NCBI GenBank assembly: GCA_964419825.1
Contig: CAYQRS010000001.1
Location: forward strand, 1-29,098
DNA length: 29,098 nt
Direction: 5' to 3'
DNA from: an uncultured Eubacteriales bacterium
GTDB taxonomy: Bacteria > Bacillota > Clostridia > Oscillospirales > Acutalibacteraceae
Shown here: piece after piece, positions 1-29,098 of the stretch
Layout of the letters: every line of letters starts with the position of its first letter
Numbering within the stretch: position 1 is the stretch's first letter
The notes under the pieces: model-generated
The model's database searches: none
The model's input: the letters and a program-made list of their open reading frames with translations, nothing else
What the model was told of the DNA's origin: nothing
Translations under genes and position numbers: made by a program

Positions 1-550
1 GCTCAATGAGGATAACCCAAACGGGCTTTCTGCCGGGCTGAGTGCCGAAGATATAGGGCAGCTCAAGAACAGAAACATCAAAGCTTTCGTCAGCGTAGGA
101 GAAAGCAAGCTCTTCCTGATCGACACGGCTGCGGATGTAGGGATGCTTTTCTGTGAGCTTCATATCGGGGCGCTCTTTTGCAAGGTATGAGAAGTATGAG
201 CCGAGGATAACGGCGCTCTTCATACCAACTTCCTTACAAAGGGGAAGAATACGCTTGAGGGGAGCGATGTTGAATTTGTAGTAAGCATCGTAAACGGGAG
301 CGGGGAATTCAACACGCTCGTCAACGCCTGCGGCGAAAACGAAGCAATCATAGCCCTGAAGCATAGCCTTGATTTCATCGTCTGATTTATCATAGATGTT
401 GCAAAGCTCAATATCCATCTCCTTGGGGATGGGTGCGCCTTCGGGAAGAGGGGGGAGAGCAACGCTCTTAACCTCATGACCGCGCTCGATAAAAATGCGT
501 GCAGCTTCACAGCCCAAAAGACCGGTGCCGCCAATCATAAATACTTTCAT
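1..550 (-). CDS. NAD(P)-dependent epimerase/dehydratase (extended SDR), truncated by the window edge
   Basis: Absent from the ORF track because it has no stop in the window. Manual translation from ATG at 550 gives MKVFMIGGTGLLG (GxxGxxG Rossmann motif), FAAG, YxxxR-like HPYIRSR and LELPYIFG; the frame stays open to position 1. Confidence 0.85.
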   Translation of the reverse strand, partial: MKVFMIGGTGLLGCEAARIFIERGHEVKSVALPPLPEGAPIPKEMDIELCNIYDKSDDEIKAMLQGYDCFVFAAGVDERVEFPAPVYDAYYKFNIAPLKRILPLCKEVGMKSAVILGSYFSYLAKERPDMKLTEKHPYIRSRVDQEELAFSYADESFDVSVLELPYIFGTQPGRKPVWVILIE

Positions 551-583
551 TTCTTCTGGAAATCCTTTCTCTCTCTCTTTATA

Positions 584-1393
584 TTAGCCTTGTGCGTAAG
601 CACCGACCATCATCATATAATCACCAAGCTGAGCGCCGAATTCGGGTGCGCCGTCCATAATCAGCTTGCCTGCCTTGACCGATTCAATCATATCGTCGGT
701 TTGCATAAGTATGCCAAGTGCGCTGTCAAAATTATCGAAGCGCATTGTGAAGAACGGCATTGCACGCTTGTATTCGCCACGACCTGCTCTTGATTTGCCT
801 GCCTTGATGCGGATGTAAGCGCTGACCTCAGGATGATCGTTAACAGCCCAAGCGTAAACACGGTCGGGGCTTTTTGAGGTCCAGCCGTGAACAGTCTCGT
901 GACCGTTCTTGTTAAGGGTGCTGATGCCGCTTGAAAGCAGGTAAAAATAGCACTTAACAAGGAGCTTTTTCTCATCAGGATCCTTTGGCGGTTCTTTTGC
1001 GCCGAGCAGGTTGGCCATTTTCAAAAGCACCATCAGGAACGAAACGAATGCGCCCGTGTGCTTTGCGATGCCCTTCATTTTCGGCAGATATTGCGGCTTG
1101 ATTTCACCCTTGAAAAAGGCATTGAGAGCTTCGATGCTCTTGAATTCAAGCTCGACGTGTGCGTTGTCGGTCAGTTTATCGGTGTGGATGAGCCATTCGC
1201 CGTTGTTAACAACAAAATGTGTGCCGACCTTGCCCTCCGGAACATCGGGGCAGAGTGCACTGACCTGATAAACTGTGTGTGCGTGCTCGAATTTCTTTTT
1301 AAGGCTCGGAACATCCGTTGCGAGAACCTTTACAAGCGGCAGAGCGGCACAGAGGAAGATTTTATTGGTATAAATATCATCTTTTGTTGACAT
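584..1393 (-). CDS. Hypothetical protein with two SCP2 (sterol carrier protein-2)-like repeats
   Basis: ORF 584..1402; an AAGAGG RBS favours ATG at 1393. C-terminus MRFDNFDSALGILMQTDDMIESVKAGKLIMDG resembles the SCP2 tail; N-half ELEFKSIEALNAFFKGEI repeats the pattern. Domain call is by eye. Confidence 0.6.
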   Translation of the reverse strand: MSTKDDIYTNKIFLCAALPLVKVLATDVPSLKKKFEHAHTVYQVSALCPDVPEGKVGTHFVVNNGEWLIHTDKLTDNAHVELEFKSIEALNAFFKGEIKPQYLPKMKGIAKHTGAFVSFLMVLLKMANLLGAKEPPKDPDEKKLLVKCYFYLLSSGISTLNKNGHETVHGWTSKSPDRVYAWAVNDHPEVSAYIRIKAGKSRAGRGEYKRAMPFFTMRFDNFDSALGILMQTDDMIESVKAGKLIMDGAPEFGAQLGDYMMMVGAYAQG

Positions 1394-1405
1394 TCTATTC
1401 ACCTC

Positions 1406-2416
1406 TTAAACTTCGTCTTCCCAATCATCGTCAAGCTCGAAATCTGCGTTCATTGCTTCACGAACTGCGGCGATGATGCCGTTTGAATCGATGCCGAGGA
1501 TTGACATAATATCCTCATGCAAGCCGATGGGTGCGAATTGGTCATTGATGCCGAGGCGTTTGAATGCACAGCCCTTGCCTGTTTCGGCAATAACCTCGCC
1601 GACAGCCGAGCCAAGACCGCCGAGAATTGTGTGATCCTCAACCGTGATAATGCGGCGAGTTTCCTGAATTGCCTTAACAACAGCCTCACGGTCGAGCGGC
1701 TTGATTGTGTGCATATTGAGAACACGAACCTTTAAGCCGTCTGCATTTTCGAGGAAGTTGGCGGCCTGAAGAGCCTGAAAAGCGCAAGAACCGCAAGCGA
1801 TAACCGTAATATCAGTACCCTCGTGGAGCTGAACTGCCTTGCCGACCTCGAAGCCGTAATCTGTGTTTTCGTAAAGAACACGGTCGAAGCCACGGTTAAT
1901 ACGGATGTAGTAAGGACCCGGGTTCTCATAAGCGGCACGGACAGCGTTAACAGTTTCCATACCGTCTGCGGGACAAATCAGGGTGATGTTCGGCATTGAG
2001 CGAACAACTGCCATATCGCAGATTGCGTGGTGAGTTGAGCCTGCCTGACCGAAGGATGTACCTGAATGGGTTGCAATGATTTTTGCGTTAACATTCTGGT
2101 AGCAAATATCCGTGTGGAGCTGGTCTGCACTGCGCAGAGAAGCGAAAACGGAGAAGGTTGAAAGGAACGGCACAAGACCTGCCTTTGCCATACCTGCGGC
2201 AACGCCGAACATATTCTGCTCTGCAATGCCGACATTGAAGTATCTGTCGGGGAAGTGCTCGCCGAACATACCGATTTTTGTCGATTTGCCGAGGTCTGCG
2301 GTGAGCGCAACAACATCATCGTGCTGTTCGCCAAGCTCAACAAGAGCCTTGCCGTAATATTCCGCCGTTGAAAGAGCGGTTGATTCGGTTGCAGTATAAG
2401 TTAATCCGCCTGCCAT
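1406..2416 (-). CDS. Split transketolase-like enzyme, C-terminal (pyrimidine-binding) subunit
   Basis: 336 aa with ADLGKS, VGIAEQN, THSG..GSTHH, RINRG, HTIKPLD and EDHTILGGLGS motifs. Confidence 0.92.
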   Translation of the reverse strand: MAGGLTYTATESTALSTAEYYGKALVELGEQHDDVVALTADLGKSTKIGMFGEHFPDRYFNVGIAEQNMFGVAAGMAKAGLVPFLSTFSVFASLRSADQLHTDICYQNVNAKIIATHSGTSFGQAGSTHHAICDMAVVRSMPNITLICPADGMETVNAVRAAYENPGPYYIRINRGFDRVLYENTDYGFEVGKAVQLHEGTDITVIACGSCAFQALQAANFLENADGLKVRVLNMHTIKPLDREAVVKAIQETRRIITVEDHTILGGLGSAVGEVIAETGKGCAFKRLGINDQFAPIGLHEDIMSILGIDSNGIIAAVREAMNADFELDDDWEDEV

Positions 2417-2418
2417 AA

Positions 2419-3288
2419 TTATGCGCCCTCCTTTTCTGCTCGTTCGCAGCGTTTTTTGTATGCGGCCTCAAGGCTTGCCTTAGCGAGGTTGTAACGCTCC
2501 TCGTTAAGTGCGCCGTAGTGCCAGTTGTAATCGTTTTCCATAAAGTCGATGCAGCAGCCCTTGACTGTGTTTGCAACAATCATGGTCGGCTTCTCATCGT
2601 GAGCGAGTGCGTAATCAATAGCGTCGCAAAGCTCGCTGATGTTGTTGCCGTCAACCTCGATAACGTGCATACCGAAGGCACGCCATTTGTCGCAGAAGGG
2701 TTCAAGCTTCATAACCTCTTCTGTCGGACCGTCAATCATACATTTGTTGCGGTCAACGAAGCTGATAACGTTACTGATGTTGAAGTGGGCGATTGTCATT
2801 GCGGCTTCCCAGTTAGAGCCTTCGTCACATTCGCCGTCGCCGAGGATGCAGAAGGTTTTGTAATCCTTGCCCTTAAGCTTTGCGGCAAGAGCCATACCTG
2901 CGGCAATGGAAAGACCGTGACCGAGCGAGCCTGTTGAAGCGTCAACGCCGATAACCTTGTTTGAATCAAGATGGATGCCCATCTTTGAGTTAGTGAGGTT
3001 AAAGGTTTTGAGCTGTTCGGGGTCATTGAAGCCGTAATCGACGAGTACGGGCGCATAAGCGATGCCTGCGTGACCCTTACTCATAACGAAACGGTCTCTG
3101 TCCTCCCAGTTGGGGTTGTTTTTGTCAAGGCGCATATATTTGTGGTACAGTACGGTCATCATATCCATAACGCTCATACCGCCGCCGATGTGACCGCTGC
3201 CTGCCCAATATGTAGTGTCGAGGCAGAGGTTACGCAGCTCAAACGCCTTTTTTTCAAGGGCTAACCATTCGTCTTTTTTTAATGGCAT
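2419..3288 (-). CDS. Split transketolase-like enzyme, N-terminal ThDP-binding subunit
   Basis: 289 aa with SGHIGG, DRFVMSKGH, GSLGHG and the ThDP motif GDGECDEG...N; directly upstream of the C-terminal subunit. Confidence 0.93.
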   Translation of the reverse strand: MPLKKDEWLALEKKAFELRNLCLDTTYWAGSGHIGGGMSVMDMMTVLYHKYMRLDKNNPNWEDRDRFVMSKGHAGIAYAPVLVDYGFNDPEQLKTFNLTNSKMGIHLDSNKVIGVDASTGSLGHGLSIAAGMALAAKLKGKDYKTFCILGDGECDEGSNWEAAMTIAHFNISNVISFVDRNKCMIDGPTEEVMKLEPFCDKWRAFGMHVIEVDGNNISELCDAIDYALAHDEKPTMIVANTVKGCCIDFMENDYNWHYGALNEERYNLAKASLEAAYKKRCERAEKEGA

Positions 3289-3329
3289 AATGCTAATCCT
3301 CCAATTTTATTAAATTTTAAAAAATTCAA

Positions 3330-4592
3330 TTAAAACAGTTCGGGGTGATTTGCCGCAACGGTTTTGAATGCTTCGTCAGAAATCTCCAGAGTGAGGTTGA
3401 TATCCTCATCGGTGAGGGCGGCATTGATGAAGTGGTTGTGGTGGCTTGCGAAGAATACGCCTCTCTTAACACATTCGGCAACCCATTCCTGATGGAGCAT
3501 CATTGAGTTGTCGTTTGCGATTCTGAAATAGAACAGCGAGGGCTCGCCCGAAACAACAAGGTCGAAGCCGTTGTTTGCCGCTGTTGCTTTAAGACCGTTT
3601 GTGAGCTTGAGTCCCTTTTCACGGAAGAGGGCGGGTGCGTTGATTTCTTTAAGCTTGTTGATGCAGGTGATGCCTGCGGCAAAGGGAATTGAGCTTAACC
3701 AATAGCTGCCTGTGTAGCTCAGGGAGCTGACTGCGCTCTTGAGCGAGTCCTTACCGCAAAGGCAACTTACATTCCAGCCGTTTGCAATCGCCTTGCAGAA
3801 GCAGATGAGGTCTGCCTCAAAGCCGTAATAATGGTCTGAGCCTGCAAGGTCAAGGCGGAAGCCCGCACGAACGTCGTCAACGATGAGGACGATGCCCTTG
3901 CGTGTGCAAAGCTCACGAACCTTTTGCCAATAGCCGTCGGCAGGAAGCTCATTGTCACGGTAGTTGCCGTGCATATAGGGCGTTGCGATGAATGCGGCAA
4001 CCTCGTTTTCGTTGTCGGAAACCAGCTTTTCGAGTGCTTCAAAATCGTTCCAATCAACATAGAGGTTGTTTTCAACATCCTCAGGGATAACGCCAGGGTA
4101 ATCGAGCTTCTGAGTCCAAGGCGAAACGCCGTGATAGAAGCCGTTTACGAAGATGATTTTTTTGCGGTTGGTTGCTGCACGGGCTGTCATAATTGCACAG
4201 GTTGTAACATCGTTGCCGTTCTTTGCAAAGAATGCCCAATCGGCGCTTGCAACCGTGTCAACCATAAGCTCTGCAAATTCAACCATTACCTTGCCGGGTG
4301 CGGTCGTGCAGTTGCCGAGCTTTGCCTGAGCGGCTGCCGCAGCGTCAACCTCCTTGTCGCAATAGCCGAGAATGTTCGGACCGTATGCGCACATATAGTC
4401 GATAAAGCGGTTGCCGTCAACATCCCAAAAATAAGTGCCCTCTGCTTTTTCGGCGAAGAAGGGCCAAGCCGAAACGGGGATGAAGTTGCCCTCTGCAGGG
4501 CCGAGGTGACCGTAAACACCGGAGGGGATGACTTTTGTCGCACGGTTAAAGTATTCACGGCTCTTTGTGTAATCGTTAATCGGGAAACTCAT
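3330..4592 (-). CDS. Class III PLP aminotransferase, GSA-aminomutase-like but divergent
   Basis: 420 aa; DVDGNRFIDY, YGPNILG, GFYHG, DDVRAGFR and PLP lysine in FCKAIANG. Differs from HemL signatures (NSGTEA, DEVMTGFR, GKIIGGG). Confidence 0.88.
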   Translation of the reverse strand: MSFPINDYTKSREYFNRATKVIPSGVYGHLGPAEGNFIPVSAWPFFAEKAEGTYFWDVDGNRFIDYMCAYGPNILGYCDKEVDAAAAAQAKLGNCTTAPGKVMVEFAELMVDTVASADWAFFAKNGNDVTTCAIMTARAATNRKKIIFVNGFYHGVSPWTQKLDYPGVIPEDVENNLYVDWNDFEALEKLVSDNENEVAAFIATPYMHGNYRDNELPADGYWQKVRELCTRKGIVLIVDDVRAGFRLDLAGSDHYYGFEADLICFCKAIANGWNVSCLCGKDSLKSAVSSLSYTGSYWLSSIPFAAGITCINKLKEINAPALFREKGLKLTNGLKATAANNGFDLVVSGEPSLFYFRIANDNSMMLHQEWVAECVKRGVFFASHHNHFINAALTDEDINLTLEISDEAFKTVAANHPELF

Positions 4593-4608
4593 TTCTATCT
4601 CCTCCTTG

Positions 4609-5385
4609 TTATGCTAAATACAGAGCAACTCTGTCGAGAATTCTGTTGAGGTTGTCGAGCATATTGATCATGCCCTTCATTTCGATCGTGCCTTCGCCGA
4701 TGCAGGCGAGGGAGTTAATCTTGCCGTCGAAAAGCTGCCTTGCCAGGTCGAGATTGTCGAACTGCATGATAGCTCTCGGATTTTCACAGCGCTGTTTAAC
4801 GGTGAGAAGCTTATGGTCCTTAACACGGATCGTTGCGGCAACATCGTCCTTGATGCCGAAGCTGATTTCGCCGTCGGGAATGAGGTGCGCCGAGAAAGTG
4901 CCCTTGAAATCGTTGTTGCCGATTTGTGAAAGTGCAACTGAGATTACATAGAACATCAGCCTTGTGCTTGTTTCGAAAAATTCTCTGTCCTCAAGTGCTT
5001 CGGGTGAGGGACGGAGCATCTCATTGAGTCTGTCGGTCAGCTTAACGAATTGCTTGAGCAGGAAGCCGATATGGCGGAAGCCCTTGGTCGGAATCGGGGT
5101 GGTTGTGCCCTCGATAAGACCGTTGAATTTTTCGCAGCTGCTGAACGGAAGCTTAACGTCGCAATCGAAACAGCCCTGCTCCATGCGGCAACGGCCGTTC
5201 TTGAAATAAAGCGTAGCTTTCGGACCGTCTGCAACATCGAAGCCGATTGAGATGGGCTTTGTGTTGGAAATCAGCGCCGAAGCAACGGTATCTATTTCAC
5301 AAAGGTTTTCAAGCGTGCCGAGGATAGCGTACATATTTATGTAGGCTAAGGTTTTTGAATCCGTCAAAGTGATTTTGTCTGTCAA
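4609..5385 (-). CDS. Hypothetical protein with two SCP2-like repeats
   Basis: 258 aa; TTG start 8 nt after AAGGAGG (5400-5394). C-terminus MQFDNLDLARQLFDGKINSLACIGEGTIEMKG is SCP2-like; the N-half repeats it (VKLPFSSCEKFNGLIEG). Confidence 0.6.
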   Translation of the reverse strand: MTDKITLTDSKTLAYINMYAILGTLENLCEIDTVASALISNTKPISIGFDVADGPKATLYFKNGRCRMEQGCFDCDVKLPFSSCEKFNGLIEGTTTPIPTKGFRHIGFLLKQFVKLTDRLNEMLRPSPEALEDREFFETSTRLMFYVISVALSQIGNNDFKGTFSAHLIPDGEISFGIKDDVAATIRVKDHKLLTVKQRCENPRAIMQFDNLDLARQLFDGKINSLACIGEGTIEMKGMINMLDNLNRILDRVALYLA

Positions 5386-5425
5386 AACGCATTCCTCCTT
5401 GTTATACTTATAATATATTAGTTTT

Positions 5426-5455
5426 ATTTTAACCTTAAAAGCATAGGTTTGTCAA
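5426..5455 (-). promoter_or_regulatory. sigma70/sigmaA promoter of the aminotransferase-transketolase operon
   Basis: Minus strand TTGACA (5455-5450), N18, TAAAAT (5431-5426), upstream of the RBS at 5400-5394. Confidence 0.7.
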
Positions 5456-5509
5456 TACTGTACAATGTTCTTTTAACAATTTAACAATTTATTCACTCTT
5501 TTCAACAGC

Positions 5510-5538
5510 AAAAAGCACCTGCTTTGCGGCAGGTGCTT
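5510..5538 (-). terminator. Intrinsic terminator of the metallophosphoesterase gene
   Basis: 10-bp stem AAGCACCTGC/GCAGGTGCTT, 6-nt loop, U-tract on the minus strand, 17 nt after the stop at 5555. Confidence 0.85.
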
Positions 5539-5554
5539 CAAAGCGCTGTTAATC

Positions 5555-7141
5555 TCAGCCAAAGAGTGAACCGTTCAAAAGGCGGAAGATGAAGTTAACG
5601 ATTTTTGCAATCCAAGCGGCGACATAAGCGAGGCTGTTGACCTCTTCGCCGTAGCCCGGGATTGAGCCTTTAATATCTTCGATGCCGTCATCGTCGCAGA
5701 GGAAAGCTTCGATAATGGGTTGAATGAGCTTGTTCATAATGTCGCCGTCTGCATCGACGATTTTTGCGACAATATCGCTTTCCGTTGCGCAAGCGTATTC
5801 GATTGCGGCATAGGCAATCTTAGCCTCGGTTGTGTCTTTGTTGTAGATTCTGTTGCCGATGGTGTAATCGTTGAAAATTTGGCAGATGATTTCCCAAACA
5901 TTGTTGTATTTGCTGTCGGGGATTTTGATGCCTTTTTCTGCGGCAAGCTTTTGAAGTCCGTCATCGCCGTAAAGCGGAATGTCGAATGTGTTTTTGAGTG
6001 CGGTGCAGAGCTTGTCAACCGTTGAATAAAGGGGACTGTCCTCAGCAATATCAAGGCTTGCGGGGGCGATTGAAGCTCTAACGGTTGCAAGTGTGAGCGC
6101 ATCGTACCTCTGCTTTGCATAGGCTTGGAAATCGGTTGACATTGCGTTCAGCTCATCTGCTGAGTAGCCTGCTGTAACTGCGCCGAGCGCCTGACCGTCG
6201 ATTGTTTTAACGCAGTCAACATCGTAGCTGATTGTTTTATCGGTGAGGGTGAAGCGGCGGTACTGCGAGGGATAGCTGTTGAGTGCAGGTGAGCAGAAAT
6301 CGTAAATCGTGTTGCCGGAGGGGCTTGTGAGGGCGGCGACATCGCCTGTGTGGGTGTGACCCGTGAAAACAAGCTTAATGCCCATATCGGCAAACATCGA
6401 GGCGTATGTACGGGGGAGATCGACGATGTATTTGTCGTCTGTCAAGCGCTGGAGCGGCTTGTGCTCAAGGAGATTGTGGTGCATCATAAGTATCGGCTTT
6501 TTGCCCATCGCCTTGATCTCCTTGGCGGCGTTTTTCAGCCAGCTCAAGCGTGCCGAATCAACGCCGTTTGCAAGCATATACTGTTCGTCACAGCTATCGA
6601 GTGCGATGAGTGCATATTCATCGTTAAGCTCAACTGCGTATGAGCAACAGCTTGAATCAACGCTGAAAGCCTTATCGTAGCCGAATTCGTTGTAAATCTC
6701 GGCAAATTCGGTATGGCTGACAACTGCCTGCGGGTTGGAGGAGTTATCGTGGTTGCCGTTGATAACATAGACCTGCTTGCCTGTTTCCTGCTCAAACTTG
6801 CGGAATTTTGCGGCAACTGTTTCGTGGTCGGCACGGTAATCACGACCGTAGGTCGCAAGGTCACCGGGTACGAGGATGAAATCAATGCTGTCGTCTGCGG
6901 CGCATTGCTTGAGGAAAGCGTCAATGATGAAGCCGCTTTCGTGCTGCATTGTGTGACCGCTTTTGTTGGTGTTGAATGCCGTGACCGATTCAACATAATC
7001 GCTGCGGTTGGGCATCGGGTGAACATAGTGAATATCCGTTGCAACGGCAAAGCCGCAAGCGCCGTTATCGGCAACGGCGGCAACGCTCACAGCCGAAAAG
7101 ACGAACACAACGGCCAAAAGCACGCTGATGATTTTTTTCAT
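5555..7141 (-). CDS. Secreted calcineurin-like metallophosphoesterase
   Basis: 528 aa; signal peptide MKKIISVLLAVV...AVAD; metal motifs TDIH, GDL, GNHD, MHH and GHTH in canonical order. Confidence 0.88.
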   Translation of the reverse strand: MKKIISVLLAVVFVFSAVSVAAVADNGACGFAVATDIHYVHPMPNRSDYVESVTAFNTNKSGHTMQHESGFIIDAFLKQCAADDSIDFILVPGDLATYGRDYRADHETVAAKFRKFEQETGKQVYVINGNHDNSSNPQAVVSHTEFAEIYNEFGYDKAFSVDSSCCSYAVELNDEYALIALDSCDEQYMLANGVDSARLSWLKNAAKEIKAMGKKPILMMHHNLLEHKPLQRLTDDKYIVDLPRTYASMFADMGIKLVFTGHTHTGDVAALTSPSGNTIYDFCSPALNSYPSQYRRFTLTDKTISYDVDCVKTIDGQALGAVTAGYSADELNAMSTDFQAYAKQRYDALTLATVRASIAPASLDIAEDSPLYSTVDKLCTALKNTFDIPLYGDDGLQKLAAEKGIKIPDSKYNNVWEIICQIFNDYTIGNRIYNKDTTEAKIAYAAIEYACATESDIVAKIVDADGDIMNKLIQPIIEAFLCDDDGIEDIKGSIPGYGEEVNSLAYVAAWIAKIVNFIFRLLNGSLFG

Positions 7142-7179
7142 ATTTTTTCAAACCTTTCTTATAGTTATTTATAAGGTAA

Positions 7180-7208
7180 ATTTTAGCACGAGTTTGTAAC
7201 AGTGTCAA
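7180..7208 (-). promoter_or_regulatory. sigma70 promoter of the metallophosphoesterase gene
   Basis: Minus strand TTGACA (7208-7203), N17, TAAAAT (7185-7180). Confidence 0.75.
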
Positions 7209-7256
7209 CAAATTTGTTGCGCAAATGTTGCAGGGGTGTAAATTCGCAAAAAGTAA

Positions 7257-7285
7257 TTGAAAAAATCAAAGCGGTATGATATGAT
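7257..7285 (+). promoter_or_regulatory. sigma70 promoter with extended -10 for the TPR protein operon
   Basis: TTGAAA (7257-7262), N17 containing TG, TATGAT (7280-7285); RBS AAGGAGG then TTG start at 7319. Confidence 0.65.
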
Positions 7286-7318
7286 AACATTAGTTTATTT
7301 TGAGAAGGAGGTTTTCTT

Positions 7319-8776
7319 TTGGATTTGGAGAAGGAATTGAACGGAATCGAGCCGAACCCCGATGAGAACGAAGCGGCTCCGATGCCCGAAGAAACCGAAG
7401 CCGAAGTTGCACCTGCGACCGAGGAAGAAAACGAAAATGAAAATGAAAACGGCGAGAACGAGGTCGTTTTAACCGCCGAGGAGCTTGCAGGCATACCGAT
7501 CACTCCGCAGGATGATGAGGAAGAGCCTGAAGACGAAGCAGAGCTTTGTATTCTTTGCGAGGAGAAGCCTGCCGATAAAAGCTTTGGCGAGGATTACGAT
7601 TTGTGCGCCGATTGCCGCAAGAGGCTGATTAAAAGCCCGTTCCGCTTCAGCGGAATTTTGGCCTTGCTTGTTGTGATTTGTATCGGCGTTTTCAGCACGA
7701 TTTTGCTCACCGGCCAGACGGAAACGCTTGTTGCGGTTGTCGCAGGCGATGAGGCTTACGCTTCAAACAACCTGCTCACGGCAATGCAGAGCTATGCTCA
7801 GGCAGGCAACATCGGTTGGAAAACAGCCAAAAAGCTTGTCAAGGCTTATGACAAATCGGGCTATATGAGCGGAATTTCAAATGTTGTGGATGCGTTCTTC
7901 TACGATGCAACCGAGCTTGGCGAGGATGAGGCAATGACCTATTCCTTCAAGGCAGGCAAGGTCAACATCAATTCCCCTTGGAACAAGGATGTTAAAGCGA
8001 TCCGTGACGATTATGACAATGCGATGGAGGCATACGAAAAGTATTACGCTTTCATCTCCGAATACGACCAAAAGGTTTACTACGGCGAAATTTCCGTTGA
8101 CGAGATTCCTTATGACGAGGTAATCGGCAAAATCGATGCCGCCCTTGCCGAGGATAACACCAAGCACGGAATTGCTTTGGCAAACTACTGCAAGTATTAT
8201 ATCGCCGCAATGTGCGGTGAGGATCAGCAAGCTCAGCAGGAGTTCATCAGCACCGTTGAGGAGGCTGCACCCGAATACGAATGGCTCTATATCAACACGG
8301 CAACCGAGCTTGCAATCCGCAGCGGCAATTACGAAAAGGCTCAGGCATATTGCAAGCGTATTAACGAAATCAACGCCGAGGATGTTTACGGCACACATTA
8401 TCAGGCTGTAATCAAGCGCTATCAGGGCGATTGCAAGGGTGCGCTTGCGATTACAGAGGATTTGATTGACCACTATGAGGATAACGGCTTTGCACAGGCT
8501 TTCTATGAGGGCGCAATCGAAGCATTCATCCTCGGTGATTACGAAAAGGCAGAGGAATACGCAGGCGCTTGCTATGACGGTGCATACCTCAACGAGCAGA
8601 CAGCTAACCTCTATGCGCTCATCTGCAAGGTTACAGGCGATGAGGAGGGCTACAAGGGCGTAGTTGATATGCTCAAGGATTATGACCTCAAAATCAGCCC
8701 GACTGTTCAGGAATATGTTGACGGTAAGCTTACCGCAGAAGAGCTTTTCAACGAAAGAGAGGTGCCTTTTAAATGA
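7319..8776 (+). CDS. Membrane-anchored TPR-like protein with acidic N-terminus and CxxC-x15-CxxC motif
   Basis: 485 aa; E/D-rich first ~75 aa, CILC...CADC, one hydrophobic helix (GILALLVVICIGVFSTILL), then Tyr/Ala-rich helical repeats (YEKAQAYCKR, YEKAEEYAG). Confidence 0.7.
   Translation: MDLEKELNGIEPNPDENEAAPMPEETEAEVAPATEEENENENENGENEVVLTAEELAGIPITPQDDEEEPEDEAELCILCEEKPADKSFGEDYDLCADCRKRLIKSPFRFSGILALLVVICIGVFSTILLTGQTETLVAVVAGDEAYASNNLLTAMQSYAQAGNIGWKTAKKLVKAYDKSGYMSGISNVVDAFFYDATELGEDEAMTYSFKAGKVNINSPWNKDVKAIRDDYDNAMEAYEKYYAFISEYDQKVYYGEISVDEIPYDEVIGKIDAALAEDNTKHGIALANYCKYYIAAMCGEDQQAQQEFISTVEEAAPEYEWLYINTATELAIRSGNYEKAQAYCKRINEINAEDVYGTHYQAVIKRYQGDCKGALAITEDLIDHYEDNGFAQAFYEGAIEAFILGDYEKAEEYAGACYDGAYLNEQTANLYALICKVTGDEEGYKGVVDMLKDYDLKISPTVQEYVDGKLTAEELFNEREVPFK
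7427..7450 (+). repeat. In-frame hexamer tandem repeat (GAAAAY)4 encoding ENENENEN
   Basis: gaaaac gaaaat gaaaat gaaaac read directly. Confidence 0.7.
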
Positions 8777-9348
8777 GCCTGATTTATGTTTTGACTAAGA
8801 TTTTCACTTTCCCAGGTGCGCTCACCAAGGCACTTTTTGAGCAGATTATGTGCCGCATACTCAAATGTCCCGTTGAGGATAACCGCTATCTGCGTACTAA
8901 CGAGATGTGCGGTCACGTTGACCACGAGCTGATTGAGCGCCCTGTTGCAAGCTTTATGTATTGCTTCATTCCAGGTATGCTCAACTTTTTCCTTGGTATG
9001 ATGCTTGTGATTTTCCCTGCGATCAATGTCTTTGCGCTCGGCAATTACACGGGCTTCATCGCTTCAACAGGTCTTGCTTCTTATATCACAAACGCTTCCC
9101 TTGTCACATTCCTCGATACGCTTCTGCCGTTCGTTGTTCTGTGGCTTGCGGCTTCGATGTTCGTCAACATTTTCCCGCTTTATGAGGATGCGCTTGTTAT
9201 GAAGGAGCAATACGGTAAGCTCAACGCTTTCTGCAAAATCATCTTCTTCCCAGGCTATATTGTAATGCGTGTCGGCACAGTGCTTGAAAAGTACGGCATA
9301 ACATTCCTTTTCTGGCTCGCTGTCAGCATTTACGCAACAATCGCTTAA
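8773..9348 (+). CDS. Small multi-pass membrane protein resembling a degenerate zincin-like membrane peptidase
   Basis: 191 aa, about 4 hydrophobic segments, ATGA overlap with the upstream gene; FPG...C...GHVDHE pattern but no HExxH. Confidence 0.6.
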   Translation: MSLIYVLTKIFTFPGALTKALFEQIMCRILKCPVEDNRYLRTNEMCGHVDHELIERPVASFMYCFIPGMLNFFLGMMLVIFPAINVFALGNYTGFIASTGLASYITNASLVTFLDTLLPFVVLWLAASMFVNIFPLYEDALVMKEQYGKLNAFCKIIFFPGYIVMRVGTVLEKYGITFLFWLAVSIYATIA

Positions 9349-9351
9349 AGC

Positions 9352-9390
9352 AAAAAAATTGCCCTCCGCTCATTTCGGCGGAGGGCTTTT
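9352..9390. terminator. Bidirectional intrinsic terminator
   Basis: Stem GCCCTCCGC/GCGGAGGGC flanked by an A-run and a T-run, between convergent stops at 9348 and 9398. Confidence 0.88.
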
Positions 9391-9397
9391 GTTATGC

Positions 9398-11791
9398 TTA
9401 TTTCTTCTTTTTCTTTGCCGCTTTGAGGGCTTCAAGCTGTTCCTTTTCGGCTAATTTTTGCTTTGCCTGCTCATCGACCGCAGCTCTGTCGGCTTCCTCA
9501 GCCTGAGCCTTTGCGTGGTCGTAAAGGGCAAAAATTTCATCGAGATTGCTGTAGCTTTCTGCCTGAGCAATCAGCTTGACTGCGTTCAAATAAGGCTTTG
9601 CGGCACGGTTGAAGCGTGCGTGCTTATCCATTTCTGCCTTTGCATTTGCCTGAGCCGCTTTCTTTTCCTGCTGAGTGCGGCGGATTCTGATAATCAGCTC
9701 ACGCTTGGCATCGGCTTCGGTTTCGGCGTGCTTTTGCAGGTATAGCTTGCGGAGCTTTTCATCACATTCATCTTCCTCGGCAAAGCAGCCTTCCAGAGCC
9801 GCAAAATCGGGCTGAACAAAGCTTTCGGGGGTGGGGTAGTACTTCTTGATTGCCTTAATTGCCTCTTTCTTGCCGTGGGCAATTTCAATGGCAAAATGCC
9901 TGTATTCTCTTTCTGCCTCGGTTGCTTTCGGGAGCTTTCTTGCTTTAGCAAGCTCGGCGTTGATTTCGTCTGCATCAAGGTAATAAAGAGCCGCCAAGCC
10001 GCCCGAAACAAGCGCACGGCTTGCCTTTAGCTGGGATTGATAGAGCGGAGCGGAGAATTTATCAAGCTCTTGGCAAACAAGCTTTGAAATTTCGATTTCT
10101 TCGTTGAATTCAACAGCCTCTTTGTGGGCTTTTTTCGCAGCCTTACGCTCCTCCTTGTCCTTGATGGAGCGGTAGCTTCTGTCAACAGCCTTAGGCTCAA
10201 GGGCGGCTGTTTGCTTTGCGTGGTTGATGGTGTCGATGCCCTCAACCAAGCCACGGTTGTTGGTTATGCCGTTGTTGTGGTCCTCAAACATTGCACGGAT
10301 TTTCAGCACCCGAACGATGCTTCGCTGCTTGCGCTCGGTCAAATCGTAGAAGAAGTACGGAATGAGGTTGAGCGCCGCACCGATAGCGCCCATAAGCACG
10401 AGTGCTGTCAGAATCTTATATAAAAGTCCGGGCTCGCCTGTGTTTATGTCGAGAATATCGTAGGGGTTTTTGTAGCCGTTGTTTTCGTGTATGCCATATG
10501 ATTTGTAAACGAACGGCAGAACGCCCGAGGTGAAAAGCGTAACAATGTTGCCAATCGTCTGCACCGTTGCAAACATACCGTCAACACGCTCGCCCGTTTT
10601 GTATTGGTGGTAATCCCTGATGTCTGCTTGAATGGCAGGGGTTGTGATATGCTCGAAGGCGGTGAACAGCCAGTTCATATAAATGCAAATTGCAACCCAC
10701 CAAATGCTTTTGATGTTGATGAGCATTGCAAGAATACAGACGATGTTCATTGTGTTAACGCCGACAAGCGTTTTCTTTTTGCCGATTGCCTTGATGCAAA
10801 ACGGCGCAATAATCATGCCCCAAAGTGAGGCGTTGCTGACAACGGTGCGGATTATTCCGAGCGTGCCGCCCTCGCAAGCGTGACCGTAGGAGAACAGCCA
10901 ATCAAGAGCCGTTCCGTAAACGCCCTCAAGGAAGCCGAGCCAGCCTGCAAGGGCAATTATCCAAAAATACTTGTTCCTTGCAACCGCCTTGAAGGAGTCG
11001 ATGAAGCTGACCTGAATGATGTGGGTTTTTGCCTGCACGATTTTTTCCTTCGTGTTGGCGAAAACGATAACGGTCAGAGCCATGCCGATAATTGCGAAAA
11101 CAGGGTAGGAATAGCGATAAACTCGAATATCGTAAAGGTTGTTATCCGCAACAAGCTGTGCGATGATTGGCATAATCAGGCTGTAAATCGAGGGCGCAAG
11201 AGAATATACAACCGCTTTGATTGATAAAACATCGGTTCTCTCCTGCGTGTCGGGCGAAAGAACATGAACAAGGTTTGTGTAAGCATCGTTGAAGAAGTTG
11301 TAAAAGAACTGCAGCAGCAGGTTGAAAACGAGGATGACCGCACACATTGCGACATATCCGCCTGCTTTGCCGAAAATCGGCGAGGGGAAAATATCGTAAA
11401 GCTTATCGTAGGGGAACCAAACATAGAGAATGGAGATTATCGCCGTCGGCACGCCCATTGAAATGAGGAACGGGCGGTATTTGCCTGCCTTGTTGCGGCT
11501 GTTGTCAATCATCGTTGAACGCACCGCTGTGAGCGGAATGTTTGCCAAGGTCGAGATTATGTAAAGCACATACATATCCGTTGGCGAAACGCCGATTACG
11601 TTGCCGACGATTGCGTTGGTTGTGTTGACGATCAGGTTCATACCGAGCGTAATGATGAAATATGCGCCGATACCACCGCCTGCGTATGAGGCAATCTCCT
11701 TAAAAGTCATATATCGGCCCGGCGGCGGCATTTTCCAATAAGCCTTAACCTTGCCGAGAGTTTGTTCGATTTTGTTTCCCACGGTCAACAT
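9398..11791 (-). CDS. GPH/MelB-like MFS transporter with a long charged C-terminal extension
   Basis: 797 aa; about 12 TM segments in the first ~480 aa with DNSRNKAGKYRPF and ADIRDY..YKTGER.DG GPH motifs; the remaining ~310 aa are hydrophilic and K/E/A-rich. Confidence 0.85.
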   Translation of the reverse strand: MLTVGNKIEQTLGKVKAYWKMPPPGRYMTFKEIASYAGGGIGAYFIITLGMNLIVNTTNAIVGNVIGVSPTDMYVLYIISTLANIPLTAVRSTMIDNSRNKAGKYRPFLISMGVPTAIISILYVWFPYDKLYDIFPSPIFGKAGGYVAMCAVILVFNLLLQFFYNFFNDAYTNLVHVLSPDTQERTDVLSIKAVVYSLAPSIYSLIMPIIAQLVADNNLYDIRVYRYSYPVFAIIGMALTVIVFANTKEKIVQAKTHIIQVSFIDSFKAVARNKYFWIIALAGWLGFLEGVYGTALDWLFSYGHACEGGTLGIIRTVVSNASLWGMIIAPFCIKAIGKKKTLVGVNTMNIVCILAMLINIKSIWWVAICIYMNWLFTAFEHITTPAIQADIRDYHQYKTGERVDGMFATVQTIGNIVTLFTSGVLPFVYKSYGIHENNGYKNPYDILDINTGEPGLLYKILTALVLMGAIGAALNLIPYFFYDLTERKQRSIVRVLKIRAMFEDHNNGITNNRGLVEGIDTINHAKQTAALEPKAVDRSYRSIKDKEERKAAKKAHKEAVEFNEEIEISKLVCQELDKFSAPLYQSQLKASRALVSGGLAALYYLDADEINAELAKARKLPKATEAEREYRHFAIEIAHGKKEAIKAIKKYYPTPESFVQPDFAALEGCFAEEDECDEKLRKLYLQKHAETEADAKRELIIRIRRTQQEKKAAQANAKAEMDKHARFNRAAKPYLNAVKLIAQAESYSNLDEIFALYDHAKAQAEEADRAAVDEQAKQKLAEKEQLEALKAAKKKKK

Positions 11792-11821
11792 CGCACCTTT
11801 CCTGCGTTATCGCATAAAGTT

Positions 11822-11850
11822 ATTATATCAAATTCAGCAGAGGTTTTCAA
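11822..11850 (-). promoter_or_regulatory. sigma70 promoter of the MFS gene
   Basis: Minus strand TTGAAA (11850-11845), N17 ending in TGA, TATAAT (11827-11822). Confidence 0.75.
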
Positions 11851-11948
11851 TAAATTCCGCAATTATTTACAAAACTTATAAAGGCAATCTGTTTAATTTG
11901 TTTATGTTGCATAAGGGCTGAGGCGGCAATCAAAGCTGAGCGAACCCC

Positions 11949-11977
11949 TTTACGGCGGTGAGCTTTTGTGATAAAAT
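11949..11977 (+). promoter_or_regulatory. Probable sigma70 promoter of maf
   Basis: TTTACG, N17 ending in TGA, TAAAAT. Confidence 0.5.
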
Positions 11978-12023
11978 AATGATATTCTTGGTTTGAGAAA
12001 ATTTTAATCATCGGGTGAAATAA

Positions 12024-12587
12024 ATGTCAAATTTGGTTTTAGCCTCAGCCTCGCCACGCCGCAAGGAGCTTTTGTCGCTTGCAGGCTTCGATTTTGAGGT
12101 GATCGTTTCCAATGTTGAGGAGCTTATCGATTGGACTCTCAGCGCCGAAAAAATTGTCGAATCCCTTGCCGAGCAAAAGGCAAAGGCTGTTTCAAAGCAA
12201 AATCCTGCAAAAACTGTCATCGGCGCAGATACGGTCGTTGTGCTTGACGGCAAAATTCTCGGCAAGCCGAAAAGCAGAGAACAGGCAAAGCAGATGCTTG
12301 CCTCGCTTTCGGGCAGGAAGCATTGCGTTTATACAGGCGTTGCCGTCTGCGTTGGCGGCGAAACGGTCAAGTGCTTCAGCGAGCGCACGGCGGTTGAATT
12401 CTGGACACTCAGCGAGGAGGAAATCGATGCCTATGTCGCAACGGGCGAATGTGACGATAAGGCAGGCGCTTACGGTATTCAAGGCAAGGGCTGTACCCTC
12501 GTCAAGGGCATCGAGGGCGATTACTTCAACGTTGTTGGCTTCCCCGTTTCACGCTTCTGCCGTGAAATTGGTGAAATTGCTTATTGA
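12024..12587 (+). CDS. maf: Maf-family nucleoside triphosphate pyrophosphatase (dTTP/UTP type)
   Basis: 187 aa; LASASPRRKELL, IGADTVV, LGKP and DKAGAYGIQG. Confidence 0.95.
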   Translation: MSNLVLASASPRRKELLSLAGFDFEVIVSNVEELIDWTLSAEKIVESLAEQKAKAVSKQNPAKTVIGADTVVVLDGKILGKPKSREQAKQMLASLSGRKHCVYTGVAVCVGGETVKCFSERTAVEFWTLSEEEIDAYVATGECDDKAGAYGIQGKGCTLVKGIEGDYFNVVGFPVSRFCREIGEIAY

Positions 12588-12612
12588 CATTGATGTAAAT
12601 AATTATTATAAT
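12584..12612 (+). promoter_or_regulatory. Perfect consensus sigma70 promoter of the fur-znuA-znuC operon
   Basis: TTGACA (12584-12589, overlapping the maf stop), N17, TATAAT (12607-12612). Confidence 0.85.
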
Positions 12613-12617
12613 AAACT

Positions 12618-12654
12618 CTGCAAATTGAAATTGAGTTTCAGTTTCAATTTGCAG
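12618..12654. promoter_or_regulatory. Inverted repeat at the transcription start; probable Fur/Zur operator
   Basis: CTGCAAATTGAAA-N11-TTTCAATTTGCAG (perfect 13-bp arms) built from AAATTG and GTTTCA hexamer repeats, directly upstream of a Fur-family gene. Confidence 0.65.
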
Positions 12655-12678
12655 TTTTTTGTTTTTGAGGGTAATTTT

Positions 12679-13077
12679 ATGTCGAAATACAGCACAAAGC
12701 AGGGCGAGGCGCTCCTGCGATTTTTTGAGCAGAATTCAGACCGCCATTTCACTGCGGCGGAGCTTGAAGCAGGCTTGGCGAGCAGCGGCGCAAAGCTCGG
12801 CAAGGCAACGGTTTACCGCCATTTGGATAGCCTTGTTGAGCAGGGCAGAGTTCGCCGCTTCGTCAGCGATGACGGCAAAATCGCTTGCTACCAATTCTGC
12901 GGCGAGGGCTGTAAGGAGCATTATCACCTGAAATGCGGCAAATGCGGCGAGCTGATTCATGTTGAATGTGAACAGCTTGATGAAATGTGCCGCCATATAA
13001 TAGCTCACCACGGCTTTGAGGTGGAAAAAGAAAAAATAACCTTATGCGGAGTATGTGAAAAATGCAGAAATTCATAA
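12679..13077 (+). CDS. Fur-family metalloregulator (Zur-like by context)
   Basis: True start ATG 12679 after a GAGG RBS (the ORF track over-extends to 12112); 132 aa with H.TAAE, ATVYRHL, HYHLKCGKCG and C-terminal CEKC. Confidence 0.9.
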   Translation: MSKYSTKQGEALLRFFEQNSDRHFTAAELEAGLASSGAKLGKATVYRHLDSLVEQGRVRRFVSDDGKIACYQFCGEGCKEHYHLKCGKCGELIHVECEQLDEMCRHIIAHHGFEVEKEKITLCGVCEKCRNS

Positions 13078-13988
13078 AAATCATTGCGCTTTTTCTGTGC
13101 CTTGCCTGTGTGTTCGGGCTTGCGGCCTGCGGCGGCACGGAGGAGCAGGAGCAGAACGAATTGAATATTGTTTGCACGCTTTTCCCTTATTACGATTTTG
13201 CAAGGCAGATTGCGGCGGATAAGGCTGAGGTAACCCTCCTGCTCACGCCCGGAACGGACAGCCACAGCTATGATCCGAGCCCTGTTGATATGGTGAAAAT
13301 CAAGGAATGTGATTTGTTCATTTACACGGGCGATATTATGGAAAGCTGGGCAAGGAATGTTATCGGCGGCGTTGAAACGCTCGATGTGAGCGAGAACATC
13401 AAGCTTTCAGCCGTTCACCACGGCGAGCACGAGGTCGATACCGAGGAGCATAGCCATTCGGCTGACCCCCATATTTGGACCTCGCCTGTCAATGCCGTTG
13501 TAATCGTCGAAGCGATTGCGGCAAGGCTTGCCGCAATTGACCAAGAGAATGAGCAGACCTATTCCGACAACGCAAGGAAGCTGACAGAAAAGCTCAACTC
13601 GCTCGATGCCGAAATCCGTCAGACTGTTTCGGCGGCGAAGAACAAAACGATTGTGATGTGCGACCGCTTCGCTCTGCACTATTTCTGCGAGGAATACGGG
13701 CTTGATTATATTGCCGCCTTCGATTCCTGCACCAGCGAAACCGAGCCAAGCCCTGCGGTTATTGTCGAAATAACAAAGGCAGTTCAAGAGAATAAAATCC
13801 CCGCTGTTTTTTGTGCGGAGCTTTCCAATCGCAAGGTTGCGCTGGCAGTCGCAAAGCAGACGGGTGCAGAGGTTTTGGAGCTTCATTCGTGCCATAATCT
13901 TTCCGCTGAGGATTTTTCCGCAGGCGAAACCTATATCAGCCTTATGGAGCGCAACCTCAAAAATTTGAAAACAGCTTTGGGTGCATAA
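13062..13988 (+). CDS. znuA: Zn/Mn ABC transporter substrate-binding lipoprotein
   Basis: Lipobox LAAC; SHSYDP, His-rich loop HHGEHEVDTEEHSHS and DPHIWTSP. Confidence 0.9.
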   Translation: MQKFIKIIALFLCLACVFGLAACGGTEEQEQNELNIVCTLFPYYDFARQIAADKAEVTLLLTPGTDSHSYDPSPVDMVKIKECDLFIYTGDIMESWARNVIGGVETLDVSENIKLSAVHHGEHEVDTEEHSHSADPHIWTSPVNAVVIVEAIAARLAAIDQENEQTYSDNARKLTEKLNSLDAEIRQTVSAAKNKTIVMCDRFALHYFCEEYGLDYIAAFDSCTSETEPSPAVIVEITKAVQENKIPAVFCAELSNRKVALAVAKQTGAEVLELHSCHNLSAEDFSAGETYISLMERNLKNLKTALGA

Positions 13989-13989
13989 T

Positions 13990-14685
13990 ATGAATATAAT
14001 CGAAGTTAAAAATTTAACAATGAGCTATGAGCGTGTTCAGGTTTTGGAGAACATATCCTTTTCGCTCGGCAAGGGTGAATGGCTGAGCATTGTCGGCGAA
14101 AACGGCAGTGGCAAAACTACCCTGCTCAAAGGCATTGCAGGGCTGCTGCCGCTCAAATCGGGCAGCGTTGATTTCGGCGAAATCAGCCGCAAAAATATTG
14201 GCTATCTGCCGCAACAAACGGCAATACAGCGTGATTTTCCTGCTTGCGTGCATGAGGTTGTGGAATCGGGCTGTACGGGCAACGCAAGGCTTTTCGGCTT
14301 GCGCAGTGCCGCCGATAAAAAGCGTGCGAGCGATGCAATCAAGGAGCTTGGCATTGAGGGAATACATCACCGCCCTTATTGCGATTTGTCGGGCGGTCAG
14401 CAGCAGCGTGTTCTGCTCGCAAGGGCGCTTTGCGCAACGGAAAAGCTGCTTTTGCTCGATGAGCCCGTTACAGGTCTTGATCCAATCGTTTCGGCGGAAA
14501 TGTATGAATCGATTGCCTCCCTCAACAAAAAGCGAGGGGTTGCGATAATTATGGTCAGCCACGATATTGCAGGCGCAGTTAAATATTCCGACAAGATTTT
14601 GCACATCGGCAACGGTGTTGAGTTTTTCGGCTCGACAGAGGAATATCTCAAAAGCGATTTGGGCAAACGCTTTGCTTCAAAATGA
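13990..14685 (+). CDS. znuC: Metal ABC transporter ATP-binding protein
   Basis: GENGSGKT, YLPQ, LSGGQQQR, LLLDEP and VSHD; ATG 13990 preferred (the track starts at GTG 13981). Confidence 0.9.
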   Translation: MNIIEVKNLTMSYERVQVLENISFSLGKGEWLSIVGENGSGKTTLLKGIAGLLPLKSGSVDFGEISRKNIGYLPQQTAIQRDFPACVHEVVESGCTGNARLFGLRSAADKKRASDAIKELGIEGIHHRPYCDLSGGQQQRVLLARALCATEKLLLLDEPVTGLDPIVSAEMYESIASLNKKRGVAIIMVSHDIAGAVKYSDKILHIGNGVEFFGSTEEYLKSDLGKRFASK

Positions 14686-14726
14686 ACTTAAAACAGCCGA
14701 TATAATTGTATATAATATAATAAAAG

Positions 14727-14763
14727 AAGCTCCGAAACAGCGATGAACTGTTTTCGGAGCTTT
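14727..14763. terminator. Bidirectional intrinsic terminator
   Basis: AAGCTCCGAAACAG/CTGTTTTCGGAGCTT hairpin with one bulge, between convergent znuC and lipase genes. Confidence 0.8.
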
Positions 14764-14782
14764 GTGCTTTTTGTGTGGCTTA

Positions 14783-16579
14783 TCAGCCTGTGAAGCCTCT
14801 GTAGCCCAAGGTCTTGTTAAGGGCGGTGTTGATGCCCTTGAGGATTTTGCCGAGCACTTCGTTGCTCGAATCGTCCTTCGGAGCTTCTCTCAAGCCGAGT
14901 GCAACAAGTGCATCGGTGAGCTTTGCCTCGGCGGCTTCGTATTCGCCTGCAACAACAACCGTTGAAGCGAGCATTTTGTCGCAAGCTTCGATTGCTGAAT
15001 TGAGCATTTCACGCTCTGAGTCGGTGAGCGTTGTTTGGTCGATCGCCTTGGCATCCTTAAGCATACCCTTAATCAGCTTTTTGGTTTCTCTGCCAATGTT
15101 GAACTGTGGGAAATTCGGGTTTGAATAAACATCAGTCATTGCTTTGTCGGTCAGCAGAGCTGTCGATAATTTCATAATGACATCGTTTCTGCCCGTGCCC
15201 TCATGATCCTGACCGTAGAAGAAGAATGTCTGGTCGGGGAGGAGGCAGGTTGAAGCGTCAACCTCTCTGTCGGGCGAGATGTGGTTATGAGTGGGATCGG
15301 AGCAGTTGCTTGTGCCGAGCTTGTTTTTGTTCTTTTGAACATAGCTTTCGGGGTACTGCTCGCCGACAAGGCAGCTTTCAAGTCCCATACCTGTCGATTC
15401 GATTTGAATGATGCCGTCTGCATTGCAGGAGCTGAAGCTCGGAACAAGGCAGTAGAGCGGATAGCTGTAATCGACAACGTCAAAGACCTCAACGCCCATA
15501 TCCTTCATCTTTTGGATGTTTTTAAGGCTGTTGACCTGAGCCTCGTGATAGCGCAGAATTTGAGCCTGAACCTCGGTTTGAAGCTCGCTTGGGAACCATT
15601 TTGCGTATGCCTCGTCAAAATCCTCGCTCGGAACTAATGCCCACATATTTGTGCAGTTAACAAGCACATCGCCGACAAGCGAATTAACAATGCTGTCGAG
15701 GAATGAGCGGATAACCTTGCTGGGGAAAATGCGGATAAGTATGTTGATGAGGTTGCCTGTAACCTCGTCATCACAGAGGGTGGGGAAAAGGTAATCGTAA
15801 AGCATCTTATCCGAGGTGCTGAGCTTGCCTTTGAAAATATCGCCTACGATTTTACTGCCGTTGAGCGCAGGAACAATGTAGATAACTCTGTCAAGGCTCT
15901 GCATAACATCGGGATAATAATCAACCAAGCCGTTGGCGATTGTGCCGCCGAGGCTGATTGGGGTGAGGTTTACCTTATCGTGACCTGTTTCCTTTTTAAC
16001 CTGCTCGATGAATTCGTAAAGCTCTGCGCAGATTTCCGCATTGTTGCCGAACGAATTGTAAGCGAAGTAATAGAGGTGATCCTCGCCTGCGATTTGAGCG
16101 TAATCCTGCAGGGGAACATTGTCATAGATTTCCTCTTTTTCCTCTGCGGTGCAAAGTGCAACGCTCTGCGGATAACGCTTTGTGACGATGTTGTAGTTGT
16201 TCTTGCCGTTGTGGTCGAAGCTGTTCCATTTGAAAAGCTCCGCAACAACATCCTCTGCCGCATCGCAAAGTCCCATATCACGCTGGAAGAGCAGTGAGCT
16301 GAGGAGCGGAAGAACAAGCTTTTTGATTGCGTAATCGGTGTCCGTGTAAATCGGCCAGCCTGTAATCGGCTTGCCGTCAGCATCGTAGACCTGATTGCCG
16401 TTTTCATCTGCAAGGTAGGTTTGCGATTGGCCGATGCCGTGTACAACGATTGTCGGGGAATAATCGCAGCTGCCGCCGCAGGAGGTGAGAACACCTGTGC
16501 CTGCCGCACCCACGGTAGCGGGCACGGCAAGTGCGAGGACAAGCATAATTGAAATTACTTTAAAAAAGCGTTTTTTCAT
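14783..16579 (-). CDS. Secreted alpha/beta-hydrolase (lipase/acyltransferase-like)
   Basis: 598 aa; signal peptide; oxyanion VHGIG, nucleophile elbow PISLGG, ADGII (Asp) and QDHEG (His). Confidence 0.75.
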   Translation of the reverse strand: MKKRFFKVISIMLVLALAVPATVGAAGTGVLTSCGGSCDYSPTIVVHGIGQSQTYLADENGNQVYDADGKPITGWPIYTDTDYAIKKLVLPLLSSLLFQRDMGLCDAAEDVVAELFKWNSFDHNGKNNYNIVTKRYPQSVALCTAEEKEEIYDNVPLQDYAQIAGEDHLYYFAYNSFGNNAEICAELYEFIEQVKKETGHDKVNLTPISLGGTIANGLVDYYPDVMQSLDRVIYIVPALNGSKIVGDIFKGKLSTSDKMLYDYLFPTLCDDEVTGNLINILIRIFPSKVIRSFLDSIVNSLVGDVLVNCTNMWALVPSEDFDEAYAKWFPSELQTEVQAQILRYHEAQVNSLKNIQKMKDMGVEVFDVVDYSYPLYCLVPSFSSCNADGIIQIESTGMGLESCLVGEQYPESYVQKNKNKLGTSNCSDPTHNHISPDREVDASTCLLPDQTFFFYGQDHEGTGRNDVIMKLSTALLTDKAMTDVYSNPNFPQFNIGRETKKLIKGMLKDAKAIDQTTLTDSEREMLNSAIEACDKMLASTVVVAGEYEAAEAKLTDALVALGLREAPKDDSSNEVLGKILKGINTALNKTLGYRGFTG

Positions 16580-16592
16580 AATTCACAGCTCC

Positions 16593-18425
16593 TTAGAAAA
16601 GGTCTGAGAAGCCTTTAGGACCAACGAGCTTATACATAAGGTCGCTGAGGGTTTTAGCAAAGCCGGGATCCTGCTCCTTAGTAAGGCTGTCGATGTGAGA
16701 ATAGTTCATATAGCCTGCATCAGCAAGTGCGTTGTTGAGGCGGATTGTAACTCTGTTGACCTCAGCCGAATTGCCGATTGTTGCTGCCATAAGTGTTTCT
16801 GCCTCTGCAAGAGCAGCCTTGATTTCAGCTCTCTGAGCGTCGGTCATAACGAAGGATTCATCGGCAAGGCAAGCCTTTGCATCGTTCATATACCAGCGGC
16901 GGAGCTTTTTGTTGTTTGTGCCGTAGTTGAACTGAGGATATTTTTCGGGAGCTGAATCGATGTCCTTGATTTCGTTTTTGCAAAGAAGCTCAAGAACAAG
17001 GTTCATAGCAGGTGCTGTGTTGGCAGCATCCTCGTGGTGCATATCCTTGAAGAACCAAGTGTTGTTGGGGAGTGCGCAGGTGCTTGCATCGATATCAGCA
17101 TCGGGGCTGATGTATCTGTCGCCTGCGGTTACGCCGCTGAGCTTCTCACCGGGGAGAGCGGCTGTACAACCGATTGAGGTTGATTCGATGTTGATGATAG
17201 CATCGGAGTTGACCTTGTTTGTGCTGCCGATAACCTTGAAGAAAGCGTACTGAATGTCGCCTGTGTGGAGGTTGTAGCCGCAGATGTTGTTGACCTCACA
17301 GCCGTTATCCATCATATATTTGATGTTGCTTTCGAGGTTGATTCTTGCGGATTGGAACGCATCGAGCTTTTCACGCAGAACGGGGTATTTGTATGAGGGA
17401 ATTACCTTGTCGATGATTTCGGCATAGGTTTCCTTGCTGCACATTGCCCAAAGCTGGGGAACCTTTGTGAGCATATTGTTGTAAAGCACATCGTAAGCGG
17501 CAGTGAGAGTGCCCTCAAGCACGCTTCTGGGGAAAATGCGGATAAGTACGTTGATAAGGTAGCCGAGAGTCAATTCACCCTCGCCGCCGAGAATTTCGGG
17601 GAAGAGGTTTTTGTAGATATCCTCATCGCCGAGGCTCCAGCTACGCTTGTAGAAATCGTCAATAACATTTGTGCCGTTGAGAACAGCAACAACGTTAACG
17701 GCTCTTGAAACATCGTTCTTTTCCTTGAAAAGCTCGGTGTAAGCGGTGAAGAGTGTACCGCCGAGACTGACGGAGAGCAGGTTGACTTGATCCTTGCCTG
17801 TTTCTTTCTTAACCTTCTGGATGTATTCGTCAAGCTCTCTTGCTGATTCCATCGGGTCGCCTGCAAGGTTGAAGGTGAAGAAGAAAACATTTTCAGCGCC
17901 GATTTCGGCAACGAGGGGCTGAATCGGAACCATACGGCAGAACCACTCATACTGAGCCTCGTCAACAGCCTTAACAGTGCCATCTAAGGTTGAGCCTGCC
18001 ATTGAGCCGTAGCGGTAAACCTCGATGTTGTGGTAGGTGTTACCCTCATCGTCGGCTGACTGGTATTTGAAAGCTTCCTCGGCAATTTTTGTAACTGCCT
18101 TTGTCCAGCCCACATCGGATTGAAGTCCGAGTGTGAGCAGGAGGGGAAGAAGTGCGTATTTGATTGCAACGGGGATAAGTGCATCTGTGTCGAGAATAAT
18201 TGTCTGACTTTCGATTTTGTGACCCTTTGAGTTGAGGATCGGGTTGCCGTCTTCATCGGCAACATAAGCGAGTGAATGGTTGATACCCGGGAGAATGATA
18301 ACAGGATTGCTGCTTGTATCGCCGGATGTGGTTGAGCTGTCTGCGGTTACGCCGACCACGGCAACACCGCAAAGCAGGGCAACTGCAAGCACAACCGAAA
18401 TTATGCGTTTAACGGTTTTGTTCAT
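16593..18425 (-). CDS. Secreted alpha/beta-hydrolase, paralog of the adjacent gene
   Basis: 610 aa; signal peptide; LPGIN, SVSLGG, SDAII and MHHED; shares GNLINILIRIFP/GYLINVLIRIFP and DASTC.LP blocks with 14783..16579. Confidence 0.75.
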   Translation of the reverse strand: MNKTVKRIISVVLAVALLCGVAVVGVTADSSTTSGDTSSNPVIILPGINHSLAYVADEDGNPILNSKGHKIESQTIILDTDALIPVAIKYALLPLLLTLGLQSDVGWTKAVTKIAEEAFKYQSADDEGNTYHNIEVYRYGSMAGSTLDGTVKAVDEAQYEWFCRMVPIQPLVAEIGAENVFFFTFNLAGDPMESARELDEYIQKVKKETGKDQVNLLSVSLGGTLFTAYTELFKEKNDVSRAVNVVAVLNGTNVIDDFYKRSWSLGDEDIYKNLFPEILGGEGELTLGYLINVLIRIFPRSVLEGTLTAAYDVLYNNMLTKVPQLWAMCSKETYAEIIDKVIPSYKYPVLREKLDAFQSARINLESNIKYMMDNGCEVNNICGYNLHTGDIQYAFFKVIGSTNKVNSDAIINIESTSIGCTAALPGEKLSGVTAGDRYISPDADIDASTCALPNNTWFFKDMHHEDAANTAPAMNLVLELLCKNEIKDIDSAPEKYPQFNYGTNNKKLRRWYMNDAKACLADESFVMTDAQRAEIKAALAEAETLMAATIGNSAEVNRVTIRLNNALADAGYMNYSHIDSLTKEQDPGFAKTLSDLMYKLVGPKGFSDLF

Positions 18426-18445
18426 TGTTCAGTTTCCTCCAAAAA

Positions 18446-20395
18446 TTATCTGACTTCGTCAACAAGCTTCTCAAAAGCGTTCATAAGGATCGAACCTGAG
18501 CTTCTTGCAAAAGCGATTGATTCCTGATAGTGGTCGCCGAAAGGCTCAACATTATCGAAGAAGAGCAGGCAGTAATCGTTATCGTTGAGGATGTAGCCGA
18601 TTTCATCGTTTGCCAAGCCGAAGCAGAGAAGATGCTGACCTTCGGGAAGTGAAAGGACTTCGTCAGCGGTCTTTGCAGGGAAATCGCAGCCTGAGAATGA
18701 GTTTTCTGCTGAGATTGTGCCGCCGCCGTAGATGATTTCGGGGCTGACCTCGCCCGGCATCATAATTGCCTTGATGTTTTTGCCGAATTCAACATAGCCG
18801 ACCTCTGTGACGGTTGAATATGAGCCGTCGCCGTTGTCGAGGAGGGTGTGGTTAACAAGACCGAGCTTGCCGACAAGGAGAATGATGGGGTTCTCAACAG
18901 TAACAAAAACCTCTTTTGTTTTGATGTTGAGGATGGGTTCAACTCTTTCTTCCTCAACCTTTTCCCAGTTTTCGTACCAAACTGTGTATTTTCTCTCCTG
19001 ATCCTTGGTCTGTTCAACGCCCTGCTGAATCTGCTCAAGGCTGAAGTATTTTGTTTTGTAGTAGTTGTCGAGGATTTCCTGCTTGGTCTTGGTCATGCTC
19101 ATAACGAACATTGCCATTTCCTCGCCGTAGCGCTCTGCGTGCTGTGAGCGGCGCTCGTGCGGAAGCTCGTCGTTTGTCTGCGCTCTGTCGGGATAAATGC
19201 CGAGTGTTGCGCCGATGATGAACATGAAGTTATAACCGTTCTCGGTCATTGTTCTGTCCATTGCGGCTGTGTAGTCACCGCTGAGCTCCTTACCGCTTGA
19301 GTTATCGGTTTTAAGACCTGTGATGTAGGGGTGAGCGGGGATGTTGACGATCATTGTTTCCTTTGACTCACTGTTATCGGGATCGAAACGGAGGCGGTAG
19401 ACGTTGCCGTCATATTCGGAGGGGTCACGCTTATCGAAGAAATATTCGTCGCCGTTCTTTTCTGCATAGTAGAGGTCGCCCTTTTCCATGTTGTTGCAAG
19501 CCTCTTTGATTGATTCGGCTGTGCGCTCACGGAGAATGCTCATAAATTCTTCATCGGGGCCGCCCTGTGTCTTGAAGATGAGCTGGTTTGTCATTGCGGC
19601 AAGAGTGTTGTTGGCAATCTTGGAGAAGAAGGGATTCCAAAGACCCATTGTGTCGATTTCGCTGTGGCAATGGGTTGCGGTAACGTTAATGCTGATGATG
19701 TTGTTTGCCTTTGCAAAATCTGCAAGCATTTCACGGATTTGGCGGATATCTGCGTTGGAGATACCGATACATTCGATCGTGCTGAAGGCAACTGCGCCTG
19801 CGCCTGCATCCATAACAACAGTGTAAACCTTCATATCGTCAAGCACGGTTTCAACTGTGTTGGAAGGCAGGTTCTGAAGAAGATAGCCTGCAAGGTAGTA
19901 ATCCTTTTTGCCTGTGAGAATGTCATCGGGCAGGAGGCTCTTCTGGCTGTAGCCAAGCTGCCATTTGTCGCTTGTTGCACTGTCGGCAAAGGCTGTTGTG
20001 CCCGGCATAAAGCCCTTGCTGTCAAACTCGGAGATATCCTTGATGTTTGTGTTGGCAACTGCGGCAGAGCCTGCGAGCAGGTTGAGAACATCGTGGATAA
20101 CAAGCTCCATGTAAGTGAATGCAACTGTTTTCTTTTGCTGCTCCGTCTTTGCAGCAATCATTGCGCCGATTGCGCCGATCGGGCTTAAAAGGTTGTAGGA
20201 TTGACCGTTGATTTTAACATAAACGGGGTCCATAAATTTACGGTTGCAGTTGATTGAGCTGGGAATGAAAGAAGTATCAACTTCTTCGCTGTTCTGCTCA
20301 GGTGTTTCTGCGCTTGCAGACATACCGATTGCGACACATGAGAACATGAGCACAAGGCTGAGAACAAGAGCAATGAGTTTTTTTGCTGATTTCAT
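18446..20395 (-). CDS. Secreted neutral/alkaline ceramidase-like Zn amidohydrolase
   Basis: 649 aa; signal peptide; ATHCHS (cf. ATHTHSGP), PAHP, PGEVS (cf. PGEFT) and LANDEIGY in the order expected for the neutral-ceramidase fold. Confidence 0.7.
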   Translation of the reverse strand: MKSAKKLIALVLSLVLMFSCVAIGMSASAETPEQNSEEVDTSFIPSSINCNRKFMDPVYVKINGQSYNLLSPIGAIGAMIAAKTEQQKKTVAFTYMELVIHDVLNLLAGSAAVANTNIKDISEFDSKGFMPGTTAFADSATSDKWQLGYSQKSLLPDDILTGKKDYYLAGYLLQNLPSNTVETVLDDMKVYTVVMDAGAGAVAFSTIECIGISNADIRQIREMLADFAKANNIISINVTATHCHSEIDTMGLWNPFFSKIANNTLAAMTNQLIFKTQGGPDEEFMSILRERTAESIKEACNNMEKGDLYYAEKNGDEYFFDKRDPSEYDGNVYRLRFDPDNSESKETMIVNIPAHPYITGLKTDNSSGKELSGDYTAAMDRTMTENGYNFMFIIGATLGIYPDRAQTNDELPHERRSQHAERYGEEMAMFVMSMTKTKQEILDNYYKTKYFSLEQIQQGVEQTKDQERKYTVWYENWEKVEEERVEPILNIKTKEVFVTVENPIILLVGKLGLVNHTLLDNGDGSYSTVTEVGYVEFGKNIKAIMMPGEVSPEIIYGGGTISAENSFSGCDFPAKTADEVLSLPEGQHLLCFGLANDEIGYILNDNDYCLLFFDNVEPFGDHYQESIAFARSSGSILMNAFEKLVDEVR

Positions 20396-20465
20396 TTGCG
20401 TTTTCCTCCGTTTTACTTAGCTTTATTACTTTTAAAGCTATATTTATCTATTATAGATAACTTAA

Positions 20466-20494
20466 ATAATACCACAATTTCCGCTTTTATACAA
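20466..20494 (-). promoter_or_regulatory. sigma70 promoter of the ceramidase-lipase-lipase operon
   Basis: Minus strand TTGTAT (20494-20489), N17 ending in TGG, TATTAT (20471-20466). Confidence 0.55.
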
Positions 20495-20569
20495 CTGACG
20501 GCTGAGTAGAAAATCAGCCCTCATAATTGGTTATTATTACTTAAATTTCGTTATCTTGGGTTTATTTTA

Positions 20570-20598
20570 TTGACTAATGAATGGGATTTTGTTACAAT
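20570..20598 (+). promoter_or_regulatory. sigma70 promoter of the rightward operon
   Basis: TTGACT (20570-20575), N17 ending in TGT, TACAAT (20593-20598). Confidence 0.65.
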
Positions 20599-20636
20599 GC
20601 AATATGGTAAAATCTAATTTACGAGGAGTTGTTCGT

Positions 20637-21527
20637 ATGAGTTCCGCAACAACAGTTGCAATTTTTAACGTAGTTCGTTTTTTGCACAAAAAAACATTGT
20701 TTTTTCTTCCGCTTACGGTGGTAGTGCTTTTGCTTTCGGGCTTTTTCGAGCTGGCGACCGTTCACCAAAGACCTGCCGAGGTTGACAAAACAATGGTTCT
20801 TTACGGCGATAGCTGGGACAGATCTCAGGGCATGGCAAACGACGGTGAAAGCTATTTCTTCAGCTGTAAGCTCGGTCTTATCAAGACGGAGCTTGACTGC
20901 ACAACCGTTATCAAAACCAATTACGATGCTATCCCTGCCGAGCTTGCAGAGGAATACGGTCTGAAGCACATCGGCGGCATAAGCTGCTACAACGGCAAGC
21001 TTTACTGCGCCCTTGAGGATAGCAAGGTTTTCAAGCACCCCGTAATTGCCGTTTACGATGCGGAAACGCTTGAGTACACAGGCGAATATCATCATCTTGA
21101 CACAGAAAAGCATCCGATGGGTCTGCCGTGGGTATGTGTTGACCCCGATTCGGGCATAATCTATACAGCCAAGCGTGATTATCCGACGGAGCTTATCCGT
21201 TACGACATCGTTAACGATGAGTACCTTGAGCCGATTCCGTTCAAAAACCCCGACCCCGATTACAACATTCACAAAATTCAGGGCGGCGAGGTTTACAACG
21301 GCGTGCTCTATTTGGCAACAAACGATGAAACGCAGGCACTTTATACCGTCGATTTGGCAGACGGAACAGCAGACAAGCTCTTTGACCGCAACCTTTTCAA
21401 GGGCAGCGAGGGCGAGGGCTTAACCATTCTGCCGACTGATGACGGTGCGGTTATCCATGCGATGGATATGTCGCCGATCTTCGCTTCGGCTTATATCCGC
21501 CACTATGCAATGCCGCAGACTAACTAA
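20637..21527 (+). CDS. Exported/membrane-anchored hypothetical protein, probable beta-propeller
   Basis: ATG 20637 after GAGGAG (the track start lies inside the promoter); N-terminal hydrophobic helix; blade-like repeats QGMANDGESYFF, GGISCYNGKLY, QGGEVYNGVLY and EGEGL. Confidence 0.65.
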   Translation: MSSATTVAIFNVVRFLHKKTLFFLPLTVVVLLLSGFFELATVHQRPAEVDKTMVLYGDSWDRSQGMANDGESYFFSCKLGLIKTELDCTTVIKTNYDAIPAELAEEYGLKHIGGISCYNGKLYCALEDSKVFKHPVIAVYDAETLEYTGEYHHLDTEKHPMGLPWVCVDPDSGIIYTAKRDYPTELIRYDIVNDEYLEPIPFKNPDPDYNIHKIQGGEVYNGVLYLATNDETQALYTVDLADGTADKLFDRNLFKGSEGEGLTILPTDDGAVIHAMDMSPIFASAYIRHYAMPQTN

Positions 21528-21545
21528 AGGAAGGCAAAAATCAGG

Positions 21546-22280
21546 ATGCTTGAACTCAAAAATGTTTCTTTTACCGTTGATGACGGAGCTGACGGCTTGG
21601 AAATCATCAACGATGTTTCGCTAACCGTTAATGACGGCGAATTTCTTGTTATCACAGGCCCAAACGGCGGCGGTAAATCAACGCTTGCACGCCTTATTAT
21701 GGGCATTGAACAGCCCACGGGCGGCAAGATTTTGCTTGACGGCAAGGATATTACGAGCCTTTCCGTAACCGAGCGTGCAAGGCTCGGTGTCGGCTACGCT
21801 TTTCAGCAGCCGCCTCGCTTTAAGGGCTTGACTGTTCGCAGACTTCTCGGTCTTGCGCACGGCAGTGAGCTGCCGGAGGATGAATGCTGCGCTTATTTGA
21901 CGAATGTCGGTCTTTGCTCAAAGGATTATCTGAACCGTGAAATCGATACTTCGCTTTCGGGCGGTGAGGTTAAGCGCATCGAAATCGCTTCGCTTATGGC
22001 TCGCAAGCTTCGCCTTGCGATTTTTGATGAGCCTGAGGCAGGAATTGACCTGTGGAGCTTCTCAATGCTTGTTGAAACCTTCAAAACAATGAGCAAGAGC
22101 CGCCATAACAGCGTTATGATAATTTCGCATCAGGAGCGTATTATGCAGCTTGCCGACCGTATTGCAGTTGTTGCAGACGGTAAGGTTAAAACAGTCGGAC
22201 CGAAGGATGAGGTTTTCGGTCAGCTTATGAGCGAGCTTAACGAAAGCTGTGGATTCAGAGGAGGCAACAAAGATGCTTAA
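21546..22280 (+). CDS. sufC: SufC-like Fe-S assembly ABC ATPase (SmsC type)
   Basis: GPNGGGKST, YAFQQP, LSGGEVKRIEIA, FDEPEAGIDL and ISHQ; overlaps a SufB/D gene. Confidence 0.85.
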   Translation: MLELKNVSFTVDDGADGLEIINDVSLTVNDGEFLVITGPNGGGKSTLARLIMGIEQPTGGKILLDGKDITSLSVTERARLGVGYAFQQPPRFKGLTVRRLLGLAHGSELPEDECCAYLTNVGLCSKDYLNREIDTSLSGGEVKRIEIASLMARKLRLAIFDEPEAGIDLWSFSMLVETFKTMSKSRHNSVMIISHQERIMQLADRIAVVADGKVKTVGPKDEVFGQLMSELNESCGFRGGNKDA

Positions 22281-23196
22281 CGATAAAGAAAAAAATCTCC
22301 TCTTTTCCATTGCGGATATTTACGATATGCCGAGCGTGGGCGCTTTCAGCCTGCGTAAAAACGGCGAGGGCGCAGTTCGCCATTCGAGCGAGAATATCAC
22401 AATCGAAGCCAAAAAGGATAAGCCGGGCATCGATATTATCGTAAAGCCCTTCACGAAAAACGAGAATGTCCATATCCCCGTCATCGTCACAGAGGGCGGA
22501 GTTAAGGATGTTGTTTATAACGATTTTTATATCGGCGAGGGTGCGCAGGTGAACATTGTTGCGGGCTGTGGAATCCATAACGACAGCGATTGCGATTCCT
22601 CACACGACGGCATCCACCGCTTCCACCTCGGCAAAAACTCCAAGCTGAAATATGTTGAAAAGCATTACGGCGAGGGCGACGGCACGGGCGGCAGGGTTCT
22701 CAACCCGACGACGGAGCTGTTTATGGACGAGGGTGCTGAATGTGAAATGGAAACCGTGCAGATAAAGGGTGTTGACTCAACCGTTCGTAACACCGTTGCA
22801 ACGCTCGGCAAAAACGCAAAGCTCCTTGTAACAGAGCGCCTTATGACACACGGCAACCAGACCGCACGCAGTGATATGATTGTCAACCTCGATGGCGACG
22901 ATGCCTCCGCAAGGATTATTTCACGCTCGGTTGCAAAGGATAATTCCGAGCAGGTGTTCTATCCGAGAGCTGTCGGCAACTGCCGTTGCAGAGCGCACGT
23001 ACAATGCGATTCGATTATTATGGATAGCGCAAAAATCCGTTCAATCCCCGAAATTGCCGCAAACCACGAGGATGCACAGGTCATCCACGAGGCGGCAATC
23101 GGCAAAATTAATAATGACCAGCTTACAAAGCTTTGCACCTTGGGTATGACCCCGGAAGAAGCTGAACAGGTAATTATTGAGGGCTTCCTCAATTAA
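22273..23196 (+). CDS. Short SufB/SufD-family Fe-S scaffold (SmsB type)
   Basis: ATG 22273 overlapping the sufC stop; VAGCGIHN, YVEKHYG, AHVQCDSII, HEAAIGKI and LGMTPEEAEQVIIEGFL. Confidence 0.85.
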   Translation: MLNDKEKNLLFSIADIYDMPSVGAFSLRKNGEGAVRHSSENITIEAKKDKPGIDIIVKPFTKNENVHIPVIVTEGGVKDVVYNDFYIGEGAQVNIVAGCGIHNDSDCDSSHDGIHRFHLGKNSKLKYVEKHYGEGDGTGGRVLNPTTELFMDEGAECEMETVQIKGVDSTVRNTVATLGKNAKLLVTERLMTHGNQTARSDMIVNLDGDDASARIISRSVAKDNSEQVFYPRAVGNCRCRAHVQCDSIIMDSAKIRSIPEIAANHEDAQVIHEAAIGKINNDQLTKLCTLGMTPEEAEQVIIEGFLN

Positions 23197-23213
23197 ATAA
23201 AAGGAGAATTTTT

Positions 23214-24713
23214 ATGGCTAAAGAATATTTTTGTGCGCCGAACGGCAAATTCAGCACCAAGCGCACGATGCTCACAGGCTTCGGCTTCATGGCAAGCTCG
23301 ATCGCTTGGGCAATTTACGACCCCTATATCACAAAAATCCTCAACACTTTGCTTTCGGCTTCTCAGAGCATCAATAATCTGAGTGCAAGGCTGAACGAGG
23401 CATTCCCCGTTTTGGCTGAATTTGCAAAGAGTCAGGGTGAGGATGTTTCCCTCGCAGGCGGCGGAATTACTCTTGTTCCGCTGTTCATCGGTATTATTAT
23501 GACCTTTGATAACATCTTCGGTGTTATCTTCCAGCCCACCTTCGGCAAGCTTTCCGACCATTGCCATTCAAAGCTCGGCAAACGCCGCCCGTTCATCGTT
23601 TTCGGTGCGCCCGTTGCCGCAATCCTTTTTGCGATTATTCCGCTTGTTGCGCTGAATGTCGGCTCGCTTCCGCTGACGATGCTTTGCATCATCCTCTTTG
23701 TTTTCACAATGTCGCTGTGGCGTGCACCCGTTGTTGCGCTTATGCCCGATTTGACTCCGCCCGAAATGCGTAGCCAGGGCAATGCAATCATCAACCTTAT
23801 GGGCGGCGTGGGCAGTATGCTCGGTCTTGTCGCAGGTACGGTTGTAACCCTTATTATGGGCCTGGTTCTCGGCACTAAGGATTTCCCCGAAACGCAAACA
23901 TATCCTTATGTTTTCCTCGTCGGCTCAATCGTTATGATCATCGGTATGCTTGTCATCCTCACCAAGGTCAAAGAGCCCGACAGCCGTATTGCCGTTAAAG
24001 CGGAAATGAATATGGCTCAGGATGCCGCTGCCAAAAAAGCCGCCGCAAAGGCAGCCAAAAAGCAGGAAAAAGCCGCCCGCCGAGCCGAAAAGCTTTCAAA
24101 GGCGGAACGCAAGAGCCTTATCTTTATGCTCTGCGGCTTGTTCTTCCTCTTCTGCGGCACAAACGCAATTTCAACATTCTTTGCCCTGTTCGCTTCCGAG
24201 GTTCTCGGCAAAACAGCAGGCGAAGCTACGATTATGATGGCTGTTTTCGCAGTTTGCTCGGCAGCCGCCGCAATCCCTGCAGGTAAAATCGGCACAAAAA
24301 TCGGCCGTAAAAAGACAATCCTTATCGGTCTTGTCGTGTTTATGGTTGTGTTCCTGTTCTATGTCCTCACTCAGAGCCTCGCCGTTATCTGGCTTGCTCT
24401 CATCCTCGGCGGTGCTGCAAATATGTTCATCACCGTTAACACACTGCCCCTCGTTCTCGAAATCGGCGGTCAGGATAAGGTTGGCACATTCACAGGCTAT
24501 TACTACACAGCAACATTCTCGGCTCAGATCGCTTCTCCCATCCTTTACGGTATTGTCCGTATGTTCTCGGGCTCATATATGTCGCTGTTCTACTATTCAC
24601 CGATTGCTTTTGCAATCTCAATCCTCTGCATCCTCTTTGTTAAGCACGGTGAGGCAGATACCTCTTGGGTAAACGATGCCGCTAAAAAAGCCCGTGAAGA
24701 AAACGAGGATTGA
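23214..24713 (+). CDS. MFS transporter (GPH/maltose-sucrose-like)
   Basis: 499 aa, about 12 TM; FQPTFGKLSD..HSKLGKRRPF, ALMPDLTP and GKIGTKIGRKKT. Confidence 0.88.
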   Translation: MAKEYFCAPNGKFSTKRTMLTGFGFMASSIAWAIYDPYITKILNTLLSASQSINNLSARLNEAFPVLAEFAKSQGEDVSLAGGGITLVPLFIGIIMTFDNIFGVIFQPTFGKLSDHCHSKLGKRRPFIVFGAPVAAILFAIIPLVALNVGSLPLTMLCIILFVFTMSLWRAPVVALMPDLTPPEMRSQGNAIINLMGGVGSMLGLVAGTVVTLIMGLVLGTKDFPETQTYPYVFLVGSIVMIIGMLVILTKVKEPDSRIAVKAEMNMAQDAAAKKAAAKAAKKQEKAARRAEKLSKAERKSLIFMLCGLFFLFCGTNAISTFFALFASEVLGKTAGEATIMMAVFAVCSAAAAIPAGKIGTKIGRKKTILIGLVVFMVVFLFYVLTQSLAVIWLALILGGAANMFITVNTLPLVLEIGGQDKVGTFTGYYYTATFSAQIASPILYGIVRMFSGSYMSLFYYSPIAFAISILCILFVKHGEADTSWVNDAAKKAREENED

Positions 24714-24739
24714 TTAAATTCTCATTAAGGAATTCCGCA

Positions 24740-25717
24740 ATGAAAAGGTTTGTTTCAATTTTAACATTAGCTTCCCTGTGCGTAACCGCTTTTAGCGGTT
24801 GCGCTGTTTTTGCAGGGAGCAAAACTGCGCTCAAGGTCGGCGAAGCCGAGGTTGACAGCCGTGTTTTCGCCTATTTCTATGATGAAGCTTACGGCGAAGC
24901 CGAGGCTGACGGTGGTGATACCGATGATGAGCAGGCATTGAAGCAAGCGGCAACGAAAAAATGCTATGAATATGTTATCGCAACCACGACCTTCCAAAAG
25001 CTCAGCCTTTCGCTCGATGTCAATGAGAAAAAGGCTGTTGCCGACGAAACTGAGGAGCAATGGCATCTTTACGGCGACTATTACACCGAAATCGGAGTAA
25101 ACAAGCAGACTGTTGCAAAAATCAACCTTGCCGATGCTTATCGGACAAGCCTTTTGCTCTATTATTTCGGCAAGGGCAGTGAATACGAAGTGCCCGAAAG
25201 CGAAATTGAATATTATTTTGACCAAACCTATGTTGCTTTCCGTGCAATCAACGGCTACCTCACAACCACCGATGAAAACGGCGATACCGTTGCCATCAGT
25301 GCGGAGGAGGAGAAAGCCCTGCGTGCCGATTTTGAAGCGAAGCGTGATAGACTTGCCGAAGGCAGCGGCTTTGCCGATGTAAACGGCGGCACGGAGGTTG
25401 ACATCAACTTCGTTCAGGTCAGCAGCTCCGCTTACCCCAAGGATTTCCTTGCGCAGGTCGAAAAGCTCGAATACGATAAGCCTGCCTTGATCGAAACCGA
25501 GGAAAACATCTTCCTCGTTGTCAGGGCGGATGCCAAAAAAGGCGAGGATAACTTCTATGCGGATTATCGCACAAGATATATTGATGCCCTCCGTGGTGAG
25601 ATGCTGACGGATATGCTTGTTGCAACCGCAGAGGATTATGAGCTTGAAGCCAATTCAAGGGTTGAGGGCAAGGCGGCAAAAACAGTTATAAACGCCAGAA
25701 ATTCAAGAAATAATTGA
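24740..25717 (+). CDS. Lipoprotein, PrsA/SurA-N foldase-like
   Basis: ATG 24740; lipobox FSGC; LKVGEAEV...FAYFY start and helical chaperone-like body; PPIase domain appears reduced. Confidence 0.55.
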   Translation: MKRFVSILTLASLCVTAFSGCAVFAGSKTALKVGEAEVDSRVFAYFYDEAYGEAEADGGDTDDEQALKQAATKKCYEYVIATTTFQKLSLSLDVNEKKAVADETEEQWHLYGDYYTEIGVNKQTVAKINLADAYRTSLLLYYFGKGSEYEVPESEIEYYFDQTYVAFRAINGYLTTTDENGDTVAISAEEEKALRADFEAKRDRLAEGSGFADVNGGTEVDINFVQVSSSAYPKDFLAQVEKLEYDKPALIETEENIFLVVRADAKKGEDNFYADYRTRYIDALRGEMLTDMLVATAEDYELEANSRVEGKAAKTVINARNSRNN

Positions 25718-25726
25718 ATTTATCTA

Positions 25727-25755
25727 TTGACAAGGCTTGACTGCTGTGATAAGAT
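25727..25755 (+). promoter_or_regulatory. sigma70 promoter of the mini-protein-srtB-lcp locus
   Basis: TTGACA (25727-25732), N17 ending in TGA, TAAGAT (25750-25755). Confidence 0.75.
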
Positions 25756-25822
25756 GTTTTCGTATCTTATAAATGTAAGTGTAACTAATTTCAAATGCTT
25801 TTGAAAGGTTTGGTGTTTAATT

Positions 25823-26119
25823 ATGAAAAAATTAGCTTCAATTCTTGTAGCTGGTCTTATGATTTCAATGGTGTCGATGGTTGCATTCGCTGCTCCCAGC
25901 CCCACCGCTCCCACAATTTCCCCTGCTACTACCGATGCAAGCAGCAACGAAAAAGACACAACTGTCGAAGCTCCCGTTTCATCCGATAAGAACCCCTCAT
26001 CACCCGCAACAGGCTCAATTTCCGCTTCAATGAGCAAAACTGTTGTTGCTTCTGCGGCTGTTATCGTAACTCTTGCAGCAGCGGGCGTTTACACAAGCAA
26101 GAAAAAGAACGAAGAATAA
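25823..26119 (+). CDS. Very small S/T/P-rich cell-wall-anchored protein (sortase substrate)
   Basis: 98 aa; signal peptide ending AFA-A; SPATG at aa 60-64 (nt 26000-26014), then a hydrophobic helix and KKK tail. Confidence 0.8.
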   Translation: MKKLASILVAGLMISMVSMVAFAAPSPTAPTISPATTDASSNEKDTTVEAPVSSDKNPSSPATGSISASMSKTVVASAAVIVTLAAAGVYTSKKKNEE

Positions 26120-26141
26120 TTCTTCGCCGAATAATGCTTTT

Positions 26142-26175
26142 AAAGCCCCGATGTTCTTTTGAACTTGGGGCTTTT
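26142..26175 (+). terminator. Terminator-like hairpin between the mini-protein gene and srtB
   Basis: AAAGCCCC..GTTC/GAAC..GGGGCTTT followed by T residues. Confidence 0.65.
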
Positions 26176-26197
26176 CTGTTACAGAAAGGGAAGGACT

Positions 26198-27052
26198 ATG
26201 GAAAACAAAGAAAACCTTGCTTTGCAGCCGCAGGGCGGCGAACAGAGCGTGAAAAAGAAAGCTAACAGAGCAACCGTGATTTCGCTTGTGATTATCGTTG
26301 TGACGATTGTGTTCTGCCTTGGCTATATCGGCGTTGTCATTTGGCAAAACACCTCTGCCGAGCGCAGTTACGATAAGCTCAACGAGGTTATCAACAATGT
26401 TGATGAGGATAACGGCGGTGAGGAGGAACAGCCTGTTGACGAATCGGCAGTCGGTTCAAGCCCCGTTGATTTGCCTGCTCTTACCGAAATCAACAGCGAT
26501 GTTTACGCTTGGATAAGAATTCCCGGCACTTATGTCGATTATCCGATTGCACAAAGCACGGTTGAGGATAACTATTATCTCCACCGCTCAATCTACAAGC
26601 GCTATCTTTTTGCAGGTATGATTTACAGCCAGTCTGTCAATAAAACCGATTTTTCTGACCCCGTAACGGTTATTTACGGTCACAATATGCGCAACAAGAC
26701 GATGTTCGGCTCGCTCCATTCCTTTGAGGATAAGGACTTTTTTGAGCAGCACGATGCTTTCTATATTTATACGAAGGACCGTGTTTTGACCTATAAAATC
26801 GTTTCCGCTTACAAATACGATAACCGCCACATTATGAACGCTTTTGATTTTACGGACAGCGAAACGCTTGAAAATTATCAGAATTATGTTCTCAACCCGA
26901 TTTCAACGCTCCGCAACGTGCGTGAGGGTGTCAGCTTGACTGAGGATAGCAAGCTTGTCGTTTTAAGCACCTGTATGGGTAACGATAAGAAATCGAGATT
27001 TTTGGTGAACGGAGTGTTGGTCAGCGATGTTGCGATTGAACAAGAGCAGTGA
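26198..27052 (+). CDS. srtB: Class B sortase
   Basis: ATG 26198 after GGAAGG; N-terminal TM; AWIRIPGT.VDYPI, YGHNM (His), LSTC (Cys) and SRFLV (Arg). Confidence 0.92.
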   Translation: MENKENLALQPQGGEQSVKKKANRATVISLVIIVVTIVFCLGYIGVVIWQNTSAERSYDKLNEVINNVDEDNGGEEEQPVDESAVGSSPVDLPALTEINSDVYAWIRIPGTYVDYPIAQSTVEDNYYLHRSIYKRYLFAGMIYSQSVNKTDFSDPVTVIYGHNMRNKTMFGSLHSFEDKDFFEQHDAFYIYTKDRVLTYKIVSAYKYDNRHIMNAFDFTDSETLENYQNYVLNPISTLRNVREGVSLTEDSKLVVLSTCMGNDKKSRFLVNGVLVSDVAIEQEQ

Positions 27053-28079
27053 TGAGGCTTCGGCTGTGAACAGCTCAAAAGGCAAAAAAGCTTTGCTGAT
27101 TGTGGCGGCTGTGCTGTTTTTGATTGTTGCAGGCGGCGCAAGCACCGTGCTTATCTTACAGCAACGGGGCAAGGAAATGGCTTCGTTTGACGATGCCGAA
27201 ATCATTGCCGCAGAGGATGCTGTTGCCGAGGATGACGGCAAAACCGTGCAATACAACGGCAAAACCTACCGCCTTAACGAAAATGTCGCTTCGGTTGCCT
27301 GCCTCGGCGTTGACAAAACAAGCTTGGGTACGGTGTCGAACAAAATCGGCACGGGCGGTCAGGCTGATACAAATATGGTTCTCGCAATCGATACTGCAAG
27401 CGGCAAGGTCACGGTCATCGCAATCCCCCGTGACACGATGGTCGATGTCGATGTTTATACGGTTGTCGGCGAATACACAGGCTGTAAAAACGAACAGCTT
27501 TGCCTTGCTTACGCCTATGGCGATGGCAAGCACATAAGCTGTGAAAACGCCGTGCGCTCAATCGAGCGTGTGCTTTTCGGTATGCCTGTCAATTCCTATG
27601 TTTCGATTGATATGGACGGAGTTGCCGCCTTGAATGACGCTGTCGGCGGCGTTAAGGTTACCTCGCCCGAAACGATAGATAGCTTCACCGCAGGCAAAAC
27701 AATAACCCTTTACGGCAAAAATGCCCTCGAATTTGTTAAAGCCCGTGGCGATGATACCAACGCAAGCTCACGCCGCCTTGAACGCCAAAAGCTTTACATA
27801 AAAGCCTTTGCTCAAAAAGCGGTCAGCGCCGCAAAAAAGGATTTCGGCACGGTCACAAGGCTTTATAACACCGCATCAAAATATTGCTGTACGAATGTCG
27901 GCTTGAGCCGAGTGACTTATCTCGCATCGTCCTTGCTCTCCAAGGGCGTGAATGATTTGGATATCGTTTCTATCCCTGGCGAGATGAAAATGGGCGAAAA
28001 ATACAGCGAGTTTTATATTGACACTGCCGCAACATACGAGCTTATACTCGATGTTTATTACACCGAAGTAACCGAATAA
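27027..28079 (+). CDS. LCP (LytR-CpsA-Psr) family glycopolymer transferase
   Basis: N-terminal TM; GQADT, IPRDT, AYAYG, VDAVGG-like LNDAVGGV, FVKAR and RLERQ; overlaps the end of srtB. Confidence 0.92.
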   Translation: MLRLNKSSDEASAVNSSKGKKALLIVAAVLFLIVAGGASTVLILQQRGKEMASFDDAEIIAAEDAVAEDDGKTVQYNGKTYRLNENVASVACLGVDKTSLGTVSNKIGTGGQADTNMVLAIDTASGKVTVIAIPRDTMVDVDVYTVVGEYTGCKNEQLCLAYAYGDGKHISCENAVRSIERVLFGMPVNSYVSIDMDGVAALNDAVGGVKVTSPETIDSFTAGKTITLYGKNALEFVKARGDDTNASSRRLERQKLYIKAFAQKAVSAAKKDFGTVTRLYNTASKYCCTNVGLSRVTYLASSLLSKGVNDLDIVSIPGEMKMGEKYSEFYIDTAATYELILDVYYTEVTE

Positions 28080-28082
28080 AAC

Positions 28083-28157
28083 AAAAAAGTCAACTGCGTT
28101 TGAGCCGCTTAAATAATTCAGAGTGGCTCGCATCTTGCGGTTGACTTTTAATTTTTT
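28083..28157 (+). terminator. Long imperfect hairpin terminator after the LCP gene
   Basis: AAAAGTCAACTGC/GCGGTTGACTTTT outer stem and GAGCCGCT/AGTGGCTC inner stem, followed by T-runs. Confidence 0.65.
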
Positions 28158-28168
28158 CAAGCTATAAT
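28141..28168 (+). promoter_or_regulatory. sigma70 promoter of the downstream lipoprotein gene
   Basis: TTGACT (28141-28146), N16, TATAAT (28163-28168); AAAGGAG RBS before ATG 28192. Confidence 0.6.
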
Positions 28169-28191
28169 GGTGGTGAAAGGAGTTGTAAAAG

Positions 28192-28926
28192 ATGAAAACA
28201 AAAATTCTTGCGTTAGTTGTCTGCTTGGCAATGATGCTCTGCGCCTGCTTCTTTAGTCCGAGTGAATCGGTGAACACAGTTGAGGTTAACGGCGGCAAGA
28301 GCTTCGCTTCTGCGCTTGAAAACAAAGCCAATTTCGAGTTCAAAATCGAAAAAGACGGTTTGTACAGCATTTTCTGCGGCGGCAAAAACCTCGATGAGGA
28401 TGGCTGCACCTTTAGTATTATAAGCAAGGCTGATGGAAGCGTTGTTGCGGAAAATGTTATGATCCACCGCACGGAATGGCTCTCACGCAACCTTTTCCTC
28501 AAAAGCGGCGAATATGCTCTCAATCTCACCTGCGCTGACGATGTTACGCAGGCTGAATGTGAAATCAAAACCGCAAAGGGATATGAAAACGCCAAATGGC
28601 TCACTGCCGATGCAATCGGCGATGAAGCGATGAGCCTGCCGCTCAATGTTGCATCCTTCGGTGAGGAGATTAGCTTCAAAATTCAGCTCGACGGCTCAAT
28701 GGAAAAAATCCACGCCGAATTTGACGGCATTAACACTTACTACGATAGCTGTGATGCTTTTCAAGTGAAAATGCTCGATTCGCAGGGCAAAACGGTATAT
28801 GATGAATATGTCGATTACGGCGGCTGTATGATTGATGCTCGGGAATTCAGCGGCGAATATACCCTTGTTCTCACGCCCGATTCCTCAAATTCCACCGCAA
28901 GCATTGCGTTTGCCGAAAAAGCTTAA
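28192..28926 (+). CDS. Hypothetical lipoprotein with beta-rich extracellular domains
   Basis: 244 aa; MKTKILALVVCLAMMLCAC lipoprotein-type signal; own RBS and terminator. Confidence 0.7.
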   Translation: MKTKILALVVCLAMMLCACFFSPSESVNTVEVNGGKSFASALENKANFEFKIEKDGLYSIFCGGKNLDEDGCTFSIISKADGSVVAENVMIHRTEWLSRNLFLKSGEYALNLTCADDVTQAECEIKTAKGYENAKWLTADAIGDEAMSLPLNVASFGEEISFKIQLDGSMEKIHAEFDGINTYYDSCDAFQVKMLDSQGKTVYDEYVDYGGCMIDAREFSGEYTLVLTPDSSNSTASIAFAEKA

Positions 28927-28942
28927 CCAACCGAATAAAAAT

Positions 28943-28972
28943 AAAAGCACGCTCCGAGTGGGCGTGCTTTTT
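28943..28972 (+). terminator. Intrinsic terminator of the lipoprotein gene
   Basis: AAAAGCACGCTC/GGGCGTGCTTTT stem plus T-run. Confidence 0.85.
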
Positions 28973-29011
28973 GTTTGCATCAATTTGTTTAAATAAACCT
29001 GCGTTAAAGCG

Positions 29012-29059
29012 AAAAAAGAAAAAAGAAAAACACCCTCTATCTCTTGACAGAAGGCGTTT
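29012..29059 (-). terminator. Intrinsic terminator downstream of the tRNA
   Basis: Minus strand AAACGCCTTCT/AGAGGGTGTTT stem (G-U pairs) followed by a long U-tract. Confidence 0.7.
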
Positions 29060-29063
29060 GCTG

Positions 29064-29098
29064 TGGTGACCCGGACGGGAATCGAACCCGTGTTACCG
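29064..29098 (-). tRNA. 3' half of a tRNA, most likely tRNA-Glu (anticodon outside the window)
   Basis: Minus strand CGGTAACACGGGTTCGATTCCCGTCCGGGTCACCA: TpsiC loop GGTTCGA, encoded CCA; GGTAAC short variable region typical of Bacillota tRNA-Glu. Confidence 0.85.

Follow-up and report, generated by a model that had tools for sequence, protein, structure and literature searches.

The window, that is, the whole stretch of DNA that was analysed (29,098 nt, one whole contig), carries at its left end an operon of six open reading frames, all on the minus strand. The first gene, SCPa (4609–5385), encodes a cytoplasmic protein of 258 aa with two SCP2-like domains and is followed by a FumI-like class III (PLP) aminotransferase (3330–4592, 420 aa). 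The next two genes encode the subunits of a split transketolase: the N-terminal, ThDP/metal-binding subunit TK-N (2419–3288, 289 aa) and the C-terminal, pyrimidine-binding subunit TK-C (1406–2416, 336 aa). Then come SCPb (584–1402, 272 aa), which is paralogous to SCPa and likewise built of two domains, and an extended SDR of the NAD-dependent epimerase/dehydratase family (2–550), which is open at the contig end and represented by its N-terminal 183 aa. In gene order, the intergenic gaps are 16, 41, 2, 3 and 33 nt.

A promoter-like site, TTGACA-18 nt-TAAAAT, with 11 of 12 consensus positions matching, is present on the same strand at 5426..5455, although this is a consensus match only. It sits between SCPa and a strong intrinsic terminator (minus strand, 5512..5539) that belongs to the metallophosphoesterase gene upstream and has an 11-bp stem with 6 GC pairs and a T-run, and the sequence AAGGAGG is found 7 nt upstream of the SCPa TTG start. 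The operon is delimited at its 5' end by this terminator (5539..5512). An earlier note on this DNA had described a tightly packed minus-strand operon with this gene order under its own promoter, which agrees with the six confirmed ORFs and their gaps of 2–41 nt. The same note had the operon continuing off the window, but it stops with the SDR: the last 146 residues of that protein are encoded on contig C89 of the same genome (L192, 4–444), where they are followed by a terminator with a 12-bp stem (468–495) and then by convergent genes, showing that the operon consists of six genes and ends there.

The aminotransferase matched Pfam Aminotran_3 (PF00202) at 3.2e-37. Its best match in the PDB was the aminopentol aminotransferase FumI (6HBS; 303 bits, E = 2.7e-89, residues 9–414), and the next matches, all HemL structures, scored 154 bits or less. 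The two proteins have the class III fold in common, are ≈45% identical by a hand count over the first 100 aligned columns, and align at the catalytic lysine, Lys267 (codon 3792–3794) in the operon enzyme. We also considered HemL (glutamate-1-semialdehyde 2,1-aminomutase) as an identity for this protein, but the scores fell below the curated cut-offs of all three models (NF000818, 227 vs. 398; TIGR00713, 208 vs. 527; NF004856, 200 vs. 486). FumI belongs to the fum catabolic cluster of Sphingopyxis sp. MTA144, where it removes the C2 amino group of hydrolysed fumonisin B1 with pyruvate, leaving a 2-ketone (PMC3136697). This substrate, a sphinganine analogue, is a long-chain C20 2-amino-3-ol that is 1-deoxy, ending in a methyl group. 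FumI, which comes from an aerobic alphaproteobacterium, is a stand-alone enzyme, and we came across neither an SCP2 partner nor a transketolase recorded with it. Judged from its sequence, the operon aminotransferase has FumI as its closest characterised relative and is a putative lipid-amine deaminase.

TK-N matched Pfam Transketolase_N at 2e-48 and the split transketolase structure 6YAK with 253 bits, while TK-C matched Transket_pyr (3e-41) and Transketolase_C (1e-26) and aligned with the split transketolase structure 6YAJ (274 bits) as well as with human transketolase. Both split structures are of ChTK from Carboxydothermus hydrogenoformans, likewise a two-subunit enzyme, and the cofactor- and donor-binding residues of ChTK and of canonical transketolase (EC 2.2.1.1) are kept in the operon enzyme. 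The ThDP/metal motif GDGE...N, starting at TK-N residue 150, is invariant in 69 sequences, as are the equivalents of His26, His66, His100 and His261 (E. coli numbering). In TK-C, the cofactor-activating Glu is present in the motif IAEQN (residue 66), and the His129-His130 pair, which covers the H473 equivalent, is invariant in 65 gut relatives. With its His residues on the donor side, its metal motif and the Glu that activates the cofactor all retained, the transketolase looks active and is predicted to be ketol-specific.

The acceptor side is different. Unlike ChTK and canonical transketolases, TK-C has Gln124-Ala125 (codons 2042–2047) in place of Glu468-Asp469 and Ala18 (codon 2363–2365) in place of Arg358. 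These substitutions vary little or not at all among 65 gut relatives and recur in distant cassettes. At the Asp469 position, Ala was found in 65/65 gut relatives; 33 of 35 environmental cassettes have Ala or Gly there, and none of the 35 has the Glu-Asp pair. The Arg358 equivalent is Ala or Ser in the gut relatives (n = 65), but Arg is kept in 11 of the 35 environmental cassettes. The equivalents of Ser385, His461 and Arg520, three of the four phosphate ligands, are always kept, and, together with the occasional retention of Arg358, this makes a phosphorylated partner or substrate possible. Asp469 contacts a sugar hydroxyl and is a classic engineering site for new acceptors (PMC11387542). TK-C is thus predicted to have a remodelled acceptor pocket in which the Asp position for the sugar 2-hydroxyl is lost. 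Split transketolases accept non-hydroxylated aliphatic aldehydes, and the ketols that canonical transketolases, those of the split type among them, consume or form are 3S (PMC13663882). The genome encodes a second, canonical split transketolase (contig C3), a paralogue 42–46% identical to the operon enzyme, which keeps the Glu-Asp pair. The genetic setting differs from that of ChTK as well: the neighbours of the operon transketolase are a lipid-type aminotransferase and SCP2 carriers.

SCPa scored 20.9 bits against Pfam SCP2, just under the cut-off of 21.3, and SCPb gave no match in a direct search with this profile. However, 44 of 84 family members matched it, the best at 4.5e-11. In the AlphaFold model of SCPa (pLDDT 96.4), residues 135–256, a whole SCP2 domain, matched SCP2 structures with Z scores up to 12.4, and all of the top matches were SCP2 proteins: lipid carriers, or the domains with which alkylsulfatases and UbiJ bind alkyl chains. 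The N- and C-terminal halves of SCPa aligned with each other in hhalign at E = 2.1e-15, corresponding to an internal duplication. SCPb is related to SCPa by BLASTP (5e-8), by the SCPa profile (1.9e-15) and half by half (8.4e-15 and 1.9e-13). By the SCPa model and these alignments, both proteins are tandem SCP2 lipid-carrier folds and predicted carriers. The fold is common to UbiJ (6H6O), the C-terminal domain of the alkylsulfatase SdsA1 (2CFU) and the SCP-2L domain of MFE-2 (1IKT), with Z scores of 8–12; in these systems, SCP2 domains keep hydrophobic substrates or intermediates for soluble enzymes. In contrast to them, the operon has its SCP2 domain duplicated in tandem within one 26–30 kDa protein, and it has two diverged predicted-carrier paralogues, one per enzyme.

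The five genes other than the SDR form a collinear cassette in every one of 160 fetched related loci from gut Clostridia and environmental anaerobes, so the conservation across gut genomes that the earlier note had asked about extends to environmental loci. SCPa precedes the aminotransferase gene in 74 of 80 gut loci (by ORF clusters) and 71 of 80 environmental loci, SCPb is always downstream of the transketolase, and collinearity holds down to ≈30% SCPa identity. The SCP2-like genes are therefore conserved with the enzymes, whereas a lack of such linkage had been named beforehand as evidence against a lipid pathway. The SDR matched Pfam Epimerase/extended SDR at 1e-6, is seen at full length (339 aa) in locus L004 and occurs only in the ≈10 closest relatives; it is a lineage-specific add-on outside the conserved unit. 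The cassette was present in 41 of 201 genomes of the family, being absent from ≈80% of them, and in 7 of 401 genomes of a sample of the phylum, and was also found on environmental metagenome contigs. This patchy distribution is consistent with an accessory catabolic or detoxifying module. One cassette locus has a TonB-dependent receptor and OEP as neighbours, suggesting a Gram-negative host.

No regulator, transporter or lipid hydrolase was demonstrably linked to the operon in the window genome. Elsewhere, the commonest immediate neighbour was a TetR repressor, which occurred in a minority of loci (8 of 74). In two loci (L087 and L081), a class-3 aldehyde dehydrogenase, identified with one NCBIfam profile, adjoins the cassette; the L087 protein scored 367 bits against human fatty aldehyde dehydrogenase (4QGK). 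No such gene was found by tblastn in the 80 environmental loci. In six environmental loci, a convergent fused E1 alpha-beta ThDP enzyme stands beside SCPa and the aminotransferase, replacing the transketolase, and a Shinella plasmid has a fused enzyme of this type near a FumI-like aminotransferase. The TetR, aldehyde dehydrogenase and ThDP-enzyme neighbours weakly favour breakdown over synthesis. The cassette flanks did not define an ordinary sugar pathway; the presence of one would have spoken against lipids.

We propose that the operon serves the cytoplasmic breakdown, and hence detoxification, of long-chain vicinal amino alcohols, a reading to which we assign a probability of roughly 0.45. 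Candidate substrates may include sphingoid bases, 1-deoxysphingoid bases and fumonisin- or AAL-type aminopolyols. SCPa would draw the lipid from the membrane and present it to the FumI-like aminotransferase, which would transfer the amino group at C2 onto a keto acid, giving a 2-keto-3-hydroxy lipid (an alpha-hydroxyketone). The split transketolase would take this ketol as donor and break the C2–C3 bond, using an acceptor pocket that lacks the Asp for the sugar 2-hydroxyl and, in the window lineage, one phosphate-binding Arg. Cleavage would release a fatty aldehyde and leave the two-carbon head on ThDP, from where an aldose phosphate could accept it; of the four phosphate ligands, three remain. 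SCPb would deal with the hydrophobic product, and the aldehyde would be reduced by the SDR in the window lineage or oxidised by a class-3 aldehyde dehydrogenase in others. The transaminase–transketolase reading of the earlier note is partly supported, by the FumI-like aminotransferase, the loss of Asp469, the conserved SCP2 proteins and the flanks; the continuation beyond the window did not hold. A lipid-foraging context likewise found no backing, as searches in Pfam and the PDB gave no support for a ceramidase or sphingomyelinase.

Both the transketolase and the transaminase reactions are reversible, so the anatomy of the operon alone cannot set the direction. The stereochemistry also bears on the choice of substrate. 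Fumonisin-type bases are 2S,3S and would match the canonical donor at C3, but they lack the C1 hydroxyl that is normally bound by the retained His residues. By our own stereochemical mapping, D-erythro sphingoid bases would yield a 3R ketol, opposite to the canonical 3S donor (PMC13663882).

Given this reversibility, the same chemistry might run backwards as a biosynthetic route: the transketolase would add a C2 ketol from a ketose phosphate, a donor that the retained phosphate ligands would suit, to a fatty aldehyde held by SCP2, and amination at C2 would then yield a 2-amino-1,3-diol resembling a sphingoid base, with no need for serine palmitoyltransferase. In biocatalysis, cascades of transketolase and transaminase do yield aminodiols. 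There is also a natural triad of transketolase-type enzyme, aminotransferase and SDR, AniP/AniQ/AniN of anisomycin, in which the first two act on both sides of an alpha-hydroxyketone (PMC11387542). That system is biosynthetic but, unlike the operon, uses aromatic keto acids and has no SCP2 proteins; AniP has lost the His-rich motif and has Trp at the Asp469 position, where the operon enzyme keeps the motif and has Ala (PMC11387542). The strong, constitutive-looking promoter and the lack of a regulator would fit synthesis, as would the report of phytosphingosine production by the gut species Flavonifractor plautii, a paper in which a term search returned no biosynthetic gene (PMC11914097). However, the surroundings of the cassette show no conserved reductase that would form fatty aldehydes, nor an N-acyltransferase or head-group enzyme; the recurrent neighbours in other genomes are TetR repressors and class-3 aldehyde dehydrogenases. 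With a catabolic enzyme as the nearest characterised relative of the aminotransferase and a sparse, patchy distribution, we consider synthesis unlikely, at about one chance in five.

The logic of deamination followed by cleavage would be the same for a hydrophobic vicinal amino alcohol or amine outside the sphingoid class, such as a phenylpropanolamine-type aromatic, an amino-hopanoid or steroid side chain, or the sulfonolipid base capnine. SCP2 folds bind varied hydrophobic ligands, and the occurrence of the cassette on environmental contigs would be in keeping with such substrates. An aromatic compound is hinted at by the linked aldehyde dehydrogenase, for which the best NCBIfam model was the benzaldehyde dehydrogenase MdlD (424 bits, below its cut-off), and by a naturally occurring split transketolase that carries the equivalent of D469L and prefers aromatic acceptors (PMC13663882). 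Genes for the catabolism of aromatic rings were not seen near the cassette, however, and two dedicated tandem carriers point away from a small aromatic and towards a very water-insoluble, membrane-resident substrate. As the sole characterised relative of the aminotransferase works on a C20 aliphatic chain (PMC3136697), a non-sphingoid substrate seems rather improbable.

Still less likely is a soluble amino-polyol or amino sugar, for example a 2-amino-2-deoxy-alditol or a serinol-type compound deaminated to a ketose for the transketolase, with the SCP2-like proteins in a non-lipid role. Sugars are the usual substrates of transketolases, and the three retained phosphate ligands agree with this, but the sugar-hydroxyl Asp is replaced and Glu-Asp was found in no cassette examined. 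FumI-like aminotransferases on proteobacterial plasmids do adjoin class II aldolases and sugar kinases, and one Bacillota genome has SCPa and the aminotransferase beside GH1, GH2 and an amino acid permease; nevertheless, sugar transporters, kinases and isomerases are not conserved with the cassette, to which the two double-SCP2 proteins are invariably linked. Finally, automatic models give HemL as the top assignment of the aminotransferase and transketolase as that of TK-N and TK-C, but a housekeeping set of HemL (haem/corrinoid) and pentose-phosphate transketolase beside two unrelated small proteins is highly improbable given the HemL scores far under the cut-offs, a FumI score twice that of HemL in the PDB, the other split transketolase of the genome with canonical residues, and the absence of the cassette from most family genomes, unlike housekeeping genes.

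If the operon does degrade sphingoid bases, the route would depart from the known one, in which sphingosine kinase, sphingosine-1-phosphate lyase and ALDH3A2 act in turn and the C2 product is phosphoethanolamine. The proposed outcome is the same, namely C2–C3 cleavage to a fatty aldehyde followed by oxidation by a class-3 aldehyde dehydrogenase. In contrast, neither the sphingosine kinase nor the PLP-dependent S1P lyase family was found among the six operon genes in Pfam and NCBIfam; the amino group would be lost first, by transamination, ThDP chemistry would break the C2–C3 bond, and the C2 fragment would come off as a ketol unit instead of phosphoethanolamine. We found no paper describing an aminotransferase–transketolase–SCP2 cassette or such a route. 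It is conceivable, although we regard it as doubtful, that this is the first sphingoid-base degradation independent of kinase and S1P lyase, combining a dedicated transaminase for lipids with a transketolase specific to them, each supplied by its own tandem-SCP2 carrier. If so, antimicrobial long-chain bases from the host, the diet and Bacteroidota would be converted into a fatty aldehyde and a C2 ketol for sugar-phosphate metabolism, anaerobic gut Clostridia would gain both protection and carbon, and there would be a natural transketolase subfamily acting on lipids. Removal of toxic sphingoid bases is also the role of the sphingosine-responsive sphBCD operon of Pseudomonas aeruginosa (PMC11398299), which shares no protein family with the cassette operon and encodes a periplasmic oxidoreductase, a cytochrome c and a PLP aldolase.

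Six minus-strand ORFs lie head to tail at the left end of the contig, separated by gaps of 16, 41, 2, 3 and 33 nt: SCPa, a lipid-carrier-like protein (4609–5385, 258 aa); an aminotransferase (3330–4592, 420 aa); TK-N (2419–3288, 289 aa) and TK-C (1406–2416, 336 aa), the subunits of a split transketolase; SCPb, a second carrier-like protein (584–1402, 272 aa); and an SDR (2–550), which is open at the contig end. Upstream, the strong terminator of a metallophosphoesterase gene (5539..5512, minus strand) is followed by a promoter-like consensus match, TTGACA-18-TAAAAT (5455..5426, minus strand), with AAGGAGG and a TTG start downstream. The earlier note's description of one compact minus-strand operon with its own promoter thus stands. 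The SCPa ORF starts at this TTG, 7 nt after AAGGAGG (5367–5385, minus strand); alignments with its homologues begin at another in-frame TTG, six codons on, which leaves an uncertainty of six residues about where the protein really begins.

The same note had the operon continuing off the window, which is the entire 29,098-base contig of a 1.75 Mb genome in 304 contigs, but this was not borne out. The missing 146 residues of the SDR were found on another contig of the same genome (C89), followed by a terminator with a 12-bp stem, beyond which there were only convergent genes. The complete SDR is 339 aa in the closest relatives, where the next gene is on the opposite strand in 7 of 10 and is a small same-strand ORF in 3 of 10.

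The five genes from SCPa to SCPb, referred to in the following as the cassette, form a real, strongly conserved and uncharacterised unit. The aminotransferase had at least 585 relatives in the genome collection. Among the 80 best of them, the order SCPa–aminotransferase–TK-N–TK-C–SCPb was collinear wherever the contig permitted, in agreement with the earlier expectation that the SCP2-like genes are kept with the enzyme cluster, and the SDR was confined to about 10 of the closest relatives. The five-gene order was also found around SCPa homologues of only ≈30% identity, one of which lies near genes for a TonB-dependent receptor and an OEP. A pattern scan of metagenomes, run with the aminotransferase alignment because the SCPa alignment was too diverse, yielded 80 environmental loci. 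SCPa was upstream of the aminotransferase in 71 of these, and a transketolase directly followed the aminotransferase in 55 of the 72 informative loci. The cassette is sparse in its family, occurring in 41 of 201 sampled genomes (36 of 185 genera), and was present in 7 of the 401 genomes of a phylum sample.

Clustering of the flanking ORFs of the 80 gut loci revealed no further conserved gene beyond the cassette. When a conserved sixth gene was sought up- and downstream in the 80 gut and 80 environmental loci, the neighbours were heterogeneous, including amidohydrolase, GH5, PfkB, DNA polymerase IV, LuxS and a PapA-like acyltransferase. The tightest sub-module is the carrier–aminotransferase pair. 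Other SCPa–aminotransferase pairs were seen in different company (L101 (G499:C1), L103, L083 and L111–L113): in one case with an amino acid permease, AraC, GH1, SDR and GH2, in another with a FabK-like enoyl reductase, and in a third with a 7TMR-DISM sensor between the two genes.

The Pfam SCP2 model gave a borderline match to SCPa (20.9 bits) and none to SCPb. In an exhaustive search SCPa had 500 related cluster representatives, and Pfam SCP2 matched 44 of 84 full-length ones. An AlphaFold model of SCPa, made with an 84-sequence alignment, had a pLDDT of 96.4, and its residues 135–256 superposed on SCP2 domains with Z up to 12.4. All significant Foldseek matches of the model (E ≤ 0.001) were to SCP2 carriers, UbiJ or the alkyl-binding domain of alkylsulfatase. 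A profile of the N-terminal half of SCPa aligned with that of its C-terminal half (E 2.1e-15), and the halves of SCPb aligned with the corresponding halves of SCPa (8.4e-15 and 1.9e-13). Both are therefore tandem SCP2 proteins, diverged paralogues of each other, and the SCP2-like identity first proposed for the two flanking proteins is confirmed.

The best PDB match of the aminotransferase, over residues 9–414, was FumI (6HBS; 303 bits, E 2.7e-89), the aminopentol aminotransferase of Sphingopyxis, and its Lys267 aligned with the lysine of that enzyme. The substrate of FumI, hydrolysed fumonisin B1, is a C20 2-amino-3-ol; its C2 amino group is passed to pyruvate, and a 2-ketone results (PMC3136697). 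The top curated NCBIfam match was the HemL model, below its cut-off, so that automatic annotation may mislabel the protein. We rejected an identity as HemL, as the curated HemL models fell far under their cut-offs and HemL structures scored at most 154 bits in the PDB search, against 303 for FumI. Of the sequencing runs, only those of DNA contained the stretch, and none of RNA was listed for the aminotransferase gene.

TK-N and TK-C matched the split transketolase of Carboxydothermus with 253 and 274 bits, respectively. The metal/ThDP motif and the cofactor glutamate are kept, as are the equivalents of E. coli His26, His66, His100, His261 and His473 and of Ser385, His461 and Arg520. The Glu468–Asp469 pair is replaced by Gln–Ala, which is invariant in 65 gut relatives. 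Among 35 environmental cassettes, the Asp469 position was Ala or Gly in 33 and Glu–Asp occurred in none. At the Arg358 position the gut group has Ala or Ser, and the arginine is kept in 11 of the 35 environmental cassettes, so that its loss is lineage-specific. As judged from these alignments, the loss of Asp469 is universal among the cassettes read, whereas that of Arg358 is not. In transketolases, Asp469 forms a hydrogen bond with a sugar hydroxyl and determines which stereoisomer is taken; it is also the residue usually changed to engineer new acceptors (PMC11387542). Propanal and pentanal are taken by wild-type split transketolases, which remain (S)-selective, and one natural split transketolase with the equivalent of D469L prefers aromatic acceptors (PMC13663882). 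A housekeeping role for the cassette transketolase was dismissed, since the genome encodes a second split transketolase with the canonical Glu–Asp (42–46% identity), and only those 41 of 201 family genomes carry the cassette. A DXS is encoded in the genome as well.

Clues to direction and substrate were sought among the neighbours. The commonest immediate neighbour in environmental loci was a TetR regulator (8 of 74), followed by a small glyoxalase/VOC protein (4 of 74); only these two recurred. TetR also flanks the cassette in L084–86, L087 and L105/L106. In L123 (14102–14614) and three other environmental loci, the gene immediately after SCPb, in the same orientation, encodes a 170-aa glyoxalase/VOC protein. 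An aldehyde dehydrogenase adjoins the cassette in loci L087 and L081. The L087 enzyme belongs to class 3 as judged from its PDB matches, scoring 367 bits against human fatty aldehyde dehydrogenase (4QGK), and for both the best NCBIfam model was benzaldehyde dehydrogenase MdlD, below cut-off. By tblastn, no aldehyde dehydrogenase was found near the cassette in 80 environmental loci, and the link is a thin one, observed at two loci. Aldedh and NAD_binding_4 searches of the own genome gave weak or generic matches only, uninformative on direction.

Six loci that lack the transketolase have a convergent 850–890-aa ThDP enzyme of fused E1 alpha–beta type adjoining the SCPa–aminotransferase pair (E1_dh, Transket_pyr and Transketolase_C; L131, 8565–11237, minus strand, and also L133, L135, L139, L145 and L146); here a different ThDP enzyme occupies the partner position of the transketolase. 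A similar fused enzyme lies two genes from a FumI-like aminotransferase on a Shinella plasmid. On a Novosphingobium plasmid, the FumI-like aminotransferase is surrounded by a class II aldolase, a sugar-type kinase, TetR, an aldehyde dehydrogenase, a P450, a TonB receptor and a GDSL lipase. According to the patent literature, the Sphingopyxis fum cluster includes an acetolactate-synthase-like ThDP enzyme; the open papers do not mention this enzyme, and it was not counted as evidence. Thirteen gut loci (for example L022, 3768–7754) have a four-gene block upstream of the cassette on the opposite strand, consisting of TetR, a 405-aa double class II (fuculose-phosphate-type) aldolase, a second class III aminotransferase (≈25% identical) and a small metallophosphoesterase. 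Like the Novosphingobium aldolase and kinase, this block may provide an alternative, kinase/aldolase cleavage of the keto product.

These neighbourhoods share a pattern, in which an aminotransferase is followed by an enzyme cutting beside the new ketone. Together with the TetR-type repressors, this pattern points to catabolism, although not strongly. The same chemistry run in reverse would make the cassette biosynthetic. This reading has a real precedent in AniP/AniQ/AniN (PMC11387542), and we consider it less likely than breakdown.

For the catabolic direction we infer a mechanism that goes beyond the families and residues described; the function that it assigns to the cassette is plausible, if unproven. 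SCPa would hand a membrane amino alcohol to the aminotransferase. As in the sphingoid-base breakdown proposed by the earlier note, the deaminated product, here a 2-keto-3-hydroxy lipid, would serve as ketol donor for the transketolase. Cleavage between C2 and C3 would liberate a fatty aldehyde, in a pocket presumably widened by the Asp-to-Ala change, and the ThDP-bound C2 unit would pass to an aldose phosphate; three of the phosphate ligands are kept. SCPb might then take the hydrophobic product, and the aldehyde would be disposed of by the SDR here and by an aldehyde dehydrogenase elsewhere.

The weak point is stereochemical, and the following is our own reasoning. From D-erythro sphinganine and sphingosine (2S,3R) a 3R ketol would arise, whereas canonical donors are 3S. 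Bases of the fumonisin type are 2S,3S. They would match at C3, yet as 1-deoxy compounds they offer nothing to the retained His residues, which bind the C1 hydroxyl. The mismatch could be explained by another stereopreference of the enzyme, by a threo base, or one unusual in some other way, as the substrate, or by an epimerising step. For this step, the recurrent VOC-family protein, as a ketol epimerase or isomerase, is a speculative candidate.

Sphingoid bases are antimicrobial and also act as signalling lipids in the gut, and to our knowledge their disposal by bacteria is largely unknown. The sole studied bacterial sphingosine system that we found, sphBCD of Pseudomonas, is unrelated to the cassette and still without a known product (PMC11398299). 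Neither the cassette nor the pathway was described in any paper that our literature searches turned up. If true, the proposal would set a new catabolic logic beside the universal kinase/lyase route, with transamination first and ThDP-dependent C2–C3 cleavage second. It would also provide a natural transketolase tuned to fatty aldehydes, of interest to biocatalysis; a function for a widespread tandem-SCP2 family, for which we found none described; and, for livestock guts, a candidate way of detoxifying sphinganine-analogue mycotoxins anaerobically.

The operon has to be judged by its own parts, as a ceramidase or sphingomyelinase context did not hold. The ORF at 18446–20395 (minus strand), tested as ceramidase-like, had no Pfam match and no PDB sequence match, and a six-frame search of the genome with Pfam Ceramidase_alk gave nothing above cut-off. 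Of the large ORFs beside it, 14783–16579 and 16593–18425, one had a weak alpha/beta-hydrolase match and the other none. The metallophosphoesterase just upstream of the operon (5555–7141, minus strand, 528 aa) had Listeria Lmo2642 as its sole PDB sequence match (2XMO, E 9.5e-27); acid sphingomyelinase structures gave no match, and that identity was rejected. Some relatives also have a related phosphoesterase near the cassette, though not at a fixed position. The 797-aa product of 9398–11791 (minus strand) matches MFS_2 (GPH-type) transporters to about residue 486, followed by ≈310 residues without Pfam match. A FUR-family regulator, a ZnuA binding protein and an ABC ATPase at 12112–14685 (plus strand) probably form a zinc-uptake unit. 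The FUR domain covers only residues 194–311 of a 321-aa ORF, suggesting that its start may be called too early.

Follow-up and report, generated by a model that had tools for sequence, protein, structure and literature searches.

The analysed window, a stretch of 29,098 nucleotides from an uncultured Eubacteriales bacterium, encodes a split transketolase-like, ThDP-dependent enzyme in which the positions of E. coli Asp469 and Arg358 are both occupied by alanine. At the level of sequence, the substrate channel is rebuilt in a coordinated manner by changes that are fixed in the orthologues. The chances are about even that this channel serves a hydrophobic, non-phosphorylated ketol/aldehyde pair lacking an α-hydroxyl group, with the enzyme acting together with a FumI-like aminotransferase and SCP2 carriers on a sphingoid-base-like lipid. 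The genes and codons of the transketolase cassette described below, and the SDR gene next to it, lie on the minus strand.

The enzyme is encoded by two genes. TK-C (1406-2416, 336 aa) comprises the Pyr and C-terminal domains (Pfam PF02779, 3e-41, and PF02780, 1e-26), while TK-N (2419-3288, 289 aa) is the ThDP/Mg-binding PP-domain subunit (PF00456, 2e-48; PDB entry 6yak, E 4e-74). As read from the DNA, the TAA stop codon of TK-N ends 2 nt ahead of the ATG of TK-C. The best solved relative of TK-C is the 6yaj chain of the Carboxydothermus hydrogenoformans split transketolase ChTK (phmmer, E 2e-80). Since the two genes are only 2 nt apart and share about 50% identity with ChTK, an α2β2 assembly of TK-N and TK-C, with the active site between the two chains, is likely.

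In the phmmer alignment, ALSTAEYYGKALVELG of TK-C pairs with GIATREAYGKALVELG of 6yaj and THSGTSFGQAGSTHHAICDMA with THAGLTVGEDGASHQAIEDLA, so that the segment STAE lies under ATRE and GQAGSTHH under GEDGASHQ. A MAFFT alignment of 272 sequences, namely E. coli TktA (limited to its Pyr and C-terminal part) and 271 homologues, equates Ala18, Ser45, Glu66, Phe88, Phe91 and His117 of TK-C with E. coli Arg358, Ser385, Glu411, Phe434, Phe437 and His461, and Gln124, Ala125, His129, His130 and Arg175 with Glu468, Asp469, His473, Gln474 and Arg520, respectively. The codons of the two alanines, GCA for Ala125 (2042-2044) and GCG for Ala18 (2363-2365), were read directly from the DNA. The original prediction had placed these residues at Asp469 and Arg358 by eye, and both the HMMER alignment to 6yaj and the MAFFT alignment reproduce that placement. 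The multiple alignment with E. coli TktA and the split transketolases restores neither Asp nor Arg at the respective site.

For the assessment of conservation one genome per species was scanned. At least 581 genomes contain a relative, and the best 80 of these, with identities of 77-94%, were used. They are nearly all gut or rumen MAGs of Acutalibacteraceae, Oscillospiraceae or Clostridia, plus Ruminococcus sp. CAG:563. Among these 80 orthologues from different species position 125 is invariably alanine (80/80), and position 18 is alanine in 76 and serine in four. The host genome, a 1.75-Mb MAG of 95% completeness, carries on another contig a canonical split transketolase (KIATRESYG, GEDGASHQ) that retains both Arg and Asp. 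Because the alanines are fixed across the orthologues and the canonical residues are kept in this paralogue, neither chance nor a sequencing error accounts for them.

The two alanines, which the original prediction had recognised correctly, are accompanied by the co-substitutions R91N, E468Q, G262Y, Q118H, L466F and Q474H, which had escaped it. In TK-C these are located in the remodelled active-site loop H117-SGTSFGQAGSTH-H130 (2027-2068), where Phe122, Gln124, Ala125 and His130 take the places of E. coli Leu466, Glu468, Asp469 and Gln474, with His117 and His129 retained. Compared with canonical sequences the clade differs by L466F, E468Q, D469A, P471S and Q474H. In TK-N, Asn97 (2998-3000) occupies the position of Arg91 in 77/77 orthologues, and His124 (2917-2919) that of Gln118, also in 77/77, turning GSLGQG into GSLGHG. 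Tyr258 (2515-2517), found in 78/78 orthologues, replaces Gly262 beside the catalytic His261. Furthermore, the residues flanking His100 are altered on either side relative to canonical sequences. In the E. coli enzyme, Asp469 bonds to His26 and to Arg91 of the partner subunit, the latter by a hydrogen bond/salt bridge (PMC3657141, PMC5073344), and a further salt bridge connects Glu468 and Arg520 (PMC3657141). As Ala125 and Asn97 are both fixed in the orthologues, Asp469, the residue for the acceptor 2-hydroxyl, has been replaced together with its partner Arg91, and the canonical acceptor-site pair is absent.

The catalytic machinery, on the other hand, is retained. The ThDP/Mg2+ motif of TK-N, LGDGECDEG...VDRN, contains Asp151, Glu156 and Asn181 (E. 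coli Asp155, Glu160 and Asn185) in 77/77 orthologues. In TK-C, Glu66 (E. coli Glu411), which activates ThDP, and the stacking residues Phe88 and Phe91 (Phe434 and Phe437) are present in 80/80. The transketolase histidines His26, His66, His100, His261 and His473 are conserved as His33, His73, His106 and His257 of TK-N and His129 of TK-C, and Ser45, Glu66, His117, His129 and Arg175 of TK-C are invariant across the best 80. Judged by these residues, TK-N and TK-C most likely make up a split, ThDP-dependent transketolase that is competent in catalysis.

The phosphate ligands of transketolase are Arg358, Ser385, His461 and Arg520 (PMC11387542), in agreement with the role assigned to Arg358 beforehand. 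Three of this tetrad, Ser45 (Ser385), His117 (His461) and Arg175 (Arg520), occur in 80/80 orthologues, and only Arg358 is exchanged for Ala (Ser in 4/80). With three of four ligands kept, 'unphosphorylated' can hold for just one of the two substrates, and the enzyme may remain able to take a phosphorylated partner. The earlier notion of an unphosphorylated substrate was therefore overstated, since Ser385, His461 and Arg520 are strictly kept in the best 80. Concerning the donor, DXS has Phe or Tyr in place of His100 (PMC13663882), and E. coli transketolase required the mutation H100L to accept pyruvate (PMC10787763). Since His100 is retained here, unlike in the pyruvate-using DXS, the donor probably bears a CH2OH group.

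A DXS-like ORF of 627 aa is located on contig C38 of the same genome. Given this ORF and the canonical split transketolase, TK-N/TK-C represents an extra paralogue rather than the housekeeping enzyme. An identity as DXS itself was set aside, as His106 (His100) is kept, the gene is split and a separate DXS exists in the genome; an E1-β identity was likewise rejected. In a tree of representatives at 50% identity, the clade lies within a group in which Arg358 and Asp469 are both lost (support 0.99), and this group is nested in a larger split-transketolase-like radiation with many different residues at the Asp469 position. Judging from the alignment and the tree, alanine at this position is fixed and derived in the clade, and loss of the aspartate is not rare family-wide. 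The substitutions are consequently not unique: non-Asp residues at position 469 are widespread among natural split-transketolase-like proteins of the 272-sequence alignment, and an enzyme with Leu has been characterised (PMC13663882). The distribution of the orthologue is patchy, with 7/399 sampled Clostridia genomes containing it.

TK-N and TK-C are the third and fourth genes of a five-gene cassette. The first gene (4609-5385) encodes an SCP2-like protein of 258 aa, with a Pfam SCP2 match in its C-terminal half (E 4.8e-4) and a protein-atlas match. It is followed by a class-III aminotransferase of 420 aa (3330-4592; PF00202), whose closest solved relative is FumI, the aminopentol aminotransferase (6hbs; E 2.7e-89, 303 bits), any GSA aminomutase scoring at most 154 bits. 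Directly downstream of TK-C lies the fifth gene (584-1402), assigned by its AF2 model, Foldseek and synteny. Its product, a protein of 272 aa, has no Pfam match. The AF2 model (pLDDT 90.6) is that of a tandem SCP2 fold, each half resembling SCP2, UbiJ-SCP2 and alkylsulfatase SCP2 domains in Foldseek with probability 1.0 and TM scores by target of 0.5-0.6. The 258-aa and 272-aa proteins are distant paralogues (BLASTP, E 5e-8). SCP2 folds bind non-lipid hydrophobic ligands as well. An extended-SDR gene of the NAD epimerase/dehydratase family (2-550; PF01370), which runs off the contig, is an optional sixth member that follows the cassette in just 9/80 related loci.

Wherever a contig end does not interrupt the locus, all of the best 80 have the order SCP2-like protein, aminotransferase, TK-N, TK-C, 272-aa protein intact, as do relatives at 58-84% identity. 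At 50-64% identity the cassette is retained with rearrangement. In one locus at 50% identity (L025) it is divided into two divergent modules, one with TK-N, TK-C and the 272-aa protein and the other with the SCP2-like protein and the aminotransferase. In a distant lineage (L012) the order is TK-N, TK-C, a 268-aa protein, a 299-aa protein and the aminotransferase, adjoining a gene of the fatty-acid hydroxylase family. A glyoxalase-family gene follows the cassette in two distant relatives (L009 and L023), and the downstream genes of L023 further include those of an enoate-reductase-type flavoprotein and of an aldehyde:ferredoxin oxidoreductase (AFOR). An AFOR gene lies directly upstream of the cassette in L015. 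AFOR was seen in these two distant relatives only, L015 and L023, and was not found in the genome of the host itself. The flanks of the cassette vary, sugar-type genes (class II aldolase, FGGY kinase) being present in 11-17 of 80 loci. No fatty-aldehyde, acyl, ceramide or aldehyde-disposal enzyme is conserved with the cassette in the best 80 loci. Neighbouring genes in the window that had been taken for 'ceramidase/lipase' genes give just weak α/β-hydrolase matches in Pfam. One of them, the ORF at 18446-20395, has no sequence match in the PDB, and elsewhere among the best 80 loci these genes do not keep company with the cassette. For lack of sequence support and synteny they are not counted as evidence.

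With respect to the substrate, it had been argued beforehand that Asp469 variants accept aliphatic aldehydes. In E. coli transketolase, D469A and D469T bring a gain in activity with propionaldehyde only; the ratio of propionaldehyde to glycolaldehyde (PA/GA) activity is 0.20 for D469A and 0.04 for the wild type (PMC3657141). This ratio supports the logic of the original prediction at position 469. 'Fatty aldehyde', in contrast, went too far, as it was drawn from the context and the cassette has no conserved fatty-aldehyde enzyme. A hydrophobic aldehyde or ketol lacking an α-hydroxyl group is a plausible substrate from the residue pattern, and the SCP2-fold proteins and FumI-like aminotransferase that always accompany the enzyme suggest a hydrophobic amine/ketol.

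A possible pathway would start with the aminotransferase, which would strip the C2 amino group from a long-chain, sphingoid-base-like 2-amino-1,3-diol to yield a 1,3-dihydroxy-2-ketone. The transketolase would then cut the C2-C3 bond, releasing a long-chain aldehyde and keeping the C2 unit as glycolaldehyde-ThDP. Finally, the C2 unit would be transferred to an ordinary aldose acceptor, perhaps a sugar phosphate such as glyceraldehyde-3-phosphate; the retention of Ser385, His461 and Arg520 is the reason to consider a sugar phosphate here. The two tandem-SCP2 proteins would serve as lipid carriers working with the aminotransferase and the transketolase. Which lipid is involved, in what order and direction the steps run (the reactions being reversible) and what accepts the C2 unit are inferred here. 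Judged by the CIP rules, a D-erythro sphingoid base would be converted to a (3R)-ketol, opposite to the (3S) configuration that canonical transketolases form and cleave. This mismatch would imply an inverted preference of the enzyme, an epimerising step, or a threo compound as the true substrate. Taken as a whole, the cassette might tentatively, at somewhat less than an even chance, constitute an undescribed ATP-independent route between a sphingoid base, or a related 2-amino-1,3-diol, and a fatty aldehyde, via transamination and subsequent C2-C3 cleavage. The aminotransferase and the transketolase would each have their own tandem-SCP2 lipid carrier, and the organisms carrying the route would be gut and rumen Acutalibacteraceae and Oscillospiraceae together with some distant anaerobes.

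The same enzymes could run in the opposite direction, with a ketose phosphate or hydroxypyruvate donating the C2 unit that turns a fatty aldehyde into a 1,3-dihydroxy-2-ketone, and the aminotransferase converting this to a 2-amino-1,3-diol lipid, so that sphingoid-like bases would be made independently of serine-palmitoyltransferase. Both reactions are reversible and the residue pattern suits an aliphatic acceptor aldehyde; moreover, the AFOR beside distant relatives could make the aldehyde from the acid, and the fatty-acid hydroxylase family gene adjoining the L012 cassette would fit as well. We nevertheless regard the biosynthetic direction as quite unlikely, since neither an acyl-ACP/CoA reductase nor an N-acyltransferase or head-group enzyme consistently accompanies the cassette in the 80 loci, FumI as the nearest characterised aminotransferase is catabolic, and the patchy occurrence in 7/399 Clostridia suits accessory salvage more than core membrane biosynthesis. 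Alternatively, the substrate may be hydrophobic without being sphingoid, such as an aromatic or medium-chain aldehyde or ketol, or it may be a small amino-polyol, the SCP2-like proteins being otherwise employed. The ThDP enzyme AniP, with Trp at the Asp469 position, lacks the phosphate ligands (PMC11387542), and E. coli variants at Asp469, Arg358, Ser385 and Arg520 take aromatic aldehydes (PMC7661550). An SDR gene following the cassette here and in 9/80 loci, and the sugar-type genes flanking some cassettes, point the same way. Such a substrate appears unlikely in view of the aminotransferase, which is far nearer to FumI (303 bits) than to other solved class-III enzymes, and of the two SCP2-fold proteins as invariant partners; besides, the vicinity has no conserved tailoring or natural-product genes.

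The clade belongs to a large radiation of split-transketolase-like proteins devoid of Asp469, which would also be compatible with a non-canonical chemistry in which the glycolaldehyde unit is moved to a heteroatom or a carrier. Several atypical split transketolases use unusual acceptors. Rif15 reportedly carries out a transketolase-type C-O bond formation, and QncN/L and NapB/D are said to transfer glycolyl units to a lipoyl/ACP system. For the enzyme described here this is improbable, as the standard ketol-transfer residues are all kept and no E2/lipoyl, ACP, NRPS or PKS genes are found near any examined cassette. The possibility that TK-N/TK-C is a redundant or drifting pentose-phosphate transketolase, its alanines having no functional meaning, has in its favour the membership in the transketolase family and the complete set of catalytic residues. 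It is scarcely credible, however, for a gene pair coexisting with a canonical split transketolase in the same genome, with Ala125 fixed in 80/80 species alongside coordinated partner changes, and with invariant operon partners unrelated to the pentose-phosphate pathway.

FumI from Sphingopyxis sp. MTA144 deaminates C2 of hydrolysed fumonisin B1 (HFB1), a sphinganine analogue of the long-chain 2-amino-3-ol type, to a 2-ketone in the course of fumonisin catabolism (PMC3136697). Although it is the closest solved homologue of the cassette aminotransferase (PDB 6hbs), its substrate is a 1-deoxy compound and the methyl ketone formed is no transketolase donor; furthermore it stems from another organism and another operon. 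A precedent for the gene combination is found in anisomycin biosynthesis, where AniP, a transketolase-like ThDP enzyme without Asp469 whose substrate is hydrophobic and non-phosphorylated, invariably shares its cluster with an aminotransferase (AniQ) and an SDR (AniN) (PMC11387542). In contrast to the enzyme from the window, which has every transketolase histidine and three of four phosphate ligands, AniP is a single chain that has no His-rich transketolase motif, and its donor is an aromatic 2-oxoacid. The sulfo-transketolase SqwGH (PMC11659671, PMC9594981) is similar in being a specialised split paralogue of anaerobic gut Firmicutes with a non-phosphate substrate. Judged by the published descriptions, it differs in its operons, whose sulfoquinovose isomerase, reductase and exporter genes are absent here and whose descriptions mention neither an aminotransferase nor SCP2 proteins. 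An identity as sulfo-transketolase was set aside. The aminotransferase and SCP2 context, and the absence of apiose and sulfoquinovose genes, do not fit the published descriptions of sulfo-transketolase and apulose-4-phosphate transketolase.

The replacement of Asp469 by a small uncharged residue parallels the engineered TktA variants D469A/T/S (with R520Q and S385Y), which present a hydrophobic surface and have more activity on non-hydroxylated aldehydes (PMC3657141, PMC5073344, PMC10787763). In these laboratory variants Arg91 and Arg358 are unchanged and the co-evolved network is destabilised by single changes. The natural enzyme, in contrast, has changed the partners too (R91N, E468Q) and kept Arg520 and Ser385. 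Its R91N, E468Q and G262Y would represent compensating changes, without which the engineered Asp469 variants are destabilised. The wild-type split transketolase pQR2809 also lacks Asp at this position and has been characterised as a biocatalyst with a broad range of aliphatic and aromatic acceptors (PMC13663882). It carries Leu at position 469 along with the equivalent of L382A, whereas the enzyme from the window has Ala and keeps Leu382 (as Leu42); a link of pQR2809 to an aminotransferase/SCP2 operon is not reported.

With the Leu-469 split transketolase characterised and the AniP/AniQ precedent available, the residue observation alone is not of a new kind, and greater novelty would attach to the pathway proposed from the operon. 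No description of a transketolase/aminotransferase route for sphingoid bases, of an SCP2-transketolase cluster or of this cassette was found in the literature. If true, the route would mirror in nature the synthetic transketolase-transaminase cascade and stand beside the kinase/S1P-lyase route as an alternative. It would mean a new gut fate for sphingoid bases, a class of bioactive lipids from the host, the diet and Bacteroides, and would assign a function to a cassette found in several hundred species-level genomes. Should the enzyme handle long-chain non-hydroxylated aldehydes or ketols, it would provide a scaffold already optimised by nature for forming C-C bonds with lipophilic aldehydes.

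Compared with ChTK (PDB 6yaj/6yak; PMC7661550), the two-gene architecture, the fold, the ThDP/Mg motif and the catalytic Glu and His residues are shared, while Arg358, Glu468, Asp469, Gln474, Arg91, Gln118 and Gly262 of ChTK correspond to Ala, Gln, Ala, His, Asn, His and Tyr in the enzyme from the window. The latter differs further by its non-sugar operon and by an acidic C-terminal tail of TK-C. This tail, FELDDDWEDEV (1409-1441), is specific to the clade and not present in canonical split transketolases. Its Trp332 is found wherever the tail is aligned among the best 80 orthologues, and the tail could be a docking motif.

Among the representative homologues P0126–P0271, which share 35–50% identity, the position equivalent to Asp469 of E. 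coli transketolase (Ec), an alanine in TK-C, is occupied by A, L, G, T, N, S, E, Y, W, V, F, H or Q. His461 is likewise highly varied in these split-transketolase-like sequences, and the natural variety at both positions suggests, as judged from the alignment, that the family comprises many uncharacterised specificities. A further non-canonical split transketolase pair, distinct from that of the cassette, is found at L025:5736-7492 (genome G009), where it directly adjoins the TKN-TKC-U272 module that belongs to the cassette. In this second pair, the TK-N subunit carries Asn at Ec Arg91 and Ser at Ec Gly262.

TK-C itself ends in an acidic C-terminal tail (residues 326–336, window 1409-1441), whose motif FExDDxWxDE is kept across the clade and is missing from canonical split transketolases. 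A partner, for example the SCP2 protein, may dock onto this motif.

The surroundings of the cassette were compared in the best 80 related loci. In 17 of them, all belonging to one subclade, the cassette is flanked just upstream by a second, divergently transcribed class-III aminotransferase of 493 aa (e.g. L051:3240-4721) and a 406-aa protein with a double class-II aldolase domain (e.g. L073:1946-3166). Downstream of the cassette, 11–13 of the 80 loci carry FGGY kinase and HAD genes. All these neighbours could tie the cassette to how the C2/C4 sugar product is handled, or their presence could be due to lineage synteny. In the 64%-identical relative L023 (genome G345), the genes following the cassette (L023:3246-8760) encode a glyoxalase/VOC protein, a fusion of OYE and pyridine-nucleotide-disulfide oxidoreductase, a TetR regulator and an aldehyde:ferredoxin oxidoreductase, a set that would fit the processing of a 2-enal product. 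The fusion is of the enoate or dienoyl-reductase type.

Three large ORFs at window 14783-20395 adjoin the cassette in only one of these best 80 loci. Their identification as a ceramidase and two lipases is not supported by sequence: their Pfam matches to alpha/beta-hydrolases are weak (E 3e-4 to 0.02) and none of the three matches a ceramidase family in Pfam; for ORF 18446-20395 no sequence match was found in the PDB. Equally confined to one of the best 80 loci as a neighbour of the cassette is a 797-aa GPH/MFS_2-type transporter (window 9398-11791), whose transporter domain stops near residue 500 and is followed by a long additional C-terminal region.

What the first reader, a model, noticed from the sequence alone, without database searches (positions are those of the whole stretch)
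25727..28157. Mini sortase substrate + SrtB + LCP: candidate peptide-scaffolded surface glycan system
Seen: a 98-aa precursor whose mature form (aa 24-63, between the signal peptide and SPAT|G) is only 40 aa, with 15 Ser/Thr and 7 Pro and no room for a folded domain. It is followed by a class B sortase and an overlapping LCP gene. Established: Clostridial SrtB recognises (S/P)PxTG; LCP enzymes transfer glycopolymers from lipid carriers; in Actinomyces oris LcpA glycosylates the sortase-anchored protein GspA. Inference: a dedicated three-gene system in which LCP loads glycan onto a tiny hydroxyl-rich peptide that SrtB ligates to peptidoglycan. I know of no description of this in Clostridia.
Basis: partly seen in the sequence, partly recalled or inferred. 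Interest (0 to 1): 0.78.

Follow-up and report, generated by a model that had tools for sequence, protein, structure and literature searches.

The report
Sortase-anchored mini carrier for surface glycan
A gut Clostridia bacterium has a conserved three-gene unit (a tiny wall-anchored peptide, its own sortase and a variant glycan-transferase) that probably ties a surface sugar polymer to the cell wall through the peptide, which would explain why a related gut bacterium needs a sortase to display its capsule.

Summary
A promoter (25727-25755) drives a 98-aa precursor made of a signal peptide, a 40-aa Ser/Thr/Pro stalk, SPATG, a membrane helix and a KKK tail. A conserved hairpin follows, then a class B sortase and an overlapping LCP gene.

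The trio is conserved:
- 18 of 19 assessable orthologous sortase loci in Acutalibacteraceae have the LCP next door, and most have an upstream xPxTG substrate.
- In Lachnospiraceae the same three genes recur in shuffled order.
- Sortase-linked LCPs form one clade in which the first catalytic-site Arg is replaced by Gln.
- 27 of 33 linked substrates carry Ser-Pro just after the signal peptide, against about 5% background.
- The folded domain was lost in three separate places on the LCP tree, leaving 18-80-aa stalks.

A 2026 paper shows that the homologous Mediterraneibacter gnavus srtB4 and its neighbouring LCP are both required for capsule display, without giving a mechanism.

Best reading (about 0.5): the LCP loads a lipid-linked glycan onto the carrier peptide and SrtB ligates the peptide to peptidoglycan, as in Actinomyces oris LcpA-GspA-SrtA. 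Glycan attachment is untested. This is a new variant of a known kind. The scan noted similar substrate-LCP pairings in other genomes.

The parts
25727..25755 (+). Sigma-70-type promoter of the unit (TTGACA, 17 nt, TAAGAT, with TG before the -10 hexamer)
   Evidence: 10 of 12 consensus matches. No gene separates it from the small ORF.
25823..26119 (+). Gene for the 98-aa carrier precursor, the mini sortase substrate (coordinates include the stop codon)
   Evidence: Orthologues with the same signal peptide and sorting signal lie upstream of srtB in L037 and L039-L044.
25823..25891 (+). Signal peptide (aa 1-23, ending AFA)
   Evidence: Read from the sequence. Aligned with relatives.
25892..25918 (+). 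Mature N-terminus APSPTAPTI, carrying the conserved Ser-Pro motif (Ser26-Pro27); candidate glycan acceptor or recognition site
   Evidence: Ser26 and Pro27 are invariant in alignment A2. SP lies 2-8 aa after the cleavage site in 27 of 33 cassette substrates, against 5.4% of 429 signal-peptide-like ORFs of the own genome.
26000..26014 (+). SPATG sorting motif (aa 60-64); cleavage expected between Thr63 and Gly64
   Evidence: It fits the (S/P)PxTG motif of Clostridial SrtB cited in PMC13121745 (ref. 30 there). P61, T63 and G64 are invariant in A2.
26039..26116 (+). Hydrophobic membrane segment (aa 73-90) and positively charged tail (KKKNEE) of the sorting signal
26142..26174 (+). G+C-rich hairpin followed by a U-rich tract between the carrier gene and srtB; likely a partial terminator that sets carrier expression above enzyme expression
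   Evidence: -30 kcal/mol, z = -4.9. An equivalent AAAGCCCCG...CGGGGCUUU hairpin sits at the same place in seven relatives.
26198..27052 (+). Class B sortase (284 aa): N-terminal membrane helix at aa 25-49, then His162, Cys259 and Arg267
   Evidence: TIGR03064 at 164.9 bits, above cut-off. Best solved relative is C. difficile SrtB 5gyj, E = 1e-24, with the GHN, STC and R motifs aligned. Residue positions.
27027..28079 (+). LCP-family transferase (350 aa) of the sortase-linked clade: membrane helix at aa 22-44, Gln112 in place of the first conserved Arg, with Arg135-Asp136, Arg240 and Arg250/Arg253 retained
   Evidence: PF03816 at 92 bits. Clade membership at 98/88 support. Motif table; positions.

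Best explanation
The three genes form an accessory module that fixes a lipid-linked glycopolymer, most likely a capsule-type polysaccharide made elsewhere in the genome, to the cell wall through a small dedicated carrier protein. The proposed steps are as follows. (1) The carrier is exported and its signal peptide removed. It stays in the membrane, held by its C-terminal helix. (2) The Gln-variant LCP transfers the glycan, or glycan-1-phosphate, from undecaprenyl-pyrophosphate onto a hydroxyl of the carrier. The conserved Ser-Pro at the mature N-terminus is the leading candidate site, and the Ser/Thr-rich stalk is the alternative. (3) SrtB cleaves SPAT|G and ligates Thr63 to the peptidoglycan stem peptide. 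The hairpin after the carrier gene keeps the carrier in excess over the two enzymes. What is shown here: the gene anatomy, the conserved linkage, the clade-specific LCP signature, the N-terminal motif, the accessory distribution, and homology to the M. gnavus srtB4-LCP pair, which is genetically required for capsule display. What is inferred: that the glycan is attached to the carrier rather than to MurNAc, the attachment site, and the order of the steps.
For: Linkage. 18 of 19 assessable SrtB orthologue loci (E <= 1e-50) in the family have the LCP adjacent, and 17 of 21 have a sorting-signal protein directly upstream. Seven of the eight closest relatives keep the whole trio, and the eighth locus is cut at the contig end before the carrier. 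In Lachnospiraceae the same three genes occur in different orders: lcp-srt-sub, lcp-sub-srt, srt-sub with a convergent lcp, and srt-lcp-vanZ-sub.

LCP clade. All 33 sortase-linked LCPs fall in one clade (98/88), apart from every other LCP paralogue of six genomes. Thirty of the 33 carry G-Q-[AS]-D where the other paralogues and solved LCPs have R-x-D.

Accessory sortase. The cassette sortase was found in 23 of 150 family genomes. The genome's other sortase type was found in 120 of 150.

Substrate family. Cassette substrates share an N-terminal SP motif that the genome's other three sortase substrates lack. Their sorting motif co-varies with the enzyme clade: SPVTS, APETN, SPESG and APETS are all in one LCP subclade.

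Loss of the folded domain. The InlB-B-repeat-like domain was lost in three separate places on the LCP tree, leaving unstructured mature peptides of 40, 34 and 18 aa. That argues for a covalent adaptor rather than a binding or scaffold protein.

Genetics in a relative. In M. gnavus, a non-polar srtB4 deletion and disruption of the adjacent LCP each abolish capsule display (PMC13121745). That locus, recovered as L093, holds an SPQTG protein with its own promoter, and its LCP falls in the same clade as the window's.

Precedent and donors. A. oris LcpA glycosylates the sortase substrate GspA, and its beta3 Arg128 is dispensable for this (PMC6381275). Donor pathways exist in the own genome: three Bac_transf phosphoglycosyl transferases and CpsB/Wzz/CpsD genes.
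Against: No experiment anywhere shows a glycan on a Clostridial sortase substrate. The M. gnavus paper does not report a phenotype for its RGna_12050 mutant in the text. No glycan synthesis genes lie in the window, and the flanks in close relatives are unrelated genes (MATE, GlgB). The SP motif is missing in 6 of 33 substrates, including the M. gnavus protein, which has APST. Some substrates have no Ser/Thr-rich linker (L107). The equivalence of the Gln position to A. oris Arg128 was not checked by alignment. Relatives are not independent samples, and the linked LCP group was collected by homology to the window's LCP.
Confidence: 0.5

Rival explanations
1. The module is functional but the link is not covalent. 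The LCP attaches the polysaccharide to MurNAc as canonical LCPs do. The sortase-anchored protein is a separate component that primes, positions or retains the polymer or the LCP, so both enzymes are needed for display although no glycan sits on the peptide.
For: All characterised LCPs outside Actinomyces transfer to peptidoglycan (PMC7831098). The window's LCP keeps most catalytic residues. The larger substrates have a folded InlB-B-repeat-like domain that could bind something. The M. gnavus data fit this reading equally well.
Against: A binding or positioning role is hard to reconcile with substrates reduced to unstructured peptides of 18-40 aa in three lineages. It also fits poorly with the only widely conserved features being the N-terminal Ser-Pro and the sorting signal. 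The clade-wide Arg-to-Gln change suggests a chemistry or acceptor that differs from the peptidoglycan-directed paralogues kept in the same genomes.
Confidence: 0.3
2. Ordinary co-location with no specific coupling. SrtB is a general sortase for all xPxTG proteins of the cell, the LCP is one of four wall-polymer ligases, and the small protein is an unmodified Ser/Thr/Pro-rich wall spacer.
For: Three other xPxTG proteins are encoded elsewhere in the genome without a sortase of their own. The window contains no glycan genes.
Against: Linkage is kept across two orders despite gene-order shuffling. The LCP clade is tied to the sortase. The cassette sortase is patchy (23 of 150), while another sortase is near-universal and is the better housekeeping candidate. 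Sorting motif and enzymes co-vary. In M. gnavus, only srtB4 among the six sortase genes disrupted affects capsule.
Confidence: 0.1
3. The sortase polymerises the mini protein head to tail, with the alpha-amine of the conserved mature N-terminus acting as nucleophile. This would give a mucin-like peptide fibre on the wall, and the LCP would act on a separate target.
For: Some class B sortases are pilin polymerases; the third-best solved relative is the S. pyogenes exported protein 3psq. The mature N-terminus is conserved. Two minimal substrates have no Lys, so only an N-terminal amine could serve as nucleophile.
Against: I know of no natural precedent for head-to-tail sortase polymers. There is no pilin motif, no tip or base pilin genes and no folded pilin domain. 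It leaves the constant LCP partner unexplained.
Confidence: 0.05

Closest known systems
Actinomyces oris LcpA-GspA-SrtA pathway (Wu et al. 2014; Siegel et al. 2019, PMC6381275)
   Same: An LCP gene is genetically linked to the gene of a sortase-anchored protein. The LCP, with phosphotransferase activity, glycosylates that protein while it is membrane-held, and a sortase then anchors it to peptidoglycan. The beta3 Arg is dispensable there and is absent here.
   Different: A different phylum. There the sortase is the housekeeping SrtA, not a dedicated class B enzyme inside the operon. GspA is a full-size protein, whereas here the carrier is a 40-aa stalk. The actinobacterial LcpA disulfide was not examined here. 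The LCPs here form their own clade with Gln at the first Arg position. Homology between GspA and these carriers was not tested.
Mediterraneibacter gnavus srtB4 capsule cluster, RGna_12030-12060 (Nat Commun 2026, PMC13121745)
   Same: SrtB4 is 36% identical to the window's sortase (E about 1e-53). The adjacent LCP falls in the same clade and has the same Gln signature. An SPQTG protein of about 200 aa lies in the cluster. Both enzymes are required for capsule display.
   Different: There the module sits among Wzz, VanZ, CpsB and CpsD genes next to glycosyltransferases, the gene order is srt-lcp-vanZ-substrate, and the substrate has a folded part and APST rather than SP at its N-terminus. In the window the module stands alone and the substrate is minimal. 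The paper proposes no role for the substrate and no mechanism for the sortase requirement.
Clostridioides difficile SrtB and its (S/P)PxTG substrates
   Same: The closest solved sortase (5gyj and 4ux7, E about 1e-24), with the same type of sorting motif.
   Different: From my own knowledge, C. difficile SrtB is the cell's single sortase with several enzyme and adhesin substrates. It is not described as paired with an LCP and a carrier peptide.
Canonical LCP ligases (B. subtilis TagT/U/V, S. pneumoniae Cps2A, S. aureus LcpA-C)
   Same: The same domain family (PF03816), a membrane anchor, and the PRD and RxxRQ motifs. These are the nearest solved relatives.
   Different: They transfer to MurNAc of peptidoglycan and keep the first Arg. 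Paralogues of that type coexist in the same genomes as the sortase-linked clade.

Membership tests
Class B sortase | Match to the curated class B sortase equivalog model above its cut-off | tested here: met
   TIGR03064 at 164.9 bits against a cut-off of 153.75. PF04203 at 48 bits against 26.6.
Class B sortase | Catalytic His-Cys-Arg triad and an N-terminal membrane anchor | tested here: met
   GH162N, STC259 and R267 align to the same motifs in C. difficile SrtB 5gyj. The helix is at aa 25-49.
Class B sortase | Cleaves its cognate motif (here SPATG) and transfers the product to peptidoglycan | not testable with these tools
   Needs a peptide cleavage assay.
Sortase substrate (cell wall sorting signal) | N-terminal signal peptide, then a pentapeptide motif, a hydrophobic segment and a positively charged tail at the C-terminus | tested here: met
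   Sequence. The signal is conserved in orthologues. No Pfam or NCBIfam model matches the 98-aa protein.
LCP (LytR-CpsA-Psr) transferase | LCP domain above the Pfam and NCBIfam cut-offs, with a membrane anchor | tested here: met
   PF03816 at 92 bits against 24.6, and TIGR00350 at 82.7 against 62.3. The helix is at aa 22-44.
LCP (LytR-CpsA-Psr) transferase | Full set of conserved pyrophosphate-binding Arg residues | tested here: not met
   The first Arg (R-x-D-T motif) is Gln112. Arg135 (PRD), Arg240 and Arg250/253 are present. The change is shared by 30 of 33 sortase-linked LCPs (Met in two, Asn in one), so it marks a subfamily and is not decay.
A. oris-type LCP protein glycosylation pathway | LCP gene genetically linked to a sortase-substrate gene | tested here: met
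   Same operon here. Conserved linkage.
A. oris-type LCP protein glycosylation pathway | LCP-dependent glycosylation of the substrate | not testable with these tools
   Needs Western blotting, glycan staining or mass spectrometry with and without the LCP.
A. oris-type LCP protein glycosylation pathway | Sequence homology of the substrate to GspA and of the enzyme to actinobacterial LcpA (including its Cys179-Cys365 disulfide) | not tested
   No A. oris sequences were retrieved. A. oris LcpA was not among the PDB matches at E <= 1e-5.
M. gnavus srtB4 capsule module | Orthologous SrtB and LCP adjacent, with an SPxTG protein in the cluster | tested here: met
M. gnavus srtB4 capsule module | Embedded among CpsB/CpsC(Wzz)/CpsD and glycosyltransferase genes | tested here: not met
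   None of these lie in the window. CpsB/Wzz/CpsD homologues are on contigs C270 and C78. CpsB/C/D do flank the cassette in L046, L106, L111 and L032.

The most novel reading that the evidence does not exclude
In many gut Clostridia (Oscillospirales and Lachnospirales) a capsule or wall polysaccharide is not joined directly to MurNAc. Instead a distinct Gln-variant LCP clade phospho-links it to a conserved N-terminal Ser-Pro site of a dedicated carrier protein, which a private class B sortase then ligates to peptidoglycan. The 18-40-aa carriers, such as the one in this window, are the minimal natural form of such a peptide-tethered capsule.
Probability: 0.4. Interest if true: 0.82.

Novelty: new variant of a known kind. 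Interest (0 to 1): 0.7.

Why it matters
A 2021 review still calls LCP-mediated glycosylation of a sortase substrate unique to Actinomyces oris (PMC7831098).

This module would extend that principle to abundant gut Firmicutes, with its own enzyme clade, its own sortase and a recognisable carrier family.

It also gives a concrete, testable answer to an open result of 2026: why M. gnavus needs a sortase to display the capsule that governs its gut colonisation and inflammatory potential. The answer can be tested with the genetic tools that paper introduced.

The minimal carriers define which parts of the substrate are needed, namely the N-terminal Ser-Pro, the stalk and the sorting signal. That makes attachment-site mapping simple and could provide a small natural tag for displaying glycans on Gram-positive walls.

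Tried and rejected
- **Expression evidence.** Neither run search returned a run labelled RNA. One small run of unknown kind holds a single 162-nt contig (26032-26193) covering the 3' end of the carrier gene and the hairpin. This is uninformative.
- **Second mini-substrate/LCP pair.** In the own genome, a 76-aa TPDTG protein lies upstream of a weak LCP-like gene (C10). No such small gene is conserved upstream of the orthologous LCP-like gene in three relatives, so it was dropped as support.
- **Supplement of the M. gnavus paper.** I looked for the list of candidate sortase targets (Supplementary Fig. 4b) and for the RGna_12050 mutant phenotype. Neither is in the held text.
- **Pfam and NCBIfam on the mini protein and the two flanking lipoproteins.** No matches.
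- **Housekeeping-sortase reading.** Weighed and largely rejected from the distribution.
- **Automatic signal-peptidase site rule.** The rule mis-placed the site in four proteins, including the window's. The SP-motif count of 27 of 33 therefore comes from reading the sequences, not from that script's 21 of 30.
- **Not attempted.** Structure prediction (the carrier is disordered and no complex prediction is available), and alignment with A. oris LcpA/GspA (sequences not retrieved).
Full report
**What is there.** The window is one whole contig of a 1.75-Mb MAG in 304 contigs, 95% complete. The closest public relatives are Acutalibacteraceae/Clostridia MAGs; those with a named source come from sheep and goat gut. 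At 25727-25755 lies a promoter-like site, TTGACA-17-TAAGAT with a TG extension.

The ORF at 25823-26119 encodes 98 aa. It has a signal peptide ending AFA and a 40-aa mature segment, APSPTAPTISPATTDASSNEKDTTVEAPVSSDKNPSSPAT, with 15 Ser/Thr, 7 Pro and no aromatic residues. The SPATG motif, a hydrophobic segment and a KKKNEE tail follow.

A strong hairpin at 26142-26174 (-30 kcal/mol, z = -4.9) with a U-rich tail comes next.

The following gene is a class B sortase: TIGR03064 above cut-off, with His162/Cys259/Arg267 aligned to C. difficile SrtB 5gyj. I place its start at the ATG at 26198.

The LCP gene (27027-28079, PF03816) overlaps the sortase gene by 26 nt. A separate promoter at 28141-28168 precedes the next gene, so the unit is three genes.

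**Is the small gene real and is the trio conserved?** Seven of the eight nearest relatives (65-72% sortase identity) keep the same order: carrier, hairpin, srtB, overlapping lcp. The eighth locus (L038) begins at the contig end just upstream of srtB, so its carrier cannot be assessed. Their carriers are 125-150 aa precursors whose mature part is a 69-80-aa Thr/Pro/Ala-rich, mucin-like stalk. The signal peptide, the first mature residues (A-x-SP-V/T-AP-T-I) and the sorting signal are conserved, while the stalk varies freely in length.

Across 150 genomes, one per genus, of the family, 23 have a clear orthologue of this sortase at E <= 1e-43. Of the 21 best loci, 19 can be assessed for a downstream gene, and 18 of those have the LCP next to the sortase. 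Seventeen have a sorting-signal protein immediately upstream.

Most of those substrates are 150-250 aa. Six of 20 match the divergent InlB B-repeat domain.

Outside the family, the best sortase homologues in a class-wide sample again sit beside an LCP and an xPxTG protein of about 200 aa, but in different orders and orientations. Linkage that survives rearrangement is the classical sign of a functional unit.

**The enzymes are a special pair.** The own genome has two sortases and four LCPs.

The other sortase (contig C56) carries a long acidic cytoplasmic extension. It has homologues in 120 of 150 family genomes. It is therefore the better housekeeping candidate, and the cassette sortase is accessory.

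In a tree of 33 sortase-linked LCPs and all 15 other LCP paralogues of six genomes, the linked ones form a single clade with support 98/88.

Thirty of the 33 have G-Q-[AS]-D where nine of the ten assessable other paralogues, and the solved Listeria LCPs, have R-x-D. In the window this residue is Gln112. The PRD arginine, the helix arginine and the RxxRQ motif are kept. This points to a subfamily with an altered pyrophosphate site, not a decayed enzyme.

In A. oris LcpA, the arginine in strand beta3 (R128) is the one catalytic-site arginine that can be mutated without losing GspA glycosylation (PMC6381275). I infer that this is the same position, but I did not align the two proteins.

**The substrates are a family too.** Reading the 33 cassette substrates, 27 have Ser-Pro 2-8 residues after the signal-peptidase site, for example AFA|APSP, AFA|AESP, ASA|KKSP, AMA|AGSP and AFA|AKSP.

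A crude scan of 429 signal-peptide-like ORFs of the own genome finds SP in that position in 5.4%. The genome's three other sortase substrates lack it.

The pentapeptide also tracks the enzyme tree. The LCP subclade L015/L019/L023/L024/L045 goes with SPVTS, APETN, SPESG and APETS instead of xPxTG; no substrate was found for L045.

The folded domain has been lost in three separate places on the LCP tree: the window's group (40-80 aa mature), L021 (34 aa) and L030 (18 aa, TNVSPQNPDNPNPPSPPT). Only the N-terminal SP, a hydrophilic spacer and the sorting signal survive in every case. An 18-40-aa unstructured peptide buried in a Gram-positive wall can hardly bind or display anything by itself. It makes sense as a covalent adaptor.

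**Link to experiment.** A 2026 paper on Mediterraneibacter gnavus (PMC13121745) reports that six of the eight sortase genes were disrupted and only srtB4 (RGna_12035) was needed for capsule display. A non-polar deletion and complementation confirmed this. Disruption of the adjacent LCP (RGna_12040) gave the same phenotype. The discussion gives no mechanism for the sortase requirement.

I recovered the locus from human-gut metagenome contigs using a primer printed in the paper's supplement. It reads Wzz, srtB4, LCP, VanZ-like, an SPQTG protein of about 200 aa, CpsB, CpsD. By locus-tag arithmetic and the paper's stated functions, the SPQTG protein is RGna_12050. That gene has its own promoter. 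A mutant of it appears in the strain table, but no phenotype is given in the text.

The M. gnavus sortase is 36% identical to the window's. Its LCP lies inside the sortase-linked clade and has the Gln signature.

CpsB/C/D homologues also flank the cassette in L046, L106, L111 and L032. They exist elsewhere in the own genome, together with three Bac_transf initiating transferases.

**Interpretation.** The most economical model is the Actinomyces oris one (PMC6381275): an LCP puts a lipid-linked glycan on a membrane-held sortase substrate, and the sortase then fixes the conjugate to peptidoglycan. In Clostridia this would use a private class B sortase, a separate LCP clade and a recognisable carrier family.

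I put this at about 0.5. The weaker claim, that the three genes are one functional module for glycopolymer display, I put at about 0.8.

The main rival (0.3) keeps the module but has the LCP act on MurNAc as usual, with the anchored protein in a non-covalent helper role. The minimal carriers argue against it but do not exclude it. Plain co-location (0.1) and sortase-driven head-to-tail polymerisation (0.05) are less likely.

**Comparison and novelty.** The principle is known from one actinobacterium, and a 2021 review calls it unique (PMC7831098). The gene pair srtB4-LCP is now known to be needed for capsule in one Lachnospiraceae species.

What I did not find described in the papers I searched:
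- the conserved three-part cassette across two orders;
- the Gln-type LCP clade;
- the N-terminal Ser-Pro carrier motif;
- the natural minimal carriers.

I class it as a new variant of a known kind. Two earlier notes of this scan describe similar substrate-LCP pairings on other genomes. I did not test them.

**Limits.**
- Everything about the glycan is inferred.
- Relatives are not independent, and the linked LCP set was gathered by homology.
- Signal-peptidase sites were judged by eye.
- The MAG is fragmented.
- No expression data could be obtained.

Noticed in passing
Own genome contig C56:3304-4110 (locus L002:28-2154): The second sortase of the genome is a 708-aa protein. It has an acidic, repeat-rich cytoplasmic N-terminal region of about 430 aa (EEPVAEE repeats, poly-Asp), one membrane helix and a C-terminal class-B-like sortase domain. 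Homologues of the catalytic part occur in 120 of 150 family genomes, often in open frames of 800-1200 aa.
   Followed up: partly
Own genome contig C10:7667-7897 (locus L006:2177-2407, minus strand): A 76-aa protein with two hydrophobic segments flanking TPDTG lies directly upstream of a weak LCP-like gene (282 aa, PF03816 at 47.6 bits). It could be a second mini-substrate/LCP pair, but no such small gene was seen upstream of the orthologous LCP-like genes in three relatives.
   Followed up: partly
window 24710-25717: A 335-aa predicted lipoprotein with no Pfam or NCBIfam family. It is conserved (48-56% identity) upstream of the cassette in seven of the close relatives, where a MATE transporter gene separates it from the carrier gene.
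   Followed up: no
window 28192-28926: A 244-aa predicted lipoprotein with its own strong promoter (28141-28168, 11 of 12 matches) and no family match. It was not found next to the cassette in relatives.
   Followed up: no
L021:867-2280 and L046:2866-4849: Two cassette-type SrtB genes lie in tandem in front of the LCP in one Acutalibacteraceae genome (G022) and in an Acetatifactor MAG.
   Followed up: no
L093:10498-11097 (M. gnavus-type metagenome contig): The SPQTG protein of the srtB4 capsule cluster is RGna_12050 by locus-tag order. It has its own promoter, and a disruptant appears in the paper's strain table. No phenotype for it appears in the main text of PMC13121745.
   Followed up: partly
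Own genome (whole): No match to PF00953 (the MraY/WecA family) was found, although the MAG is rated 95% complete. This is probably an assembly gap, because MraY is essential.
   Followed up: no
window 26032-26193: A small public run of unknown type holds only a 162-nt contig covering the 3' end of the carrier gene and the hairpin, ending just before the srtB start. It could be a stable 3' transcript fragment or a coincidence.
   Followed up: partly
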